From assembly GCA_964480695.1 (NCBI GenBank), contig CAYZPO010000001.1, forward strand, positions 2,160 through 64,368: a stretch of DNA of 62,209 nucleotides, written 5' to 3'. Positions 1-62,209 of this stretch are shown here, piece after piece. The stretch is from an uncultured Gammaproteobacteria bacterium (GTDB lineage Bacteria; Patescibacteriota; Patescibacteriia; UBA9934; CAZDDW01). Each line of letters opens with the position of its first letter. The stretch's first letter is position 1. A model generated the notes under the pieces. The model worked only from the letters and a program-made list of their open reading frames with translations, did not search any database and was not told where the DNA came from. The position numbers were made by a program, and so were the translations under genes.

Positions 1-756
1 ATTTTCTGCCGCAAATATTCTCTGCCAAAGTTCCATGAACATAAACGCCGAAACGATACTCAGAAGCAGAGCCATGGCAAAAAATGGGACTCCAGCGAAG
101 GCGAATAGATCGAAATGAGTCGAAGGAAGAGTTGCGAAGTCTACTCTCCCGCTGGTAAAAATAATTGGTACAATAAGGATCAAGATAACAACCATTATTA
201 CAAAAGAAAGTGCATCAGCATAGAAATTGCTCCGAAGTCCACCTATTGCCGTGTATACAATCGTAACAATTCCAGCAATGAGCAATATCACATTGAAACT
301 AATACCAGAAATGACTGTTCCCACCGCACCGATACCAACAAATTGAAGTCCAGTAACAAATAGATACCCAAAAATAACTACGATGGCAGCGACTAGACCG
401 ACGGAAGGGGACCCATAGATTTCTGTTAGGAGTTCTGGGACGGTACTTGCCTTGAATTGGTCCCCAAGCCGTTTGATTCTTCCCGCAAGAATCGCTAGCG
501 TCAGTGAAGTTGCGATAGAAACAACTACCATCGTTGTACCGAAACTAATTCCGGTCTCGTATCCCTCAGCTGCTACCGAAAGGAAGAACCCGGCACCGAC
601 ATTGGTGCTTACTATGCTCGCCACAAGAAAAGCCAGTTTCGTCGCCCTACTATTAACCAGGAATCCTGCCGTTCCTTGTCCTTTAGAGAAGTAGGTTGCT
701 ACTCCAAAGACCGCAACCAGATATATGATGACGATAATAGTATCTGCGATGTTCAT
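1..756 (-). CDS. Sodium:solute symporter (SSS) family transporter, N-terminal 252 codons; 3' end lies outside the window
   Basis: Absent from the ORF track because it has no stop inside the window. The reverse strand from ATG 756-754 reads MNIADTIIVIIYLVAVFGVATYFSKGQGTAGFLVNSRATKLAFLVASIVSTNVGAGFF... uninterrupted to nt 1. It is multi-TM, and the N-terminal pattern is typical of PutP/PanF-like SSS transporters. Confidence 0.6.
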   Translation of the reverse strand, partial: MNIADTIIVIIYLVAVFGVATYFSKGQGTAGFLVNSRATKLAFLVASIVSTNVGAGFFLSVAAEGYETGISFGTTMVVVSIATSLTLAILAGRIKRLGDQFKASTVPELLTEIYGSPSVGLVAAIVVIFGYLFVTGLQFVGIGAVGTVISGISFNVILLIAGIVTIVYTAIGGLRSNFYADALSFVIMVVILILIVPIIFTSGRVDFATLPSTHFDLFAFAGVPFFAMALLLSIVSAFMFMELWQRIFAAEN

Positions 757-761
757 ATTTC

Positions 762-1889
762 TCACGCTCCTTTCGCGGCTTCTTGTTGGTGTATTAACGG
801 AGCAGGCGCACTCTCTGGTCGGAAGTTCTTCGTCATATATAGATTCACAAATATCTGTTGTGCAAACACGGTTATTGCAAGCCACTTTGCTGGCATGACC
901 AAGTAGAACACAATAACGGTGAAGAGTAGACCCCAAGAAGCAAGGCGCTCAAAGATCTTTCTACCCTTGGAATTTGGTCCAAAGTGGAAAGCGTATAAGA
1001 GAACGGAAACCGCTGCTGTTGCGAGCGCCCACAGAACCACTGGTACTGCTAGAAAATATACTGAAAATGGAAGGTGGCTTTCGACCAAACTGTTGCAGAG
1101 GATGCTGGCCTTTTCCAGCTTTGTAACCGAGACCAACAGTAGCAATCCAAGCGAATAGTTCAACAGCACAATATGCCACACAATAAAATAGGGTATAATT
1201 AAATGAAATGGACTTGTAGCGGCAAGGACGACAGCCTTGAACACGCCAGTTAGAACTTCCGCAAGTCGAAGTTCCTTTTCTTCTTCTGCGTTCTCAGCGT
1301 TCCTTCTTTTTTCCCTCAGGGTTTCCATGCTGACATTGTACTTTTTTTTCCAATAAGTTATCGATGGGAATAGTTCTACAATTTTCTCGTCGAGATGCCC
1401 CCCTACAAATGTACAAATGTGACTCGCTTGTACTTGTACAGACAGTTTGATCATCACATAGTTCCAGACCCCACAACATATAGCAAATGCCGCAATCTTG
1501 TAGTAGATTTCATATTCTGTAATTGCTAACACGGGAGGAACTTGCTCTCGACCCAATCCCATATTGTCTATCAATTGAAGGAAGACCAGAAGAAGTGAGA
1601 ATATAACCGTAATATCAATCAGGATTTTCCCTATCGCCCACAGAGGTGAGCTTTCGGTCCTTCCCGACATCCGCTTGAAGCCGAGGAAACGAACAACCCA
1701 GTCCTGCGCAAAGAAACCCAGGACTACCAGGAGTATTGTTGCCTGGAAAAAGGAGTGAAACAACTCCTCAAAATGTGCGACTTTCAGCAGCAATCCAATG
1801 GTAGCAGCGTAGATAAAGCCGACAAAAGCATCCAAGGAACTCAAAGAGGGAGGAGTTTTTTCATCTACTAATGCAGTAGTGCTGCTCAT
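762..1889 (-). CDS. Polytopic membrane protein, family not recognised
   Basis: ORF 762..2006. Preferred start is ATG 1889 (MSSTTALVDEK...), preceded by a GAGGGGGTGA SD-like box. Many hydrophobic segments. Its stop is 5 nt upstream of the symporter start. Low GC. Confidence 0.55.
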   Translation of the reverse strand: MSSTTALVDEKTPPSLSSLDAFVGFIYAATIGLLLKVAHFEELFHSFFQATILLVVLGFFAQDWVVRFLGFKRMSGRTESSPLWAIGKILIDITVIFSLLLVFLQLIDNMGLGREQVPPVLAITEYEIYYKIAAFAICCGVWNYVMIKLSVQVQASHICTFVGGHLDEKIVELFPSITYWKKKYNVSMETLREKRRNAENAEEEKELRLAEVLTGVFKAVVLAATSPFHLIIPYFIVWHIVLLNYSLGLLLLVSVTKLEKASILCNSLVESHLPFSVYFLAVPVVLWALATAAVSVLLYAFHFGPNSKGRKIFERLASWGLLFTVIVFYLVMPAKWLAITVFAQQIFVNLYMTKNFRPESAPAPLIHQQEAAKGA

Positions 1890-2173
1890 TGTCACCCCCT
1901 CAAATGCACCCTCAAGTGGCATGAAAGACAACCGCTGTGAGTTGATTCTAGACCCAACTCCACACCAATCTTCTTCCCAATCGGTACACTCGTCAAGGCA
2001 GTACAAGCAACTTCGTTTATTTTATAAGTACTTATTTCTGCAAAGGGACTCCCTGTTCGAATCTCATGAAACGTTGAGAGTAACGGGGCTTTCGTTTGGC
2101 GTCGCCTTCTCGTATATTTGGCGACGTCCAGCCCATCTGGACCGCTCAAGCGAAGGAACCCAAACGACGCCCC

Positions 2174-3079
2174 ATGACGCTGAACGACCTCATCGACGAC
2201 TACCTCGCTCATCTACGGGATGACCGTGCCCTGGCCGAGCGAACCTTGCGCTCCTATGGTCAGGAGTTGAGGTTGTTCGCCAGTGTCGTTGGCGAAGGTG
2301 TGGCTGCCGATGAACTCTCCAGGGATCACGTACTCGCCTACCTGAACAAGGAAGGCCCGGACGGAAAACCGCTGAATCCATCGAGCCGCAACCGCAAGCT
2401 CATCGTGGTCCGCGGCTTCTGCACTTTTCTGAAAGAACGTGCGCACGCGCGTAAAGACGCTTCGGATGGGATCTCCTGGGCGCGCGTACCCCGGCAGGAA
2501 CGGCCAAGCCTCTCGTTGGCCGACTACCGAGCACTGCTGGATGCCCTGGACGCCATGAGGCTCCCGGCCTGGCGCCAGGTACGAGATCGATGCTTGGTTC
2601 AGCTCCTTTTTCACACCGGCATCCGCGTGGCCGAGCTCGTCGCCATCCATGAGGACCAGATGGACCTCGAGCACGCCGTGATCACCGATCTTCCCCGTAA
2701 GGGTGGTGGTGCTCAGACCATCCCGCTCAACCACGTGGCGGTGACTGAACTGAGGCGCTGGCTATCGACGAGGAACAAGCGAGACGCGCAGGACGAACAC
2801 GTGTTCATCGGCCGTACCGGCTCGGGGCTCGGTGTACGCCAGGTGGAACGTGTGACCAAGGCCCTGGGCCAGCAAGCCGAGATCCCGTTCCCGGTGACGC
2901 CTCACGTCATCCGGCACACCTTTGCCTCGGAGTTGGCCCGGTTGGGCGTGAACATGGAGATCATCCGCAGGCTCATGAACCACCGCAACATCGCCACCAC
3001 GAGCCGGTACACCCACGTCGGGCTGGATGCGCTCAGGGAGGCTGTGGAGTTACTTGGAGAGAAAACCGTTGACGCCTGA
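2174..3079 (+). CDS. Tyrosine recombinase, XerC/XerD-like (integrase 1)
   Basis: ORF 2096..3079; likely start ATG 2174 (MTLNDLIDDYLAHLRDD, typical SAM-like N-domain). C-terminal catalytic signature HVIRHTFASELARLGVNMEIIRRLMNHRNIATTSRYTHV. High GC. Confidence 0.85.
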   Translation: MTLNDLIDDYLAHLRDDRALAERTLRSYGQELRLFASVVGEGVAADELSRDHVLAYLNKEGPDGKPLNPSSRNRKLIVVRGFCTFLKERAHARKDASDGISWARVPRQERPSLSLADYRALLDALDAMRLPAWRQVRDRCLVQLLFHTGIRVAELVAIHEDQMDLEHAVITDLPRKGGGAQTIPLNHVAVTELRRWLSTRNKRDAQDEHVFIGRTGSGLGVRQVERVTKALGQQAEIPFPVTPHVIRHTFASELARLGVNMEIIRRLMNHRNIATTSRYTHVGLDALREAVELLGEKTVDA

Positions 3080-3262
3080 AGGTCGCCTCATATACGATGA
3101 GGCGACATCCAGGCATGGGAGGACCGAGGCGAGCATGAGGAATCCGGAGATGATGAGTCTTCACCTTCCAGGGTAGCAGTTCAGCACAGCCTGACAAGGC
3201 TGGGTTTCTGTTGGGTTATCCACAGCTTCGTCCCCCTCGGAGAGCAACCACCACCGAACAAG

Positions 3263-4852
3263 ATGAGGGAGAAAGGGATGAGGGAGAACAACGTACGGAT
3301 CTTGAGAAATCGGGGACGATGCGCCTTGGGGCTTGTGGTCATCCTGGCGATCACGCCGATGCTCATGGGCATCACCGCTCAGCGGTTGTACAAGGACGGC
3401 CAATCGCTCGAGGAGCAGGACAACCTCTACGCGGCTGCCCTGAGCTACATGGACGCGCTGGACCAGAATCCCAACCACCGCAAGTCCCAGGAAGCGCTCA
3501 ACCGTGTGGCCGAGGGAGCCTACGAGGAAAAGCTGGCTATTGCTGCGGAGTACGAGGGCCAAGGGCGCTTCGAGGACGCCTTAGAGGAGTACAAGGACCT
3601 TGAAGCCTTGGTCAAAGACCTGCGCTACTTCAATGCCCTCAACTTCTCCACTATCAGCGTCAACGACAAGATCTTGGAGATGAACAGCTCCGCGGCCGAA
3701 CAAGCGTACCAGCAGGGCGAGCAAGCGTTTGCCCAGGGGGACTGGGACAAGGCCCTGGACCGCTACGACGAGGCCCTGTTCTTCACAGCGGGCTACAAGG
3801 ACGCCGTAGACAAGCTGGCGACTTGTCTGTACCGCCTAGCCGAGCAGGATCTGGAGTCCCACAACTACCGCCAGGCAGCCAAGGGATTTGTGGACTCGCA
3901 CAAGGCAAAGGTCGTCCCTCCTGGCGATGCCGCCATGCGCGCGGCTGAGATCCACGCAGCCCTCGGCAACCACTTCATCGAGGCAGGATCTTGCCGCCAG
4001 GCGGTTGAAGAACTGACCATGGCGGACCAGCTGTCTGGCGGCCGAGTCGCCGATGACTTGGTCCGTGCTCGAGACTGCGCCACCTTTTCTGTGGCCATGT
4101 TGCCCTTCGACAATCCCACGGGCCGCAACCTTGCCGGCATGGCACTGGGGGAGCGTCTTGCAGACGCAACCTCTTCGAGGGTGCGCAAGGATGTCAGTGA
4201 GTACGTCAAGATCATGGAGCGCAGCGCCCTGGATGCCGTGCTCGTGGAAAAGGGACTCAGTGCCGTGGGCGTGTCGTCTTCGGCGGGAACTCGCTTGGAA
4301 GGGGTGGACTACCTAGTCGTGGGCAAGCTCACCCAGGTCCAGGTCGAGCATCCTGGGGACCAGCCTCAGACGCGGTCAGTCATGACCCGGCAACGCTACG
4401 ACTGCGTCAAGACCTCGAGCAGTGGCAATACCTACAACGACCACTGCTTTCGCGATGTGCCCGTGGAGTACACCTACCACTCGGACCACCTGGCTATCCG
4501 AGTCGCCGGTTCAGTCACGGTCGTGGATGTGGAGACAGGTGAGCAGGTGGGCTCCAAAGCCCTCGACGCTTCGGCTCGCGACTCTGTCGAATGGGCAGAC
4601 GCTTTCCGCAGGGCATCCAACCAAGAGTCGGTCACCGTGGTAGAGATCAATCGGAGGGGTGGGCTGGAGACCAGCGACTACGCAGTGCTTCACCTGGCCG
4701 AAAGGACCAGGACGCTGAGAAGCGAGGGTGAGCTCGCGTCTGATGTGGTGGAGCAGATCGCGCGAGATGCTGCCGGGGTTGTCGTTGGTTCGGTGGATAA
4801 TCCCGGACCGCTGAAGGATCCTGCCGAACTGAGCATCGCTTCGTTGCGTTAG
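3263..4852 (+). CDS. Membrane-anchored TPR-repeat protein with a C-terminal CsgG/LpoB-like domain
   Basis: N-terminal hydrophobic anchor (CALGLVVILAITPMLMGI), then TPR-like helices (AAALSYMDALDQNPNHRKSQEAL..., AEYEGQGRFEDALEEY...). The stretch FSVAMLPFDNPTGRNLAGMALGERLAD...IMERSALDAVLVEKGL...GVDYLVVGKL resembles the CsgG/LpoB-type lipoprotein fold. Confidence 0.5.
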   Translation: MREKGMRENNVRILRNRGRCALGLVVILAITPMLMGITAQRLYKDGQSLEEQDNLYAAALSYMDALDQNPNHRKSQEALNRVAEGAYEEKLAIAAEYEGQGRFEDALEEYKDLEALVKDLRYFNALNFSTISVNDKILEMNSSAAEQAYQQGEQAFAQGDWDKALDRYDEALFFTAGYKDAVDKLATCLYRLAEQDLESHNYRQAAKGFVDSHKAKVVPPGDAAMRAAEIHAALGNHFIEAGSCRQAVEELTMADQLSGGRVADDLVRARDCATFSVAMLPFDNPTGRNLAGMALGERLADATSSRVRKDVSEYVKIMERSALDAVLVEKGLSAVGVSSSAGTRLEGVDYLVVGKLTQVQVEHPGDQPQTRSVMTRQRYDCVKTSSSGNTYNDHCFRDVPVEYTYHSDHLAIRVAGSVTVVDVETGEQVGSKALDASARDSVEWADAFRRASNQESVTVVEINRRGGLETSDYAVLHLAERTRTLRSEGELASDVVEQIARDAAGVVVGSVDNPGPLKDPAELSIASLR

Positions 4853-4999
4853 CTTGCCCTGTAGTCCCCAAACTCAGCAGCAAGAGGTAAACCGCATGTG
4901 CTTCTTGGAAGGTGGGCTTGCAGTCAACTGAGGATAGTCAGCGGAGCGAACACCCGTCTCTCCATTTCAAGCTTGCTTTAGATGTGTTTGTTTCAGAAA

Positions 5000-6454
5000 T
5001 CATCCGGCTTGTGTCTCAGAACCAAGGGTCCAAACGCCACCTTTCTTGATCGAACTTCCTACTTCACTCTTCTCAGACACGTACTTCTCGGTTCTTCTAG
5101 CCTCTCTGAAAAGTGCCCTTTCCTTGTAGTATTTTGACCCTGTTCGGAAGGCAGCTGCAAGCGTAGTGTTTACGGCCGCAGCGGACAAGTTCCAAACGGG
5201 ACTATTCAACAGCCTACCTATGATATGTGGGGCGCTATAAAACTCTAAAATACAGCGTATTAGGCCATCTTCTAGCTCATTTGACGTCATTCTTTTTGGC
5301 TCAAACACAGAGTGAGCTGTATCGTATTTGCTCCAAGGATAACGCAGTCCAAACTTCGACTCGTTGGAGGTTTCAATATAGAGGCGTCCTTCTCTCTGGT
5401 ACTTACTAAACAGATTTGTTCCTGGGTATGGGGTTAGAATATGAAATGCTGCGGCCTCAAGTTTGGATTTTTTACAGAAATCTAAAGTCACATCGAAGAC
5501 ACTGCTATCTTCATTGTCAAATCCGAAAACAAATGATCCTTCAACCATTATTCCCTGGTCATGAACACGTTGAACGCAATCAACCAGATCCTGAGGTATT
5601 GCGTTTTTCAACCTCCAAATGTGCGACAGAGAATCAAAACCAATCATCATTCCTTTGCAGCCACTCTTTCCTATCTGTACAAGTAGGTTCTTGTCACGAC
5701 ATACGTTAACGGGTAGTTGGGCATACCAATCAACACCTGTCACTCCTATTTCTTGGATAAATTGTGCGAAATGAGGATTCTCAAATAAATTGTCATCCAA
5801 AATAAATATTCGCTTCGTCCGCGTACTCTTAATTTCATTCACCACATCTACAATGTCTCGCGCACGCAGCCCCTTTCCTGCTGTAATAGGAACAGAACAA
5901 AAAGGACATGTGTTCGGGCATCCTCTACTTGTTTGAATGGAAGCCCCCTGAAAGAGACTTTTTCCTCGTAGTAGTTTCCTGGATTGCATAGGGAAGTCAC
6001 GCGGGGTAACAAGATCAGAGCCTCCCGATTCGTTTGTATATAGGCTTCTATAATCTCCAGATCGAATATCATCAAGCACTACGTTCCACAGGTACTCGGC
6101 TTCGCCTTTTACTACAACATCGCAATATTTTTGTGCCTCCTCCGAACACACCGTAGGATGAATTCCGCCCAGCACGACGATACTGCCTTTTCGTCGGAAT
6201 TCCGCAGAAAGCTCATATGCTCGCTCGGCCATACAAGTCGAGACGGTGATTCCTACCACATCCCAGTGGCCTTTTTTGGGGATTGTCTCAACGCTCTCGT
6301 CAATGATTTCAACGTCCCAACACTCCGGCGTGATGGACGCCAGAGAAGTGAGAGTGTTTCGATAGATGTGGAAAATGCGTTTGCCAGCACGCATCATCTT
6401 AACTGGGATTACAATTTCTTTAGCAGGTGAAACCAGTAGCAGTTTCATTTGCAT
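5000..6454 (-). CDS. B12-binding-domain radical SAM enzyme
   Basis: N-terminal Rossmann-like B12-binding region (KLLLVSP..., VVGITVSTCMAERAYELS, VVLGGIHPT) followed by the radical SAM cluster motif SRGCPNTCPFCSV. ATG 6454 overlaps the upstream TGA by 1 nt (GTGATG). Low GC. Confidence 0.8.
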   Translation of the reverse strand: MQMKLLLVSPAKEIVIPVKMMRAGKRIFHIYRNTLTSLASITPECWDVEIIDESVETIPKKGHWDVVGITVSTCMAERAYELSAEFRRKGSIVVLGGIHPTVCSEEAQKYCDVVVKGEAEYLWNVVLDDIRSGDYRSLYTNESGGSDLVTPRDFPMQSRKLLRGKSLFQGASIQTSRGCPNTCPFCSVPITAGKGLRARDIVDVVNEIKSTRTKRIFILDDNLFENPHFAQFIQEIGVTGVDWYAQLPVNVCRDKNLLVQIGKSGCKGMMIGFDSLSHIWRLKNAIPQDLVDCVQRVHDQGIMVEGSFVFGFDNEDSSVFDVTLDFCKKSKLEAAAFHILTPYPGTNLFSKYQREGRLYIETSNESKFGLRYPWSKYDTAHSVFEPKRMTSNELEDGLIRCILEFYSAPHIIGRLLNSPVWNLSAAAVNTTLAAAFRTGSKYYKERALFREARRTEKYVSEKSEVGSSIKKGGVWTLGSETQAG

Positions 6455-8493
6455 CACCCTGTGACCTGTTGGCCAGTGCCCGTGGTCGTTGGTGTTTCCT
6501 TTTTTGATAGTATTTTCATCTGTCTATCTAGGAAATAACAAAACACTGTAACATAAATGGACAGTACACCGTATCCAATGGACAGCACGCCGAAACCAAA
6601 CCCATCGATTTGATTGCTGAGCATATTGAAACCCTGTACCCATTGAAGTTGATATGCATTTGTGAGTAGGCTTTCGATGCTGTTGTGGATAAACCAAAAT
6701 ACAAATCCAAGAAAAATGGCTACGAAGTGGAAGACGTACCAAACCTTGTTTGGAACTATAGATGCTTGAAGTGCAAATATTATTGCTACGATAACCGTTA
6801 CAGCCCAACCAAAAAACACACCCAACGAACCAAGTTGTGTTCGGTTTTGCCCTGGCTTCTCTACGAGAGAAAACCAAGAGACATCAATGTCACTACTACC
6901 GGAAAAAGTAATTCTCGTTCCTTCAATCGTCTCGATTGCTTCAATCACCTCAAATGGGGTAGATCCGACGAATTCCGCTAGCTCACAAACTCTGACAATT
7001 TCGTGCTTGGTTTCTGAAATGAAACGGAGCACGTAGGCGACTTCGGCTTCCAACTCAGTGAGCTGCGCACTCTGTACTGCGTGTACTAGGTCGTTGTGTT
7101 CCCTCCATGAGCCTTCGACTTTCTGAATTGCGGGCTTCAAGTATGCCGCACCGATATGAACTTCTATTTCATTTCCTGTAGATATGTTGAGTTCATCGAT
7201 ATTTGTTGAAGTAAGAAGGACGAGGACTAGAAGTAGTATCGTCCCTGCACCTCTGGCCAGAAACAGCCGCCGCCGCCGATTCCAGAAGCGTTTTTTTGAC
7301 AAGAAGTACTCGAGAGGATAGAACATCGACTGCTTGAGTCTCGGAATAGACAACGAAGTGAAAAAGAAAAAGACAAAATCCAAGACCAAAAAAGCAAACA
7401 GTAAGCCTAGTCCAAGCTCGAGGTACACAGCGATGAGTGGCATTGTTAGTGTTGCGGCCAGTTGCCAGCCAAAGTAACGCCTAACGCTTGTCGAGTATGC
7501 CCTCGACAACTCACCATTTAGAGTACTACCGTCAAGAAACTTGAGCCTACCTAGCTTGGACTGGTAGTAGCCTTCAATGTACTTTAGTAGATTGAAAACA
7601 AAGAAGTGCAATACGACGACGGCAACAACACCAACGGTCCGAAAAGAGTAGCTGATGGATTCCCACGGGAGCCACTCGTAGTCAGAAAATATAAAACCTC
7701 CCATGAAAAATGGGCAAAGAAACAGAACCACCACCGCAAATCCCCATCTAACGGTGTTGCTCTCCCACAGCGAGAATCTTTCAAAGAACTTCCATCGATG
7801 CGATAGCAAACCATATATATAGTCAAACAATATCATTACTACCGCTAAAATAATAATTGCGCACAAGAGATAGACTATTGTAGTAAACACAGACGTCGCC
7901 TCAATCACTCCAAAGACATAATCTGCGATTGTTATTGAGACTAGACCAACGATTGAAAGAAGAATTGGTATGAGATAAAGGAGGTACGGTATCCCCAGAA
8001 AGGCTCTAGTGGGTTTCTCTCCTCGCAAGACAACAAGTCGCCTATATGCACTGTTGAACAGTGGTATATAGATGTAATATGGCAGGAGAGCTAGAACCAT
8101 GATTGTTGAGACAACATTTGTTGGCGTCTGAACAATGTACCAGCACGAAACACAGAACCCAGCAGCAGATAAAACTAGCAATACTGCAAAGAGATAGTAC
8201 TTCTTGAGAAAGTCTGTAAGAGGCAATTTTTGTTGGAAAATATCTGGAGTGGCAAATTCTAGCTGGTGAGAAATGATGTAGATGAAGGGAAGAAAGAGCC
8301 CAGCATGAATCAGTAGCTTGAGGAGATCAATATTTGAGAATGGGATACGAGCGAGTTCTGTTCCACCAAAGGCCAAAGACAGTACTATTACGACGAAATA
8401 AAAACTCGCTCCTGTGGCACCCGAAAAGCAAATGCGTATTTGTTTGCCAATTCCCAATTCAGAAGACACATGTCCCTCCCAGCCAATGTGCAC
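6454..8493 (-). CDS. Large (679 aa) polytopic membrane protein with an internal soluble, winged-helix-like insert
   Basis: About 12 N-terminal and about 4 C-terminal hydrophobic segments flank a ~130-aa soluble region (..LTELEAEVAYVLRFISETKHEIVRVCELAEFVGSTPFEVIEAIETIEG..). Translationally coupled to the radical SAM gene. No family recognised. Confidence 0.6.
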   Translation of the reverse strand: MHIGWEGHVSSELGIGKQIRICFSGATGASFYFVVIVLSLAFGGTELARIPFSNIDLLKLLIHAGLFLPFIYIISHQLEFATPDIFQQKLPLTDFLKKYYLFAVLLVLSAAGFCVSCWYIVQTPTNVVSTIMVLALLPYYIYIPLFNSAYRRLVVLRGEKPTRAFLGIPYLLYLIPILLSIVGLVSITIADYVFGVIEATSVFTTIVYLLCAIIILAVVMILFDYIYGLLSHRWKFFERFSLWESNTVRWGFAVVVLFLCPFFMGGFIFSDYEWLPWESISYSFRTVGVVAVVVLHFFVFNLLKYIEGYYQSKLGRLKFLDGSTLNGELSRAYSTSVRRYFGWQLAATLTMPLIAVYLELGLGLLFAFLVLDFVFFFFTSLSIPRLKQSMFYPLEYFLSKKRFWNRRRRLFLARGAGTILLLVLVLLTSTNIDELNISTGNEIEVHIGAAYLKPAIQKVEGSWREHNDLVHAVQSAQLTELEAEVAYVLRFISETKHEIVRVCELAEFVGSTPFEVIEAIETIEGTRITFSGSSDIDVSWFSLVEKPGQNRTQLGSLGVFFGWAVTVIVAIIFALQASIVPNKVWYVFHFVAIFLGFVFWFIHNSIESLLTNAYQLQWVQGFNMLSNQIDGFGFGVLSIGYGVLSIYVTVFCYFLDRQMKILSKKETPTTTGTGQQVTG

Positions 8494-8631
8494 TAGCTCA
8501 TCTCAATGTCGGCGAATACCTCTCCAGTAATGCTATTCACTACGCAGAACCAGACTAACACATCGCACAAGTGTGAACCAATCGTTGATGTGGATCTGGA
8601 AATGAAAGTTACAAATAATAACGGTTATGAA

Positions 8632-8654
8632 AGGCACCACGTCACGTGGTGCCT
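8632..8654 (-). terminator. Palindromic hairpin overlapping the stop of the nuclease gene
   Basis: AGGCACCACGT-C-ACGTGGTGCCT has perfect 11-bp arms. On the minus strand it is followed by TTTCATAACCGTTATTATTT. Confidence 0.35.
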
Positions 8655-9424
8655 AGCAGTGGATTGCATCGTTTGCATGCATCCTTGAACTCACACTTCG
8701 GACAAGCCCAGGAAGGAACAGGGAAGAAAGACCGATTGCAGATCGCCTGATAGACCTCGAACGCGAGCTTCACGAACCAGCCCTCCTCGCGCTGACTCTT
8801 GCTGATCTCGAACTCTTCGAGCGCTGGTTTCTTGGTCTTGAGCAGCTCGACCACTGAGATCCTCGGCTCAGTGCCTGAGATCTGCCGCCAGGCATAGGAG
8901 TATCCAGACAGCTGAACTAGCCATTGGTAGCCGTTGGGATCGACCTTCTTGGCGGCCGTCTTGATCTCCCCGACCACGCCATCGTCCTCGATGAAGTCGA
9001 TGTAGCCAACCAGAGGAACGGCTAGCTCTTCGCCGGTGTCGTGATCGATGATGGGCACCTCGAAGCGCTCTTCGACCACGCTGAACGTTCGGTGGGCGAA
9101 CTTGGTCACGAACAGGCCCACGAGCGTCTCTCCAAGCTCCTGCAGGCTCTCTGGGGTCTGCTTTCCATCGAACGTCAGCCCACCTGGCGCAGTCTGCGCC
9201 GTCCAGTCCGCCCGAAAGATGCACAAGGTGCGATCAAGCGAAGGATGAGAGCCTTCCAGCCGTCGTCGGCTCCACCACTCGATGGTCGTGTGCACGGCCG
9301 AACCGAACGCCATGGCTGCTGCTTTGCGCTCAGGCTCAATGTGGTCGATGTAGCGGAAGCGGTACTTGCGAGGGCAGATGAGAAAGGTGTTGAGCTGGGA
9401 TACCGAGAGGTACTCAGGTCCCAT
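8642..9424 (-). CDS. PD-(D/E)XK nuclease, Cas4/RecB-like exonuclease with a C-terminal Cys cluster
   Basis: ORF 8642..9508; likely start ATG 9424 (MGPEYLSVSQLNTFLICPRKYRFRYI). Nuclease core GYIDFIEDDGVVGEIKTAAK. C-terminal CPKCEFKDACKRC plus the N-terminal Cys form the 4-Cys pattern of Cas4/AddB-type nucleases. Confidence 0.75.
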   Translation of the reverse strand: MGPEYLSVSQLNTFLICPRKYRFRYIDHIEPERKAAAMAFGSAVHTTIEWWSRRRLEGSHPSLDRTLCIFRADWTAQTAPGGLTFDGKQTPESLQELGETLVGLFVTKFAHRTFSVVEERFEVPIIDHDTGEELAVPLVGYIDFIEDDGVVGEIKTAAKKVDPNGYQWLVQLSGYSYAWRQISGTEPRISVVELLKTKKPALEEFEISKSQREEGWFVKLAFEVYQAICNRSFFPVPSWACPKCEFKDACKRCNPLLGTT

Positions 9425-10097
9425 GCGCGCCCTCCTGTCCGTACTGACCGCGAAGGTTGTCGATGAGCCAGGAAGCCGTGTCCTTGCCGATGTCCGCAAG
9501 AGGCACACCAGCCTCTTCGGTGATCACGGTCGTGGCAGCGTCTCCCTCGATCCCGGCTTGCGCCAGGATGCGATAGAGCAACCGGCGCTGAGCGTCGGTC
9601 ATCCCGTCTCCGTTGGATCTAGACGAGGACCAGATGCCCTGGCCGTTTCCTCGACCGTTGCCGTTCGGCGGTCCTTGCGAACTACCATTCGATCCACCGT
9701 TGTAACCGTTGTTGAGCAACTCGGTGTTGTCACCGAGCTCCTCGAGTGCGACCAGGCCGATGTTCACCGCGTCTCGCAGAGCTCGCGCCTTGGCCCGGGT
9801 TTCGGCCATTCGGATCAGGTGCGGCACGATCTTGGCGTGCACGTTCCTCGGCGACGCGTCACCGATCCCGGTGAACACACCACGCTTTGTCTTCACGTCA
9901 GCCTTGGCGATGCACAGGAACTGGTTGTCGTCCGTTGGTATCTGCACCAACTCGGTGCGGATCTCGCACAGCTCGTCCTGGTGAGCACGAGCGAGCAGCC
10001 CGGCGTAGGTTGCGACCTCCTTTTCGGCTACCACGTTGCCGTGCTGGTCCTTGATCTTGATCCGAGTGGTCAGGGGGGTGTTGACTCCGTTGGGCAT
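9414..10097 (-). CDS. Putative recombination (single-strand annealing-type) protein; function inferred mainly from context
   Basis: Clean 227-aa ORF with GGAGGA SD. Overlaps the downstream nuclease gene by 11 nt. Contains GIGDASPRNV...IRMAETRAKARALRDAVNIG, a Gly/Asn-rich linker, and an HhH-like tail (MTDAQRRLLYRILAQAGIEG). Confidence 0.4.
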   Translation of the reverse strand: MPNGVNTPLTTRIKIKDQHGNVVAEKEVATYAGLLARAHQDELCEIRTELVQIPTDDNQFLCIAKADVKTKRGVFTGIGDASPRNVHAKIVPHLIRMAETRAKARALRDAVNIGLVALEELGDNTELLNNGYNGGSNGSSQGPPNGNGRGNGQGIWSSSRSNGDGMTDAQRRLLYRILAQAGIEGDAATTVITEEAGVPLADIGKDTASWLIDNLRGQYGQEGAHGT

Positions 10098-10249
10098 AGG
10101 GGTGTCCTCCGTGGCGTTTCTTGGTGAAGTTGTTTACGAGTAAGAAAAAGGTGCTTTCTTACACGTTGCCACGGAGAAGGAGTGCTGGGGAGGGGGGGTG
10201 GGGGAGCGGAACTGTTCAAACGAGGTGCTGTTTGATGGCGTATCTACGG

Positions 10250-11512
10250 CTATTCCTTTTTCATGTTGTCTTGATAAACTGTGGCGTTATCTTTCCACAC
10301 GCCATAGCCCTTCACACGAAGCTGAACCTCAATATCCAATCTCGCATCCGAGCTGGGATCTCCTATCATTCGAACATCTTCTACTTTCTCTACAGCCCTC
10401 AGTTGGAGGAACAGACCATCTGCATTAGATCTCCTCATGGGGATTGCTGCGAGACGAATAATCTCAGATTTCAACAGATCAGCAGGATCAACACCAGGCA
10501 TCGCGTTTGTCAGTTCGCTTGATCGAAGCCCCAGCTCGCGCCGAAAGAGCATTTCGCCTTTTGAAAGACCAATAGCAGTTCGGATATTTTGCGGAAGTGC
10601 CTCTAGCCCCCTTATCATTTTGAAGTTCGCAAATTCTTCGGTGCTTACAGTGCCACCAAATTGCCTGGCATCTTCCCGGTCGAAACGGGGTTCTACATGA
10701 AGGACAATCTGCGTTTTCCCATCAACGATTCTCCAGCTTGGAGGGCTCTCTAATTGTCTGCCATCCCCGAGTGTGTTTACCAATACATACTGTTCGTGTG
10801 TTTTGTAATTTCTAAATTCACTAGAGAAGTCAGTTAGACCGCCTATGTCCCCCGAAAGAATTTCATCAGCCCGAAACACCCATTCGTTTCCATTCGCGCT
10901 GACCTGCAGCCCTTGAAAGAAAAAGCTCGGTCCAATCGCGACGAGGCCGCCTTTTTCATTTCTGTTTGTAGATTCTTGAACTGTAGATGCGTGTTGACCC
11001 GCTGTCACTACGTGTAGCTCATCAACTATCTGGTTAGTTTTCTTTTCAATTGACTCCACCGCGTCAATTACTGTGCGCTGGAATAGAATGTCGTCATCAA
11101 TACAGATGTCGTGACATGCTTCCGCGAGCCGGAGAAGAAGCTCACGAGCTTCCACTTGATCAAGATTGTAGAGCGACGCACGCTCTCCTTCTTCCATAGA
11201 ATCGCGATTCTCGGTCCACGTTTCTACCAGAGCCTTGTGCCAGTTTTCCTTGCTCGGAATTCGCTTGCGGTTGAAGTCTCGGAGGATCGTCAGAACGGCC
11301 GGACCAAAGTCGTCTCTCCTCTCACCCTTTGGAGTAAGCCGGAACAGGGATTCTGGATTCGCAGCAACACCCATCGGCAATGAGTCAATCCAACCTGTGA
11401 TTTCTTTTCGAAGCTCGCTATTAAGTTGTTTATTGCTCAATCCGTTGACGGTGAAACCGGCGCACAGATTCACAATGAAGCCAAGCAGAGTAGTTGAGGG
11501 ATCAGGTAACAT
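10250..11512 (-). CDS. Hypothetical 420-aa protein (orphan), last gene of the Zn-ribbon/NYN cluster
   Basis: Long uninterrupted ORF 24 nt downstream of the NYN gene. GC ~45%. No motif recognised. Confidence 0.6.
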   Translation of the reverse strand: MLPDPSTTLLGFIVNLCAGFTVNGLSNKQLNSELRKEITGWIDSLPMGVAANPESLFRLTPKGERRDDFGPAVLTILRDFNRKRIPSKENWHKALVETWTENRDSMEEGERASLYNLDQVEARELLLRLAEACHDICIDDDILFQRTVIDAVESIEKKTNQIVDELHVVTAGQHASTVQESTNRNEKGGLVAIGPSFFFQGLQVSANGNEWVFRADEILSGDIGGLTDFSSEFRNYKTHEQYVLVNTLGDGRQLESPPSWRIVDGKTQIVLHVEPRFDREDARQFGGTVSTEEFANFKMIRGLEALPQNIRTAIGLSKGEMLFRRELGLRSSELTNAMPGVDPADLLKSEIIRLAAIPMRRSNADGLFLQLRAVEKVEDVRMIGDPSSDARLDIEVQLRVKGYGVWKDNATVYQDNMKKE

Positions 11513-11536
11513 TTGTGTTCCAATATCTGAAATTGC

Positions 11537-12301
11537 TCAGTCTAGTTTAGCCCTTCTAGCTTCGCCAGCCCTCAACCGCCCCTCCTCATCCTCACCCACC
11601 GTGAACTCCACCACCGTGTCCGGCCCCTTGAGCCGGGCGAACGCCTCGTTGCTCAACCGCCCACCCTCGAAGTCTGTTCCATGACAGAAGAGGGAACGGC
11701 CTGGGGTGTCCATCGACAGCTCGGTGTACTCAGTGATCCATCCGAAGTACTTCTCCTCGTTGATGGCGTGGAAGAAGCCGCGGTGCACGTCCTCGTCTGT
11801 AGGCATGAGGCCAGGGATGAGGAGACCCGATCGGAAGTTGTCAGCAGCTTCCCTCAGGTCGCGGGACACGTTGTGGAAGCCCATCACGTCCACACGACAT
11901 CCTTGGTTTTGCAGCGCCTCGACCAGGCGAACGAAGTCTCCATCGCCGCTGATCAGCACCAGGTAGTCCAGGTTGCGCGCTTGCAGGAGTGCGTCCACAG
12001 CCAGGTCAAGATCGCTGTTGGCCTTGTACACCAACTCACCGTCTTCGTTTCGATAGCGCTTGACCGTCTTCAGCCGCAAGCGAAAGCCACAGAACCTCAA
12101 GCTGGCTCGGTAGTCCTCCTTCGCGCGTCGGTACTCGGCATTGTCAGCCTCGCGCTGCTCGTTGATAGCCATGTAGGCATTGGCGCGAACCACAACAGCG
12201 CCTTGAGCCGCGACGAACTCCTTGAGCACATCGTAGCGCATGCCCCAGCCGCCACAGCGCATGATGTTCTCGGCGTCTACGTAGATGCCGGATTTAAGCA
12301 C
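11537..12301 (-). CDS. NYN/LabA-like RNase-domain protein fused to a cold-shock (OB/CSD)-like C-terminal domain
   Basis: NYN motifs GIYVDAENI, SDLDLAVDAL and LVLISGDGDFVRLVEAL. C-terminal HRGFFHAINEEKYFGWITE...SLFCHGTDF resembles the CSD pattern G.V.WFN..KGFGFI...D.F.H. GC ~60%+. Confidence 0.7.
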   Translation of the reverse strand: MLKSGIYVDAENIMRCGGWGMRYDVLKEFVAAQGAVVVRANAYMAINEQREADNAEYRRAKEDYRASLRFCGFRLRLKTVKRYRNEDGELVYKANSDLDLAVDALLQARNLDYLVLISGDGDFVRLVEALQNQGCRVDVMGFHNVSRDLREAADNFRSGLLIPGLMPTDEDVHRGFFHAINEEKYFGWITEYTELSMDTPGRSLFCHGTDFEGGRLSNEAFARLKGPDTVVEFTVGEDEEGRLRAGEARRAKLD

Positions 12302-12365
12302 AAGTTAACTCCTCTAGCTACGGATGGTAGTCATCCTTCCTTTGCGAGCACAGTTGGACCGAAGG

Positions 12366-13241
12366 TCAGTACCTTACCTCGCGGTATTCCCAGGCGATAC
12401 GTATCAGCTCCAATCCATCTGGCCCTGCGAATTTTCCGTAGACACCTCCCGTCGGAATGATGATTCCCACAGGTTCCGTTTTGGTAAGCTCTAGCGTCCT
12501 GGGTACTCTCCACTCCCGATCATGCAGGTAGTCGACCTTCTTCGCGGAGGCATGCGCCGGTGCAGTAGCAGGAATACGCACGACATTCACAAGTGGTTTT
12601 AGAGTTTCCGAAAAACCACCTGTATTTTTTTGTTCACGTATCACTTCGTCCGACAAGTAGACTGCCGGGCCGCCACCGGCAAGAATAATGTCTCGTTTCT
12701 TGAAGACGATGCCAAAAGGGCCATATCTAGATTTGAACTCTTCCCCATAAGCTATGGGGACATCGGTCAAGCATACGGCGGGCTTGTTGAAGTACCCCGT
12801 AGCGACGGCTTCGATACGCTTTGTCCTCATGATGTTCATGAAATTTTCTTGTTTCGTGTAATGTACGACCGTTTCAGTGTAGTCGGGCCTCCCTTCACGA
12901 ACAAACTGTCTACCATCTACGGATTCGCAGAAATTGTAGTACTCCTTTGCATGATAGAAGAAGGTGCCAACGATTTTAATGTCTCCGTCTGTTTGCGTGT
13001 TTTTCTGACACCGAGGGCAATCTGAGTAGAGCCACATCGCGGCGTCTTGCCAACTACACTGTTCCTCGAAACCACATTCCATACACTCGATTGCTACGAG
13101 GTCAGGCTCAACCGCGTCTATCTTGGATTCACAACCATCCTCAGGACAGATTTCATCTTCAAGTATCTCAGCAAGCCAATCAAGACCTACTTCAGTCTCA
13201 TGTCCGCTGATGCACTCGACGACGTATTTTTTGTCGTTCAT
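12366..13241 (-). CDS. Zinc-ribbon N-domain protein with a C-terminal region weakly reminiscent of AbiGi-type abortive-infection proteins
   Basis: N-terminal Cys pairs (CPEDGC, CMEC, CPRC). C-terminal ..VVHYTKQENFMNIMRTKRIEA..CLTDVP..YGPFGIVF..YLHDREWRVP. The AbiGi resemblance is from memory only. Confidence 0.35.
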   Translation of the reverse strand: MNDKKYVVECISGHETEVGLDWLAEILEDEICPEDGCESKIDAVEPDLVAIECMECGFEEQCSWQDAAMWLYSDCPRCQKNTQTDGDIKIVGTFFYHAKEYYNFCESVDGRQFVREGRPDYTETVVHYTKQENFMNIMRTKRIEAVATGYFNKPAVCLTDVPIAYGEEFKSRYGPFGIVFKKRDIILAGGGPAVYLSDEVIREQKNTGGFSETLKPLVNVVRIPATAPAHASAKKVDYLHDREWRVPRTLELTKTEPVGIIIPTGGVYGKFAGPDGLELIRIAWEYREVRY

Positions 13242-13349
13242 CTTCTACTCTCCCTTTGAGCACACGTCTCGCAACAACAGAAATATACACACTCGATCAC
13301 GGTAAGATCGCGTACAAGCACTCCCGAAAAAACACGTACAATAGAAAGT

Positions 13350-13375
13350 ACCCGCTCTCGATTCGAAGAGCGGGT
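13350..13375 (-). terminator. Hairpin downstream of the DUF932-like gene
   Basis: ACCCGCTCT-cgattcga-AGAGCGGGT, a 9-bp stem followed on the minus strand by ACTTTCTATT. Confidence 0.45.
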
Positions 13376-13401
13376 CATTGTCATGTTGTTACTCAAGAAG
13401 C

Positions 13402-14547
13402 CTACTGCGGCAGCGTGGCGGCGAGCAACCGCCCAGCTTGCGCCTCCAAGCCCTCGGCCGCAGCCACGCTGGGCCACGGGTACTCATGAGCCGACCTCGT
13501 GATCGCGTTGACCAGATCGGCCCGAGTGAGTCCCGGCTCTCGATCCCAGGCCGACAGCAGCGTCGGCACGGTTTCGGTCGCTCGGATGCCTGGCGTAGCC
13601 AGCAGCTTGCGCTCGAACAGCTTCTCCAGCAACTCGGTACGCTGGTGCGGCTCCTCCACAACCTGATCCTGCCGCGCATGGGTCCACAGCTCCGCGAAAG
13701 GCCCATTGGAGGCGCGAACCTCGCGGATACCCAGGAACAGCGCCGCGATCATGTCACTGGACCGTCCCTTGTGGATACGCTTGACCTTGGCCTGACGATC
13801 TACGCTGAACAGCATCAGGTTGGTGCACAGCACGCGCCACAGCACGGTTGCGATACGCAGGGCTCCGGTCCCGTCGTCGGCCGAGGAGATCTCGACCCCG
13901 AACCGGAACACCTCACCCTGGCCGTTGACCGGCATCTCGTCGGCAAACACTGCTCGGAACCGCAGGTGCAGGCCGTCGTAGCTGGCCTCGACGCGAGCGT
14001 CTGGGGGCAGCATGGTCAGGACCTCGGCGAGCATTTCGGGCACATCGTACACAGCGTAGCTCGGTGACACCGAGGCGAACAGCGACGACCGATCATGGAC
14101 GCGGCGCATCCGCAACTTCACCCTCAACTGGCGATCGGCTCTGCTGTTCACCTGGCCCTGGGTCCTACCCAGCCAGTGGCGGATGTTGCGGGCTCGGAGT
14201 TCCGGCGGACAGGCCATGAGGTAGGCGCTGCCGCCAGGGATCTGGGCGCGCTGGCACAGCTGGCGAAAGCCGTGCTGTTCCACACCGATCTGCTCGCCGT
14301 CGAGCACCAGATAGCCTTGCTCGTCCATGGTCAGGGCGTTGAGCGGTACGGTCTGGTCATAGCGGTTCTCGTCTCGGACGAGTTCGATGAGCTCGCCTAC
14401 GGCGTCCTCAAGCACCGGCAGCTCCTCCCACTGCTGGCGCGATCGGAGTACGCGCTTGCCTCGTGGCTCGAGGTGGATGCCGATGGGATGAATGGCCGGC
14501 GCTGGGGCGAAGCCGTTGACCAGCGAAGTCTCGGTGGTGGGATTCAT
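13402..14547 (-). CDS. DUF932-like phage/plasmid-associated protein
   Basis: 381-aa high-GC ORF. The core EISSADDGTGALRIATVLWRVLCTNLM matches my memory of the DUF932 pattern (SHDGS.a....R.vC.N). Confidence 0.5.
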   Translation of the reverse strand: MNPTTETSLVNGFAPAPAIHPIGIHLEPRGKRVLRSRQQWEELPVLEDAVGELIELVRDENRYDQTVPLNALTMDEQGYLVLDGEQIGVEQHGFRQLCQRAQIPGGSAYLMACPPELRARNIRHWLGRTQGQVNSRADRQLRVKLRMRRVHDRSSLFASVSPSYAVYDVPEMLAEVLTMLPPDARVEASYDGLHLRFRAVFADEMPVNGQGEVFRFGVEISSADDGTGALRIATVLWRVLCTNLMLFSVDRQAKVKRIHKGRSSDMIAALFLGIREVRASNGPFAELWTHARQDQVVEEPHQRTELLEKLFERKLLATPGIRATETVPTLLSAWDREPGLTRADLVNAITRSAHEYPWPSVAAAEGLEAQAGRLLAATLPQ

Positions 14548-14561
14548 GTTGGACCTCCAGA

Positions 14562-14855
14562 TCAGATGGGGTAGGAACCGTTGCGGGGACCGCCACCGTT
14601 GTTGCCGCGGTAGGACTGCTCACGGTGACCGCCCTGCGGTTCGTGGTAGCCGCCCTGGTCACCTTGGGGCTGACGTCGGCGATCCTGCTGGCGCTCACGC
14701 ACCTGCAAGGTGCCGGTGAGCGGCACCGCGTCCAGGCGGATGTTCAGCGATCCATCCTGGTTGACGAACGCTGCACCTACGCGAATCCAGATGGCCTTTT
14801 GGCCTTGGCCTCGTTCGACGATGGCGAACACGTCTTTGGGTTGGTTGTTGGGCAT
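14562..14855 (-). CDS. Small protein with a beta-rich N-domain (DUF736/OB-like?) and a Gly/Gln-rich tail
   Basis: 97 aa: KDVFAIVERGQGQKAIWIRVGAAFVNQDGSLNIRLDAVPL..., then ..GGYHEPQGGHREQSYRGNNGGGPRNGSYPI. Lies 14 nt upstream of the DUF932-like gene. Confidence 0.45.
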   Translation of the reverse strand: MPNNQPKDVFAIVERGQGQKAIWIRVGAAFVNQDGSLNIRLDAVPLTGTLQVRERQQDRRRQPQGDQGGYHEPQGGHREQSYRGNNGGGPRNGSYPI

Positions 14856-15090
14856 AGGGACCTCCTTGAGCTGGTTTCACAGCTCGGTTGGCTTGATGAG
14901 TTAGGGGGATTGCCGGCCGAAGAGACCGACGAGAAGGAACTTACACAACCAGCGTACCAACGCAACGAAAAGCCCAGAAGGCTGGGCCACGGAGCAGTTG
15001 CGCTCCCTTGACGTGAAGATCCGTCCCCAGGCGAGGGTTTCACCCCCTTTCCTCTTCCCCCCTGCACCCCCCATCTCCTATCCCTACTCA

Positions 15091-15127
15091 ATTAGCAAGA
15101 TATATATTTAATATCTAGATATATATA
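15091..15127. promoter_or_regulatory. AT-rich repeat/palindrome island in a divergent intergenic region
   Basis: attagcaAGATATATATttaatatctAGATATATATAc: 37 nt of almost pure A/T with AGATATATAT twice, embedded in >60% GC DNA between divergent gene sets. Confidence 0.4.
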
Positions 15128-15559
15128 CCCCGGTAGGTTGTATAGCCTACGGGTATTCAGTACGTCCCCGGTAGTACGGGGGAGGGAGAGTGTGAGAGGG
15201 AGGGGGATTCACGGGACACGGCAGTTATCCACCGCGGTCGTGGACAACCTGGGGGAGGACCTGCCTTGACGGATCGTCCGGGGGTGGTAAGGTGCGACCA
15301 ATTCCAATAGTAAAATACGTTGAATCGTTGCGAGTGCCGGCTTCGTCTGAGCTGGATCTACACCTCTCGCCGCAAGACGATTCGCCTGTTTCAGGTTGAC
15401 TCTGCTCAATAACAAGGGGGAGTAGAGGCCCGTCTGTTCACAGCACAGCGTGTGTAGCATTGTGCTCGTGGCAGGCGGGTTTTTGCTTTGGTTACTTCCC
15501 TTGCCTGCTGCCGCGCCCAGAGTCCACCGCTGGGGAAAACAACACGATCCAGGGAGCGT

Positions 15560-15582
15560 ACCTGTTCCCTTGCCCAGCCTCC
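15560..15582 (+). repeat. 23-nt motif ACCTGTTCCCTTGCCCAGCCTCC (copy 1 of 2)
   Basis: Matches 37901-37923 at 21/23 positions in the same orientation. Lies 56 nt upstream of the XRE gene start. Confidence 0.6.
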
Positions 15583-15638
15583 TCAAGGTGATCTGGGTCT
15601 GGCACCATGGAAAACAGAAACAAAAACTCCCAGTCATC

Positions 15639-15926
15639 ATGATCAAGCCACGCTATCCCAACAACATCGCTACTTGGCGCGAGCTGCGTCTTCTTTCGCA
15701 AGAGCAGGTCGCGGGTCTTGTGGGCTGTCACCCCAAGAGCGTGGCTCGGTACGAACAAGGCCGAGCCATGCCCGAGGTGTCTGTGGCGATCCGGTTGGCC
15801 CAGGCGCTCGGTGTGCAGGTCGAGGCTCTGTGGTCCGAGATGAGCGAGACCTGGCGCGAGCAGGTTCTCCAAAAAATCCGAGAGCACGGCTGGCTGCCTG
15901 GGTATCCACGAAAACAAACTCAATAA
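15639..15926 (+). CDS. XRE-family helix-turn-helix regulator
   Basis: ORF 15450..15926; real start likely ATG 15639 (MIKPRYPNNIATWRELRLLSQEQVAGLVGCHPKSVARYEQGRAMPEVSVAIRLAQALGV). Confidence 0.75.
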   Translation: MIKPRYPNNIATWRELRLLSQEQVAGLVGCHPKSVARYEQGRAMPEVSVAIRLAQALGVQVEALWSEMSETWREQVLQKIREHGWLPGYPRKQTQ

Positions 15927-15932
15927 TCGCCT

Positions 15933-16529
15933 ATGCCCCTTCAATCCGCCCTGTGCGAACAAGATGCGCACGACGAACAGCAAACTCTCCTGGCCGTGCT
16001 TGCTGAACTCAGCCCGGGATCGGGCAAGCTGTTCACCACCAGCATCGAGCAGCTCACCCAGCAGACCGAACTGAGCACCCGAGCCGTGACCTTCGGTCTC
16101 GTCCGGTTTCAGCAAGCTGGCGCGATCGAGCTGAAGCTGGCGTCCTCGCGTTCCGGCACCTGTCACATCCGGTTGCTCACTGGCGGGCGGAACGCGGAGC
16201 TGGCAAGACCAGCAGAGTCCACGCCGAACGAAGCCCCAGACTCGTCAAGCCTGGCCACGCGGATCGCCACGGACCTGGACGACCTCAAGCACCTGGACAA
16301 GTACCGCAAGCTCTTTGACCACTATCCCGAATCTGCCCTGCAGGACGCCTGGGAACGAACCACCCGCATCCCTCGTCACACGATTCGCAAGACGCCGTTC
16401 CACCTGTTCCGCTGGTTCCTGCGCACTCGTCACGGATCAGCCTCATCCCCCTCAACCTCTTCAAACCTATGCCCACCCACAAACCCAACTTCATCCCATC
16501 CAACCCCGTCAAGCAGCGCGCTTTCCTGA
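15933..16529 (+). CDS. Hypothetical protein with an N-terminal winged-helix-like region
   Basis: 198-aa ORF 6 nt after the XRE gene, with ..LFTTSIEQLTQQTELSTRAVTFGLVRFQQAGAIEL.. Pro/Ser-rich tail. Confidence 0.45.
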   Translation: MPLQSALCEQDAHDEQQTLLAVLAELSPGSGKLFTTSIEQLTQQTELSTRAVTFGLVRFQQAGAIELKLASSRSGTCHIRLLTGGRNAELARPAESTPNEAPDSSSLATRIATDLDDLKHLDKYRKLFDHYPESALQDAWERTTRIPRHTIRKTPFHLFRWFLRTRHGSASSPSTSSNLCPPTNPTSSHPTPSSSALS

Positions 16530-17035
16530 CCGTGCTTGCCGTGGTGCCCAATGCCCGCGAGGTCGGTCTGGCTGTGCTAGATCTCGGTGGACTGGTCCAC
16601 CACGCTGTGGTCGGTATCCGCAAACACCGCACCCCCGAAGGCCAGGAAGCCAAGTTCCGTCACGACGTGCAACGCGTGTGGGAAGAGCACCCGGGTATCA
16701 CGCATCTGGCCATCGCCCTGCCTCACAAAACGCAGCAGGACATCCCTTTGCTCGATGCCGAGCGCGCCTGGCTTGTTCAGGAAGCCGAACATCGCGATGT
16801 GTCCGTGGCTCAGCACGAGTTGGACGATGCCCGGCGCTGGTGCGCGGGTGATCGTGTCCAGCCCACCACTCGTGGGGTTGCCCAGGTCCTGGCCGAGGAG
16901 TTCCCGATTTTGCAGAAGGTCGCCCCCGGCCCCAAGGATCGTCTGGATTCACCACGTTTCCGCTACTGGGCTCAAGCGTTCTCGGCCGCAGCCCTAGCCA
17001 AGTACGAGTTGGAGCGAACCGTTGCAGGTCTATGA
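16469..17035 (+). CDS. Hypothetical protein, possibly RNase H/RuvC-like fold
   Basis: 188-aa ORF. FLTVLAVVPNAREVGLAVLDLGG..HLAIALP.. resembles the first strands of RuvC-like resolvases. Its stop overlaps the next gene's start (ATGA). Low certainty on function. Confidence 0.35.
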   Translation: MPTHKPNFIPSNPVKQRAFLTVLAVVPNAREVGLAVLDLGGLVHHAVVGIRKHRTPEGQEAKFRHDVQRVWEEHPGITHLAIALPHKTQQDIPLLDAERAWLVQEAEHRDVSVAQHELDDARRWCAGDRVQPTTRGVAQVLAEEFPILQKVAPGPKDRLDSPRFRYWAQAFSAAALAKYELERTVAGL

Positions 17036-17907
17036 GTAAATCCAAGAAAACAACCAAAACAACACCTGTAGTGCGACTTACCGATCGCGACATCGAGGTG
17101 TTCGAGGCACTGGCCTCGCACCGCTTGCTGTCCACAGCCCAGGTAGCGTGCCTGTTCACGCCGACCTACGACGCAGCGCGACGGCTCATGCGCCGACTGC
17201 ACAAGGCTGAGCTCGTCATCCGTGTGTTCCAGCCGGTAGGTGGCACCAAGAGCGCGAAGGAGTCGGTTTGGGCTCTGGCGCGCAAGGGAGCGGCCGAGGT
17301 CGCCCGGGCTCGCGAGTGTCCGCTACCCAGTCATCTGACCGCGCGAGACCGCCATTCCAACCTGTTCATCGATCACACGCTGGCACGCAACGACTTCCGG
17401 ATCTGTTTCGAGCTGCTGCATCGCTCCAAGAAGTTGGAGCTGCTGCGCTGGGAGCAGGCCAAGGACGAGGTCAAGTGCGTGGGCGAGATGCGCGGTCCGT
17501 TCGGCATTGGCGAACGCGTCTCCCTGATCGCCGACGGCTACCTTGTCGTCCGTTACCAGGGCAAGGCGTACCACCTGCTGCTCGAATCCGACATGGGCAC
17601 CACCTCGCTCAAGCGCATGGACGACAAGTTCAAGGGCTACTGGCGATGGTGGAAGTACAAAGGACCCAAGAAGTCGTTCGGAGCCACCAACGTGCGCGTG
17701 CTCACAGTGACCAGCTCGTATACGCGCTTGGGCAACCTGCGCAACCTGGCCATGCATGCTCCGGCTCAGACTCGAAGAGGAACTGGCCTGTTCTGGTTCA
17801 CCACGCTCGGGAACATCGATCCCACCGTGCCTGAGGATGTTTTACAGAAAATCTGGTGGTCGGCTCACGTGGGCAACGATGAACCTCTGAACCTATTCAA
17901 TAAATAA
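17032..17907 (+). CDS. Replication-relaxation family protein (paralogue 1)
   Basis: LTDRDIEVFEALASHRLLSTAQVACLF (wHTH), FIDHTLARNDFRICF, LIADGYLVVRYQGKAYHLLLESDMGT. Same architecture as 26694-27647. Confidence 0.65.
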   Translation: MSKSKKTTKTTPVVRLTDRDIEVFEALASHRLLSTAQVACLFTPTYDAARRLMRRLHKAELVIRVFQPVGGTKSAKESVWALARKGAAEVARARECPLPSHLTARDRHSNLFIDHTLARNDFRICFELLHRSKKLELLRWEQAKDEVKCVGEMRGPFGIGERVSLIADGYLVVRYQGKAYHLLLESDMGTTSLKRMDDKFKGYWRWWKYKGPKKSFGATNVRVLTVTSSYTRLGNLRNLAMHAPAQTRRGTGLFWFTTLGNIDPTVPEDVLQKIWWSAHVGNDEPLNLFNK

Positions 17908-17911
17908 ACCT

Positions 17912-18043
17912 ATGAAAAGAAAACCACGACGACGATTCAAACCCATCGCCTTGCGCAAGAAGCCAAAGTGCGAGGTGTGCAATCGCAAGCTCAACGGGCC
18001 GTTCGGCCTGTGCTACTGGTGCCGCAAGCGGCGCTTGGGCTGA
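17912..18043 (+). CDS. Small basic zinc-ribbon protein (43 aa), below the ORF-track cutoff
   Basis: MKRKPRRRFKPIALRKKPKCEVCNRKLNGPFGLCYWCRKRRLG: CxxC..CxxC. Starts 4 nt after the preceding stop and is followed by the 16-bp palindrome GTTGCCGCGCGGCAAC. Confidence 0.4.
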   Translation: MKRKPRRRFKPIALRKKPKCEVCNRKLNGPFGLCYWCRKRRLG

Positions 18044-18079
18044 ATACGGGAGTTGCCGCGCGGCAACACGCAAATCCTG

Positions 18080-18103
18080 GCTTGTTACCACGTGGTAACA
18101 AGC
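18080..18103. repeat. parS-like 24-bp perfect palindrome (copy 1)
   Basis: GCTTGTTACCAC|GTGGTAACAAGC; core GTTACCACGTGGTAAC. Confidence 0.9.
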
Positions 18104-18425
18104 GCGAGCTTGCTGACGCGGCTAAGAGTCCCGCGTTGCACCTGTTCTGACCGTGCGCACCCCCATGGAGCGTGGAGCGGAACGGTCAAGCCATCCGTGT
18201 GGTCATCCGTGTGGAGCTCGATGCGAACATGGAAGAAAAGTAGGCATGTCCTCGAAGGACAGATTCGTCGTTCCGGTCCCACCGATCCCTTAATGCGGAA
18301 CCGGGACCGATGGAGTACGACGCATCACAATCCGGGACGTGCAAAGACGCTCATCGCCTGGTTATCGAGCGTGCAACCGGAACAGCGAAACCATGACAAC
18401 GGGCGTGCTACGACACGTCCTGGCT

Positions 18426-18449
18426 GGGTGTTATCACGTGATAACACCC
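18426..18449. repeat. parS-like 24-bp perfect palindrome (copy 2)
   Basis: GGGTGTTATCAC|GTGATAACACCC; core GTTATCACGTGATAAC, identical to the core of copy 3. Confidence 0.9.
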
Positions 18450-18571
18450 GACAACCGCCAGCTGACCTGCTCGGACCACGACAGGATGGCTGGACTTCCC
18501 GCAAGCCCTGGCAACCTTGCTTCTTTGGGTTTGTTCGCTTGTCCTCTGGCCGTGCTCAACCTCGCGGCGCA

Positions 18572-18595
18572 CCTCACCGTCGCACGGGATGGTGA
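18572..18595 (+). repeat. 24-nt direct repeat, left copy, flanking a low-GC cassette
   Basis: CCTCACCGTCGCACGGGATGGTGA matches 19222-19245 at 23/24. It is itself a hairpin (CTCACC...GGTGAG). Confidence 0.85.
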
Positions 18596-18735
18596 GGGGT
18601 GGGGAGGAAGTAGAAGGGCGCCCTGACTATTTCATTCTGTATTCGATTTCTCTCTGCCCTTCTACTCGTGATATTCTCGTTTGTGGAATAATCACCTACT
18701 TCCGCCGTAGCTATTGAGCAGGAGGATTCATTATC

Positions 18736-19182
18736 ATGGCCGAATCGCCTGAGCCACACACAGTGTTTCAACCGGCAGCTTATTCCGAAGCAAGCCAGAC
18801 GATACGCCACTATTCAACACGCATCATGCAGATTCGCACACTTGCTGTGGTGCAGAATCTCGCTCTACTTGGTGTGATAGGCCTACTTATTAATGGCGAT
18901 CTTTTTATTGGAGTGGCGGCGTTTTCATTGTTCGGATTAGCTCTCTCAGTCGTTCTTCTGTTTCTTCACCACAATTACTACCTGATATTCGAAGACATGT
19001 TGGACTACGTCGTTCGTCACGAGCCTGAGCCAGGTCTGTGGCGACACTATCATGAACAACGGAACAAGCACGTCGGTAGACCGTGGTTCAGAGAGAGCCG
19101 TCACTACAGCCCGTTTATTCTAATGATCATAGCTATGATCATTCTATTCCTTTTCGGTCTCGCTACAGCGATCTATTTTTGA
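18736..19182 (+). CDS. Small membrane protein (148 aa, 3-4 TM), low-GC cassette gene
   Basis: Hydrophobic segments LAVVQNLALLGVIGLLI, FIGVAAFSLFGLALSVVLLFL and FILMIIAMIILFLFGLATAIYF. Bracketed by the 24-nt direct repeats. Confidence 0.55.
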   Translation: MAESPEPHTVFQPAAYSEASQTIRHYSTRIMQIRTLAVVQNLALLGVIGLLINGDLFIGVAAFSLFGLALSVVLLFLHHNYYLIFEDMLDYVVRHEPEPGLWRHYHEQRNKHVGRPWFRESRHYSPFILMIIAMIILFLFGLATAIYF

Positions 19183-19221
19183 TGTGACCAACGTTGCGAC
19201 GCACGCTGCGCGTGTGACGTC

Positions 19222-19245
19222 CCTCACCGCCGCACGGGATGGTGA
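19222..19245 (+). repeat. 24-nt direct repeat, right copy
   Basis: CCTCACCGCCGCACGGGATGGTGA. Confidence 0.85.
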
Positions 19246-19348
19246 TTAGACAAACAGCGGCTGACACTTCCCGTCAGATAATACTACCGGACTTCCGCAT
19301 GCGTCTGGGCCGTCCCGCTGCCGCAGCAGGGAATGAAACTGAAAACCC

Positions 19349-21274
19349 CTACTCCGGAACCAGTTCACGCGTCGAGGAATCTATCCAGTCTGTCGGGACC
19401 AATCCCTCATTCCCGTGCCAGTCGTGCGAAATACAAGCGTCTACCCATGGGAGGTCAGGACGCGCGTGGTCTACCACAATGATTTGTATGCGACGTTTCT
19501 TACAGTAGTCGTTCAGCACTTCATATAGATTTCGCACGGCTTGTCTCTCGTTGTCAGCTTGGGGTTCCAATCCGCGTTCCAGGACAATCTTCTCCGGCGG
19601 AAACCAGGCCTGGCTCGGTTGGTCGAGCATCAGAAACTGTGGAGCAGGGCCTCCTCCTGCCTGAAATGCCTCGTGCAACCCAAGCGTGCAAGCGACGTGA
19701 TAAGAGACCCAATTGGCACCACTTCCCAATTCGGACAATCTAGTCCACCGGCCATCTACTTGAACCCGGATGGACAAATCTCGAAGATCGAACTTGACTC
19801 GACTGTCACCGAATTCCGTTTTCAACTCCGAGGCGTAATGCGTCGCCATTTTCGAAACCCGCTTTTCAACTGCCAACAGACGTTCGCGCATCGCCGCATC
19901 ACCAACTTCACGTTCCAAGCTGGCAATCTCACGAACAAGTGACGACGTATCTGTGTCTGCGGTTGCAAAAGTCCCCGCCAATGCCCGTAGGTACTCCTGA
20001 ATACGACCGACTAGGCGAAAACGCTCGCTATCCCGTTCCCCCTCTGTTTGTCGCGCGGCAATAATTCGACGGAGATTTGCTATTTGTACCTGAATATCTC
20101 TGAGCTGCGAGGAGGTTTCTGCGTGCTGTCTTTCCACCCTAACTAACAGTCTCTCAAGCCTTGAGCCGACTCGTGGGTCAATGGTCGCTTCTTGTTGTAG
20201 AGACTCTTCAGCCAGACTCAGTTGCCTGTCCCACTCGGGATGTGGTAATGCACCCCCGCAAACCGGGCACTCACTTTCAGATGGTTGAGGTAGTAGGCTC
20301 CGAACTGAAATACGCTGCATGCTGTTTCGTGCCAGAGTGGCCGTGTCTTGAGACAGTCGAAGATAACGTTTTGTTGAGTCTCTTTCACGACGATGCGAAT
20401 CAAGATCCCGGAGCAATACACGCTCGCGGGCTTCAAGTTCCTCAAGTTGCGTAGCCAGGTCTGGCAAAGGAGGACCACTTGACCAAGAGGTCAAGCGCTC
20501 GAGTCCATCACGAAGCCGTGTCAACGCTGACGGCGTATCATGACTCACCATGCTTAGGCCGCGCGCTTCAAGCCACAGTGCACGTCCTCGAGCATAGCCG
20601 ACGGCTGACAACTTCCGGTGTTCGGCAGCCCTTCGTTGCTCGCTTGTTAGTTGGGCCTTCAACTGAAGCAGTCGGCTACGACTCTGGAGGACTTCGATGG
20701 AGATAGCGCCTAGAAAGTAGCCGATGCCCTCAACTACATGACGTCGCAACCAATAATCGTCCAAACCCGCAAAAGACAGATTTCTATTGGCGATGACGTC
20801 TTGGTGCTGGAACAGGAAAGGAGCGCAATGGCGAATACTCACGACACTGTTCTCATCAGAACGCTCGTTCGTAAGCACATCCACTGCCTCAATTCTAGTG
20901 AATCCTGACAGTTCCTCCTTCGCAGTTTCTCTCGATTGGTTGTCTTCCGGTAGAGTGTTCGGAAGCTCGGTTACTTCCTGTCCAAACCAACACGCTGAGC
21001 GTGTCTGGTTCCCCTGCTCCGGTAGACGACGAATAATCCCCAATCGTCTGCCATTGTTCTCGAGCAACAGGCCAACAGCGTCGATAGCGTCCCTCACGGC
21101 ACCCTGTGGAATTCGGCAGCTTCTTGACAACAAACAGTAGTCGACGATTTCAAGGAGAGTAGATTTTCCGCGCTGTGAACGACCCGTGACGATGTTCAGC
21201 TGCTTCTTTTCAAATGCAACACGGCGCACACCCCCAGCCCCGTATACACTGATTTCCAGAATTTGCAGACCCAT
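19349..21274 (-). CDS. ABC-3C system ATPase (DUF3732-type SMC-like ABC ATPase)
   Basis: ORF 19349..21391; start ATG 21274 overlaps the upstream TAA (TAATG). MGLQILEISVYGAGGVRRVAFEKKQLNIVTGRSQRGKSTLLEIVDYCL (Walker A), long coiled-coil middle, QFLMLDQPSQAWFPPE (Walker B) and IQIIVVDHA. Confidence 0.75.
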   Translation of the reverse strand: MGLQILEISVYGAGGVRRVAFEKKQLNIVTGRSQRGKSTLLEIVDYCLLSRSCRIPQGAVRDAIDAVGLLLENNGRRLGIIRRLPEQGNQTRSACWFGQEVTELPNTLPEDNQSRETAKEELSGFTRIEAVDVLTNERSDENSVVSIRHCAPFLFQHQDVIANRNLSFAGLDDYWLRRHVVEGIGYFLGAISIEVLQSRSRLLQLKAQLTSEQRRAAEHRKLSAVGYARGRALWLEARGLSMVSHDTPSALTRLRDGLERLTSWSSGPPLPDLATQLEELEARERVLLRDLDSHRRERDSTKRYLRLSQDTATLARNSMQRISVRSLLPQPSESECPVCGGALPHPEWDRQLSLAEESLQQEATIDPRVGSRLERLLVRVERQHAETSSQLRDIQVQIANLRRIIAARQTEGERDSERFRLVGRIQEYLRALAGTFATADTDTSSLVREIASLEREVGDAAMRERLLAVEKRVSKMATHYASELKTEFGDSRVKFDLRDLSIRVQVDGRWTRLSELGSGANWVSYHVACTLGLHEAFQAGGGPAPQFLMLDQPSQAWFPPEKIVLERGLEPQADNERQAVRNLYEVLNDYCKKRRIQIIVVDHARPDLPWVDACISHDWHGNEGLVPTDWIDSSTRELVPE

Positions 21275-21804
21275 TATCCTTCTCCTGGGAGCACTTCGTA
21301 CCCAAAGACCGCATGAATGGCACTCGCTGATGATTCTTTCGCGAATATTTTGCCGAGCGCGCGGGAGAGCTTGCGTGTCTCCTTCTCCCATTCATTGGAA
21401 GGGCTGGCGACTCCGCCATTTGCGATTATTTTTCCCTCAATCAATGTAATGGCACCACATGTCGAACCGTAGCCTAGTCCCTGCCAAAATGGACTCTGCC
21501 AAGCGCCAAGACCGTTCGCAATTCTCGGTCGCCAGGAAGGATGTCGATGGCAGAGAGTGGTAAGGCGACCTCGTGAGTTCTTCGGAAGTCTCCTTCGGAT
21601 GTCCCCCGTTAGCATCATCGCGGTTCCAACGATAGCCCAGAGCACAGGTACTCCCTGCTGTTCGCCGCTGCGGTCCTTGCGGCGTTGCTCTTGGTATCCA
21701 TCCGCAAGCCAATACACAACCAACGCAACTAGCGCCGGATTCGCGTGGGCAAATAGGTCGAGGCTGCCCATCTGATCTAGATAGCTATCACGCCTTTGAA
21801 CCAT
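21274..21804 (-). CDS. ABC-3C middle component (assigned by position)
   Basis: ORF 21274..21888; start ATG 21804 (MVQRRDSYLDQMGSLDLF) preceded by GGAGGGGGTGA. Sandwiched and overlapping between the effector-CTD gene and the ATPase gene, as in ABC-three-component operons. Confidence 0.55.
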   Translation of the reverse strand: MVQRRDSYLDQMGSLDLFAHANPALVALVVYWLADGYQEQRRKDRSGEQQGVPVLWAIVGTAMMLTGDIRRRLPKNSRGRLTTLCHRHPSWRPRIANGLGAWQSPFWQGLGYGSTCGAITLIEGKIIANGGVASPSNEWEKETRKLSRALGKIFAKESSASAIHAVFGYEVLPGEG

Positions 21805-23005
21805 CACCCCCTCCAGTTGATTTCGTGATGAGTTTTCGAAATCGCGGGTGCCATCCGATTTGTGGAGGCATTTCTGGGCCGTCAGCAAGGATATGGAATG
21901 TGCCGGCGTGCAAATGCGTAGGTGCGTGGTTCCCGCTGATCACTGAATTCTTGCCCATACAGTCGTAGTAAGTTCGTAGTCCGCACTCTTGGTCAGTGGA
22001 AGCTAGGTGCTCAGCGCGCGATTGAGCAATACTCCACTGGTTCCGCAACTCGCTTTCGTGGTCCTGAATATCCTGTCGTCCAACGAGATCTTCGTCGAGA
22101 AGTCGGCCGCGCTCCTGTTTTGCCTTGTGGAAGAAATCGATTGCCTCGAGACGTGCCTTCTCGGATGCATCTATCAGCTCAAGTTGTCTTTGATAGGTAC
22201 GGGATGCCTCGCCAGCAGCGATCAATTCGTTCGAGTCGATATGGGCATCCGCGTAGGCAAAGCGCAGGTCAACCTTCGAGCACGTCTGGAACAGCGAATA
22301 TAGCGCGCGTTTTTGTTCAAAGCCCCGTATCCTCATGCCTGAGTGCGTAAGCCTCTCGCTAACGCAGTCGATGTACCAACCCTGCAGCCTCTCTCTGAAC
22401 TCGACCAGTTTGTGGGCTGGCACAGCATCTCGAGCAAGCGCTCGCTCCATTGCGGTTGATAGAGCGGCGATACCGACCTCTTCGCAAATCTGCAAATGAC
22501 GTAGTAGTTCGAGCCGGTCCTCGTCTTCTAGACCAAGCCAGTACTCAAACCGAGTGACTAACTCCTTGTTGGCCTTTGTGGCAGCAATTGTATCTAACTT
22601 CACTAACAGCGACTGTATTTGTTCCTCGGAACCTGATTGTGTCGATGTCAGACATTGAAGATCGTCGCACACAACTCGATTCGTCGCCAACCGGAGGCGA
22701 GGCCAATAGGAGTATTTGTTCTTCTTGCTGGCCCAGAGCCCGAGTGCCTCCCATAGACAGCGTGTTTTTGTTGTCAGCGCGCCATCATTGAGCGAGTGCT
22801 TGTCTTGCTCCATGATGGAAACGTCACCGGGGGCTGTGAGCACGCCCAAGTCGTCGTGCTCTTCCAGAGTCAGGGTCTGCTCGGGGTCCATGTCCAACAG
22901 TCGTAGTAACCCGAGTTGAACTTGCCATATGTAACCAGCGAGTGGGCCCCCGGCTGAGTCTTTCCCCATGAACGCGATGTTGCCGACTCTGATTCGAGAG
23001 GTCAA
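21788..23005 (-). CDS. ABC-3C effector: N-terminal DUF4297/Cap4-like nuclease domain plus C-terminal ABC-3C-type domain
   Basis: GGPLAGYIWQVQLGLLRLL...TLEEHDDLGVL...IMEQDKHS fits the G.GY.YQ ... E..DD ... Q.K endonuclease pattern. The remainder is helical. Confidence 0.6.
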   Translation of the reverse strand: MTSRIRVGNIAFMGKDSAGGPLAGYIWQVQLGLLRLLDMDPEQTLTLEEHDDLGVLTAPGDVSIMEQDKHSLNDGALTTKTRCLWEALGLWASKKNKYSYWPRLRLATNRVVCDDLQCLTSTQSGSEEQIQSLLVKLDTIAATKANKELVTRFEYWLGLEDEDRLELLRHLQICEEVGIAALSTAMERALARDAVPAHKLVEFRERLQGWYIDCVSERLTHSGMRIRGFEQKRALYSLFQTCSKVDLRFAYADAHIDSNELIAAGEASRTYQRQLELIDASEKARLEAIDFFHKAKQERGRLLDEDLVGRQDIQDHESELRNQWSIAQSRAEHLASTDQECGLRTYYDCMGKNSVISGNHAPTHLHAGTFHILADGPEMPPQIGWHPRFRKLITKSTGGGDGSKA

Positions 23006-23147
23006 GGCCTACGCGCAGAGCCGAAACGAAGTTTGGTTTGCACCGAACCAGAGCGCATACAGTGCCCCCGGAAACAGCGAACTATCAGGTGTCTGTGGAA
23101 ACTCGAAAGCGGAAAGGCAACCGTGTGCCGCCCCTAAGCACGTCATC

Positions 23148-23170
23148 TGCAAGACAGTCTTGCAAGACAG
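23148..23170 (+). repeat. Two tandem TGCAAGACAG boxes (putative integrase arm-type sites, left arm)
   Basis: TGCAAGACAG at 23148-23157 and 23161-23170 (13-nt period), 70 nt from the tRNA-like core. Confidence 0.6.
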
Positions 23171-23239
23171 CGGCAATAAGGGCGGGTGAATAAACGGCCT
23201 TGAAATTCGCTAAACGCTTGTTATCTAAGGCTTTTTACC

Positions 23240-23284
23240 TGGAGCCGGGAAGCGGACTCGAACCGCCGACCTGCTGATTACGAA
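23240..23284 (-). other. tRNA-Thr(CGT) 3' fragment (anticodon loop to CCA): att core, not a functional tRNA
   Basis: The reverse strand reads TTCGTAA-TCAGC-AGGTC-GGCGG-TTCGAGT-CCGCT-TCCCGGC-T-CCA. That is anticodon loop, 3' anticodon stem, variable loop, T-arm, 3' acceptor strand and CCA. The upstream sequence (..GGGGCAC) cannot form the D-arm, 5' acceptor strand or 5' anticodon stem. Confidence 0.7.
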
Positions 23285-23338
23285 GTGCCCCATGGCGACG
23301 TTTTTACCTGTACTTACAGGTACTTAGCATGCACGGTT

Positions 23339-23379
23339 TGTCTTGCAAATGCACCGTTTTGCACCCATTTGCAAGACAG
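23339..23379. repeat. 13-bp inverted repeat carrying two more TGCAAGACA boxes (right arm)
   Basis: TGTCTTGCAAATG (23339-23351) and CATTTGCAAGACA (23366-23378) are separated by a 14-nt spacer. They lie between the tRNA-like core and the integrase gene's 3' end. Confidence 0.7.
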
Positions 23380-23459
23380 ATTTGTGACGACCTCTCTGTA
23401 TTCCACAATCCCGTTCTGCGATTTTCCTTACTCGTCTTCATCTCGATCTTCATACGAAA

Positions 23460-24677
23460 TCAACTCTGCGAAATCCCCACATCTTGGGCGCTGCCCTGGC
23501 GGTTCGAAGTCAGGCCCATCCGCAGCATGACTTCAGCCTTGTGCTCGTCGGTCACGTGAGCGTAGATCTCATCGAGCATCCGTCCTTCCTTCCATCCTCC
23601 CAATTCCATCAAGGTACGTCGGTCCACACCGGCCATGGCCAGGCGAGATGCCCAGGTGTGCCTCAGCCCATGAGGATGGATGACCGGCAGACCAGCCCGC
23701 TTGCAGGCCCGGCGAAGCGACTGACCGAAGTCGTTGCGCGGCTTGTCCGGATTGGTTGGGGCCGGGAAGATCCAACCGCTACCCGGTGCCCCTACCCTCT
23801 CGTGGGCCGCTCGGAGCTCATCGCGCAACTCCGGCGTCAATGGCACGACTCGGCTTCTTCTCGTCTTGACTTGGAAACCGGACTCCTGCTGCGGTCCGAT
23901 GAACAACGTCCCCACCGGCCCGTCGTTCCATCGGATGTCCTCCCAACGACGGGAGAGAATTTCTCCCTTGCGTGCCCCGGTGTTCAGCGCCATGAGCACG
24001 GCCAGGTAGGTGATCCGGTCCCGCGTGATGGGTGGCCGGCCACGCGTGACCCGGTGCGGCTGCTTCTTCAGCGGCCGCAGTTCGTCGAGCAGCTTCACGG
24101 ACTCGGCTTCGGTCAGGTATCGGTGCGGCTGCTGGTCGTTGATCTTGACCGTGGGCAGCTTGGGCACGTCCTCGATCACCTCACAAGCCTCGGCGTGTTT
24201 GAGCGCACCGCGCAGACACCACAACTCGATAGCCAGAGTCCGAGCCCTTCGCCCAGCGTCCCTTCGCTTGCTGAAGTACGCATCGACGACGGCATAGTTG
24301 ACCTTGTCGATGGGCAGCTTACCCATGATGTCGATGAGGGCATTGGCTGACGTGCGGGCGCTTCGCGCCGTGCTGGCTGCCTTGTCACGCTTGACCACGG
24401 GCAGATAGACGTTTTCGAGGTACTCGGCCAGAGTTGGCGTACTACTCGCTGGCACCGGAGAGGAAACGACGGAAGTCCTTGGCACGTCCATTTCGCCGGC
24501 GGCCATCTTTCCCTCGAACACCTTCAGCAGCCGTCTCGCCTCGGCTGCGTCCAAGAACCCGATAGCCCGGGTGTGGGTCTTGCTGCGTTCGCCCCTCCAA
24601 CAGATGGACCAGTAGTTCTCCTTGCTGTCCGTCTCCGGATTCTTGCGCTTCCTCTTGTGAAGCCAGGCCATCGCCAT
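23460..24677 (-). CDS. Tyrosine integrase, phage/ICE type (integrase 2)
   Basis: Arm-binding-like N-terminus (YWSICWRGERSKTHTRAIGFLDAAEARRLL), core-binding domain, and catalytic HGLRHTWASRLAMAGVDRRTLMELGGWKEGRMLDEIYAHV. Confidence 0.85.
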   Translation of the reverse strand: MAMAWLHKRKRKNPETDSKENYWSICWRGERSKTHTRAIGFLDAAEARRLLKVFEGKMAAGEMDVPRTSVVSSPVPASSTPTLAEYLENVYLPVVKRDKAASTARSARTSANALIDIMGKLPIDKVNYAVVDAYFSKRRDAGRRARTLAIELWCLRGALKHAEACEVIEDVPKLPTVKINDQQPHRYLTEAESVKLLDELRPLKKQPHRVTRGRPPITRDRITYLAVLMALNTGARKGEILSRRWEDIRWNDGPVGTLFIGPQQESGFQVKTRRSRVVPLTPELRDELRAAHERVGAPGSGWIFPAPTNPDKPRNDFGQSLRRACKRAGLPVIHPHGLRHTWASRLAMAGVDRRTLMELGGWKEGRMLDEIYAHVTDEHKAEVMLRMGLTSNRQGSAQDVGISQS

Positions 24678-25134
24678 TCTCCCTACTCAACCCCAATGCT
24701 GTTGCCAACCGCTCTCGATGCAACCTCCAGGTGCGCCCTGCGCGGATTGCGGCTGTTTCCAGCTTTCCTTCTGCGAGCAAGCGGCGCAGGAGCCTCTCGC
24801 TCACCTGAAGTTCTTCAGCGGCCTGACGAATGGTCAACCACTGCGAGCCATCGCGGTTTGCATCCCCATGATATCGAGATCTATGACCTTGTACGAGGTC
24901 TTTTTTGTGTTCTACGACTTCGCGCCTGGCGCCAATGGCGACCATGACCTCCCCCCAGGAGTAGATCGCTTCACCGGCAGCCTCTCCAACGGGCTCGACG
25001 GCGGCAGTCAGCCAGGCTCGTGCCTCTGTCGGTAGACCGGGCAGAGCCTCCACAGCCTCCTCCAGCGTCAACAACGACTGGGGCGTCAGCGATGCCCGCC
25101 ACATGCGGCGCAGGTAGGTGCGCAAGGAGGACAC
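24442..25134 (-). CDS. Excisionase/MerR-like HTH protein (3' end uncertain; the ORF runs 236 nt into the integrase gene)
   Basis: WLTIRQAAEELQVSERLLRRLLAEGKLETAAIRAGRTWRLHRERL is the Xis-type 'HTH_17' pattern. The Arg/Gly-rich tail that overlaps int may not be genuine protein. Confidence 0.5.
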   Translation of the reverse strand: MSSLRTYLRRMWRASLTPQSLLTLEEAVEALPGLPTEARAWLTAAVEPVGEAAGEAIYSWGEVMVAIGARREVVEHKKDLVQGHRSRYHGDANRDGSQWLTIRQAAEELQVSERLLRRLLAEGKLETAAIRAGRTWRLHRERLATALGLSRENGDGLASQEEAQESGDGQQGELLVHLLEGRTQQDPHPGYRVLGRSRGETAAEGVRGKDGRRRNGRAKDFRRFLSGASE

Positions 25135-25250
25135 AACCTACTCCAGGCTCCGGACTTCCAGGGCGGCCCAGCCCGCGCCGGCTCCCGAAGAAGCCGACGC
25201 TTTGGCGGCCGGAACCGCTTCTCGCAGAAATTGGGTGCAGAGTCTTGAAG

Positions 25251-25508
25251 TTACGAGACTCGCTTGGAGCGCTTTCGGCGCGACTTGACGAGCCTCCAGC
25301 AGTCTGGGTTCTCCTTGTCCTGGACGAACCAAGGACACTCGCGGAGTACCCGTTCCAGGAACTTCTCGAACGGTTCGCCCGTGTCTTCCACGGTTTCGAT
25401 CCAGAGAACTTCCCAGATCCACTGCTCGAGCTTGCCCCTGTGATGCGCCTTTTCGTCGGCCATCACGTCGGCCAACAGTTCCTCCAGGGTGAACATGGAT
25501 TCGGTCAT
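25251..25508 (-). CDS. Small acidic hypothetical protein (85 aa)
   Basis: MTESMFTLEELLADVMADEKAHHRGKLEQWIWEVLWIETVEDTGEPFEKFLERVLRECPWFV... Balanced composition, unlike the overlapping Arg/Gly-rich frame. Confidence 0.5.
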   Translation of the reverse strand: MTESMFTLEELLADVMADEKAHHRGKLEQWIWEVLWIETVEDTGEPFEKFLERVLRECPWFVQDKENPDCWRLVKSRRKRSKRVS

Positions 25509-26141
25509 AGATGATTGGGTTAGGTTGAGTAGCGATGCGGGGTCGCTCTTCGCTGCCTCCCACCTGTGCCGTATCCGACCTCACCGCGCGTTCACCACGA
25601 ACTCCGAAGACACTGCCTCCTTGCTGCGCAAACAACACGGCCCGGCCAGTGCAGACCCACCGCCCCTGTCCTGTCGTCTCGGATCGCCTCTCCTCGACCT
25701 CGGAAACACCCCAGAGCCCACCCCTCTCCTCGCCGCTCGCAACGCCCACGTCAGACGTGGCGCCATCGAGGACCAAGACCTTGCCCACGCCCAGGGTTTC
25801 CCCTGAACGTGAGTGACAAGACCTCGGACATCCCTCGACCACGACCAGGACGACGAACCCTCGCTTCCCTTCGGGTGGGGGTAGGTGCGTCCTGACCTCG
25901 TCGAAAGCAGTGCCGCAAAGCCCAGCCCCGCCGCTCTCCAGATGGCGACCATCTAAAGCACGAACGAGAATCTGGAACCCCGCAGCAACTCCGCCCAAAG
26001 GAGCGAAGCCGAGGAGGAAGGGGATGGCCCAGGGCAAGCCCGGTGCCGCAGGATGAGACGGACCTGAGCGCGGCAGGAGACAGGGCAAGCGACCCCGCAC
26101 CGACCGGACCGTGGCCCGAAACAGGAAGATGTCAGCGCAAG

Positions 26142-26402
26142 CTACACCTCGGTAATCAGAATGCGATCGCCACGACTTGTGACGAGATGCCAGACGCCAG
26201 AACCAGGATCGTCTTGAGCGATCCTTTTCGACTGCTGGCAAGTACGCCGAACGGTAGCCGTGAACGTCCGCGGAACGGTCAGTCCGAACTCTCTGCGCAC
26301 CCTCTCGACCTCTGGATAGAGATCGGAGAAGTGTGCTTTTCCGCCGAGGCGAAATAGAGCTTTGAGAACTGACTGTTCCCAGGTCTGCGTGGTCGTGGGC
26401 AT
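26142..26402 (-). CDS. Small winged-helix-like protein (86 aa), Mrr-N-like
   Basis: TWEQSVLKALFRLGGKAHFSDLYPEVERVRREFGLTVPRTFTATVRRTCQQSKRIAQD..GVWHL. Confidence 0.45.
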   Translation of the reverse strand: MPTTTQTWEQSVLKALFRLGGKAHFSDLYPEVERVRREFGLTVPRTFTATVRRTCQQSKRIAQDDPGSGVWHLVTSRGDRILITEV

Positions 26403-26408
26403 AGGGAG

Positions 26409-26519
26409 CTAACCCATCTGCCAAACCAGCAGCCCGTACATCGCCCAAAGGGCAGCGACGAATCCAACGCCTTCCAGAAGAAGATGCGTGGTGGACGTTT
26501 TCTTTCGGTACTTGGCCAT
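26409..26519 (-). CDS. Possible 36-aa single-TM peptide
   Basis: MAKYRKKTSTTHLLLEGVGFVAALWAMYGLLVWQMG. Ends 6 nt before the next start. No SD seen. Confidence 0.25.
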   Translation of the reverse strand: MAKYRKKTSTTHLLLEGVGFVAALWAMYGLLVWQMG

Positions 26520-26693
26520 AGGTATGGATGGTTACGACAAGGCGGGGTCGCCTGTCCCTACCTCCCGTACCGTCGCCCAAGCCCGAACTCACCTGACGGA
26601 TTACCGGAGCCTCCTGGCTGACACCTCCTGCTGCGAGATTCTGTCGAACGTGCCCACCAGCACGCTCGCCAACTACAAAAATCCCCAACCTCC

Positions 26694-27647
26694 TCATCGC
26701 GCATCTCCTCGCGCTAAGGACCGGGGATTGTGTTTTACAAAAAACCTTGGGTTCTGCGGGGTTGCGCGACTTTCCCTGGTACAACTGTTGTAGCAGTTCG
26801 TTGTACCAGGCAGGAGCGGGCTCTCCTCGGCGAGAACGGCCCGTTGCCCACCGTCCACAAGACGCGGTGTTCGCCACAGCTGGCCGAGGATGTTGCGGCT
26901 GGTGAGTTCCTGGGCCAGAGCGAAGTACCACAGCCCCTCGGGCGCGTCCGCATCCCACAGTGCGGTGACCAGGCGGTTTCTTCGCCGCACGGTCGGTACG
27001 GTGCAGCAAACCCGCCACTCGCTGCAGCCAAGAACGGTCTGCCCAGCTTCCTTCATCTGGGTGTAGGGCTCCACCTTGTGCGTGACCACGTAGCTGGGGG
27101 ACTCGTTGCCGCAGTCCACCTCGAAGGCGACTGCAACGCGTTCGGCGGCCTCCCGCGTGAGCACGGCGATGGCGTCGGGGACCTGCACCCCCTCGCCACG
27201 GCCTACCTGAGCGCGGATGTCCTTCTCCAGCAGAAACGTCTCGAGAGAAACGCGTTTGGACCGGGCAGTGGCCACCGTGAGCGCGGCGTACAGATCCACG
27301 GTGCGAGCATGGTGCTCGAGGTTCACCCGCCCGATGCCCCGCATGGAGCGATAGTCGGCAGGCGTGCGCCCGAACGCCCGGGCCAGAACCGGCTTGGCAG
27401 CGGGGGTCAAGGTGAACCAGGAGACCTCGTGTAGCGCTCGCACATGGACTTGGATGTAGCCGAGGTCTCGCAGCTTGCGCAGCGACCTTCGAGCGATGTG
27501 GGGGTTCACGTCCAGCAAAGCGGTGTAGTGCTGGGTCGAGATGGGCTGGGCGTGAGCGATGAAGGCCAGGGCCAGCTTCTCACGAAGCGTCAGCCGTGCG
27601 TTTCCCGGTGATCGGCGCTGGGTACGGCTGGGACTGTCCAGGGTCAT
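26694..27647 (-). CDS. Replication-relaxation family protein (paralogue 2)
   Basis: ORF 26694..27731; start ATG 27647 in an ATGA overlap with the upstream gene. LTLREKLALAFIAHAQPISTQHYTALL (wHTH), NLEHHARTVDLYAAL, VPDAIAVLTREAAERVAVAFEVDCGN. Confidence 0.65.
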   Translation of the reverse strand: MTLDSPSRTQRRSPGNARLTLREKLALAFIAHAQPISTQHYTALLDVNPHIARRSLRKLRDLGYIQVHVRALHEVSWFTLTPAAKPVLARAFGRTPADYRSMRGIGRVNLEHHARTVDLYAALTVATARSKRVSLETFLLEKDIRAQVGRGEGVQVPDAIAVLTREAAERVAVAFEVDCGNESPSYVVTHKVEPYTQMKEAGQTVLGCSEWRVCCTVPTVRRRNRLVTALWDADAPEGLWYFALAQELTSRNILGQLWRTPRLVDGGQRAVLAEESPLLPGTTNCYNSCTRESRATPQNPRFFVKHNPRSLARGDAR

Positions 27648-27991
27648 CGGTTCATCCCGCTCAAGGGGCTGGTGACCGCCAGTCCACAGGCGCAGTTGAC
27701 CGCGTGCGGCACCTCGCCGCAGTGCGGGCACTCCGCGAACCCGTGTCCCTCATGAACCAGGCGACAGACCGGGCAACGCCAGGCGCCGATCAGCTCGACG
27801 GCGTGACCTCGTGGGCAGTGTCCGACTCTTCGTCGAAACGCCCACTGGACGCTCAAGTAGGTCACGACCGCGCGGGAGGCGTCGAGGCCGAGCGTGAACG
27901 GCAGTACACCCAGGGCCAGCGTCGCGACGAACAACTGTAGCAGCAGCGATCCGCGCAGCGCACCTACGCCATCGAGTAGCCAGCGCGTCAT
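27644..27991 (-). CDS. Membrane-anchored zinc-ribbon protein (115 aa)
   Basis: TM segment LLLQLFVATLALGVLPFTLGL, then HCPRGH..CPVC..CPHC..CAC. ATGA overlaps at both ends. Confidence 0.55.
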   Translation of the reverse strand: MTRWLLDGVGALRGSLLLQLFVATLALGVLPFTLGLDASRAVVTYLSVQWAFRRRVGHCPRGHAVELIGAWRCPVCRLVHEGHGFAECPHCGEVPHAVNCACGLAVTSPLSGMNR

Positions 27992-29562
27992 TCGGGCAGC
28001 TCCAGACCGGGCCGAGCGGTCCTTCGGCGCCTCGAGCGCTTTGTCTTGCTCGCGCCAGGATTCGCGCTGCGAGTTTTTCGGGGTGTTCTTGGGCTCTGGC
28101 TGGCTCTCCTCTCCCGAGTTTGCGCTTGGGCGCCATCTTGACCTCCGCCCAGAACCTGGAACGTGGTGTTTGGCACTTCCGGGGCCTCGGGCGTGCCATC
28201 CGACACGGCCACTGGTGTGGCTGCCAGCTGGTCCACCGGCACTCCGAACCTGCCGCGTCGGAACTGTTCGATGGTGGCTGGATCGAGCTGTTCAGCCTCG
28301 CGACGGGCGCGCTCGAACGGCACGGACAGGGTTCTGATGACGCGAGCTTGGCCCGAGACCATGTCCCCGAGCAGGGCGTGCCGGGGAGGAAGTCGGGTCA
28401 GGGCGTCAAGCAGCATCGTCCGTTCCTGGTCCTTGGTCAGCAACTGGTCAGGAAGCTGCGGGTTCACGCGCCGACCCGTGATGGGCAGCAAGGGTAATAG
28501 GTGCTTGATGTCCCCCAGATCCGGCCGGAACGCCACATGCAGGGCGATGTTGGTGATGAGCGAGCGTGTCAAGGAGCTGGACACCGCGTCGATTTGGGCT
28601 GCAGCCTGGTTACACAACCACAAGCCCACCTTGCGGTAGCGCGCCTGGGACAACAAGCGCTCGAAGTCCTCAGCTGCTCCCGGAGAAGGCAGCAGCGTCT
28701 GCCACTCGTCCACCGCCAGGATCACGGGCCGGGTGTCTGGTTGCACCGGCCGGCTGAACACGGCGCCAGTGAGCAAGGAGAAGACGAACGAACCCACAAA
28801 CCGGCTCAGTGGTGCCATGCCCTGCGGAGCTCCGCCCAGATCCACGACGGTGATGCCGGACTCCAGCAGGTCCGAGCCACGCAGACACGTGGGTGCGCAC
28901 AGCATCCCGCGCATGGCCGGCAACAGCAGCAGCCACTCCAGCCGAGCGCGCAGGGAGTCGCGAGAGGCCTTGGGCTCGGTGGCGAACGTGCTGAGCAGGT
29001 AGTCGCGGACTTCCGGATCTCGCACACGGCGAGCGATGGCCTCGCGGTAGTCGTCGTCGTTGAGGATGTGGATCAGGTCGTGAAGACCTCCTCCCACCTC
29101 GATCACGGCCCGGGCGAGCCAGGCCAAGATGCCGCGCATCCGCGGTCCGAGCCCGCCATCCACCAGGCCGTCCACTTGCGAGCACAGCAGGTTGGCCTGG
29201 ACCTCGATAGGCAGACCGGGGATACGACACAGTGGATTGAGGCCACTGCCGAAGCGGCCGAACAGCTGCAGCGAAGATACGCGGGACGCTGCCAAGTGAG
29301 GATGACGCTGGGCCAGCAGAGGCAGGAACCTGTCGCGCAGCAGCTCTGCAGTCTCGCCTTTCGCATCCACCAGGACTACGCCGATCCCAGGATGTGCTGT
29401 GAGCAGCTTGAGCAGGATGCTGAGCAGGAATCCACTCTTTCCCCAACCCGTGGAGCCGGTCACCAAGGCGTGGCGGCAGAGGGTTGAAAGTGGCAGCTGC
29501 AGGGATTCCTCTCCCGCCGCCCCGCGAGTCATGCCCACCGCGATCTGTTCATGGCGCGCCAT
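27988..29562 (-). CDS. TraD/VirD4/FtsK-HerA-like P-loop ATPase (coupling-protein-type DNA translocase)
   Basis: ORF to 29727; start ATG 29562 with AGGAGGTG SD. Walker A LVTGSTGWGKS, Walker B VILAVDEWQTLL, RKVGLWLCNQAAAQI. Arg/Ser-rich C-terminal tail. Confidence 0.65.
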   Translation of the reverse strand: MARHEQIAVGMTRGAAGEESLQLPLSTLCRHALVTGSTGWGKSGFLLSILLKLLTAHPGIGVVLVDAKGETAELLRDRFLPLLAQRHPHLAASRVSSLQLFGRFGSGLNPLCRIPGLPIEVQANLLCSQVDGLVDGGLGPRMRGILAWLARAVIEVGGGLHDLIHILNDDDYREAIARRVRDPEVRDYLLSTFATEPKASRDSLRARLEWLLLLPAMRGMLCAPTCLRGSDLLESGITVVDLGGAPQGMAPLSRFVGSFVFSLLTGAVFSRPVQPDTRPVILAVDEWQTLLPSPGAAEDFERLLSQARYRKVGLWLCNQAAAQIDAVSSSLTRSLITNIALHVAFRPDLGDIKHLLPLLPITGRRVNPQLPDQLLTKDQERTMLLDALTRLPPRHALLGDMVSGQARVIRTLSVPFERARREAEQLDPATIEQFRRGRFGVPVDQLAATPVAVSDGTPEAPEVPNTTFQVLGGGQDGAQAQTRERRASQSPRTPRKTRSANPGASKTKRSRRRRTARPGLELPE

Positions 29563-30181
29563 GCCCACCTCCTGGGAACATCCCGATCTCATCCTCAGCT
29601 GGGGTGCCAGCGAGAAGTGGCTCAGGTGCCTGTGGCACTCCAGCTGGAACAGCCCCGTGCTCGAGTTGCGGTGTAGGTTGCATGGGCTCGGTGATTGGTG
29701 CGCGCACGCGGAAGGTCGGTCGGACACGCACCGCGGGAACCGGAAGCGCGGCTCGGACCTTAACCAACAACAGGAACACGCCGACCACGCATACGAGGAC
29801 GAGGACGACCATGGCGCAGGCGAGCAGCACGCCCAGAGGCACCATGACCCACGTCGGATCTACCTGCTGCAGCTCGCCTGGCACCTCGACTCCAGCCAGG
29901 TAGGCGCGTGCCAGCTGGATGGTCGCCTGGGTTGCCATGGCGGTGCCCATCCAGATCACGAACAACGCGGCCAGCCCGGCGCACACCTTCCACAGCGTGC
30001 TCGTGACCTTCTTGATCCCGAACAGGCTCAAGCCCACAGCGGCGAACGCACAGGCCGTGGCCAGCGGGATGAAGATCGGTCCGGCCGGAAACCCGACGAT
30101 CCCGGCGAGCGCGGTGAACGCAGCCAGCACACCCCAGACATGAATCGACTTCACCACAGCCTCCAGGACGCGTTGAGCCAA
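29549..30181 (-). CDS. Polytopic membrane protein with a Pro-rich C-terminal tail
   Basis: Five hydrophobic segments by eye. Start is either ATG 30181 or GTG 30154/30157 (GTGA overlap with the JAB stop). Confidence 0.55.
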   Translation of the reverse strand: MAQRVLEAVVKSIHVWGVLAAFTALAGIVGFPAGPIFIPLATACAFAAVGLSLFGIKKVTSTLWKVCAGLAALFVIWMGTAMATQATIQLARAYLAGVEVPGELQQVDPTWVMVPLGVLLACAMVVLVLVCVVGVFLLLVKVRAALPVPAVRVRPTFRVRAPITEPMQPTPQLEHGAVPAGVPQAPEPLLAGTPAEDEIGMFPGGGHGAP

Positions 30182-30840
30182 TCTTGCTTTTCAAGCTCGG
30201 AAAGCAGATCGAGGTGTTGGCTCACGTCCGGAATCTCGTCGTCGCCGGCTGCAACATCGAACTCGCAGCTCGCAACCTCTACCTCCCCGGAATGTCGGTC
30301 CACGAGTGCGAGCCGCTGGGCATCCGGTCCCAGGTACACGCCCAAGCCCTCGGTGTCATTTCGGGTCGGGTCCACTACGATCCCCACTGCGTTCGGCGAG
30401 GTAAAAGTGGCTTGCGTATCGCAGTCCGTGGCACTGTAGTGCGTCCCGTAGCCTGGGTGGCTGTGCCACCACCCAACGACCTCGGCAATGGGATGGGTTT
30501 GTCGAACCTCCTTTCGCAATGCGGCCATGACCGACAGATCCGCCCAAACGAACGCGCGCTGGGCATCTGCTCCCTGGGCCTCGATGGCAGCGACGACCAA
30601 GACGAACGGTCCTTGGCCGTCCTGGCAGGGCCGGCCGACCAGCAACCCGATCGTCTCGCGTAGGGCGCTAGCTCTGGCCCATCGCCACATGACCTCGACG
30701 ACCTTCGCAAGCACATAGATCTCGGCGCAAGAGCGATCATGGTCAAACGCCAGCCACTGCTCCTCCTCGGGCAGTGGACGGGGCCTTGCCAGCGGAGACG
30801 CTCGATGGATACCCATGGATTCGAACATGGCCATCATCAC
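30151..30840 (-). CDS. JAB/MPN (JAMM) metallopeptidase, deubiquitinase-like
   Basis: Complete JAMM motif: upstream Glu (ALRETIGLLVG) and WWHSHPGYGTHYSATD (H-x-H-x7-S-x2-D). The start overlaps the E2 stop (GGGAGGTGATG). Confidence 0.8.
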   Translation of the reverse strand: MMMAMFESMGIHRASPLARPRPLPEEEQWLAFDHDRSCAEIYVLAKVVEVMWRWARASALRETIGLLVGRPCQDGQGPFVLVVAAIEAQGADAQRAFVWADLSVMAALRKEVRQTHPIAEVVGWWHSHPGYGTHYSATDCDTQATFTSPNAVGIVVDPTRNDTEGLGVYLGPDAQRLALVDRHSGEVEVASCEFDVAAGDDEIPDVSQHLDLLSELEKQDWLNASWRLW

Positions 30841-31496
30841 CTCCCTTGGATTTGGAATCTGGCACTAGGTTGACTGGGCGCACACGCATGGGTGCGGACC
30901 TTGAACGCCGGGCGAACTTGTGCAGGTGTTGCTCCGTGAGTGATGTGCTGTGGAAGCTGGGGGTAGAGCAAATTGGGGGTAATTGGGCGGCAGTTCATGA
31001 CTTGTTCCCAGTACCGAGCCGCCGCACCGCACCAGCCTGCGTAGTTGGGCCGATGTGGCTCGTCCCAGTTGAGAAGCCGAGCCACATGCACGGCCAGCTG
31101 AGCGAACAGCATCCCGCGCTTTGCCCGGCTCCAGCCATCTCCCAGGCAGACCGCGCCACTTCTTTGGTGGAAGTGCGGCGACCAAGGAATCGGGCGGGAG
31201 ACGACGCCGGCTACGGGCTCACTGTACGGATAGTTGCCTTTGGCCAGCAGGTCGAAGACCACAGTTGTACCCACGTGCGTCTGCCCCGGACCGATCATCG
31301 TGGGGATCTGGTAGGTCACCGCGTACACGCGAGCCTGGTGGCCGCGGCGGAGTGATTGGATTGGGGAGCGCCCACAGGAGGCATCATCCATTGAGCGGTA
31401 GGCGCTGACGTTCATCAGCGCGCTGCACATGGGCATGACGACCTCGTAGTCGAATTGCAGGCGCTCCCGACGTTGGGATGGGTTCAGACGGGGCAT
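30837..31496 (-). CDS. E2 (UBC)-like ubiquitin-conjugating-type protein
   Basis: SPHFHQRSGAVCLGD resembles the E2 HPN...G.IC(L/I) active-site loop. Positioned between the Ubl and JAB genes. Confidence 0.55.
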   Translation of the reverse strand: MPRLNPSQRRERLQFDYEVVMPMCSALMNVSAYRSMDDASCGRSPIQSLRRGHQARVYAVTYQIPTMIGPGQTHVGTTVVFDLLAKGNYPYSEPVAGVVSRPIPWSPHFHQRSGAVCLGDGWSRAKRGMLFAQLAVHVARLLNWDEPHRPNYAGWCGAAARYWEQVMNCRPITPNLLYPQLPQHITHGATPAQVRPAFKVRTHACAPSQPSARFQIQGR

Positions 31497-31765
31497 GGCA
31501 CCTCCCCTCGGGCACCCCCGGTGACCTGGACCACTTCGAGGGTGTCCCCATCACGCACACCGGCATGGCCGAGCGTCTGCTGGGGCAGCAGCTGCTGGCC
31601 CGTGCGTGAAAGCACCAGCGTGTAGGGTCTTTGCGCGTCGGTGGGTTCCAAGAACTGGTAGTTGACCATCTCCTGGATGGCCTGCTGGGCGGTCACCTGT
31701 TGTTCCAGGGTGACGGGGAGCGAGTCACTGGTGTTCGGACTCGTGAAAAGGACGTTGCATCCCAT
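31484..31765 (-). CDS. Ubiquitin-like (beta-grasp) protein with an internal C-terminal Gly-Gly followed by a 9-aa tail
   Basis: 93 aa: ...GVRDGDTLEVVQVTGG-ARGEVPCPV. GAAGGAGG SD. Its last 13 nt overlap the E2 start. Confidence 0.6.
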   Translation of the reverse strand: MGCNVLFTSPNTSDSLPVTLEQQVTAQQAIQEMVNYQFLEPTDAQRPYTLVLSRTGQQLLPQQTLGHAGVRDGDTLEVVQVTGGARGEVPCPV

Positions 31766-31778
31766 GAAGTAGCCTCCT

Positions 31779-33002
31779 TCAGGCTGGAGAATCGGCCGGG
31801 AAGAGGCTCATGCCCCTCTCGACCGGGTTGAACACGTCTTCGAGGTTGCCGGCGAGGCGAATCCAGCGATCGTCGTTGTCCCAGCTCGCCTGGATGATGG
31901 CCCCTGGGCCAAGGCCCAGCTCGGCTAGTGAACGGACTCTGAGGTTCTCGGCACGCTCTACGGTCAGGTCCGGCAGAATCCCAGCCGCTACGCTTTCGAC
32001 GTTCTCGTCCTTGTGGCAGGGCGCAGAACAGCGTGGGGCTTCGTGAACGGCCCACAGTGGTCGGCCCACGCTCACGGACCTACCGCAACGCGCACACGGG
32101 AGAGACTCGACAAATGGCGCTGGCAGATGGAGTTCCACTGGATCGTCATGGAGCGCTGCGAGCTCGGCGAAGATGTCTGCAGCGGCACCTTCGCCACCAG
32201 TGCGAATCTCGTGAGGCTCTGTTTCGAGTGGGTGATGAATCCCGGCACAGTCCGGATTGCTCGTCAGCTTGGCCAGAACCGATCGGCCCGTGCGCAGGTT
32301 GAGCGTCCATCGCTTTCCGGCAAGAGGAAACTCGTCGTGTAGGGCTGCGATTGCGGCGTCGGCAACCATGGCGCCAGACACCTGGGCTACGGCCTGCACT
32401 GCGGGTACGACCCCGGCAGCTTCGGCTTTTTTCGCGTACAGGGTGCATAGTCCCCGCTCGGTGCCATCTACCAAAGTGCCCATCGGACAGCGCCAACAGG
32501 GTTCGTTTTCGTCGTGATTGCGGAAGACCGAAATGGATAGGTTGAGTCCGTCGAAGCCAGCTTCCACGAATGGTGTGTGCAGCAAGCGGCAGCGCTCGGC
32601 CAGATACCCCCGGCCAACCTGGCTGTCCACAGCCGATACCACCACGTCAGCCCAGGTGATCAGGAGGTCGCCAACTTCCTGGACCTTCCCTTGATAGAAG
32701 TACGCGCGTGAGCGCGGAGCAGTCGCCAAGGCCAGGAAGCCCCGAGCCACCGCGTCTGCCTTGGGCGCATCCGCAACAAAAAACGGACTTCGCGTCCGGT
32801 TGGACGGTTCGAAGTCGTCGTAGTCCACGATGGCCAGCGTGCCGACGCCAGACAGAGCCATGGCCAGCGCGGCGTTCTGTCCCAGAGCTCCGGCGCCGAT
32901 GAGGGCGACGCGGGAGCCGAACAGGATCTCAGGCTCGTAGCCAGCCAAGCGCTCGCGAGAGAAGTGGTCAGTCGTGGGTATGACCATCGTTGGGTCCTCC
33001 AC
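31779..33002 (-). CDS. E1-like adenylating enzyme (ThiF/MoeB/UBA family)
   Basis: RVALIGAGALGQNAALAMALSGVGTLAIVDYDDFEPSNRTR (nucleotide-binding and Arg-finger pattern). CxxC pairs CWRC and CARC..CSAPC. Confidence 0.8.
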   Translation of the reverse strand: MEDPTMVIPTTDHFSRERLAGYEPEILFGSRVALIGAGALGQNAALAMALSGVGTLAIVDYDDFEPSNRTRSPFFVADAPKADAVARGFLALATAPRSRAYFYQGKVQEVGDLLITWADVVVSAVDSQVGRGYLAERCRLLHTPFVEAGFDGLNLSISVFRNHDENEPCWRCPMGTLVDGTERGLCTLYAKKAEAAGVVPAVQAVAQVSGAMVADAAIAALHDEFPLAGKRWTLNLRTGRSVLAKLTSNPDCAGIHHPLETEPHEIRTGGEGAAADIFAELAALHDDPVELHLPAPFVESLPCARCGRSVSVGRPLWAVHEAPRCSAPCHKDENVESVAAGILPDLTVERAENLRVRSLAELGLGPGAIIQASWDNDDRWIRLAGNLEDVFNPVERGMSLFPADSPA

Positions 33003-33312
33003 AGATCCAGCAGCGCGTTCCCTTCTGAACCGTTCCAGTCAGAAGGCGCGGTGCGGTTTGAGGTTGGGGGTGATTCCGGATTTCGCGTCGGTTCGCGCTG
33101 ACCGGGCGGAAGTGAGGCTTGATCGCGGCGACATTCATGGTCGTATTCTCACCCAGGACAGAAACTAGACTGCATAGGATCCAAACGACATAGACGATCA
33201 GCCCGAGGGGCGGGTACACACAAATCATGGGCAAGAAGAGAATTGCCAAGCAGCCGATGCAGCTGACCTGGCAACCCGTCTTGATTTCCTCGATGGTGTT
33301 GTTTTGGTTCAT
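32968..33312 (-). CDS. Small membrane protein (114 aa), first gene of the Ubl chain
   Basis: TM segments CIGCLAILFLPMICVYPPLGLIVYVVWILCSLVSVL. C-terminal CWICGG. Overlaps the E1 start by 20-35 nt. Confidence 0.4.
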   Translation of the reverse strand: MNQNNTIEEIKTGCQVSCIGCLAILFLPMICVYPPLGLIVYVVWILCSLVSVLGENTTMNVAAIKPHFRPVSANRREIRNHPQPQTAPRLLTGTVQKGTRCWICGGPNDGHTHD

Positions 33313-33442
33313 TTTCCGCTCTTCATCCTATTCTGACCGTAGCCTCCGAGCCGCTACCCATCAAGTACAATTCGCATCTTCATGCGGATTTGACGTTTTT
33401 CTTGCGGTGTGAGACAGTACCTGCAGCAGGCAGGAGCATGAG

Positions 33443-34522
33443 ATGGCAGGCAAGAAGCCCGGCGCAGGACCCTCTGCACGTGTGAGTCGAAGCGAGATCC
33501 TCAAGGCCGCTCGTAGGTTCTATCTAGGGGGAGAGACTCAGACGCAGATAGCCAAAGACATGGGTATTAGCCCAAGCTACCTTGCACGTCGTCTCAAGAA
33601 GGCCGTGGAGGACGGTTGGGTTCGTATCTACGTGGACACCGACCGTCAGACCGAGCTGGCAGCTCAGATCATGGAGAAGTACCCGCATCTGGTGCATGTG
33701 GAGGTGGTTCCCAGTGGTCCGACCTATCAGCACACGGCCTGGGCTCTGGGAACGGCAATGGCTCGATGGTTGGACGATATACTCGACAAGGACGAATCCA
33801 CCGGTGATCCGTTGATTTCCAATGTGGCTATTGGTGGAGGGCTAGTGCACCAATCCATGGTGGAGCAGTTGGTTCGACGGAAGAACCGCCTCAGTGTGGG
33901 ACCTACTGCGCTCACACCCCAGATGGGGCGTGTCGAACGGTTCAATGCGATCTCGCTGGCCACAACCCTGGCTCTCAAGTGGGGAGCACTGCAGTCTGGC
34001 TCACGCGATCCAGAAGAACGCGCGGGATACCTGTACTCCGGTACAGTGGAGCCGCCAGGCGATAGTCTCGAAGAGCTACGAGCTTGGTATCAGCGGCTGC
34101 AGATGAGGCCGGGTTACCTGGACATCCTGCGGTTTTGGAACCAGTTGGACATCGTTTTTATTGGCGCCGTGGACCTGGACTGGCGCTACAAGGACGTGCA
34201 CGATCGCCTCAAGCGCCTTGGATTGTCCATGCAGGAAATGGAAGACCGAGGGGCGGTGGCTATGCTGGGGAATAGGTTTGTGGATGCAGAGGGAAACGAG
34301 GTGTCACTGGCCGAGGGATTGCCGAGCTATGAGCCGGTGATGCCTACTGAGGCGATTCAGTCAGCTGAGAAGCGGTACGAGGAGTCGAAGGGTAAGCGGG
34401 GATTTGTTGTGCTGGACTTGTGGGGCGAGCCGGGGGAGAAGGTTGTGCGGTTACTTCAACATATGGTTGTAAATGTCGTCTTTATAGATCTACTCACTGC
34501 GGAGAAGCTTGTCCATAAATAG
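33443..34522 (+). CDS. SorC/DeoR-type transcriptional regulator (HTH plus sugar-phosphate-binding-like domain)
   Basis: ILKAARRFYLGGETQTQIAKDMGISPSYLARRLKKAVEDGWVRIYV is the SorC N-terminal HTH pattern. Long C-terminal effector-like domain. Divergent from the Ubl operon. Confidence 0.6.
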   Translation: MAGKKPGAGPSARVSRSEILKAARRFYLGGETQTQIAKDMGISPSYLARRLKKAVEDGWVRIYVDTDRQTELAAQIMEKYPHLVHVEVVPSGPTYQHTAWALGTAMARWLDDILDKDESTGDPLISNVAIGGGLVHQSMVEQLVRRKNRLSVGPTALTPQMGRVERFNAISLATTLALKWGALQSGSRDPEERAGYLYSGTVEPPGDSLEELRAWYQRLQMRPGYLDILRFWNQLDIVFIGAVDLDWRYKDVHDRLKRLGLSMQEMEDRGAVAMLGNRFVDAEGNEVSLAEGLPSYEPVMPTEAIQSAEKRYEESKGKRGFVVLDLWGEPGEKVVRLLQHMVVNVVFIDLLTAEKLVHK

Positions 34523-34540
34523 CTGAATCGGATTTGTCTT

Positions 34541-34912
34541 GTGCTAGTAAAGCAACATGAGATTCCTGCCACTGTTAATACAACGCTAATACTACTAACT
34601 ATGAGGGATAATGAAGCATCAAACTGGACAAAAGGAGAGTTGCTTCCTTCCGAAATAAAAGACGCTAGGAGAGAGGAGAGCGAAGCAACGATAAAAGAAG
34701 TCTACGAACTGAGAGAAAAGAGTGCGACCATCATGAGGGAACTATCGGCCTTCACTTTGCATGACAATAATCTTGGGAAACTCGTTGAAGGAAAGCTCAG
34801 ACACCATCTGGATAGTTGGTTTACACTAGTTTCTGAAAGCGGCATAATTGAGGAGCAGGATTATCTTGGATATGCACTGCGCCAGGAGCCAATAGTAGAC
34901 ACCACCGAGTAG
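34541..34912 (+). CDS. Hypothetical protein (123 aa), low GC
   Basis: ORF 18 nt after the SorC stop. No motif recognised. Confidence 0.4.
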   Translation: MLVKQHEIPATVNTTLILLTMRDNEASNWTKGELLPSEIKDARREESEATIKEVYELREKSATIMRELSAFTLHDNNLGKLVEGKLRHHLDSWFTLVSESGIIEEQDYLGYALRQEPIVDTTE

Positions 34913-34927
34913 AACAAAGGAGCGGTA

Positions 34928-35680
34928 GTGGGAACGCTTGTGGCAACTAAATTGTGGCTCGAATTTTTTGAGTTGGCAAATGGCGATTGTGCTGAAAGGC
35001 GCAGCTCGATTCACCAGTCGTATAATGCTGTGGAAAGGTCCTTGATTGATTTTCTGCCTAATAATACAAAAATGGTTTTTAAGGCGGCACTTTTTGACTG
35101 TGCGCTGAAGGACCAAGTTTCCACAGTGCCGGTTCCATTCATCGAATTGGCAGCTCAATTCCGTCATGTACTGGTACATTGGACAACCTTCCGTCCGACG
35201 CAGGGCATGGCCGTGTTTTGTGTACTCGTTTGGTCCGAAGTCTGGAGCCAGCTTTATGAAACCGTAAACCCGCTTCCTGGTGCGAGTTCTCTTTTTGATC
35301 GTACCGACGAGTTTTCTATTGAAGAATGGAGGATGCTGATCCCAGGATATGTTGGTTTAATTGGTTGCCCAACTCCTGACGAGTTTCGCAGCATGCCGAG
35401 GTATCGGCAACTACTATGTCTTGCGAAAATGGCTATTGATGAAAATACGTTGTGCTTTGACGCCATCACTCCAACGACTCAATGGCTGAGAGCATTTTTG
35501 TATCAACTTAAATATAGCATACATAACGGCGATCCAAATCACCACACACCTCTCGTTCCAAGACAATGGAACGGGGAGACCCTAGCACCTGCCGTGCATA
35601 AGCACTGGACAGAGGAATCTGCAGCATTATTGAGTGATGATATTAAGAGAATAGGCAACAAAGCGGGAATCAAAATATAG
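34928..35680 (+). CDS. Hypothetical protein (250 aa), low GC
   Basis: ORF 15 nt after the previous stop. No motif recognised. Confidence 0.45.
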   Translation: MGTLVATKLWLEFFELANGDCAERRSSIHQSYNAVERSLIDFLPNNTKMVFKAALFDCALKDQVSTVPVPFIELAAQFRHVLVHWTTFRPTQGMAVFCVLVWSEVWSQLYETVNPLPGASSLFDRTDEFSIEEWRMLIPGYVGLIGCPTPDEFRSMPRYRQLLCLAKMAIDENTLCFDAITPTTQWLRAFLYQLKYSIHNGDPNHHTPLVPRQWNGETLAPAVHKHWTEESAALLSDDIKRIGNKAGIKI

Positions 35681-35689
35681 GGTTGGAAT

Positions 35690-36049
35690 ATGGCAGTGTC
35701 TACAAATCCACAAGCAAATGACATGGGACGGATTAAAGTTGTGGGCGATTGTTGTTTTGAAACACACACGATAGAGTTCTTGTTTTCTGGAAGGCATTGC
35801 GGCGTCTTGAGCGAGGAGACAGATCGCATCCCTGTTCAAGTTGAAATCGACATCACGCCACGTAGTGCAGTTAAAGGTCTCCGCTGTCCTAGTTCCTTCA
35901 CTTCTAATGGAAGGGAAAAGGTTTCTATTCCATACCGATGGGCCAAGGGCCATCGTTCAAGGATTAATGTGTCTCTAACGTGCCACCATCCCGGAAGGGA
36001 GTTGTTTCAATGTTATCAAATCAAATTTCTACGCAGTAATTTAGAATGA
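35690..36049 (+). CDS. Hypothetical Cys/His-rich protein (119 aa), low GC
   Basis: ORF 9 nt after the previous stop. No motif recognised. Confidence 0.4.
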   Translation: MAVSTNPQANDMGRIKVVGDCCFETHTIEFLFSGRHCGVLSEETDRIPVQVEIDITPRSAVKGLRCPSSFTSNGREKVSIPYRWAKGHRSRINVSLTCHHPGRELFQCYQIKFLRSNLE

Positions 36050-36167
36050 ACACTGCAGGCAGCTAGTCCTTTTCTTCTAGACTTTTCACGCCTTTCAAGA
36101 CCTTATCCAAATCAAACGTCTTTCCCCAGTTCCATTGAGGGTAAAGATCCTCTGTGACAACGCAAAC

Positions 36168-36284
36168 AAAGACGCACTACTCACCACTTCGGATCTTCCA
36201 GGTAGTGCTTCTGTCGATTACAGGTTGTTACGCGGAGTGGTCATCTACATGAAGAAGAAGCTGAACTCAAGCTTGACAAAATAG
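36168..36284 (+). pseudogene. Remnant of the 5' end of a second, lower-GC parB-like gene
   Basis: Frame reads KDALLTTSDLPGSASVDYRLLRGVVIYMKKKLNSSLTK*. Compare the intact gene's KGELITTTADLPGGASVDDKLLQQAVDEINDIYVRKGLE. About 75% nucleotide identity over ~70 nt. No start codon, and a premature stop. Confidence 0.6.
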
Positions 36285-36301
36285 CTCGCGAGGGATGAAA
36301 T
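36273..36301 (+). promoter_or_regulatory. Sigma70-like promoter of the parB-like gene
   Basis: TTGACA-17 nt-TGAAAT, 42 nt upstream of ATG 36344. Confidence 0.5.
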
Positions 36302-36343
36302 CACCTTTCTAATAAACTGCACACGAAGGCGGGATGATAGAAC

Positions 36344-37051
36344 ATGGCTGAATCCAAAGGCGAACTGATCACTACCACCGCGGATCTTCCCGGTGGTGCG
36401 TCTGTCGATGACAAGCTGCTCCAGCAGGCCGTGGACGAGATCAACGACATCTACGTGCGCAAAGGCCTGGAGATGTACCTGGACATGGGCAACTTCATCC
36501 TAGGCGCCTTCTTTGGCGGGGATACCGCCAAGTTCCTGGACGGTGCCAAGGACCACATGTCCTTCCGCGAGCTAGCCAACCGAGAGGACCTCATCCCCTC
36601 GTACTCCCACCTGTACAACGCGGTAGCCGTGGTCGGGCAGCTCCCCCAGATCCCCGAGGATCTCCGCGAGAGGCTCAGCGTGTCCCACCACAAGGCTCTT
36701 CTGCCGATGAAGGACGAGAAAGCCAAGGAACGGCTGGCCAAGAAGGCTGTGGACAAGGGACTGTCGGTGCCCGCCCTGCGCGCCGAAGTTCAAAAGGCCT
36801 TGTCCAAGCTGAAGGGCAAGAGTCGAGCTGGCCGCCCTCCCCTTCCGGGCTTCGTCAAGGGTATCCACAAGCTCGTCAAGGACATCGACGCCATCGAGGC
36901 GGTAGAGTTCGACGAGGACGAGTTCGAGCACTACTCGCCCACTGACGCCAAGAAGTTGCTGGTGGACCTCGAGGCCCAGGTCAAGGCTCTGGATACGTAC
37001 AGGCAGAAGGTCTACGAGCAGATCGAGGCGTGGGAGAAGGACAAGGAGTAG
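36344..37051 (+). CDS. ParB/KorB-like HTH partition-type protein (no obvious ParB/Srx N-domain)
   Basis: ..LSVSHHKALLPMKDEKAKERLAKKAVDKGLSVPALRAEVQKAL.. resembles the ParB HTH and following helices. The stop codon overlaps a parS-like palindrome. Confidence 0.45.
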   Translation: MAESKGELITTTADLPGGASVDDKLLQQAVDEINDIYVRKGLEMYLDMGNFILGAFFGGDTAKFLDGAKDHMSFRELANREDLIPSYSHLYNAVAVVGQLPQIPEDLRERLSVSHHKALLPMKDEKAKERLAKKAVDKGLSVPALRAEVQKALSKLKGKSRAGRPPLPGFVKGIHKLVKDIDAIEAVEFDEDEFEHYSPTDAKKLLVDLEAQVKALDTYRQKVYEQIEAWEKDKE

Positions 37052-37073
37052 CTGTTATCACGTGATAACAGCT
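37050..37073. repeat. parS-like 24-bp perfect palindrome (copy 3)
   Basis: AGCTGTTATCAC|GTGATAACAGCT. Overlaps the TAG stop of the parB-like gene by 2 nt. Confidence 0.9.
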
Positions 37074-37152
37074 GGGATTCAAGTTGCTGCAGCAAGCTCC
37101 TCTCCAGCCAGGAAATACCGAACTGCCTCAGTTGTCACCAACGGAATGACAG

Positions 37153-37809
37153 ATGAAGATCTATGTGATCGAGCAAGTCCCGCCTGACTCTTTCGAGTCC
37201 TTCCACAGAAAATGGCACCAAAAACACAGTCATCACCCTGATGTGGCGGCTGCTACCTCACAGTACATCCTCCGAACAGCTCCAACCCCAGAGGAATGGC
37301 ATGGCGCTATCCAGGAGTTCTTGAGCTGGTATGACGGAGTGAATTTGCTTGGTGACGACGTCATCGTCCTATGCCTCTCAGTTCATGGGGCGCCGACCAG
37401 TCAGGGAATTCGCTTCAGCGAGACAGAAATCCTCTCTACATGGGAAGCGGTCGGTGCACTGCATAAACGACTACGTAAAGACATTGTCATCATCCAGAGC
37501 ATCTGTTGGGGTGCCTACCCCGATATTTCCCGTTTCATGAGCAACCCAGATAGAGGCCCAGTCTTCACCTTTGGTCCGAGGATTGAAGTCGCAGTTGGAG
37601 CGATACACAACGCTGAAAGAGAGGTCTTGAAGTTCCTTGCCACTGGCGGATTTGGCAACAACTCTCGGGCATTGGATTTAGTCCGCCAGATCAACGAATA
37701 CGGAAGCAGGACGCCATACCAGGGACACGACAAGTTCTATCGCGTCTGGTACTTCGACAAGAATAGACTACACCGCGAGCCTGGTTATCAGACATCCCAT
37801 CCTGAGTAG
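37153..37809 (+). CDS. Hypothetical protein with a caspase-like His/Cys dyad pattern (minimal peptidase C14/CHAT-like?)
   Basis: Strand plus HG (DVIVLCLSVHGAPT) and strand plus C.G (DIVIIQSICWGAYP) about 45 aa apart, as in the caspase-hemoglobinase fold. Intermediate GC. Confidence 0.35.
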   Translation: MKIYVIEQVPPDSFESFHRKWHQKHSHHPDVAAATSQYILRTAPTPEEWHGAIQEFLSWYDGVNLLGDDVIVLCLSVHGAPTSQGIRFSETEILSTWEAVGALHKRLRKDIVIIQSICWGAYPDISRFMSNPDRGPVFTFGPRIEVAVGAIHNAEREVLKFLATGGFGNNSRALDLVRQINEYGSRTPYQGHDKFYRVWYFDKNRLHREPGYQTSHPE

Positions 37810-37900
37810 CCGTTTCTCCCAATTACGGTGTTCAAAGAAACGATCACATTTATCCAAAACAGTACTTTTACGTCTATTTTTTGAGGGATAGCGGGAACTA

Positions 37901-37923
37901 ACCTGTTCCCTCACCCAGCCTCC
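37901..37923 (+). repeat. 23-nt motif ACCTGTTCCCTCACCCAGCCTCC (copy 2 of 2)
   Basis: Matches 15560-15582 at 21/23. Lies 165 nt upstream of the xis-like gene. Confidence 0.6.
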
Positions 37924-38088
37924 CCAGCCCTTCCTTCCTGTCCTATGCTGGACAGGTATGAACAAGCCCAACAACTTTTCCCGTTATCCTAATTTGGAGG
38001 ATCACAGGAACAAACGGTATCCTGTAACCATCTGCTCATTACAACTGAAGAACAACTCAGACGTACTGTCCATGTTAATTCATCCAGT

Positions 38089-38334
38089 ATGCAGATAGCT
38101 TCGCAGGCACAACCCGATCAGGAAGCCAACCTGCTGAACGTCAAGGACCTGGGCGCCTACCTGGGCATCTCCCCCTCGGCCGTGTACCGCCTGGTCGAAC
38201 GCCGGGACATCCCGGTTTACCGCCTGCGCAGTGGCCTTCGGTTCAACAAGGCCGACGTGGAGGCCTACCTGAACTCGCGCCGCATCGAGGCTATCTCTGA
38301 TAACGAATCAACTTATGGCAGTACGAATCATTGA
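38089..38334 (+). CDS. Excisionase-family HTH protein
   Basis: LLNVKDLGAYLGISPSAVYRLVERRDIPVYRLRSGLRFNKADVEAYL. Overlaps the integrase start by 20 nt. Confidence 0.75.
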   Translation: MQIASQAQPDQEANLLNVKDLGAYLGISPSAVYRLVERRDIPVYRLRSGLRFNKADVEAYLNSRRIEAISDNESTYGSTNH

Positions 38335-39538
38335 CAATCACTGGTATGTGGACGTTCGGCACCTGGGCGTGCGACGACGGCTGAGAAGTCCGGAAGACTC
38401 GAAAAGAGGCGCGCAAGCCTACGAATCCGTCATCCGCCATCGACTGGCTTGTGGGTATAGCCTCTACAACTTCGGTCAGCACTGGGGCCAGGACGTGCCA
38501 CCTGACACGCCACATGAGCCCGCGAAGCGCGAGGAATCGCCAGAAGACGAGCCAACCACTCTCTCCAAGACCTTCAGAGTCTTTTCCGAGGAGTGGATGA
38601 ACACCTACGTGGCGACCAACAACAAGCCTTCTGAACAAAAAAAGAAGCGGCACGTCCTGAACAAGCACTTGCTTCCGGCATTTGGAGCTCTGGCGCTCCC
38701 GGACATCACCAACCTGACCATCGAGCACTACAAGGCCCAAAAACTCGTAGACAAGCTCTCAGCCAAGACCATCAACAACCAACTCTCCATTCTCCGCAAG
38801 GCGCTCACCTGCGCACGGAGTTGGGGCTTCTTGGAGACGGTCCCCGAGTTCATCTGGCTCAAGGCACAGCGGCCGGCCATCGAGTACCTCAGCGACGACG
38901 AGGTTGCTGCTCTGCAGGCGTATGGCGACGAGCCCCTCTGGTCCACCATGATTTTGCTAGGACTACGCGCAGGACTGCGGATTGGCGAACTCCTGGGCCT
39001 CCACTGGGAAGACGTGGACCTGCAGGCGAACACCCTCACTGTTCAGCGGAACCTGTCTGAGTACGACTTGGTCACGCCCAAGAACAACCGGATTCGCGTG
39101 ATTCCCCTCTCGGCTGATGTCGGCCTCGCACTCTCTGCGTGGAAGAAACGTAGTTCACCAAGACGTAAAGCAGGCTTTGTCTTTCTCAATGACGAAGGAA
39201 CTCCTCTGAACTGCTACCGAGCAGACTATGCCCTTAAGCGGATTTGTCGTCACGTCGGAATCAAGGAGTACAGTTGGCACAAACTACGGCACACCTTTGC
39301 CACACACCTCCTCGCTCGAGGAGGCGACATCCGCTACGTCCAGGAACTACTTGGACATTCAACCCTGGCCATGACCGAACGCTACACTCACGTCATGGGC
39401 TCCAAGCTGCGCAGCACAGTTGAACTACTCAGCAACAATCCACAGAATTCTGGGCAGCCCGTGGGCAGTGGAATTTCGACCATCTCCAAGGACACATCCA
39501 CCGTGTCAACCATGAGCCCCATTTCTGTGCCGTGTTAA
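38315..39538 (+). CDS. Tyrosine integrase (integrase 3), adjacent to tRNA-Glu
   Basis: N-terminal WYVDVRHLGVRRRLRSPEDSKRGAQAYE (arm-type domain). Catalytic LRIGELLGLHWEDV and HKLRHTFATHLLARGGDIRYVQELLGHSTLAMTERYTHV. Confidence 0.85.
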   Translation: MAVRIIDNHWYVDVRHLGVRRRLRSPEDSKRGAQAYESVIRHRLACGYSLYNFGQHWGQDVPPDTPHEPAKREESPEDEPTTLSKTFRVFSEEWMNTYVATNNKPSEQKKKRHVLNKHLLPAFGALALPDITNLTIEHYKAQKLVDKLSAKTINNQLSILRKALTCARSWGFLETVPEFIWLKAQRPAIEYLSDDEVAALQAYGDEPLWSTMILLGLRAGLRIGELLGLHWEDVDLQANTLTVQRNLSEYDLVTPKNNRIRVIPLSADVGLALSAWKKRSSPRRKAGFVFLNDEGTPLNCYRADYALKRICRHVGIKEYSWHKLRHTFATHLLARGGDIRYVQELLGHSTLAMTERYTHVMGSKLRSTVELLSNNPQNSGQPVGSGISTISKDTSTVSTMSPISVPC

Positions 39539-39566
39539 AAGAAAAAACGCATCCATATGGATGCGC
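39539..39566 (-). terminator. Rho-independent terminator of tRNA-Glu
   Basis: Minus strand: GCGCATCCATATGGATGCG followed by TTTTTTCTTTT. Confidence 0.7.
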
Positions 39567-39572
39567 CCTCTC

Positions 39573-39647
39573 TGGTGACCCCAGGGGGAATCGAACCCCC
39601 GTTACTAGGATGAAAACCTAGCGTCCTAACCACTAGACGATGGGGCC
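39573..39647 (-). tRNA. tRNA-Glu (anticodon TTC), CCA encoded
   Basis: The reverse strand GGCCCCATCGTCTAGTGGTTAGGACGCTAGGTTTTCATCCTAGTAACGGGGGTTCGATTCCCCCTGGGGTCACCA folds into a cloverleaf. Anticodon stem CTAGG/CCTAG, loop TTTTCAT. Confidence 0.9.
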
Positions 39648-39712
39648 GTGATATTTGGCCGGCTCAATCCCGTTCGACGGGATGGGGCCGTGGTTAGCTC
39701 TTTTGTGGCGGA

Positions 39713-39741
39713 ATAATATCAAGGTTAAGGGGAAATGTCAA
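39713..39741 (-). promoter_or_regulatory. Promoter of tRNA-Glu
   Basis: Minus strand: TTGACA-17 nt-TATTAT. Back-to-back with the csp promoter. Confidence 0.6.
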
Positions 39742-39750
39742 GGTCAAACC

Positions 39751-39779
39751 TTGACAAAAAGCCAGATATATAGTATCCT
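39751..39779 (+). promoter_or_regulatory. Promoter of csp
   Basis: TTGACA-17 nt-TATCCT. Predicts a ~110-nt 5' UTR, as is usual for cold-shock genes. Confidence 0.6.
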
Positions 39780-39895
39780 CACCGTGCAAAAGGAGTCTAA
39801 GTTAAGTAGAGATAAAGCCTGGCTAGTCTAGGCAAAAGTCGAGTTTCTCTGCAATTAGGTCAAGTTTTGCAGATTAATTCAATTTTATCTCTATT

Positions 39896-40093
39896 ATGAA
39901 AGGTAAAATTTCTCGTTTAATGGATCGTGGCTACGGCTTTATTGCTCCAGAAGATGGTGAGAAGGATATTTTCTTTCACTCTTCAGAGCTCGTAGGCGTA
40001 GAATTCAACGACCTGGCTGAAGGTGACGAAGTTACTTTCGAGCTCGTTGAGTCTGATAAAGGTCCTAAAGCTACAAAAGTTTCTCGCGCCTAA
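39896..40093 (+). CDS. csp: Cold-shock domain protein
   Basis: MKGKISRLMDRGYGFIAPEDGEKDIFFHSSEL...: RNP1/RNP2-like motifs, 65 aa. Confidence 0.9.
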   Translation: MKGKISRLMDRGYGFIAPEDGEKDIFFHSSELVGVEFNDLAEGDEVTFELVESDKGPKATKVSRA

Positions 40094-40116
40094 GCCACGC
40101 TTACGCTACAGAATTA

Positions 40117-40143
40117 AAAGTCCCCGCTTTTGCGGGGACTTTT
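40117..40143. terminator. Bidirectional terminator between csp and the ABC exporter
   Basis: AAAAGTCCCCGC-TTTT-GCGGGGACTTTT. Confidence 0.8.
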
Positions 40144-40162
40144 GGTTATCAAGGTGTTTCAT

Positions 40163-41923
40163 TTAGTCCAGGTATCCACCAGCCTGGAGGCTCCAGAGTT
40201 TGCGGTAGATCTTTCCAGACTTGGTTAGTTGCTGGTGAGTACCTCGTTCAACGATCCGACCTTTATCAAAAACAAGAATTTGGTCTGCGGCCATGATCGT
40301 GCTAAGTCGGTGGGCAATAACAACTGTTGTTCGGTCTTGCATGACCTGTTTCAAAGCTTCCTGGAGCTGATGTTCAGTCTTGCTGTCCAGAGCACTTGTT
40401 GCTTCGTCGAGCACCAGGATCGGTGGGTCCTTGAGCAGAGTGCGTGAGATCACGATGCGTTGCTTCTCGCCGCCAGACAATTTAACTCCGCGTTCGCCAA
40501 CAATGCTGTCGTATCCTTTTGGTAACTTTTTGATGAAGTCATGCGCCTGCGCGCGTTTACACGCTTCGATCACCTGCTTCTTGTTAGCCCCAGGCCGACC
40601 AAAACGAATATTATTGAGAATAGTGTCATGGAAGAGTAGGTTTTCTTGCAGGACAAACCCAATATTCGAGCGGACTGATTTAATGGCTAGGTCCTTGAGA
40701 TCATGCCCATCAATCATTATCTTTCCACGTCCAGGGTCGTACAGACGATTGATCAGAGCAGCTAGAGTTGATTTGCCAGATCCAGACTCACCAACCAGGG
40801 CTGTAGTTGATCCGACAGGGACTTTAAATGAAACGCTTCGCAGAGCACCTTCTTTTTGGTAAGAGAAGCTGACGTTCTTGAACTCAATCTCTCCGTGAAT
40901 GCGTCGAAGAGTGACCGGTTCCTCGGCTTCCTGAATTTCAGGCTCCAAGTTCCACCACGGCAAAATACGAGACAATCCAGTGTGGGCCTCGACCATTCTT
41001 GAAAGCTCATGTCCAAGGACTGTTTGCAGAGGAATGTAAATGAAAGTTGAGAATCCAAGGAAAGTGATTAATTCACCAATAGTAAGGCTTCCGTTAACTA
41101 CATAGATCACTCCAAAAAGGAAAATGAGCACTCGGGCAATGGTGGTAAAAGTTTCTTGTCCAGCAGACATTGTGGCCCACCATTTGTTTATAACTAGCTG
41201 ATCATCAAGAGCACTGCGCATTAGTTGTTTGATTGTTCTTTGAGTTTTAGCTTCGGCTGTATTGGTTTTAATTGAAACAATATTTGAAACAAAATCACCA
41301 GTTTTGGAGTTGATCTTTTCCCATTTTTTGTTAATTTTGTTTTGGCGTTTTCTAAGCCTTCTTGAAGTGTAAAGTGCTGCAACCACAGCGACCGGAATAG
41401 GGATCAGGGAGACCAATGTTAATTGCCAGTGAATAAAAAATCCTACTCCCAGGACAAAGATGAAGGATAGGACTGAAGGAAAAACACTTTGAGTAACTGC
41501 AAACTGGAAATTCCAAAGAGCGTCCCAAGCCTTATCAAAACGACGCAGGATTTCACCAGGCTTGGCCTCATGATGCCAGCGGACACCTAAACGAAGTACT
41601 CTTTGATAAAGTTTTTCAGCAAAAGTGTTAATAACAATATTGGCCGCCAGCCAGCCAGTGTATGATTTTAGTGCGTTGGCCACGAAGCCAATCACAAAGA
41701 AAATCGACCAAAGCAGGAGAAGGAAAGAGGTGGAAGCAATGGCTTCACTTGAAGTCATGGTAGCATTAACAGCTTCAGTGATTTTGTCAATTAAGCGTCC
41801 GTAGATTACTGGCTGAACAATGTTGGCTGCAGCCATGAGTAATGCAAGAAACAAAGAAAGGATGTGCCAACGCCACACACCTTTGAAACTCGGAGCAATC
41901 ATTTTCCAAACAGGACTTTTCAT
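40163..41923 (-). CDS. ABC transporter, fused permease/ATPase (MsbA/multidrug-exporter type)
   Basis: Six-TM N-domain. Walker A GESGSGKST, signature LSGGEKQRI, Walker B ILVLDEATSALD. Confidence 0.9.
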   Translation of the reverse strand: MKSPVWKMIAPSFKGVWRWHILSLFLALLMAAANIVQPVIYGRLIDKITEAVNATMTSSEAIASTSFLLLLWSIFFVIGFVANALKSYTGWLAANIVINTFAEKLYQRVLRLGVRWHHEAKPGEILRRFDKAWDALWNFQFAVTQSVFPSVLSFIFVLGVGFFIHWQLTLVSLIPIPVAVVAALYTSRRLRKRQNKINKKWEKINSKTGDFVSNIVSIKTNTAEAKTQRTIKQLMRSALDDQLVINKWWATMSAGQETFTTIARVLIFLFGVIYVVNGSLTIGELITFLGFSTFIYIPLQTVLGHELSRMVEAHTGLSRILPWWNLEPEIQEAEEPVTLRRIHGEIEFKNVSFSYQKEGALRSVSFKVPVGSTTALVGESGSGKSTLAALINRLYDPGRGKIMIDGHDLKDLAIKSVRSNIGFVLQENLLFHDTILNNIRFGRPGANKKQVIEACKRAQAHDFIKKLPKGYDSIVGERGVKLSGGEKQRIVISRTLLKDPPILVLDEATSALDSKTEHQLQEALKQVMQDRTTVVIAHRLSTIMAADQILVFDKGRIVERGTHQQLTKSGKIYRKLWSLQAGGYLD

Positions 41924-42001
41924 GGAGATATTATAGCATAAACGAAAAGGACGACCCGCTGGGTGGGGTCGTGCCTCGTGTACGAAGGTGAAGAAGGGTC
42001 G

Positions 42002-42553
42002 TTATGGTAGGGTGCTTGTGATCTTAAACGGCTGGTCTGGACGTGTTCGATCGATGTAGTCAACGACGTCGGAGAAGGTGCTCCTGACCTGCCAAAGACC
42101 CTGCTCCCAGTCGTAGTATATCTGGGCCATGTCGGTGTTGATATTGTCTTTCGGGAATTTGATCGTGACCGTCATCTTGGTTTTGGGGTAAGTCATGATC
42201 CAGGTGATGGTGGTCTTGCGTTGCAGAACCATCAGGTACTTGCTGTACTTCCAGTAGCACCAGTAACGTCTTGGGGATTGGACCTTGATGACTATTCCGT
42301 CGTGTACCTCCCAGACATTGTTCTGGCCGTTGGTCACGAAGTAGAGCATCGGGCCCAGGCCATGGAACAGGAAGCCGAGAAATACTGCAGCGATGATGCA
42401 GATTTCTACCACAGCGATGTGGCCTCGGGTAATCCATGGGATATCGATCAGGAGGAAGAGTACCAAGGACACCAGGACCATGGCCAGAAGGCTGAGGTAG
42501 GCGAAGAACCAGAACCAAGGACGGATCTTGTTGTTAGCGTGGGCGAGAATCAT
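42002..42553 (-). CDS. Membrane protein (183 aa), orphan, higher GC than its neighbours
   Basis: Three N-terminal TM segments plus a soluble C-domain. Followed on the minus strand by the hairpin ACGACCCCACCCAGCGGGTCGT plus CCTTTTCGTTT. Confidence 0.5.
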   Translation of the reverse strand: MILAHANNKIRPWFWFFAYLSLLAMVLVSLVLFLLIDIPWITRGHIAVVEICIIAAVFLGFLFHGLGPMLYFVTNGQNNVWEVHDGIVIKVQSPRRYWCYWKYSKYLMVLQRKTTITWIMTYPKTKMTVTIKFPKDNINTDMAQIYYDWEQGLWQVRSTFSDVVDYIDRTRPDQPFKITSTLP

Positions 42554-42657
42554 GAGTACCTCCCCTTGGGAATGAGCGTGGTTGACTAGCTTACACGAGC
42601 TTTAACCTAGAGTCAAGGGTAGATTTTTTAGGCTGACTTAGGTATGATGTCGCTGTT

Positions 42658-43704
42658 ATGAAAATTTTGGGAATTGAAACAAGTTGTGATGAGACTGCTG
42701 TGGCCTTGGTTGAGGGTGAAGGAGATCGAGTTAAGGTTGAGAAGTCATTAGTCGCATCACAAATTAAAGATCATGCTGAGTACGGTGGGGTAGTGCCAGA
42801 GATCGCGGCGCGGAAGCATGTTGATGTTTTATTTGGGTTGCTTGAGGCCTCTGAGATTTCGAAGAATGGAGACGGGATCGATGCGATCGCCGTGACTCGA
42901 GGTCCGGGTTTGGCTCCGGCGCTTCGTGTCGGAGTTGCTGCGGCTAAGACTCTAGCGACGCTATGGAAGAAACCACTGGTGGGAGCGAATCATCTTGAGG
43001 GGCATATTTATTCGACCCTGCTGGGACCGACCCCGCCAGCGGCGGGGTCAAAGGTGACAGACTTACGTCTGTCATTCCCCGCGGTGTGCCTTCTTGTATC
43101 CGGGGGTCACACTGAGATTGTATTGATGAAGGATCACGGAGTTTACGAGCATATTGGAGAGACGCGAGATGATGCTGCTGGTGAGGCTTTTGATAAAGTG
43201 GCTAAGCTACTTGGTTTGGAATATCCAGGTGGACCGATTGTTTCGAAGATGGCGGAAGATGGTGATCCAGCAGCAATCGATTTTCCTCGACCCATGATGG
43301 ACAGTGGAGATTTTGATTTCAGCTTCTCAGGTCTAAAGACAGCAGTCTTATACCATCTTCAGGCGTCGCAAAAAAAGTCCGATCGGACCAAAAGTGCGAC
43401 AACAAATGTGTGTGCGAGTTTTCAGGAGGCAGTGGTAGATGTGTTGGTGGGCAAAACAATGAAGGCTGTGGAAGAGCATCAACCAAAGTCGGTTATTCTC
43501 GGAGGTGGAGTGTCAGCTAACCAGCGTTTGCGATCTCGTTTGCAAGAAGAGGTGAAACAGGCCGGGCTTGAGTTCCTAGTAGCGCCGATTAAGTATACTG
43601 GTGACAACGCAGCCATGATTGCCGCGGCTGGATATTTTCGAGCACGCAACAAAGACTTCAGCGATCCGATGACCTTAGTCGCGGAGCCTAATTTAAAATT
43701 ATGA
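42658..43704 (+). CDS. tsaD: tRNA N6-adenosine threonylcarbamoyltransferase
   Basis: MKILGIETSCDETAVALVEG..., HLEGH, LLVSGGHTEI, GGGVSAN. Confidence 0.9.
   Translation: MKILGIETSCDETAVALVEGEGDRVKVEKSLVASQIKDHAEYGGVVPEIAARKHVDVLFGLLEASEISKNGDGIDAIAVTRGPGLAPALRVGVAAAKTLATLWKKPLVGANHLEGHIYSTLLGPTPPAAGSKVTDLRLSFPAVCLLVSGGHTEIVLMKDHGVYEHIGETRDDAAGEAFDKVAKLLGLEYPGGPIVSKMAEDGDPAAIDFPRPMMDSGDFDFSFSGLKTAVLYHLQASQKKSDRTKSATTNVCASFQEAVVDVLVGKTMKAVEEHQPKSVILGGGVSANQRLRSRLQEEVKQAGLEFLVAPIKYTGDNAAMIAAAGYFRARNKDFSDPMTLVAEPNLKL
43029..43049. repeat. GC-rich hairpin element inside the tsaD coding sequence
   Basis: GACCCCGCC-AGC-GGCGGGGTC. It is the reverse complement, at 20/21, of the hairpin at 59949-59969. 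Confidence 0.8.
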
Positions 43705-44135
43705 GCCATCAAACCAACAGCGCAGAAGCAACGCAACGACTTGGTCTAGAATTTGGCCAAGAACTTCAGGGTGGGGAAGTAATTCTTTTGGTCGGTGAGA
43801 TCGGATCAGGTAAGACAACGTTTACTCAAGGAATTGGACAGGCCCTAGGAGTTCCAGACCATATTAAAAGCCCGACCTTTGTTTTGGTTCACGAACACGA
43901 AGTTCACAAACACAAAACCGTCAAGCACTTAATTCATCTTGACGGTTATCGACTAGGAAAAACTCCGCTTTCCGAACTTGGGGTTGATCAACACTGTGGA
44001 CGAGCAGACACAATTATCGTGATTGAGTGGCCAGAGCAGGTTGAATTTGATCTAGAGAATTGTCAGGCCACGCACCGGATCGAGTTCGAACATCTAGAAG
44101 GTGATCAGCGTCAAATTACTCTGCAGCCACTTTAA
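43701..44135 (+). CDS. tsaE: tRNA threonylcarbamoyladenosine biosynthesis ATPase
   Basis: GEIGSGKTTFTQGI P-loop. ATGA overlap with tsaD. Confidence 0.85.
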   Translation: MSHQTNSAEATQRLGLEFGQELQGGEVILLVGEIGSGKTTFTQGIGQALGVPDHIKSPTFVLVHEHEVHKHKTVKHLIHLDGYRLGKTPLSELGVDQHCGRADTIIVIEWPEQVEFDLENCQATHRIEFEHLEGDQRQITLQPL

Positions 44136-45849
44136 AGACTTCGTTAACTGAGGTGACTCCTTCTACCGCTTTTAATAGACCATCCTGAACCATGGTGACC
44201 ATGCCCTGTTTTCCAGCAATCTCGCGCATCTGGAACTCAGAAACCGAACCTTCTCGCGTAGCGGTTTCCACATCCTCATTCATGATCAAAACTTCAAAGA
44301 TTCCGATCCGGCCCTTAAAGCCGGTATTGTTACAGATATCGCACCCAGCACCTTTTTGAAAAGTCACTGTATTTAGGTCTGGAACGGTCTCACCTGACTT
44401 TTCTGGAATCGCTGAAAGAATTTTTTGTACTCGTTCCAAAGCTTCTGGGCTAAGTTCATCAGCAGTCTTACATTTCTCACACACCTTGCGCACCAGACGT
44501 TGAGCAATCACCGCGTTTAACGCTGGAGCCAGCAGGAACGGCTTGACTCCCATGGAAATGAAACGTGGGATAGCGCCAGCAGCGTCATTGGTGTGGATCG
44601 TGGACAGGACCAAGTGTCCAGTTAGAGCAGCGTTAATCGAAGTCTCCGCGGTCTCAAGGTCACGGATCTCACCAACCATGATAATGTCTGGATCCTGGCG
44701 CAAGATAGAACGCAGCCCGTCTACAAAAGAGTAGTGCTTACTTGGATCGATCTGCGACTGATTGATTCCGGCCAGTTTGTACTCAACCGGATCTTCCAGA
44801 GTCAGGATTTTCACTCCTGGCTTGTTTAGTTTTTGCAAAGCAGCGTAGAGGGTGGTGGTTTTACCAGATCCAGTTGGTCCAGTACTGATGACCATGCCAT
44901 GCGGTTTCATAACTTCGGCATTTAATCTCTTGTAAACTGGTTCACGCAAACCAAGGGCAGAAAAATCAACATTAATCGCTGAGGGTTTAAGTAAGCGCAT
45001 AACAATCGACTCGCCCCAGGTGGTAGGAATGGTTGAAACACGGACTTCGGTTTTTCCTTCATCAATATAAATCGTCATGCGTCCATCTTGCGGTCGATCA
45101 ATAATATTAATCTTCAGCCCAGAAATTAGCTTGATCCGTCCGACCATCTGTTTCCACAGCTCTTTGTCCAGTTCAGCAATTTCCTGCAACTCACCGTCAA
45201 CTCGGAAACGAACAATAATACCACGCTCTTCAGCCTCAATGTGAATGTCAGAAGAATCTAGTTCCAAAGCTGCTGCGGTCAGGACAGACATCACATCTGT
45301 GACGTTTGTGTCAGCCATCATTTTTTGTACGTCAGCAAAAGAATTGATTTGTTTTCGATATTTCTTAAGTTCCTCGGCCGTGATTTCAACACCTTTAACA
45401 ATCTTTTTTATTTTTGGTAAAGCATCGTAAAGCTTATCAGCAATGCGGTAACTTTCTTCAGAGATCTGATAAATAATAACATTGGCTGAATGGCGTTCAC
45501 CCAGCTGGTAAGCTACCTCTTTGATTTCTTCCTCGGCTGGGTCAATGGCTCCAAGTCGAACTTCGCTGCCAACATGAAGGAAAACTACAGCTTTAAGTTC
45601 ACGGGATTGTTCTCGGGGAAGCAGAACTAAGGCCTCTGGAGCAACAGCAAAGCCTTTAAGATCAACGTAAGGGATGCCTGTTTTAGATGCGTGGCGTTGT
45701 GTATCGCGCTCCTTTTCTTTAAGCCCAATTTCTTGCATTTTTTCCTGAAGCTGGTCTTCAGCCCCTGGTTCTTGAGGGGTTTTGGCTCCGGTGTTTTTAA
45801 TCAGATTTTCAATTGATTGAAGTTCTTGCATATGCGGGCATTCTATCAT
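44116..45849 (-). CDS. pilB: Type II secretion/type IV pilus assembly ATPase (GspE/PilB family)
   Basis: GPTGSGKTTTLYAAL, ILTLEDPVE, IMVGEIRD, tetra-Cys CEKC..CDIC. Confidence 0.85.
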   Translation of the reverse strand: MIECPHMQELQSIENLIKNTGAKTPQEPGAEDQLQEKMQEIGLKEKERDTQRHASKTGIPYVDLKGFAVAPEALVLLPREQSRELKAVVFLHVGSEVRLGAIDPAEEEIKEVAYQLGERHSANVIIYQISEESYRIADKLYDALPKIKKIVKGVEITAEELKKYRKQINSFADVQKMMADTNVTDVMSVLTAAALELDSSDIHIEAEERGIIVRFRVDGELQEIAELDKELWKQMVGRIKLISGLKINIIDRPQDGRMTIYIDEGKTEVRVSTIPTTWGESIVMRLLKPSAINVDFSALGLREPVYKRLNAEVMKPHGMVISTGPTGSGKTTTLYAALQKLNKPGVKILTLEDPVEYKLAGINQSQIDPSKHYSFVDGLRSILRQDPDIIMVGEIRDLETAETSINAALTGHLVLSTIHTNDAAGAIPRFISMGVKPFLLAPALNAVIAQRLVRKVCEKCKTADELSPEALERVQKILSAIPEKSGETVPDLNTVTFQKGAGCDICNNTGFKGRIGIFEVLIMNEDVETATREGSVSEFQMREIAGKQGMVTMVQDGLLKAVEGVTSVNEVFKVAAE

Positions 45850-45940
45850 AAAACCCTGACGGTGTGCGAGTGGTGCACGGTGTCAGGGTTTTAAGTGGAG
45901 AGGGTTGAGGAGGTGGGGCGCGAGCTAGTCGCGTGGTTCC

Positions 45941-46336
45941 TCAGGAGGTAGGTGGAGCTAGTTCTCGGAGCCGGGCCTCGTAGGCTCGGATGAGGTTGGT
46001 CTCCTCCAGGGTGGGATCGACGAAGCATCGTCGGGCCTTGTCCAGCATGTGCTGGGCTTCCTGGACAGAAGTGAGGCACTTGGTCGGGCCGGTAGCCAAC
46101 TCATCTCGACGCTTTTGCATGGCGTCGATGTACTGGAGCTGACGCTGGCTGGCTCCTCCACGAAGAACGTCGTGGCTGATCATGAGCAGGATATCCAGCT
46201 CAGCGATCGCGCCACAGTCGTCTCCTGGCTGATGAGCACAGGGGTCGACCTCCTGGGCCGTGGCTACGGAGCTCACGAGCAGGATGATGAGGGTGGCCAG
46301 GGCGAAAACGACGGAAACAACGATAGAACGGTACAT
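45941..46336 (-). CDS. Small secreted orphan protein, cassette 1 of a tandem array
   Basis: Signal peptide MYRSIVVSVVFALATLIILLVSSVATAQE. GGAGGT SD. High GC. C-terminus ..APPTS. Confidence 0.55.
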   Translation of the reverse strand: MYRSIVVSVVFALATLIILLVSSVATAQEVDPCAHQPGDDCGAIAELDILLMISHDVLRGGASQRQLQYIDAMQKRRDELATGPTKCLTSVQEAQHMLDKARRCFVDPTLEETNLIRAYEARLRELAPPTS

Positions 46337-46455
46337 GATATACCTCCAAAGCGGTCCTCCATGGACCTACAATTGAACGGCGCCGCGAACGTGCGGCAGG
46401 TGAAGAGAACGGATTTGATTACCTCGAGCGAGATAAGCAAGTCTGCTCTTTTCAA

Positions 46456-46570
46456 AGAGTCGGTGTGGGTCCTGACAGCGTTCGTGAAGGCGAACGTGCC
46501 AGGACCCGCGACGTGAGTGGGGAGTGGGTGAGGAGGTGGGAGCGTCAGTCCTGACGCGGTTCCTCAGGGG
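46456..46570 (-). repeat. ~115-nt inter-cassette repeat R1
   Basis: About 85% identical to 47259-47372. Contains the hairpin GGGTCCTGGCACGTTCG-CCTTCA-CGAACGCTGTCAGGACCC and the GAGGAGGTGGG box. Confidence 0.8.
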
Positions 46571-47256
46571 GTGGGGTAGGTGGCCACAAGGTCGTCTTCG
46601 AGCACGGCCAGGAAGGCGACCCGAGCCAGATCGAGCCGTTGCTGATCGAGCCGCTCTTCCAGGCTCTGGATCAGATCCTGGTAGATACGTTGCTCGGGGT
46701 AGGTCTCTCTGGCTTTGGCTAGGCTCTGCTCAAGGATCCAGATTCGGACTGCGATTCGATCGCGCCAGATTTCCTTGCTCCACCATCCGTTCGGGCAACG
46801 CTGGTACTGATGCAGAGCCAGAACCTCGGGGGCCGGGTTGCTCCAGTCGTTGATCTGTCGCTCGAGGTACTGGACGAACTCCTCGCCCGGGTCGCCGTAG
46901 TCGGCCACGTGCTCGCGGACCAAGTCGAGCTCGTCCCGGAGCTCCGAGACCGCCTCATCCCAGATCAGGTCCTGGTACGAACAGGGGCCGGGCTCGGTCT
47001 GGCGGAACTCGACAGTGGCCGTGTCGAGCGGGTCGACCATCTCCTGGGCGGAGGCCTGATCGATGATCAGGTAGGCGGCCACCAGCGAAAGGACGGCCAG
47101 GAGGGTCGCGTGGAGAGTGTGCTGGGACATTGTATTCAACTCCTCGTGTGATTGAATGTCCGATCGTTGTGTGGGCGAAAATTTTTCGATGGTGCCCACG
47201 GTGAAGGAAACAGGTTTAGCTATCTCTAACGAGTTAAACAAATCCGTTTCTTTCAA
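46564..47256 (-). CDS. Secreted/membrane-anchored orphan protein, cassette 2 (start either TTG 47256 or ATG 47130)
   Basis: From ATG 47130 (AGGAG SD): MSQHTLHATLLAVLSLVAAYLIIDQASAQE..., a signal peptide. The in-frame 42-codon upstream extension starts at TTG. C-terminus ..TYPTP. Confidence 0.55.
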   Translation of the reverse strand: MKETDLFNSLEIAKPVSFTVGTIEKFSPTQRSDIQSHEELNTMSQHTLHATLLAVLSLVAAYLIIDQASAQEMVDPLDTATVEFRQTEPGPCSYQDLIWDEAVSELRDELDLVREHVADYGDPGEEFVQYLERQINDWSNPAPEVLALHQYQRCPNGWWSKEIWRDRIAVRIWILEQSLAKARETYPEQRIYQDLIQSLEERLDQQRLDLARVAFLAVLEDDLVATYPTP

Positions 47257-47258
47257 CT

Positions 47259-47372
47259 AAGAGTCGGTGTGGGCCCTGGCAGTGTTCGTGAAGGCGAACG
47301 TGCCAGGACCCGCGACGGGTTGGGAAGAAGTGAGGAGGTGGGAACACGACTCAGTCGCGCGATTCCTCGATG
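47259..47372 (-). repeat. ~115-nt inter-cassette repeat R2
   Basis: See R1. A third, more diverged copy lies at about 45850-45945. Confidence 0.8.
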
Positions 47373-47740
47373 GGGGGAAGCGGGGGGTTCCAGAAGGTGT
47401 CGATCTCCTTCCGTGGCGCCCCATCCATGACGGAACGCATGTACCTGACACCGTCGGTCACCCCGCTGATCAGGCAGTCGGTTCCCGGACACTCGATGAA
47501 GCACGAGGTCTCGGATTTCAACCCGCTGTCGCAGATCAGACCGGCGGACAAGACGGCATCGCTGATTGCCTCGATCTCGATCTCCTGGTCAGCGACCTGG
47601 GTCTCAAGCTCGGCGATCTCGGCCTTAGCAGCCTGGACACGTGCTGTCATCAGCTAGTAGGTCGGTGCGGCTCCGGTGAGAACAACAGCGATCACGATGG
47701 CGGAGAAACCAGCGTAGTACCAGAATCTTTTCATGTTCAT
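47351..47740 (-). pseudogene. Cassette 3: signal-peptide ORF interrupted by an in-frame TAG (47654-47656)
   Basis: AGGAGA SD, then ATG 47740: MNMKRFWYYAGFSAIVIAVVLTGAAPTY-TAG-L-MTARVQAAKAEIAELE... (the 99-aa track ORF 47351..47650 is in the same frame). Confidence 0.5.
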
Positions 47741-47988
47741 GGAAATGTCTCCTATTGGACGTTGATGCGTGCCACAAAGGCGGAAAAAGAAAACCAGGTC
47801 TATTCATCTCTTAAGGGAGAGGTAAATAAACCTGGTTCTCCGAATAAAAATTAGGTTAGTTCTCTCTCCCAAGATTAGCTATATAATACCATATTTTAGC
47901 CAATTTGTCAATGGGGGAGGAAACAAAAAATTGACTCAATTTAGGTAAAAAGAAGAGTCAATTTTTTACTAAATTTACAGCGTTGAGC

Positions 47989-48960
47989 TTAAATAAGCCT
48001 CAGGGTCTGAGCGAACCGGCGCAGCTTTGGAGTCAGGCCTTTAGTGCGTAATTTTTCATAAACCAGGGTCCAGACAACGTATTGATAGGCTGTGAGTATG
48101 CCGCCGATCAGGATCGAGAGCAGGGTTCCGATAAGGGTTACAATCATACTGACAACCGAGGTGGCGTAAGTGTAACTGGTCATGACCGCGGCTGTGAAGA
48201 TCAGACTGTAAGGGAGCCAGAGCAGAATCCAGATCAGGAAGACTATGAGCGCTCCGACCAGACCAATTAGGAACAGAAGCAGAGCTGTTTCAAAACAGAC
48301 TAGCGGGTGATGGCGAACTACGTTCCAGGTTTCTTCGATCGCTTCATGTAAGTTGTGCCGTCCGCGGACAACCGAGGCAATAGTTAGAATCGAGAACAGG
48401 GAAATAGCCAGGACCAAGATAATCATGGCCACCAGAATAACAAAAGAAGCCACGGTGTCGCCAGTGGTTGAGCCCTGGAACAGAGCCAAAGGCAGGGCAG
48501 AGAAAGCAAGCAAGGCCCCGACCAGGATTTTGGCTATTAGATCAATGACTAAGATTTGGAAAAAGATTTTCTTTGGAGCTTGGAGCAGTTTTTTAGTCTT
48601 GAGTTTGTTTCGTGATAGAGCTCCTTTGAATAATCCGTATTGCGAGAGAATGGCCAGGATCAAAAGAACTAGAATGACCAGGCTGATCAAGGTGATCGTG
48701 ATAATAGTGCGTGTTGGGGAAAGGGTACTGAACTGATTAAAAAATAAACGGATTGAATCTAGTCCAGGGATGGCGTTATTAAGGAAGAGCTTGGTTAAGG
48801 ATACAGTCGGATCAGCCGGAGTTAAAGCCCGAAAACCGATTTCTAAAACCGCTCCAGTGTTGATTAGTCCTGCCAGGATACCCAAAAACCACAGACGTGG
48901 TTGTTGCCTGAGCAGTTTGGTCGCCTTACTGAAAAGCGGACGATAAATTGGTTTTGACAT
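47989..48960 (-). CDS. Polytopic membrane protein, family not recognised
   Basis: 323 aa, about 6 TM segments, low GC. Upstream of ftsH on the same strand. Confidence 0.6.
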   Translation of the reverse strand: MSKPIYRPLFSKATKLLRQQPRLWFLGILAGLINTGAVLEIGFRALTPADPTVSLTKLFLNNAIPGLDSIRLFFNQFSTLSPTRTIITITLISLVILVLLILAILSQYGLFKGALSRNKLKTKKLLQAPKKIFFQILVIDLIAKILVGALLAFSALPLALFQGSTTGDTVASFVILVAMIILVLAISLFSILTIASVVRGRHNLHEAIEETWNVVRHHPLVCFETALLLFLIGLVGALIVFLIWILLWLPYSLIFTAAVMTSYTYATSVVSMIVTLIGTLLSILIGGILTAYQYVVWTLVYEKLRTKGLTPKLRRFAQTLRLI

Positions 48961-48977
48961 ATCCTCCTTTTAGTCTC

Positions 48978-50783
48978 TTATTTAAAGAGTGCTTCGAACT
49001 GTTCACGTTCGATTGTTTCTTTTTCTAGAAGCTCCTTAACAATGGCTTCTAGTTTGTCTTTGTGATCAGTGATAGTTTTCTGAGCTGTTTGTTGGGCGTT
49101 GTTAATCAGGCTAGTAACTTCTTGGTCAATGTCTTGAGCAGTGGCTTCTGAATAATCTCGCTGTTCACGAATTTCCTTGCCTAAGAAAACCATTTCTTCA
49201 CGTTCGCCAAAAGTACGTGGTCCAAGTTTTTCTGACATGCCGTAACGAGTAACCAGATCACGAGCTAAATGTGTGGCCCGTTTTAGATCATCTGAAGCAC
49301 CAGTTGTAACGTCTTTGAAAATGTCCATTTCTGCTACATGACCTCCGAGCAACACAGCCATGTCGTCAAGGAACTCAGATCGAGAGTGTAGTTTGCGATC
49401 TTGGGTCGGCAGCTTCAAAGTGTATCCAGCAGCTTGACCTCGGCCAATGATTGAGATCTTGTGGACCGGATCAGCGTTTGGGAGCATGTGAGCCACCAAA
49501 GCGTGTCCAGCTTCATGGTAGGCAGTAATCTTTTTCTCCTGGTCTGAGAGTACGTGGCTTTTGCGTTCTGGTCCGAGCAAGACTTTTTCAACTGACTCTA
49601 ACACTTCGTCAGCATGGATTACCTTTTTGTCACGTCGGGCAGCCAGGATAGCCGCTTCGTTCAACAGGTTGGCTAAATCAGCTCCGGAAAAACCAGGCGT
49701 GCGCTCAGCTACTTTGCGTAGTTCCACTTTTTCAAGTGGCTTGTTCTCACCATGAATTTTTAGAATAGCTTCACGATCGTTAATGTCTGGGAGGTCTAAG
49801 ATCACACGACGATCAAAACGTCCTGGTCGCAACAACGCTGGGTCAAGAACATCAGGGCGGTTGGTGGCGGCAATAACGATCACGCCGAGATGAGGATCAA
49901 ATCCATCCATCTCCACCAGAATTTGGTTCAGAGTCTGCTCACGTTCATCATGACTTCCACCAAGACCAGCTCCACGCTGTCGTCCGACTGCATCAATCTC
50001 ATCGATAAAGACGATGCACGGTGCGTTCTTTTTGGCCTCATTAAATAGATCACGCACACGAGAGGCTCCAACACCAACGAACATCTCGACAAACTCAGAT
50101 CCAGAGATGTGATAGAACGGCACATCAGCTTCACCGGCTACAGCTCGTCCGAGCAAGGTCTTACCAGTTCCTGGAGGGCCCATGAGCAAAACGCCTTTAG
50201 GAATTTTGGCTCCTAACTCAACAAATTTTTTCGGGGTCTGTAGAAACTCAACTACTTCGTGCAGCTCTTCTTTGGCTTCTTTAACTCCGGCCACATTTTT
50301 GAAAGTGATCTTGTCTTTGTTTTTCTCAGCCTTCTTAGCTCCGGATTGACCGAACTGCATCGCTTTCATGTTCGCTCCTTGGAACTGACGCATGAAAAAG
50401 AAGATGATCACGATCAGAAGCAGAAGAGGGATCAGGCTTGGTAAGATAATACCCATGAAGTAACTCCGCCCGCTGGCCCCTTCGATATCAATGGCAATGC
50501 CAGCCAGTTCGTCTGGCTCAACTCCGTAGTTAGTCAGCAACTCAGATAAGGACTCACCGCCTTCTTTACGAGTGATGGCTTCGCTACCATCGGTTTGAGT
50601 AATTGTGACCTCGTTCTCTTTTACTAAGATGCGATCGACTTGACCATTATGAACTCGTTCGACCAAAGTTCCGATTCCGATTTCTTCTGGTTTGTCTGTA
50701 GTCATGTTATAGGTCGATAAAATCGCACCAACAACCAAGATGGTGATCACAAAGAGAATAATATTTTTTGAAAGTGGTTTCAT
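48978..50783 (-). CDS. ftsH: ATP-dependent zinc metalloprotease FtsH
   Basis: [34 protein letters not shown]. Confidence 0.95.
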
Positions 50784-50833
50784 AGTATGTCAATTATAGC
50801 CGAAAACCGCCTGGAGTTCCAGGCGGCCTTGGT

Positions 50834-52021
50834 TTATTCTTTAGTCTCCCCGGCGGAGCTAGGTCCGGCTTCGCCGGATTCTATTTCCTTTTCCTTTTCT
50901 TCATCCGCCTTTGGCTTATCTACCGGTGTTTCTTCATCAAGTTTTAATGACAAGCCCAGTCGATGCTCTTGAGGTTCAATTGAGACAATGCGGAACTTCT
51001 TAGTTTCTCCGATCTTACCTAGCTGACTAATATCAGCTCCTGGTGCTTTGTCCATTTCGCTAACGTGAGCTAGACCGTGGATATCCTGATCAAGTTCAAC
51101 AAAGAAACCAAAAGGATTAATCTTCAGAATCGTTCCTTCTACAATATCGTTGATCTTGTATTTTTCAGCCACATTAGTCCATGGGTCAGCAATTAGTTTT
51201 TTCATTGAGAGAAAAATCTTAGAACCTTCAATGCCGATAATTTCTGCATCAACCTCATCACTTACTTTAATTAGATCACGGGGATGATCAATACGCTGCC
51301 AAGCAATTTCTGAGATGTGGACCAGGCCTTCCAGAGAATCGAATTTAACGAAAGCTCCGAAGTCAGCTACCGCAGTAACAGTACCTTTAACTTTATTACC
51401 GACCTTGTATTGGGAGATAACGTCTTTCTGGCGCTCTTCCCAAACCGCTTTTTCAGAAACGATTAATTTTTCCTCTGGTTCATTAACATCAATTACTCGA
51501 GCGTCGATATTTGATCCAACAAAGCTCTTGAGCTTGTCCAGAATTTTCTGTTTGTCACCACCACTAACTCGTGGATAGTTTTCTGGAGACAGTTGAGAAA
51601 CTGGCAAGAATCCAGTGATGTGCTTGAGTTTGATAATCAAACCACCCTTGTTAGCTTCAACAACTTTAACTGGGAGAACTTCACCAGAAACAAATAGCTT
51701 GCGCAACTCTTCCCAAGCTTTCTGTTGACCAGCAAAACGGAAAGAAAGTTCCATTTCACCGTTCTCATTTTCTAGATCGATCACAGTTGCCTCAACCTCT
51801 TCGCCTGGCTGGGCTCCATCATCTTCTGCAGCTTCAGCAAAAAGTTCGCGACCCCGGACAACACCAGTGGTCACGCCTTCAATTTCAACTCGCACCTCAC
51901 GTCGGCTAGCACTGATCACTTTTCCTTTGACCACGTCTCCAACCTGAGGAATTTTTTTAAGATAGTCGCCTTCAACCAGCAGTTTTTCAAACTGGGTGGT
52001 GGGCTGGGTTACTTTTGTCAT
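50834..52021 (-). CDS. rpsA: 30S ribosomal protein S1 (four S1 domains, acidic/Lys-rich tail)
   Basis: Four repeats of the G..V.G.V......G..V.. type (GDVVKGKVISAS.., GEVLPVKVVEAN.., GNKVKGTVTAVA.., NDIVEGTILKIN..). Confidence 0.85.
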   Translation of the reverse strand: MTKVTQPTTQFEKLLVEGDYLKKIPQVGDVVKGKVISASRREVRVEIEGVTTGVVRGRELFAEAAEDDGAQPGEEVEATVIDLENENGEMELSFRFAGQQKAWEELRKLFVSGEVLPVKVVEANKGGLIIKLKHITGFLPVSQLSPENYPRVSGGDKQKILDKLKSFVGSNIDARVIDVNEPEEKLIVSEKAVWEERQKDVISQYKVGNKVKGTVTAVADFGAFVKFDSLEGLVHISEIAWQRIDHPRDLIKVSDEVDAEIIGIEGSKIFLSMKKLIADPWTNVAEKYKINDIVEGTILKINPFGFFVELDQDIHGLAHVSEMDKAPGADISQLGKIGETKKFRIVSIEPQEHRLGLSLKLDEETPVDKPKADEEKEKEIESGEAGPSSAGETKE

Positions 52022-52164
52022 AGTTATTTTCCGCTAGCAGTCTGGGTCAGAATCGACCTGGAGGCCAACGGGGCTAATAATTAATGAAGTTTATAGCGGC
52101 CGAAGTATAGCAGAGGGACTAAAAAGCGTCAAGATTTAGCCTTAAAATAAGGGGGTATTTTTGC

Positions 52165-52193
52165 TTGTCAAATAAGCTTGGGCATGGTAGAAT
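52165..52193 (+). promoter_or_regulatory. Promoter of the MBL-fold hydrolase gene
   Basis: TTGTCA-17 nt-TAGAAT with a TGG extended -10. Confidence 0.55.
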
Positions 52194-52218
52194 ATTGGCG
52201 TTATTTATCTTAGATTTT

Positions 52219-52875
52219 ATGCAGATTTCTTGGCACGGATTGTCGTGTTTTTCTATCACTACCAAAGGATCGCAGGGCGATGTGACCGTGGTGGTTGATC
52301 CATATCAGAACGCAACCGGGTTGCGGTTTCCGCGAACTCTTGAGTCTGGCTTAGTCCTTTCTAGTCACAATGAAGCTGATGCGAATAACGTGGAAGCAGT
52401 GCAAGGTTCCCCGTTTATTGTTAAAACCCCTGGCGAATATGAGGTCAAGGGTGTTTTTGTTTATGCTATCCCAGCTCCACTCAAACCAGAGAAAGAAGGG
52501 GGTAAGGTCACAGAGAATTATATTTTCAGGATCGCGGTTGAGGATATTACCATCGCTCATCTAGGTGCTTTGAATCGGGAGTTGACTGATGATGAGTTGA
52601 AAGAATTGAAAGACGTTGATATTTTAATGATTCCCGTTGGTGGAGGGCGAGTCATGCTACCTAAGACCGCTGTTAAGGCAATCAGTCAGATTGATCCGCG
52701 AGTAGTTATGCCTATGTCCCACGCTATTCCTAATTTGAAAGAGAAGTTTGCCAAAGTTGATGGTTTTTGCAAAGAGATCGGGGTATGTCGTCGGGAAGAT
52801 ATTGCTAAATACAAAATTACTCGAAGTAGTTTACCAGAAGAAGAGACAGTCATTGTTGTCCTGTCTCGATCATAA
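52219..52875 (+). CDS. Metallo-beta-lactamase-fold hydrolase (UPF0173-like)
   Basis: The track ORF starts at TTG 52165, which is the -35 box. ATG 52219 gives MQISWHGLSCFSITT...VVVDPY, the family's N-terminus. Confidence 0.7.
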   Translation: MQISWHGLSCFSITTKGSQGDVTVVVDPYQNATGLRFPRTLESGLVLSSHNEADANNVEAVQGSPFIVKTPGEYEVKGVFVYAIPAPLKPEKEGGKVTENYIFRIAVEDITIAHLGALNRELTDDELKELKDVDILMIPVGGGRVMLPKTAVKAISQIDPRVVMPMSHAIPNLKEKFAKVDGFCKEIGVCRREDIAKYKITRSSLPEEETVIVVLSRS

Positions 52876-52877
52876 AT

Positions 52878-53252
52878 ATGACTGAGGAAGAGCGCCAGCA
52901 ACGAAAGATTTGGTTCTGGATCATCTTTGTTCTGGCCATGCTCGTGATTTTGTACGGGTGGTATCGAATTAATTGGATTACCTGGCGAGACGGTTTTAAT
53001 GGAGTGATCGAGATTCAAGAACAAGGTGAAGAGCTGATGGAAGAGTTCGGTGAGATTGAAGACGAAGCTACAGAGCAGATGATCGAGTTGCGAGATCAGG
53101 CTATAGAAACCGCCCAACCAACAGAGGAGATTTCAGAAGAAAACGTAGATGAAGTCATAGAAATATTAAAGGAAAATATTGAAGAGCAATATGCCGAAGA
53201 AGAAAGTAATCAAGAAGAAGCCGGTGAAGAAAACGGCCAAGAAGAAAACTAA
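52878..53252 (+). CDS. Small membrane-anchored, highly acidic protein
   Basis: One TM segment ([19 protein letters not shown]) followed by a Glu-rich tail. Confidence 0.5.
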
Positions 53253-53277
53253 AGAACAGGTGGTGGAAGTTCCAGAG

Positions 53278-55716
53278 ATGACTTTGAGAAAAGTTGTGCC
53301 GCAAAGTATTGTGTCAGAAATGGAGACAAGTTATTTGGATTACGCCATGTCTGTAATTGTGATGCGAGCCTTGCCTGATATTCGTGACGGTCTAAAACCA
53401 GTGCATCGTCGAATTTTGTACTCTATGTGGCAGACTGGGCTGCGTTCCAGTGCTAAGTATAAGAAGTGTGCCACGGTTGTCGGAGACGTGCTGGGTAAAT
53501 ATCACCCTCATGGTGACAATGCTGTGTACGATTCTTTGGTGCGTATGGCTCAGGATTTCTCTTTCCGCTATCCGCTGGTTCGTGGTCAAGGAAACTTTGG
53601 TTCACTTGATGGTGATCGAGCCGCTGCTTATCGTTACACTGAGGCCAAGTTGGAAACATTGTCAGAGGAACTGCTTTTAGATATTGAAAAACAGACTGTT
53701 GATTTCCGACCAAACTTTGATGGTAGTCACAAAGAGCCGTCAGTGCTTCCGGCTAGATTGCCAAACCTTCTTTTGAATGGAACCTTAGGCATTGCTGTGG
53801 GAATGGCTACAAACATTCCACCACATAATTTAACCGAGCTTTGTGATGGGGTGATCCATCTGATTGATAATCCAGACGCTACCATTGATGATTTGACCGG
53901 ATTTATTAAAGGGCCGGATTTTCCAACCGGAGGAATTATTTATGATATTAAAGAGATCAAACAAGCTTACGCCACAGGAAAAGGACCGGTAGTGACACGA
54001 GCCAAGACTGAGATCATGGAGCGCAAAGGTGGTTTCAATATTATCATCACGGAGATTCCATATTTAGTGAATAAAGCCAGTTTGTTAGAGAAAATTGCTA
54101 ACTTGGTGCGAGAGAAAAAGATTGATGGGATTAAGGATTTGCGCGATGAGTCAACTAAGGATGGGGTTCGAGTGGTGATTGAACTCAAGCGTGACGCTTT
54201 TCCTAAAAAAGTTTTGAACCGTTTGTATCAGCTGACCCAACTTCAGGATACTTTCCACGTTAACATGGTAGCTCTGGTTGATAATGGATTGCAGCCGCGG
54301 TTGGTCAACCTGAAGACCATGCTTGAGGAGTATGTAAAGCATCGTGAAGAAGTGGTGCGTCGTCGCACCCAGTTTGATCTGGATCGAGCCAAGGAACGAG
54401 CTCATATTCTCGAAGGTTTGCGCATCGCTATTTTGAAGATCGACAAAATCATTGCCACGATTAAGAAATCTAAAGACAAGGACGAGGCCCGTAAGAATTT
54501 GATGAAGAAATTCAAGCTGACTGAGCGTCAGGCCGTGGCCATTTTGGAGATGAAGCTGCAACAGCTGGCTAACCTGGAACGCCTGAAGGTTGAGCAGGAG
54601 TATAAAGAAAAGCAGAAACTGATCAAACAACTGGAGCTGATTCTGAAATCCAAGAAGAAACGAATGAATATTGTTAAAACCGAAGTTGAAGAGATTAAAG
54701 AAAAGTATGGTGATGAGCGCCGGACTGAGGTTGTGGCTCATGGAGTTAAAAATTTCAAGATGGAAGATGTGATCCCGGACTCACCGACTGTAGTTATGAT
54801 TACTAGAGATGGTTACATCAAGCGTTTGCCACCAGATACCTTTAAGAAACAGGCCCGTGGTGGTAAAGGTGTGACTGGTTTATCAACCAAGGAAGAAGAT
54901 ATAGTTGATAAGGTTTTCACCACCTCGACTCATAAGGATCTGTTATTCTTTACTAACCGTGGTCGCGTGTTCAAGCTCAAGGCTTACGAAGTTCCAGAGT
55001 CCACGCGCACAGCCAAGGGTCAGGCTATGGTTAACTTTTTGCAGTTGGCTCCAGGCGAAGTGGTTGAGGCCACCTTCTCGATTGAGGACATCGAAGACTG
55101 CAAGTATCTGACCATGATTACTAGAAAAGGAACGATTAAGAAGACCGAGCTCAAAGAATTCGATAATGTTCGACGTTCTGGTTTGATCGCTATTAAACTT
55201 AAAGACGGAGACAGCTTGTGGGCTGTTCGTATTACCACTGGAAAGAACAATGTCATTCTGGCCACTCAGAAAGGACAAGCAATTCATTTTAAGGAATCAA
55301 ATATTCGTGCCATGGGTCGAACTGCAGCTGGAGTGCGAGCGATTAAATTGAAGGGCGAAGATATTGTTGTGGGAATGGATGTGCTGCCAGAGAAGATCAA
55401 AAAGGGTGAGTATCAGTTACTGGTGATTATGCGCAATGGATATGGTAAACGAACTGATTTGACCGAATACAAAGTTCAGGGTCGTGGAGGGTCTGGAATT
55501 AAGACTGCTAATGTTACTGCTAAAACTGGAGACATTGTGACTGCTCGAGTCGTGAAGCATAAAGACGAACGAGATCTGATCGTTATGTCCGAAGCTGCTC
55601 AGGTAATTCGAATGTCTCTTAGCTCAGTCTCAGTTCTTGGTCGGGCCACACAAGGAGTTAAAGTAATGGGCTTTAAGAAAGACAAGGATCAGATTGCTTC
55701 GGTGACGTTGGTGTAA
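53278..55716 (+). CDS. gyrA: DNA gyrase subunit A
   Basis: [45 protein letters not shown] aligns with canonical GyrA N-termini. The active-site region [10 protein letters not shown] is present. The track ORF extends to 53179 (see findings). Confidence 0.95.
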
Positions 55717-55740
55717 AAATAACAAGGATCAAATAACAAA

Positions 55741-55772
55741 AACCAAGCAGGGTCGCAGGATCCTGCTTTTGG
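55741..55772 (+). terminator. gyrA terminator
   Basis: AAGCAGG-gtcgcaggat-CCTGCTT followed by TTTGG. Confidence 0.6.
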
Positions 55773-55801
55773 TTGACAGAGTGATCAGGTCACGCTAAGT
55801 T
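55773..55801 (+). promoter_or_regulatory. Promoter in front of the high-GC islet gene
   Basis: TTGACA-17 nt-TAAGTT. Confidence 0.5.
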
Positions 55802-55972
55802 AATTTAAGATCATTGAAAACGTCTTACTCTCGCCTCGAAGCTGGGGAACAGGTTCCTAGTGGCAGGGCGGGCCAAAACCGTGCACTGCGGAAGCGTCAG
55901 GATCGATGCCGCCCGAAGGGGTGGATTCGTGCCTTATACGCCAGGCTGTGGTGGTCGAAGGGTCAAGTCAGA

Positions 55973-56914
55973 ATGAGCGTGTCTCCAAGAGAACAAAGGA
56001 AAAGAGAGTTTGGGATGCTCGGACGGTTGATGCAGCTATTCGGAGGGCCGTCAGAGCTGTTCCGATCAGCTGCTCTTCAGGGTTTCGTGGATATCTCATA
56101 CGCACGGGATGTGTGCGAGGCTATTGATGGTCGGCATCTGAGCCAACCCGAACTTCAGGTCCTCAGACGGCAGGTGCGCCTGCGCATGCAAGATCCAAGG
56201 TGGGGGGACTCGTCAAAGGATCAGGTCGAGGTCTCGTACGCGATTCCTGGGAGATACATTTCTCCAAAGGCTCTCCGTGCTGCTTTGTTTGGACACATCG
56301 ACTACACTCCGGAACAGCTCGAAGCTCTGGCCGAGATCCCGTACACTCGAAAAGAGGTGATAGAGGAGGTTGGTGGAAAAGACGGCCAAGAGGCCATCCT
56401 GTTCCCAGGGCATCCGTCAATCAACGCCAAGCGTCTGTACGATATCTTCTGGCATGATCGACACAGAACTCCCTATTTCGGTGGGGTTAGTCAGAATGGG
56501 CTGACGTTCAAACACGGCTCCTTCTGGTGGTTCGACGATCGATGCAAGGAGATCGCTGAACGACCCTTGGAGCTGCGGTGGTATCTGGTCCGTACCTCCT
56601 GTGAGCCGTACGACACTTGTGACACTGACACTCATCGTCAAACCTGGTTGATCGAAGCCTTGATGGCGGCTTTGTTGCTCTACTCTGTGGGGCAACGCGG
56701 GTTCGTTCAGCGCAGGGTTGGAACGAACGTGGTCAACGGGGATGCCACGATTGAGTGCCGTGAGCGCAGTGTCCATCTTGATTCAGGAGATGTCTATCCT
56801 GAACACGGTGTTGGTCTTGATATGAACGAACACGGTCAAGTCGATATCAAGACTTCGTCTGGTCATGGGTCTCACGGCCCCTTGTGGGTAAGACGACTTC
56901 CTGATGGCTCTTAG
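55973..56914 (+). CDS. Hypothetical protein (orphan), high-GC islet
   Basis: ORF 55814..56914 (TTG). The first ATG, 55973, gives MSVSPREQRKREFGMLGRLMQLFGG... No motif recognised. Confidence 0.5.
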   Translation: MSVSPREQRKREFGMLGRLMQLFGGPSELFRSAALQGFVDISYARDVCEAIDGRHLSQPELQVLRRQVRLRMQDPRWGDSSKDQVEVSYAIPGRYISPKALRAALFGHIDYTPEQLEALAEIPYTRKEVIEEVGGKDGQEAILFPGHPSINAKRLYDIFWHDRHRTPYFGGVSQNGLTFKHGSFWWFDDRCKEIAERPLELRWYLVRTSCEPYDTCDTDTHRQTWLIEALMAALLLYSVGQRGFVQRRVGTNVVNGDATIECRERSVHLDSGDVYPEHGVGLDMNEHGQVDIKTSSGHGSHGPLWVRRLPDGS

Positions 56915-56969
56915 TTGAGCCGTTTCCTTCGGGCGCCTGCGATCCAGCCGGCGCTCTTTCCATTTCTAA

Positions 56970-57015
56970 AAGAAAACCACCCCGATCGTGAGGACCGAGT
57001 GTGGTCTGATCGGGG
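56970..57015 (-). terminator. Terminator between convergent islet genes
   Basis: CCCCGATC...GATCGGGG stem, followed on the minus strand by TGGTTTTCTTTT. Confidence 0.45.
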
Positions 57016-57037
57016 GGGGTGAAGGTTGAGTGGCTAG

Positions 57038-57664
57038 CTAACCGCTCTGGGTGTGCTGGGCTTCGGTCTGGGCCTTGGCCAGCTCTGCGTCGAAGTAGGC
57101 CTGGGCCGCATCCAGGAGTCGGTCGTTGCAGGAGGCGAACTCACCCATGTCCAGATTGCACCGGTAGTCGGCAACGTCGACCCAGTACACGTTGCCGGTG
57201 ATGTTGAACAGGGTCTGCTCTTCTGCCGTTCGGCTACCGTCTTCCCAACGGTCGACCATCGACCAGCTGGTCTGGCTCGAACGCTTGCTGCTGATGTATG
57301 TCCTGGTACCCATGGCGGTCTGGTCACGCGTGTCCAGTACGATCCGGCGAGCCCAGATTCCGAGGTTGCCCAGCTCGGGCAGGTCACAGGCCAGCAGGCC
57401 ATGGCCCAGGTTCTGGAGTTCACAGACGTGCGACTCATGGACCTCGCTCACGTCCGGCTTCTCCAGCCGTTCGAAAGCCTCCCGACTCGGGTAGGTGAAC
57501 GTGGTCGTTTCCACGGTGTACACCAGCGCCGGGGCCGGCGTCCAGCGGATCACGACCTCGTCCTCCACGGTCTGGGAGCTGTGGGTGTAGGGCTCGGCCA
57601 TGGCTGGCAGAGCGAACAGGACGCTGATCAGCGGGAACAGGTAGAACAGGCGGAAAAAGGACAT
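57038..57664 (-). CDS. Secreted orphan protein, high-GC islet
   Basis: ORF to 57715. ATG 57664 gives the signal peptide MSFFRLFYLFPLISVLFALPAMAEP. Confidence 0.55.
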   Translation of the reverse strand: MSFFRLFYLFPLISVLFALPAMAEPYTHSSQTVEDEVVIRWTPAPALVYTVETTTFTYPSREAFERLEKPDVSEVHESHVCELQNLGHGLLACDLPELGNLGIWARRIVLDTRDQTAMGTRTYISSKRSSQTSWSMVDRWEDGSRTAEEQTLFNITGNVYWVDVADYRCNLDMGEFASCNDRLLDAAQAYFDAELAKAQTEAQHTQSG

Positions 57665-57773
57665 GGGACCTCCGTGATGGTTTGGGTGATGGTTAGGCGA
57701 CGTTGTTTGTGCCACCGAACAACTAAAGAATATAGTCGAAAGTTCTTAATTTGTCAAGATTCACCTCTCCTGG

Positions 57774-57802
57774 TTGACACTTTTAAGCTAATTTGGTATC
57801 CT
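57774..57802 (+). promoter_or_regulatory. Promoter of rpmF
   Basis: TTGACA-17 nt-TATCCT, the same -10 as the csp promoter. Confidence 0.6.
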
Positions 57803-57827
57803 TTCGCCACGATTTAATGTTTATTTA

Positions 57828-57843
57828 ACGCCCTTACGGGCGT
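57828..57843. repeat. 16-nt GC hairpin in the rpmF 5' UTR
   Basis: ACGCCC-TTAC-GGGCGT. Its exact reverse complement occurs at 59624-59639, inside queH. Confidence 0.8.
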
Positions 57844-57856
57844 CATTCCCTTCGAT

Positions 57857-58147
57857 ATGTCCGTACCAGTCCGACGACAAACTCATGGCAAGACTCGACG
57901 ACGACGAGCTCATCACGCTCTGAAAAAAGTGGTTTTGTCCGTGTGTTCAAAATGTAAAAAAGCGGTTCAGCCGCATCGAGCTTGTGGATTCTGTGGTCAC
58001 TACGGTGACAAACAGGTGATTGATACAGCTCGTAAGAGTGAGCGCGCTTTGCGCAAAGCCCAGGCTGAGGCTCAAGCCAAAGAAGCTGCCAAAGAAGAGA
58101 CTAAAGCTTCGGAGGACAAAAAAACCAAAACCAAGAAAGAGGCCTAG
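57857..58147 (+). CDS. rpmF: 50S ribosomal protein L32 with a long Lys/Ala/Glu-rich C-terminal extension
   Basis: MSVPVRRQTHGKTRRRRAHHAL...CSKCKKAVQPHRACGFCGHY. Confidence 0.9.
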   Translation: MSVPVRRQTHGKTRRRRAHHALKKVVLSVCSKCKKAVQPHRACGFCGHYGDKQVIDTARKSERALRKAQAEAQAKEAAKEETKASEDKKTKTKKEA

Positions 58148-58217
58148 TGCCTCTTTTTGGAATGTGCTAATCTATAAGTACGTTCCTTAGTTCTTAAGTT
58201 CTTAAGTTCCTTAGTCT

Positions 58218-58691
58218 ATGTCAAATCGACACTTAGCGAGAACGATCGCTTTACAAACACTGTATCAATGGGATTTTTTGGAGCAGCCTGAAGGCCGCAT
58301 CGAAGAGCTTATTGGGTACAGTAAAGAAGAGTTTGCCCCGCAGTTTGATGACGGCGGTTTTATTAAAGAATTAGTTGATGGCGTGCTCAAGCATCAGGAC
58401 GAGATCGATGAGACGATCACTACCTTTGCCCCGGACTGGCCATTGGAAACGATTACTATTGTTGATCGTAACGTGTTGCGTTTAGGAACATATGAGTTGA
58501 AGTTTTCCGAGAACGTGCCTTCTAAGGTAGCGATTAACGAAGCGATTGAGTTGGCCAAAGGGTTTGGAGGACAGGCTTCTGGTCGTTTTGTTAACGGCGT
58601 GCTCGGCGCGATCTATAAAAACATGATTGCACGAGGGGAAGAAAAAGAAGTCGACAAGAATCCACCGAAGAAAGATAAACCTAAAGAATAA
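58218..58691 (+). CDS. nusB: Transcription antitermination factor NusB
   Basis: RHLARTIALQTLYQWDF..., VDRNVLRLGTYEL, AINEAIELAK. Confidence 0.85.
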   Translation: MSNRHLARTIALQTLYQWDFLEQPEGRIEELIGYSKEEFAPQFDDGGFIKELVDGVLKHQDEIDETITTFAPDWPLETITIVDRNVLRLGTYELKFSENVPSKVAINEAIELAKGFGGQASGRFVNGVLGAIYKNMIARGEEKEVDKNPPKKDKPKE

Positions 58692-58694
58692 TTT

Positions 58695-59393
58695 ATGACC
58701 CAAGATGCAGATTTGTCCAAACTGGAAGAAACGCTCGGCGTGAAGTTTCAGGAGGTTGATACCTTGCGCCAAGCGCTTGTTCACCGCAGCTATATCAATG
58801 AGCATCCAGATTTTCGGCTCGGTCACAACGAGCGTCTGGAGTTCTTAGGTGATGCTGTTTTGGAACTGGTGGTTACAGAAAACCTGTACCACAATTTTGA
58901 TAATCCTGAAGGGGAGTTAACTAACTGGCGAGCAGCTTTGGTCAACGCTGAGATGAACGCGGACCTTTGTATCAAGTTGGACGTTGATGATTATCTGTAT
59001 CTTTCCAAAGGTGAATCTAAGGATACAAGCTCTAAGGCCCGACGTTATATTTTAGCTAATGCTTTTGAAGCGATTATTGGGGCGATTTATATAGATCAAG
59101 GTTGGGATGCATCTAAGGATTTTATTGAGCGGACTAACCTGGCGGAACTGCCACGTGTGTTGGAGCAGAAGCTGTACATTGATCCAAAGAGTCGGTTCCA
59201 GGAAGCAGCTCAGGATCGGTTTAGTTTGACACCGAGCTATAAAGTCCTGGAAGAATCTGGTCCAGACCATAATAAGAAATTTATTGTTGGGGTGTATCTT
59301 GGAAAAGAGCTGGTTGCTGAAGGTGAGGGGACCAGTAAACATGAAGGTCAGGTGGCTGCAGCCCAGGCCGCGATTGAGAAAAAAGGATGGTAA
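58695..59393 (+). CDS. rnc: Ribonuclease III
   Basis: NERLEFLGDAVLELVV signature plus a C-terminal dsRBD. Confidence 0.9.
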   Translation: MTQDADLSKLEETLGVKFQEVDTLRQALVHRSYINEHPDFRLGHNERLEFLGDAVLELVVTENLYHNFDNPEGELTNWRAALVNAEMNADLCIKLDVDDYLYLSKGESKDTSSKARRYILANAFEAIIGAIYIDQGWDASKDFIERTNLAELPRVLEQKLYIDPKSRFQEAAQDRFSLTPSYKVLEESGPDHNKKFIVGVYLGKELVAEGEGTSKHEGQVAAAQAAIEKKGW

Positions 59394-59950
59394 AGTTGTT
59401 ATTACATGTTTGTTGTGGGACCTGCGGTTCGTGGGTTCCAAAGCGTCTTAGTCATGAATATGACGTGACGCTTTTTTATTTCAATCCTAACGTTCATCCA
59501 GAAGAGGAGTATCAGCGACGCCTCGAAGGAGCCCGGCTGATGGCTGATGAACTCGGATTGGATCTGGTCGAAGGTGGCTATGATCCTGAAGCTTGGTTTA
59601 AGTTTGTTCTTCAGTCGGGAGTGACGCCCGTAAGGGCGTTACAGTCAGAACCAGAAGGCGGACAGCGCTGCCAACTTTGTTTTGAGCACCGACTTCGAGC
59701 CACTGCCGAGCATGCTCGTGATAACGACTTTGATTGTTTTGCTACAACATTGACTGTGGGTCGACGAAAAAAAGCCAGCGATGTTAATCCGGTTGGTGAG
59801 CGTATTGCTGATGAAGTTGGGGTCAAATTTTTATCTCGCGATTTTAAAAAAGCTGGGGGAGAAGACCTATCACAAATCCGAGCCCAAGAGCTCGGAGTGT
59901 ACCGACAAGAATACTGTGGGTGTATTTATTCGCATTCTTGTCGGGAGTGA
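59387..59950 (+). CDS. queH: Epoxyqueuosine reductase QueH (DUF208)
   Basis: LLLHVCCGTCG, YFFNPNVHPEEEYQRR, RCQLCFEHRL, YRQEYCGCIYS. Confidence 0.8.
   Translation: MVKLLLHVCCGTCGSWVPKRLSHEYDVTLFYFNPNVHPEEEYQRRLEGARLMADELGLDLVEGGYDPEAWFKFVLQSGVTPVRALQSEPEGGQRCQLCFEHRLRATAEHARDNDFDCFATTLTVGRRKKASDVNPVGERIADEVGVKFLSRDFKKAGGEDLSQIRAQELGVYRQEYCGCIYSHSCRE
59624..59639. repeat. 16-nt GC hairpin inside the queH coding sequence
   Basis: ACGCCC-GTAA-GGGCGT (encodes ..VTPVRAL..). Confidence 0.8.
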
Positions 59951-59969
59951 CCCCGCCGCTGGCGGGGTT
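59949..59969. repeat. GC-rich hairpin at the queH stop (terminator-like)
   Basis: GACCCCGCC-GCT-GGCGGGGTT. Partner of 43029-43049. Confidence 0.8.
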
Positions 59970-60055
59970 ATCTTGTTGTGTAGCGGAACCCTTTAGGGTT
60001 CCATTTTGAAACGGGGAACCGCACAGGTCGCAAGGGACGTGTGCGGCAGGTGAGG

Positions 60056-60808
60056 TTAGTTGCGCGAGGGGAGCAACCTCTCGATCAGAACATCAGTAGC
60101 TTCACTGGGAGGCAAAACTCGAGCTGGTGGATCCGGTCGGTGTTCCTTCCAGTGGTCTTCGAGCTGCTCCAGGACCTTGACCAGTTGTTTGGATCGGTCC
60201 GAGGCCCGAAAGAAGATCTGGGTGATAGCCCACGAGCGATCTCGGCCATAGCGCTGGAAGATCTTGAATCCGCGCTCCCAGAGTACCCCCAGGCGACCTC
60301 TCATCAGGTGCTGGAAGCTGCCTCTAGTTACGGTTTTGTCTGGAGACTTCATGATCAGTCCTTTGGCCAGAGCGTAGCTCAGGAGCGGGTTGTGAATTTG
60401 GTCCGGTTGGACCGGTGGTCCAGCGAGCTGGTCGAACCCTAACAGGATCGGTTCTAAGGCGAGCCCGTTGTTGACCGATTCCAGAACTTCAGTACTGCGT
60501 TCTGTTGGGATAGCTCGGACCCCAGGAGCATACACCCGAAGCGAATGTTCAACTGGACCTTCAGGTCCATCAAGAACGATGGTTAGGAAAAGGTGTCCTT
60601 CTACACCGTTAACGAAACGTATCTGACCCAAGCTTCCAGCCGGGAGGTGAATCGTGACGAACGTAGGTAGTCCTGGTAGTCTGATCTGGAAACGCGTGCG
60701 GAAGCGTACAACTTGGCCTGCTTCCAGCGTGATCAGTTGCACCTCAGCCCCCGAACAGCCAGGGGAAGAAGTTCTTGAGAACAAGCTGAGCAAGAATCGC
60801 GATGGCAC
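60056..60808 (-). CDS. Hypothetical protein (orphan), higher-GC islet; start uncertain
   Basis: 250-aa ORF. A GTG at ~60741, just after the stop of a 28-aa upstream peptide ORF, is an alternative start. Confidence 0.45.
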   Translation of the reverse strand: MPSRFLLSLFSRTSSPGCSGAEVQLITLEAGQVVRFRTRFQIRLPGLPTFVTIHLPAGSLGQIRFVNGVEGHLFLTIVLDGPEGPVEHSLRVYAPGVRAIPTERSTEVLESVNNGLALEPILLGFDQLAGPPVQPDQIHNPLLSYALAKGLIMKSPDKTVTRGSFQHLMRGRLGVLWERGFKIFQRYGRDRSWAITQIFFRASDRSKQLVKVLEQLEDHWKEHRPDPPARVLPPSEATDVLIERLLPSRN

Positions 60809-60830
60809 ACAGGCCAGCTAGGTAGTTCAT
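60744..60830 (-). CDS. Possible 28-aa hydrophobic peptide
   Basis: MNYLAGLCAIAILAQLVLKNFFPWLFGG. Overlaps the annotated N-terminus of the 250-aa ORF in another frame. Confidence 0.25.
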   Translation of the reverse strand: MNYLAGLCAIAILAQLVLKNFFPWLFGG

Positions 60831-60960
60831 GCGGCCTCGGGGAAGCCGCGGTTTGACTCGCTTCCCGATGAGTTCCAGACCGATGATCATGACGACCCCC
60901 TGGTTGACGTTTGTGAGACTGTAGTTTAAAAAACGGTTTTTGTCAATTGTTTAAAAAACA

Positions 60961-60990
60961 AAAACTCCCTGGAAAAATCCAAGGAGTTTT
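60961..60990 (-). terminator. Terminator of tRNA-Arg
   Basis: Minus strand: AAAACTCCTTGG-ATTTTT-CCAGGGAGTTTT, then TGTTTTTT. Confidence 0.65.
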
Positions 60991-61067
60991 TGGTGCGGGC
61001 GGGAGGACTCGAACCCCCGACCTTCTGGTCCGAAGCCAGACGCTCTATCCAGCTGAGCTACACCCGC
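60991..61067 (-). tRNA. tRNA-Arg (anticodon TCG), CCA encoded
   Basis: The reverse strand GCGGGTGTAGCTCAGCTGGATAGAGCGTCTGGCTTCGGACCAGAAGGTCGGGGGTTCGAGTCCTCCCGCCCGCACCA forms a cloverleaf with loop CTTCGGA. Confidence 0.9.
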
Positions 61068-61076
61068 ATGAGCTGG

Positions 61077-61105
61077 ATCGTATCAAGAATCTTGACTTTT
61101 GTCAA
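61077..61105 (-). promoter_or_regulatory. Promoter of tRNA-Arg
   Basis: Minus strand: TTGACA-17 nt-TACGAT, 9 nt before the mature 5' end. Its -35 interlocks with the tRNA-Lys -35. Confidence 0.6.
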
Positions 61106-61120
61106 TCATCTTAGTATAAT
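61092..61120 (+). promoter_or_regulatory. Promoter of tRNA-Lys
   Basis: TTGACT-17 nt-TATAAT, 19 nt before the mature 5' end. Confidence 0.7.
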
Positions 61121-61139
61121 TCCGACGCAAAAATAATAT

Positions 61140-61216
61140 GCCCCGTTAGCTCAGCCCGGCAGAGCAGTTGGCTCTTAACCAAACGGTCGCAGGTTCGAGT
61201 CCTGCACGGGGCACCA
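61140..61216 (+). tRNA. tRNA-Lys (anticodon CTT), CCA encoded
   Basis: GCCCCGTTAGCTCAGCCCGGCAGAGCAGTTGGCTCTTAACCAAACGGTCGCAGGTTCGAGTCCTGCACGGGGCACCA. Loop CTCTTAA, with one G-A mismatch at the top of the anticodon stem. Confidence 0.85.
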
Positions 61217-61219
61217 CAG

Positions 61220-61253
61220 AACTCCGAGATCCGTCTCGGGGTTTTGTGTTTTC
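61220..61253 (+). terminator. Terminator of tRNA-Lys
   Basis: AACTCCGAGA-TCCG-TCTCGGGGTT followed by TTGTGTTTTC. Confidence 0.7.
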
Positions 61254-61283
61254 TTGGTAAGCATCATGTGATAAAATATAATC

Positions 61284-62156
61284 ATGAGTATTAAATGGTT
61301 GAACAAAAGATATATTTTTGCCATTCAAGGCGGAATCATTGCTTTGATTATTTTTGCTATTGCCACTATTTTTATTCCTGGACAGGGGCCACTAGCTGAT
61401 GTTCAGATCATTCTAACTGCTAGCACCTTCCTCTTTGCCATCCTAGCTGGATTTTTTATTTCCCGTTCTAACAATCGTTATGATGAGATCAGGTCTGAGG
61501 TGGCTGAAGAAGATGCTCTGATCTTGTCGATTTATCGCATGAGTGATTTCTTCGGAGATTCTTTTCAAAAAAAGATTTCCGGACACATTGATGACTATTA
61601 TATTGAGGCAATGGATTTTGATGTCGGAGCTGGCTATAAAAATACTACTCCACATATGGAGAAAATTTATCAAGCTTTTCACGCACTGAAGAAGATTAAA
61701 GATAGTAAAATTGAGGACCTATATGATGATATCTTTATGTTGCTCTCAGATTTGGAAGAAAGTCGTAACAAAGCCTCAGTTCTTCGGCATGAAAAAATGA
61801 CCTATGGTCAATGGGCTATTTTGATTGTTCTGGTTTCTATAATAATTTTCTGCCTTTTCTTTCTTAAGATTCCAGCAGTGTACTCTCAAGTAATCACAGT
61901 TATGCTTTCAACAACCCTGGTTCTAGTGTTGTTGTTTTTACGAGATATTCAGAATCTTAGATTGTATGGGGAGCATTTTTTACTTGAGTCTGCTGAAGAG
62001 GTCTTTGAGTCTATTGGAAAGGAGCGTTATTACCCAGAATATTATTTTAATGAAGGGTTTTTAAAAGAGGTTCCAGAGCATGTTAAACAATATCGTTTGG
62101 GTACACACCAGCCAGGAGAAAAGCATAAAATTAAATTGATTAAAGTGAAGAGGTAG
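61284..62156 (+). CDS. Membrane protein (290 aa), family not recognised
   Basis: Two N-terminal and two C-terminal TM segments around a soluble helical domain. Low GC. Confidence 0.6.
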   Translation: MSIKWLNKRYIFAIQGGIIALIIFAIATIFIPGQGPLADVQIILTASTFLFAILAGFFISRSNNRYDEIRSEVAEEDALILSIYRMSDFFGDSFQKKISGHIDDYYIEAMDFDVGAGYKNTTPHMEKIYQAFHALKKIKDSKIEDLYDDIFMLLSDLEESRNKASVLRHEKMTYGQWAILIVLVSIIIFCLFFLKIPAVYSQVITVMLSTTLVLVLLFLRDIQNLRLYGEHFLLESAEEVFESIGKERYYPEYYFNEGFLKEVPEHVKQYRLGTHQPGEKHKIKLIKVKR

Positions 62157-62170
62157 TTTTAGAAAAAATA

Positions 62171-62204
62171 AACTCTGAGATTCTTCTCGGAGTTTTGTGT
62201 TTGT
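62171..62204 (+). terminator. Terminator, paralogous to the tRNA-Lys terminator
   Basis: AACTCTGAGA-TTCT-TCTCGGAGTT followed by TTGTGTTTGT. 28/34 identical to 61220-61253. Confidence 0.7.
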
Positions 62205-62209
62205 TAAAT

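What the first reader, a model, noticed from the sequence alone, without database searches (positions are those of the whole stretch)
31484..31522. Ubiquitin-like gene encodes a precursor: Gly-Gly followed by a 9-residue tail that overlaps the E2 start
The Ubl ORF reads ...LEVVQVTGG ARGEVPCPV*, with the GG codons at 31514-31519. The nine residues after GG are encoded by the same nucleotides that carry the E2 start (ATG 31496) in another frame. Eukaryotic ubiquitin and some bacterial Ubls are made as precursors whose tail must be removed to expose the terminal Gly. The co-encoded JAB peptidase is the obvious candidate processing enzyme. The dual-coding overlap constrains both the tail and the E2 N-terminus, and would force 1:1 coupled translation.
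Basis: partly seen in the sequence, partly recalled or inferred. Interest (0 to 1): 0.6.

Follow-up and report, generated by a model that had tools for sequence, protein, structure and literature searches.

The report
Capped ubiquitin-like precursor in bacterial operon
A small bacterial ubiquitin-like protein is made with a throw-away tail that the neighbouring peptidase most likely clips off before the protein can be attached to targets, which is a known design seen here in an unstudied family.

Summary
The sequence reads as described...VQVTGG-ARGEVPCPV*, with the GG codons at 31514-31519 and the E2 ATG at 31496. However, only 13 nt (four codons plus the stop) overlap the E2 gene.

The ORF is a real beta-grasp Ubl. 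It sits in an E1-Ubl-E2-JAB operon that recurs in 17 loci from other phyla.

The motif the family conserves is Gly84-Ala85, not Gly-Gly. Among 73 short relatives:
- Position 84 is G in 57 and A in 11.
- Position 85 is A in 57.
- Position 83 is G in only 3.
- None stops right after position 84, 22 stop after position 85, and 51 carry variable tails.

Natural Ubl-E2 fusions exist.

Best reading: this is an obligately capped pro-Ubl, trimmed by the co-encoded JAMM peptidase, most likely after Gly84. That matches what was shown for E. aridi BilA (Gly97|Ala98) and for the Caldiarchaeum pro-ubiquitin. A JAB-Ubl model passes its controls (0.80 against 0.38).

The overlap with E2 is ordinary, non-conserved translational coupling.

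The principle is known. The family is unstudied: a YukD-type Ubl, a UBC-like E2, a single-domain E1 and a membrane-anchored JAB, carried on a mobile island.

The parts
31779..33002 (-). E1-like adenylating enzyme (407 aa, single ThiF domain)
   Evidence: Pfam ThiF 8.8e-26 over residues 27-252. The best PDB sequence matches are ThiF, MoeB and UBA7. In 17 aligned sequences the G36xGAxG41, D126, C169xxC172, C252, C303xxC306 and C325xxxC329 positions are invariant, and C186 is conserved in 16 of 17.
31484..31765 (-). Ubl precursor gene (93 aa plus stop)
   Evidence: Translation. Pfam YukD 7.5e-07, 30.3 bits against a cut-off of 27. AF2 model with pLDDT 86.3 and a beta-beta-alpha-beta-beta-(alpha)-beta order. 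Foldseek top hits are ubiquitin and SUMO, TMt 0.7-0.85.
31526..31765 (-). Beta-grasp core, residues 1-80
   Evidence: Strands at 2-8, 15-21, 48-52 and 75-80, with a helix at 26-35. pLDDT is about 88-94 except in the 41-50 block. Residues 81-93 are unstructured, with pLDDT 62-66.
31511..31516 (-). Gly84-Ala85, the family-conserved C-terminal motif. Predicted scissile bond lies between them.
   Evidence: Position 84 is G in 57 and A in 11 of 73. Position 85 is A in 57, G in 8, H in 4, S in 3 and C in 1 of 73. All 18 context-confirmed Ubls have G-A.
31517..31519 (-). Gly83, the first G of the 'GG'. This is a variable position in the family.
   Evidence: G in only 3 of 73. Q, R, E and S are the commonest residues.
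31487..31510 (-). Variable disposable tail R86-V93
   Evidence: Tails after position 85 range from 0 to about 60 residues and share no sequence conservation.
31501..31509 (-). Shine-Dalgarno-like GAGGGGAGG for E2, lying inside tail codons R86-V89
   Evidence: Read directly. It ends 4 nt before ATG 31496.
31484..31496 (-). 13-nt overlap between the end of the Ubl ORF and the start of E2
30837..31496 (-). E2-like protein (219 aa) with a UBC fold. The catalytic Cys117 codon is at 31146-31148.
   Evidence: No Pfam hit for this protein itself, but 4 of 13 family members weakly match UQ_con. The profile aligns the PWSPH...G-V-C-L-G stretch to the UBE2W active-site stretch. The AF2 model (pLDDT 85) has canonical E2s as its top folds: Rad6, UbcH7 and Ubc9. 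C117 and H108 are invariant in 13 of 13.
30151..30840 (-). JAB/JAMM peptidase (229 aa from GTG 30840; ATG 30837 or 30834 is the likelier start)
   Evidence: Pfam Prok-JAB 2.7e-10 and JAB 1e-08. The best PDB matches are CSN5, Rpn11 and the archaeal Rpn11-like protein. JAMM residues are invariant in 18 of 18. The junction was read.
29549..30181 (-). Multi-pass membrane ORF overlapping the JAB stop (a GTG at 30154 gives a GTGA overlap)
   Evidence: Five hydrophobic 19-mers. The junction was read. There is no family hit. In all 17 homologous loci the JAB itself carries one C-terminal TM segment instead.
27988..29727 (-). HerA/FtsK-like P-loop ATPase
   Evidence: Pfam DUF87 3.8e-05 and PADLOC mad8 3e-16. 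Homologues follow the JAB gene in L006, L009, L012 and L014.

Best explanation
The 93-aa ORF encodes a real ubiquitin-like beta-grasp modifier that is translated as an inactive precursor.

Proposed mechanism:
- In this family Gly84 is never the last encoded residue. It is always followed by a small 'cap' residue (Ala85 here) and often by a tail of arbitrary length and sequence.
- The operon's JAMM peptidase binds the Ubl and threads its C-terminal tail into the zinc site.
- It cuts between Gly84 and Ala85 and releases ARGEVPCPV.
- The single-domain E1 can then adenylate Gly84 and pass it by thioester to Cys117 of the UBC-like E2, and from there to target amines. The candidate thioester cysteine on the E1 is Cys186.
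- The same peptidase probably also reverses conjugation.

Status of each step:
- Shown here: the fold, the conserved motif, the variable tails, the intact catalytic residues and a model-level JAB-Ubl interface.
- Inferred: the cleavage itself, its exact bond, conjugation and the targets.

The 13-nt overlap with E2 is ordinary start-stop coupling in a tightly packed operon. The tail is simply what the Ubl frame reads until its first stop, and it is tolerated because it is clipped anyway.
For: - Fold: pLDDT 86.3 with beta-grasp topology. Foldseek top hits are ubiquitin and SUMO, E about 1e-5 and TMt 0.7-0.85.
- A profile of 70 family members matches ubiquitin and the Caldiarchaeum Ub in the PDB.
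- Operon: ThiF E1, JAB and a UBC-fold E2. The four-gene set recurs in 17 of 17 related loci from Acidobacteriota, Chloroflexota, Actinomycetota, Myxococcota and Planctomycetota. In L020 the contig ends before any E1 gene, so E1 was seen in 16.
- Motif: 0 of 73 short relatives end at position 84, 22 of 73 end one residue later, and 51 of 73 have longer, unalike tails.
- Position 85 is His, Ser or Cys in 8 of 73. That fits a leaving-group P1' residue better than an adenylated terminus.
- All 18 context-confirmed Ubls have G-A.
- In-frame Ubl-E2 fusions occur in L014, L021, P0066, P0067 and P0082. These need a peptidase to free the Ubl.
- JAMM residues are invariant in 18 of 18.
- Complex model: 0.80 (three runs 0.80-0.82) against a best control of 0.38. 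Runs agree in at least 87% of contacts and partner pLDDT is at least 87. The mark was reached by 58 of 80 solved complexes and 2 of 110 mismatched pairs. The interface joins Ubl 79-87 and 89-90 to JAB E62, H126, H128 and S136-D139.
- Precedent 1: E. aridi BilA ends Gly97-Ala98. BilC cuts between them (Edman sequencing and crystal structure), Ala98 blocks conjugation, and homologues carry up to nine residues after the Gly.
- Precedent 2: the Caldiarchaeum pro-ubiquitin is TVGG plus a nine-residue propeptide that its Rpn11 homologue removes, and the uncut form is refractory to E1.
Against: - Nothing here shows cleavage, conjugation or expression.
- The family profile aligns G-A with ubiquitin's G75-G76, and 22 of 73 members stop exactly after the Ala. 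Ala85 could therefore be the mature terminus.
- The complex pass may come from the model's memory of solved JAMM-ubiquitin complexes. It used my own alignments and a riding zinc, unlike the calibration. It does not resolve which bond is cut.
- The 72 representative Ubls have no genomic context, so some may belong to other systems.
- The best Pfam family is YukD. By recall (the passage read cites the experiment), the founding YukD member is not conjugated.
- The window's JAB lacks the membrane anchor present in all 17 homologues, so this copy may be atypical.
Confidence: 0.6

Rival explanations
1. Same precursor logic, but the mature reactive terminus is Ala85. G84-A85 would be the counterpart of ubiquitin G75-G76. 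The JAB would remove only RGEVPCPV, and the roughly 30% of relatives that end in ...GA would need no processing.
For: The profile-to-ubiquitin alignment puts G-A opposite G75-G76. 22 of 73 relatives stop exactly after position 85 and none after position 84. In fusion P0067 the E2 Met follows directly after G-A.
Against: In E. aridi BilA, which has the same G-A ending, the cut is after Gly and the Ala blocks conjugation. Position 85 is His in 4, Ser in 3 and Cys in 1 of 73, including one protein ending ...GH, which would be an unlikely adenylation substrate. By recall, no Ubl with a reactive C-terminal Ala is known to me.
Confidence: 0.22
2. The protein is a non-conjugated YukD-type adaptor. 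The tail is never removed, and the Ubl works by non-covalent binding, for example with the membrane or ATPase components next to it.
For: The best Pfam family is YukD, for the window protein and for 39 of 70 relatives. A HerA/FtsK-like ATPase and membrane ORFs are adjacent. That ATPase has weak P-loop similarity to EccC.
Against: E1, a Cys-bearing UBC-like E2 and an active-site-intact JAB are strictly co-inherited with the Ubl in 17 of 17 loci. The small-residue C-terminal motif is conserved. No type VII secretion genes were seen in the Pfam scans of neighbours.
Confidence: 0.08
3. The tail and overlap are the functional point: a dual-coding stretch that constrains both proteins and enforces equimolar, coupled synthesis of Ubl and E2.
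For: There is a 13-nt overlap, and the E2 ribosome-binding stretch lies inside the tail codons. 7 of 18 junctions overlap by 1-13 nt.
Against: Only 4 codons are shared. 8 of 18 junctions have intergenic gaps (6 measured at 15-80 nt, 2 with unpinned E2 starts), 2 are fusions, and tail sequences are unrelated. By general knowledge, coupling raises downstream initiation but does not fix stoichiometry.
Confidence: 0.05

Closest known systems
Type II BilABCD (6C/CEHH) bacterial ubiquitination system, Ensifer aridi (Chambers et al. preprint 10.1101/2023.09.26.559546; passages and sections 5 and 7 read)
   Same: The gene set is the same four: Ubl, E2, JAB and E1. 6 of the 17 related loci even share the Ubl-E2-JAB-E1 order. 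The Ubl has a conserved Gly followed by Ala and up to nine non-conserved residues, and the JAB pre-processes the Ubl after that Gly. The system is found in defence islands.
   Different: The E1 here is a single ThiF domain of about 405-430 aa, not an inactive plus active adenylation domain with a CYS insertion. The E2 is UBC-like with an S-P-H motif, not CEHH. No Bil chain appeared among the listed PDB sequence or fold matches. The JAB is membrane-anchored in the relatives. The Ubl matches Pfam YukD.
Caldiarchaeum subterraneum ubiquitin operon (Hennell James et al. 2017, PMC5654768, passages read; Fuchs et al. 2018, PMC6043591, listing and abstract start only)
   Same: Pro-ubiquitin of the form ...TVGG plus a nine-residue propeptide, removed by an Rpn11-type JAMM peptidase, with the uncut form inert to E1. 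It has a UBC-type E2. The window JAB's best PDB matches include this archaeal Rpn11-like protein at 1.1e-11, and the Ubl profile matches its Ub at E 0.002-0.004.
   Different: No RING E3 gene was found in the operon. The family motif is G-A, not G-G. The JAB sits inside the operon and is membrane-anchored in relatives. The setting is a bacterial mobile element.
Bub (6E/DUF6527) operons and the 'tri-ligase' Ubl systems of conflict islands (Gong et al. PMC11601603, part 1 read; Kaur et al. 2020 PMC7159879, passages read)
   Same: Ubl-E2 fusion proteins occur, with a JAB proposed to release the Ubl. They associate with caspase-like, STAND and TIR conflict genes, as in the acidobacterial relatives here.
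   Different: In the window there is no DUF6527 protein, no JAB-E1 fusion, and no RING E3 or EAD1 domain. Ubl and E2 are separate genes in 15 of the 17 related loci and in the window.
YukD (Pfam PF08817) of type VII/ESX secretion loci
   Same: It is the best-scoring Pfam family for the Ubl (30.3 bits against a cut-off of 27), and a neighbouring FtsK/HerA-type ATPase is present.
   Different: The passage of Iyer et al. 2006 read reports YukD as not conjugated, and it has no E1, E2 or JAB partners. Here all three partners are present, and a conserved small-residue C-terminal motif exists.

Membership tests
Ubiquitin-like beta-grasp modifiers | Beta-grasp fold | tested here: met
   AF2 pLDDT 86.3 with the expected secondary-structure order. 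Foldseek top 50 are ubiquitin, SUMO, NEDD8 and ISG15.
Ubiquitin-like beta-grasp modifiers | Flexible C-terminal tail ending in, or processed to, a conserved Gly | tested here: met
   Gly at position 84 in 57 of 73, Ala in 11 of 73. The tail at 81-93 is unstructured. The processing itself was not tested.
Ubiquitin-like beta-grasp modifiers | Cognate E1 and E2 with catalytic cysteines | tested here: met
   E1 C186 is conserved in 16 of 17. E2 C117 is conserved in 13 of 13. Both genes flank the Ubl.
Type II BilABCD | E1 with an inactive plus an active adenylation domain and a CYS insertion | tested here: not met
   One ThiF domain over residues 27-252 of 407. All 17 relatives are 404-431 aa. BilD is not among the PDB matches at E<=0.001.
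Type II BilABCD | CEHH-type diverged E2 | tested here: not met
   The E2 profile matches only canonical E2s in the PDB. The top 50 folds are all eukaryotic UBC enzymes. 4 of 13 members weakly match UQ_con and none matches a Prok-E2 family.
Type II BilABCD | Conserved Gly followed by up to nine non-conserved residues | tested here: met
   The window has exactly nine residues after Gly84.
Type II BilABCD | JAB cleaves after the conserved Gly | not testable with these tools
   There is only a model-level interface.
Type I Bil (6d, ISG15-like) | Ubl with two beta-grasp domains, and an E2 lacking the classical active-site motif | tested here: not met
   The Ubl has a single beta-grasp domain. The E2 aligns with the UBE2W H-P-H...C stretch. 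No PADLOC model beyond the generic E2, JAB and E1-E2 models matched. Whether that library holds Bil models was not checked.
Bub (6E) | DUF6527 protein, with Ubl-E2 and JAB-E1 fusions (type I) or an E2-E1 fusion (type II) | tested here: not met
   The genes are separate in the window, and there are no DUF6527 hits among the six operon proteins. Ubl-E2 fusions do occur in relatives.
Archaeal/eukaryote-like Ub operon (Caldiarchaeum type) | UBC-type E2 and Rpn11-type JAMM peptidase | tested here: met
Archaeal/eukaryote-like Ub operon (Caldiarchaeum type) | Small RING-finger E3 in the operon | tested here: not met
   There is no RING family among the Pfam hits of the six operon proteins, and no free ORF space between E1 and JAB. 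No dedicated RING search of the island was made.
Pfam YukD (PF08817) | Score above the gathering cut-off | tested here: met
   30.3 bits against 27. 39 of 70 relatives match at E<=0.01.
Pfam YukD (PF08817) | Type VII secretion context and a non-conjugated role | tested here: not met
   No T7SS families were found among the neighbours scanned. There is only a P-loop-level match of the ATPase to EccC. E1, E2 and JAB partners are present.

The most novel reading that the evidence does not exclude
This operon represents a further, uncharacterised family of bacterial ubiquitination systems, distinct from CBASS-Cap2, Bil I/II and Bub. Its features would be:
- a YukD-type Ubl that is obligately capped (Gly-Ala plus a junk tail, or fused to its own E2);
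- a canonical UBC-fold E2;
- a ThiF-size E1;
- an Rpn11/CSN5-like JAMM peptidase tethered to the membrane.

Uncapping at the membrane would then be the switch that arms the pathway. The module travels on integrative elements and defence islands. Here it has been captured by an organism with a genome of about 1 Mb whose relatives lack it.
Probability: 0.35. Interest if true: 0.65.

Novelty: new variant of a known kind. Interest (0 to 1): 0.42.

Why it matters
Pro-Ubl trimming by a co-encoded JAMM peptidase has already been shown in one bacterial and one archaeal system, so the principle is not new.

What is new is the setting:
- A rare family: 17 loci found in a pattern scan of one genome per 185,579 species, and none in the viral contigs.
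- It combines the most eukaryote-like parts, a UBC-fold E2 and an Rpn11/CSN5-like JAB. The Ubl family profile matches ubiquitin itself in the PDB.
- It also has an always-capped Gly-Ala terminus and a membrane-anchored peptidase.

If the cap really is an obligatory safety catch, the family offers a clean test of how bacteria keep a ubiquitination cascade silent until needed. It also adds a data point on the bacterial ancestry of UBC-type E2s.

Tried and rejected
- Word-index search with the Ubl found only itself. The exhaustive HMMER search was needed.
- 40 relatives of the host genome were searched with the E1. There were no real matches, only two generic ThiF-level hits at about 1e-4. The operon is therefore not lineage-inherited.
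- A viral-contig scan with the E2 alignment gave 91 pattern matches, none confirmed.
- I searched the loci for the window's island genes (Replic_Relax, the 626-aa ORF, HTH_17, the integrases and others). Only L012 (Replic_Relax) and L011 (integrase) matched by phmmer. A later Pfam scan showed Replic_Relax in L014 too.
- A slippery site in the 13-nt overlap that could give a Ubl-E2 fusion by frameshifting: I saw none by eye and did not pursue it.
- I tried to decide G84|A85 against A85|R86 from the natural fusions. Both registers fit the E2 N-terminal consensus, so this did not discriminate.
- Literature searches for this exact operon type found the Bil, Bub, CBASS, Caldiarchaeum and Aravind-group surveys. 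None describes a YukD-type Ubl together with a UBC-like E2, a single-domain E1 and a membrane-anchored JAB. I therefore write 'not found with these searches', not 'unpublished'.
- Burroughs et al. 2011/2012, the likeliest place for such a description, could not be read (not held).
- Supplementary files were not opened. Only the legends of Chambers' Supplementary Table 1 and Figure 4b (the BilA logo) were seen, and these could refine the comparison.
Full report
**Observation**

On the minus strand, ORF 31484-31765 translates to a 93-aa protein ending ...LEVVQVTGGARGEVPCPV*.
- The codons for Gly83 and Gly84 are at 31517-31519 and 31514-31516.
- Nine residues follow, and the stop is at 31484-31486.
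- The next ORF (30837-31496, 219 aa) starts at ATG 31496.

That start is the true one, because 12 homologues share the N-terminus M-x-R-L-x-P.

The two ORFs share 13 nt: four codons plus the stop. The first five tail codons do not code for E2. They hold a purine-rich ribosome-binding stretch (31501-31509). The reading is therefore right, but the 'dual coding' is much shorter than stated.

**The operon**

The gene order on the minus strand is as follows.

| Gene | Coordinates | Evidence |
|---|---|---|
| E1 | 31779-33002 | ThiF 8.8e-26 |
| Ubl | 31484-31765 | Pfam YukD 7.5e-07, above the cut-off |
| E2-like | 30837-31496 | see below |
| JAB | 30151-30840 | Prok-JAB 2.7e-10 |
| multi-pass membrane ORF | 29549-30181 | |
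| HerA/FtsK-like ATPase | 27988-29727 | |

The junctions are tight. There is a 13-nt gap between E1 and Ubl, a 13-nt overlap between Ubl and E2, a TGATG/GTGA-type overlap between E2 and JAB, and a GTGA overlap between JAB and the membrane ORF.

*E2.* It has no Pfam hit of its own. The evidence that it is a UBC-fold enzyme is:
- A profile of 13 family members aligns its PWSPH...G-V-C-L-G stretch to the active-site stretch of human UBE2W.
- Its AF2 model (pLDDT 85.4) has only canonical eukaryotic E2s among the top 50 folds.
- The nearest ESM-Atlas clusters carry UQ_con in a minority of members.
- 4 of 13 members weakly match UQ_con and none matches a Prok-E2 family.
- Cys117 and His108 are invariant.

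*JAB.* Its best PDB sequence matches are CSN5, Rpn11 and the Caldiarchaeum Rpn11-like protein, at about 1e-11. Its JAMM residues E62, H126, H128, S136 and D139 are invariant in 18 of 18 aligned sequences.

*E1.* It is ThiF-sized in all 17 aligned sequences. It has an intact nucleotide-binding motif, two Cys4 sites and Cys186 conserved in 16 of 17.

**The Ubl**

The AF2 model built on 70 relatives has pLDDT 86.3. It shows a beta-grasp order of elements and an unstructured tail at residues 81-93. Foldseek places it with ubiquitin and SUMO. The family profile finds ubiquitin and the Caldiarchaeum Ub in the PDB.

**Relatives**

The word-index search found nothing. The exhaustive search found 98 representatives at E<=0.001. 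A scan of one genome per species with the E2 alignment returned 17 loci in five phyla. All 17 carry the Ubl, E2 and JAB genes. All but the truncated L020 also carry E1.

Of the 98 representatives, 72 are at most 140 aa. I aligned these with the window protein, giving 73 sequences. The 26 longer ones were set aside. They are poly-Ubls, Ubl-E2 fusions, or Ubls with other C-terminal domains.

| Position | Residue counts among 73 |
|---|---|
| 83 | G in 3; Q, R, E and S are commonest |
| 84 | G 57, A 11, other 5 |
| 85 | A 57, G 8, H 4, S 3, C 1 |

None of the 73 ends at position 84. 22 end at position 85. 51 go on for one to about sixty further residues with no similarity to each other.

All 18 context-confirmed Ubls (17 loci plus the window) read x-G-A at this place. 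A different motif, G-A, is conserved exactly where it should be. The window's first Gly is incidental.

**Junctions**

Across the 18 operons:
- The Ubl stop overlaps the E2 start by 1 nt in L011.
- It overlaps by 4 nt in L009, L010, L015 and L019.
- It overlaps by 10 nt in L017 and by 13 nt in the window.
- It lies 15-80 nt upstream in six loci.
- It lies further upstream, with unpinned E2 starts, in L005 and L013.
- In L014 and L021 there is no stop at all, and the Ubl runs in frame into E2.
- L012 is odd: its E2 match is on the other strand.

The representatives P0066, P0067 and P0082 are also in-frame Ubl-E2 fusions.

Tails therefore look like whatever the frame reads until its first stop. 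The overlap is not a conserved feature.

**Mechanism**

Two read precedents fit closely.

1. In E. aridi type II Bil, BilA ends Gly97-Ala98.
 - The JAB BilC cuts between them.
 - Ala98 blocks conjugation.
 - Homologues carry up to nine residues after the Gly.

2. In Caldiarchaeum, ubiquitin is made as TVGG plus nine residues.
 - The Rpn11 homologue removes them.
 - The uncut form is refractory to E1.

A complex model of the window's JAB (residues 1-195, with zinc) and Ubl scored 0.80 against a best control of 0.38.
- The runs agree in at least 87% of contacts, and partner pLDDT is at least 87.
- The mark was reached by 58 of 80 solved complexes and 2 of 110 mismatched pairs in calibration.
- Ubl residues 79-87 and 89-90 touch the JAMM residues.
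- This pass may reflect memory of solved JAMM-ubiquitin complexes, and it does not fix the scissile bond.

I favour cleavage after Gly84 for three reasons:
- the E. aridi precedent;
- the His, Ser or Cys found at position 85 in 8 of 73 relatives;
- the Gly-or-Ala pattern at position 84.

The rival, a mature Ala85 terminus, is kept at about 0.2. The profile aligns G-A with ubiquitin's G75-G76, and stops fall right after the Ala in 22 of 73.

**Comparison with known systems**

The operon works like Bil and like the Caldiarchaeum system but is not a member of either.
- The E1 lacks BilD's two-domain-plus-CYS architecture.
- The E2 is UBC-like, not CEHH.
- No Bil chain appears among the listed PDB matches.
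- There is no DUF6527 protein (Bub) and no RING E3 (Caldiarchaeum and the 'tri-ligase' systems read).
- The five operon types 6a-6e of Iyer et al. 2006 do not describe this combination.

I found no paper describing it. The Burroughs 2011/2012 surveys could not be read, and supplements were closed.

**Context**

- The operon lies in a stretch of 60-66% G+C between flanks of about 45-55%.
- It is followed by Replic_Relax, HTH_17 and integrase genes.
- The genome is 1.05 Mb and about 97% complete.
- None of 40 relatives of that genome has the E1.
- L009, L012 and L014 share the HerA-like gene, and at least L012 and L014 share Replic_Relax.
- The five acidobacterial loci instead put the operon between a TIR-STAND-HEAT protein, a DUF4407 protein and, in three of them, a caspase-like peptidase.

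This points to a conflict or defence role, or a mobile-element role. That role is inferred, not shown.

**Verdict**

The sequence observation is right apart from the extent of the overlap. The precursor idea is well supported and has direct experimental precedent. The GG, dual-coding and 1:1 claims are not supported. The item is a new variant of a known kind and is of moderate interest.

Noticed in passing
window 30151-30840 and 29549-30181; L005-L021 JAB genes: All 17 homologous JAB proteins are 283-443 aa. Each has one hydrophobic segment about 200-330 residues in, so they are membrane-anchored peptidases. The window's JAB is only 229 aa with no such segment. Instead, a separate multi-pass membrane ORF starts at its stop codon.
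   Followed up: partly
L014:5371-6678, L021:2983-3894; proteins P0066, P0067, P0082: Natural in-frame Ubl-E2 fusions. The G-A motif is followed directly by the E2 N-terminus, with no stop between.
   Followed up: partly
window 23460-33002: The operon plus the HerA-like ATPase, Replic_Relax (26694-27731), an HTH_17 excisionase-like gene (24442-25134) and an integrase (23460-24677) form a block of about 10 kb at 60-66% G+C inside a lower-G+C genome of 1.05 Mb. 40 relatives of that genome lack the E1. This looks like an integrative element of foreign origin. No flanking att repeats were found.
   Followed up: partly
window 19349-23005: Two genes with DUF3732 and with the ABC-3C C-terminal domain 7 (Pfam CTD7) lie next to the island. 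They suggest an ABC-three-component conflict system.
   Followed up: no
window 38315-39647: A second tyrosine integrase (38315-39538, +) abuts tRNA-Glu (39573-39647, -). This is a typical integration site.
   Followed up: no
window 18083-18100, 18429-18446, 37053-37070: An 18-nt palindrome, TGTTATCACGTGATAACA, occurs twice exactly and once at 89% identity. It looks operator-like.
   Followed up: no
L005, L007, L008, L010, L013: In the acidobacterial relatives the four-gene operon is preceded by a TIR-STAND-HEAT protein of about 1200 aa and followed by a DUF4407 protein. In three of them a caspase-like peptidase also follows. Only the L005 representatives were scanned against Pfam.
   Followed up: partly
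proteins P0019, P0026, P0047, P0048, P0089; P0085, P0094, P0104: Among the Ubl representatives are proteins with two to four tandem Ubl domains. Others are Ubls whose G-G-G or G-G stretch is followed by a 100-170-residue extension, and in two of these the extension has a hydrophobic segment.
   Followed up: no
L012:5956-6612: In this locus the E2 match lies on the strand opposite to E1, Ubl, JAB and HerA, and it lacks about the first 40 residues. This may be an inversion or a mis-assembly.
   Followed up: no
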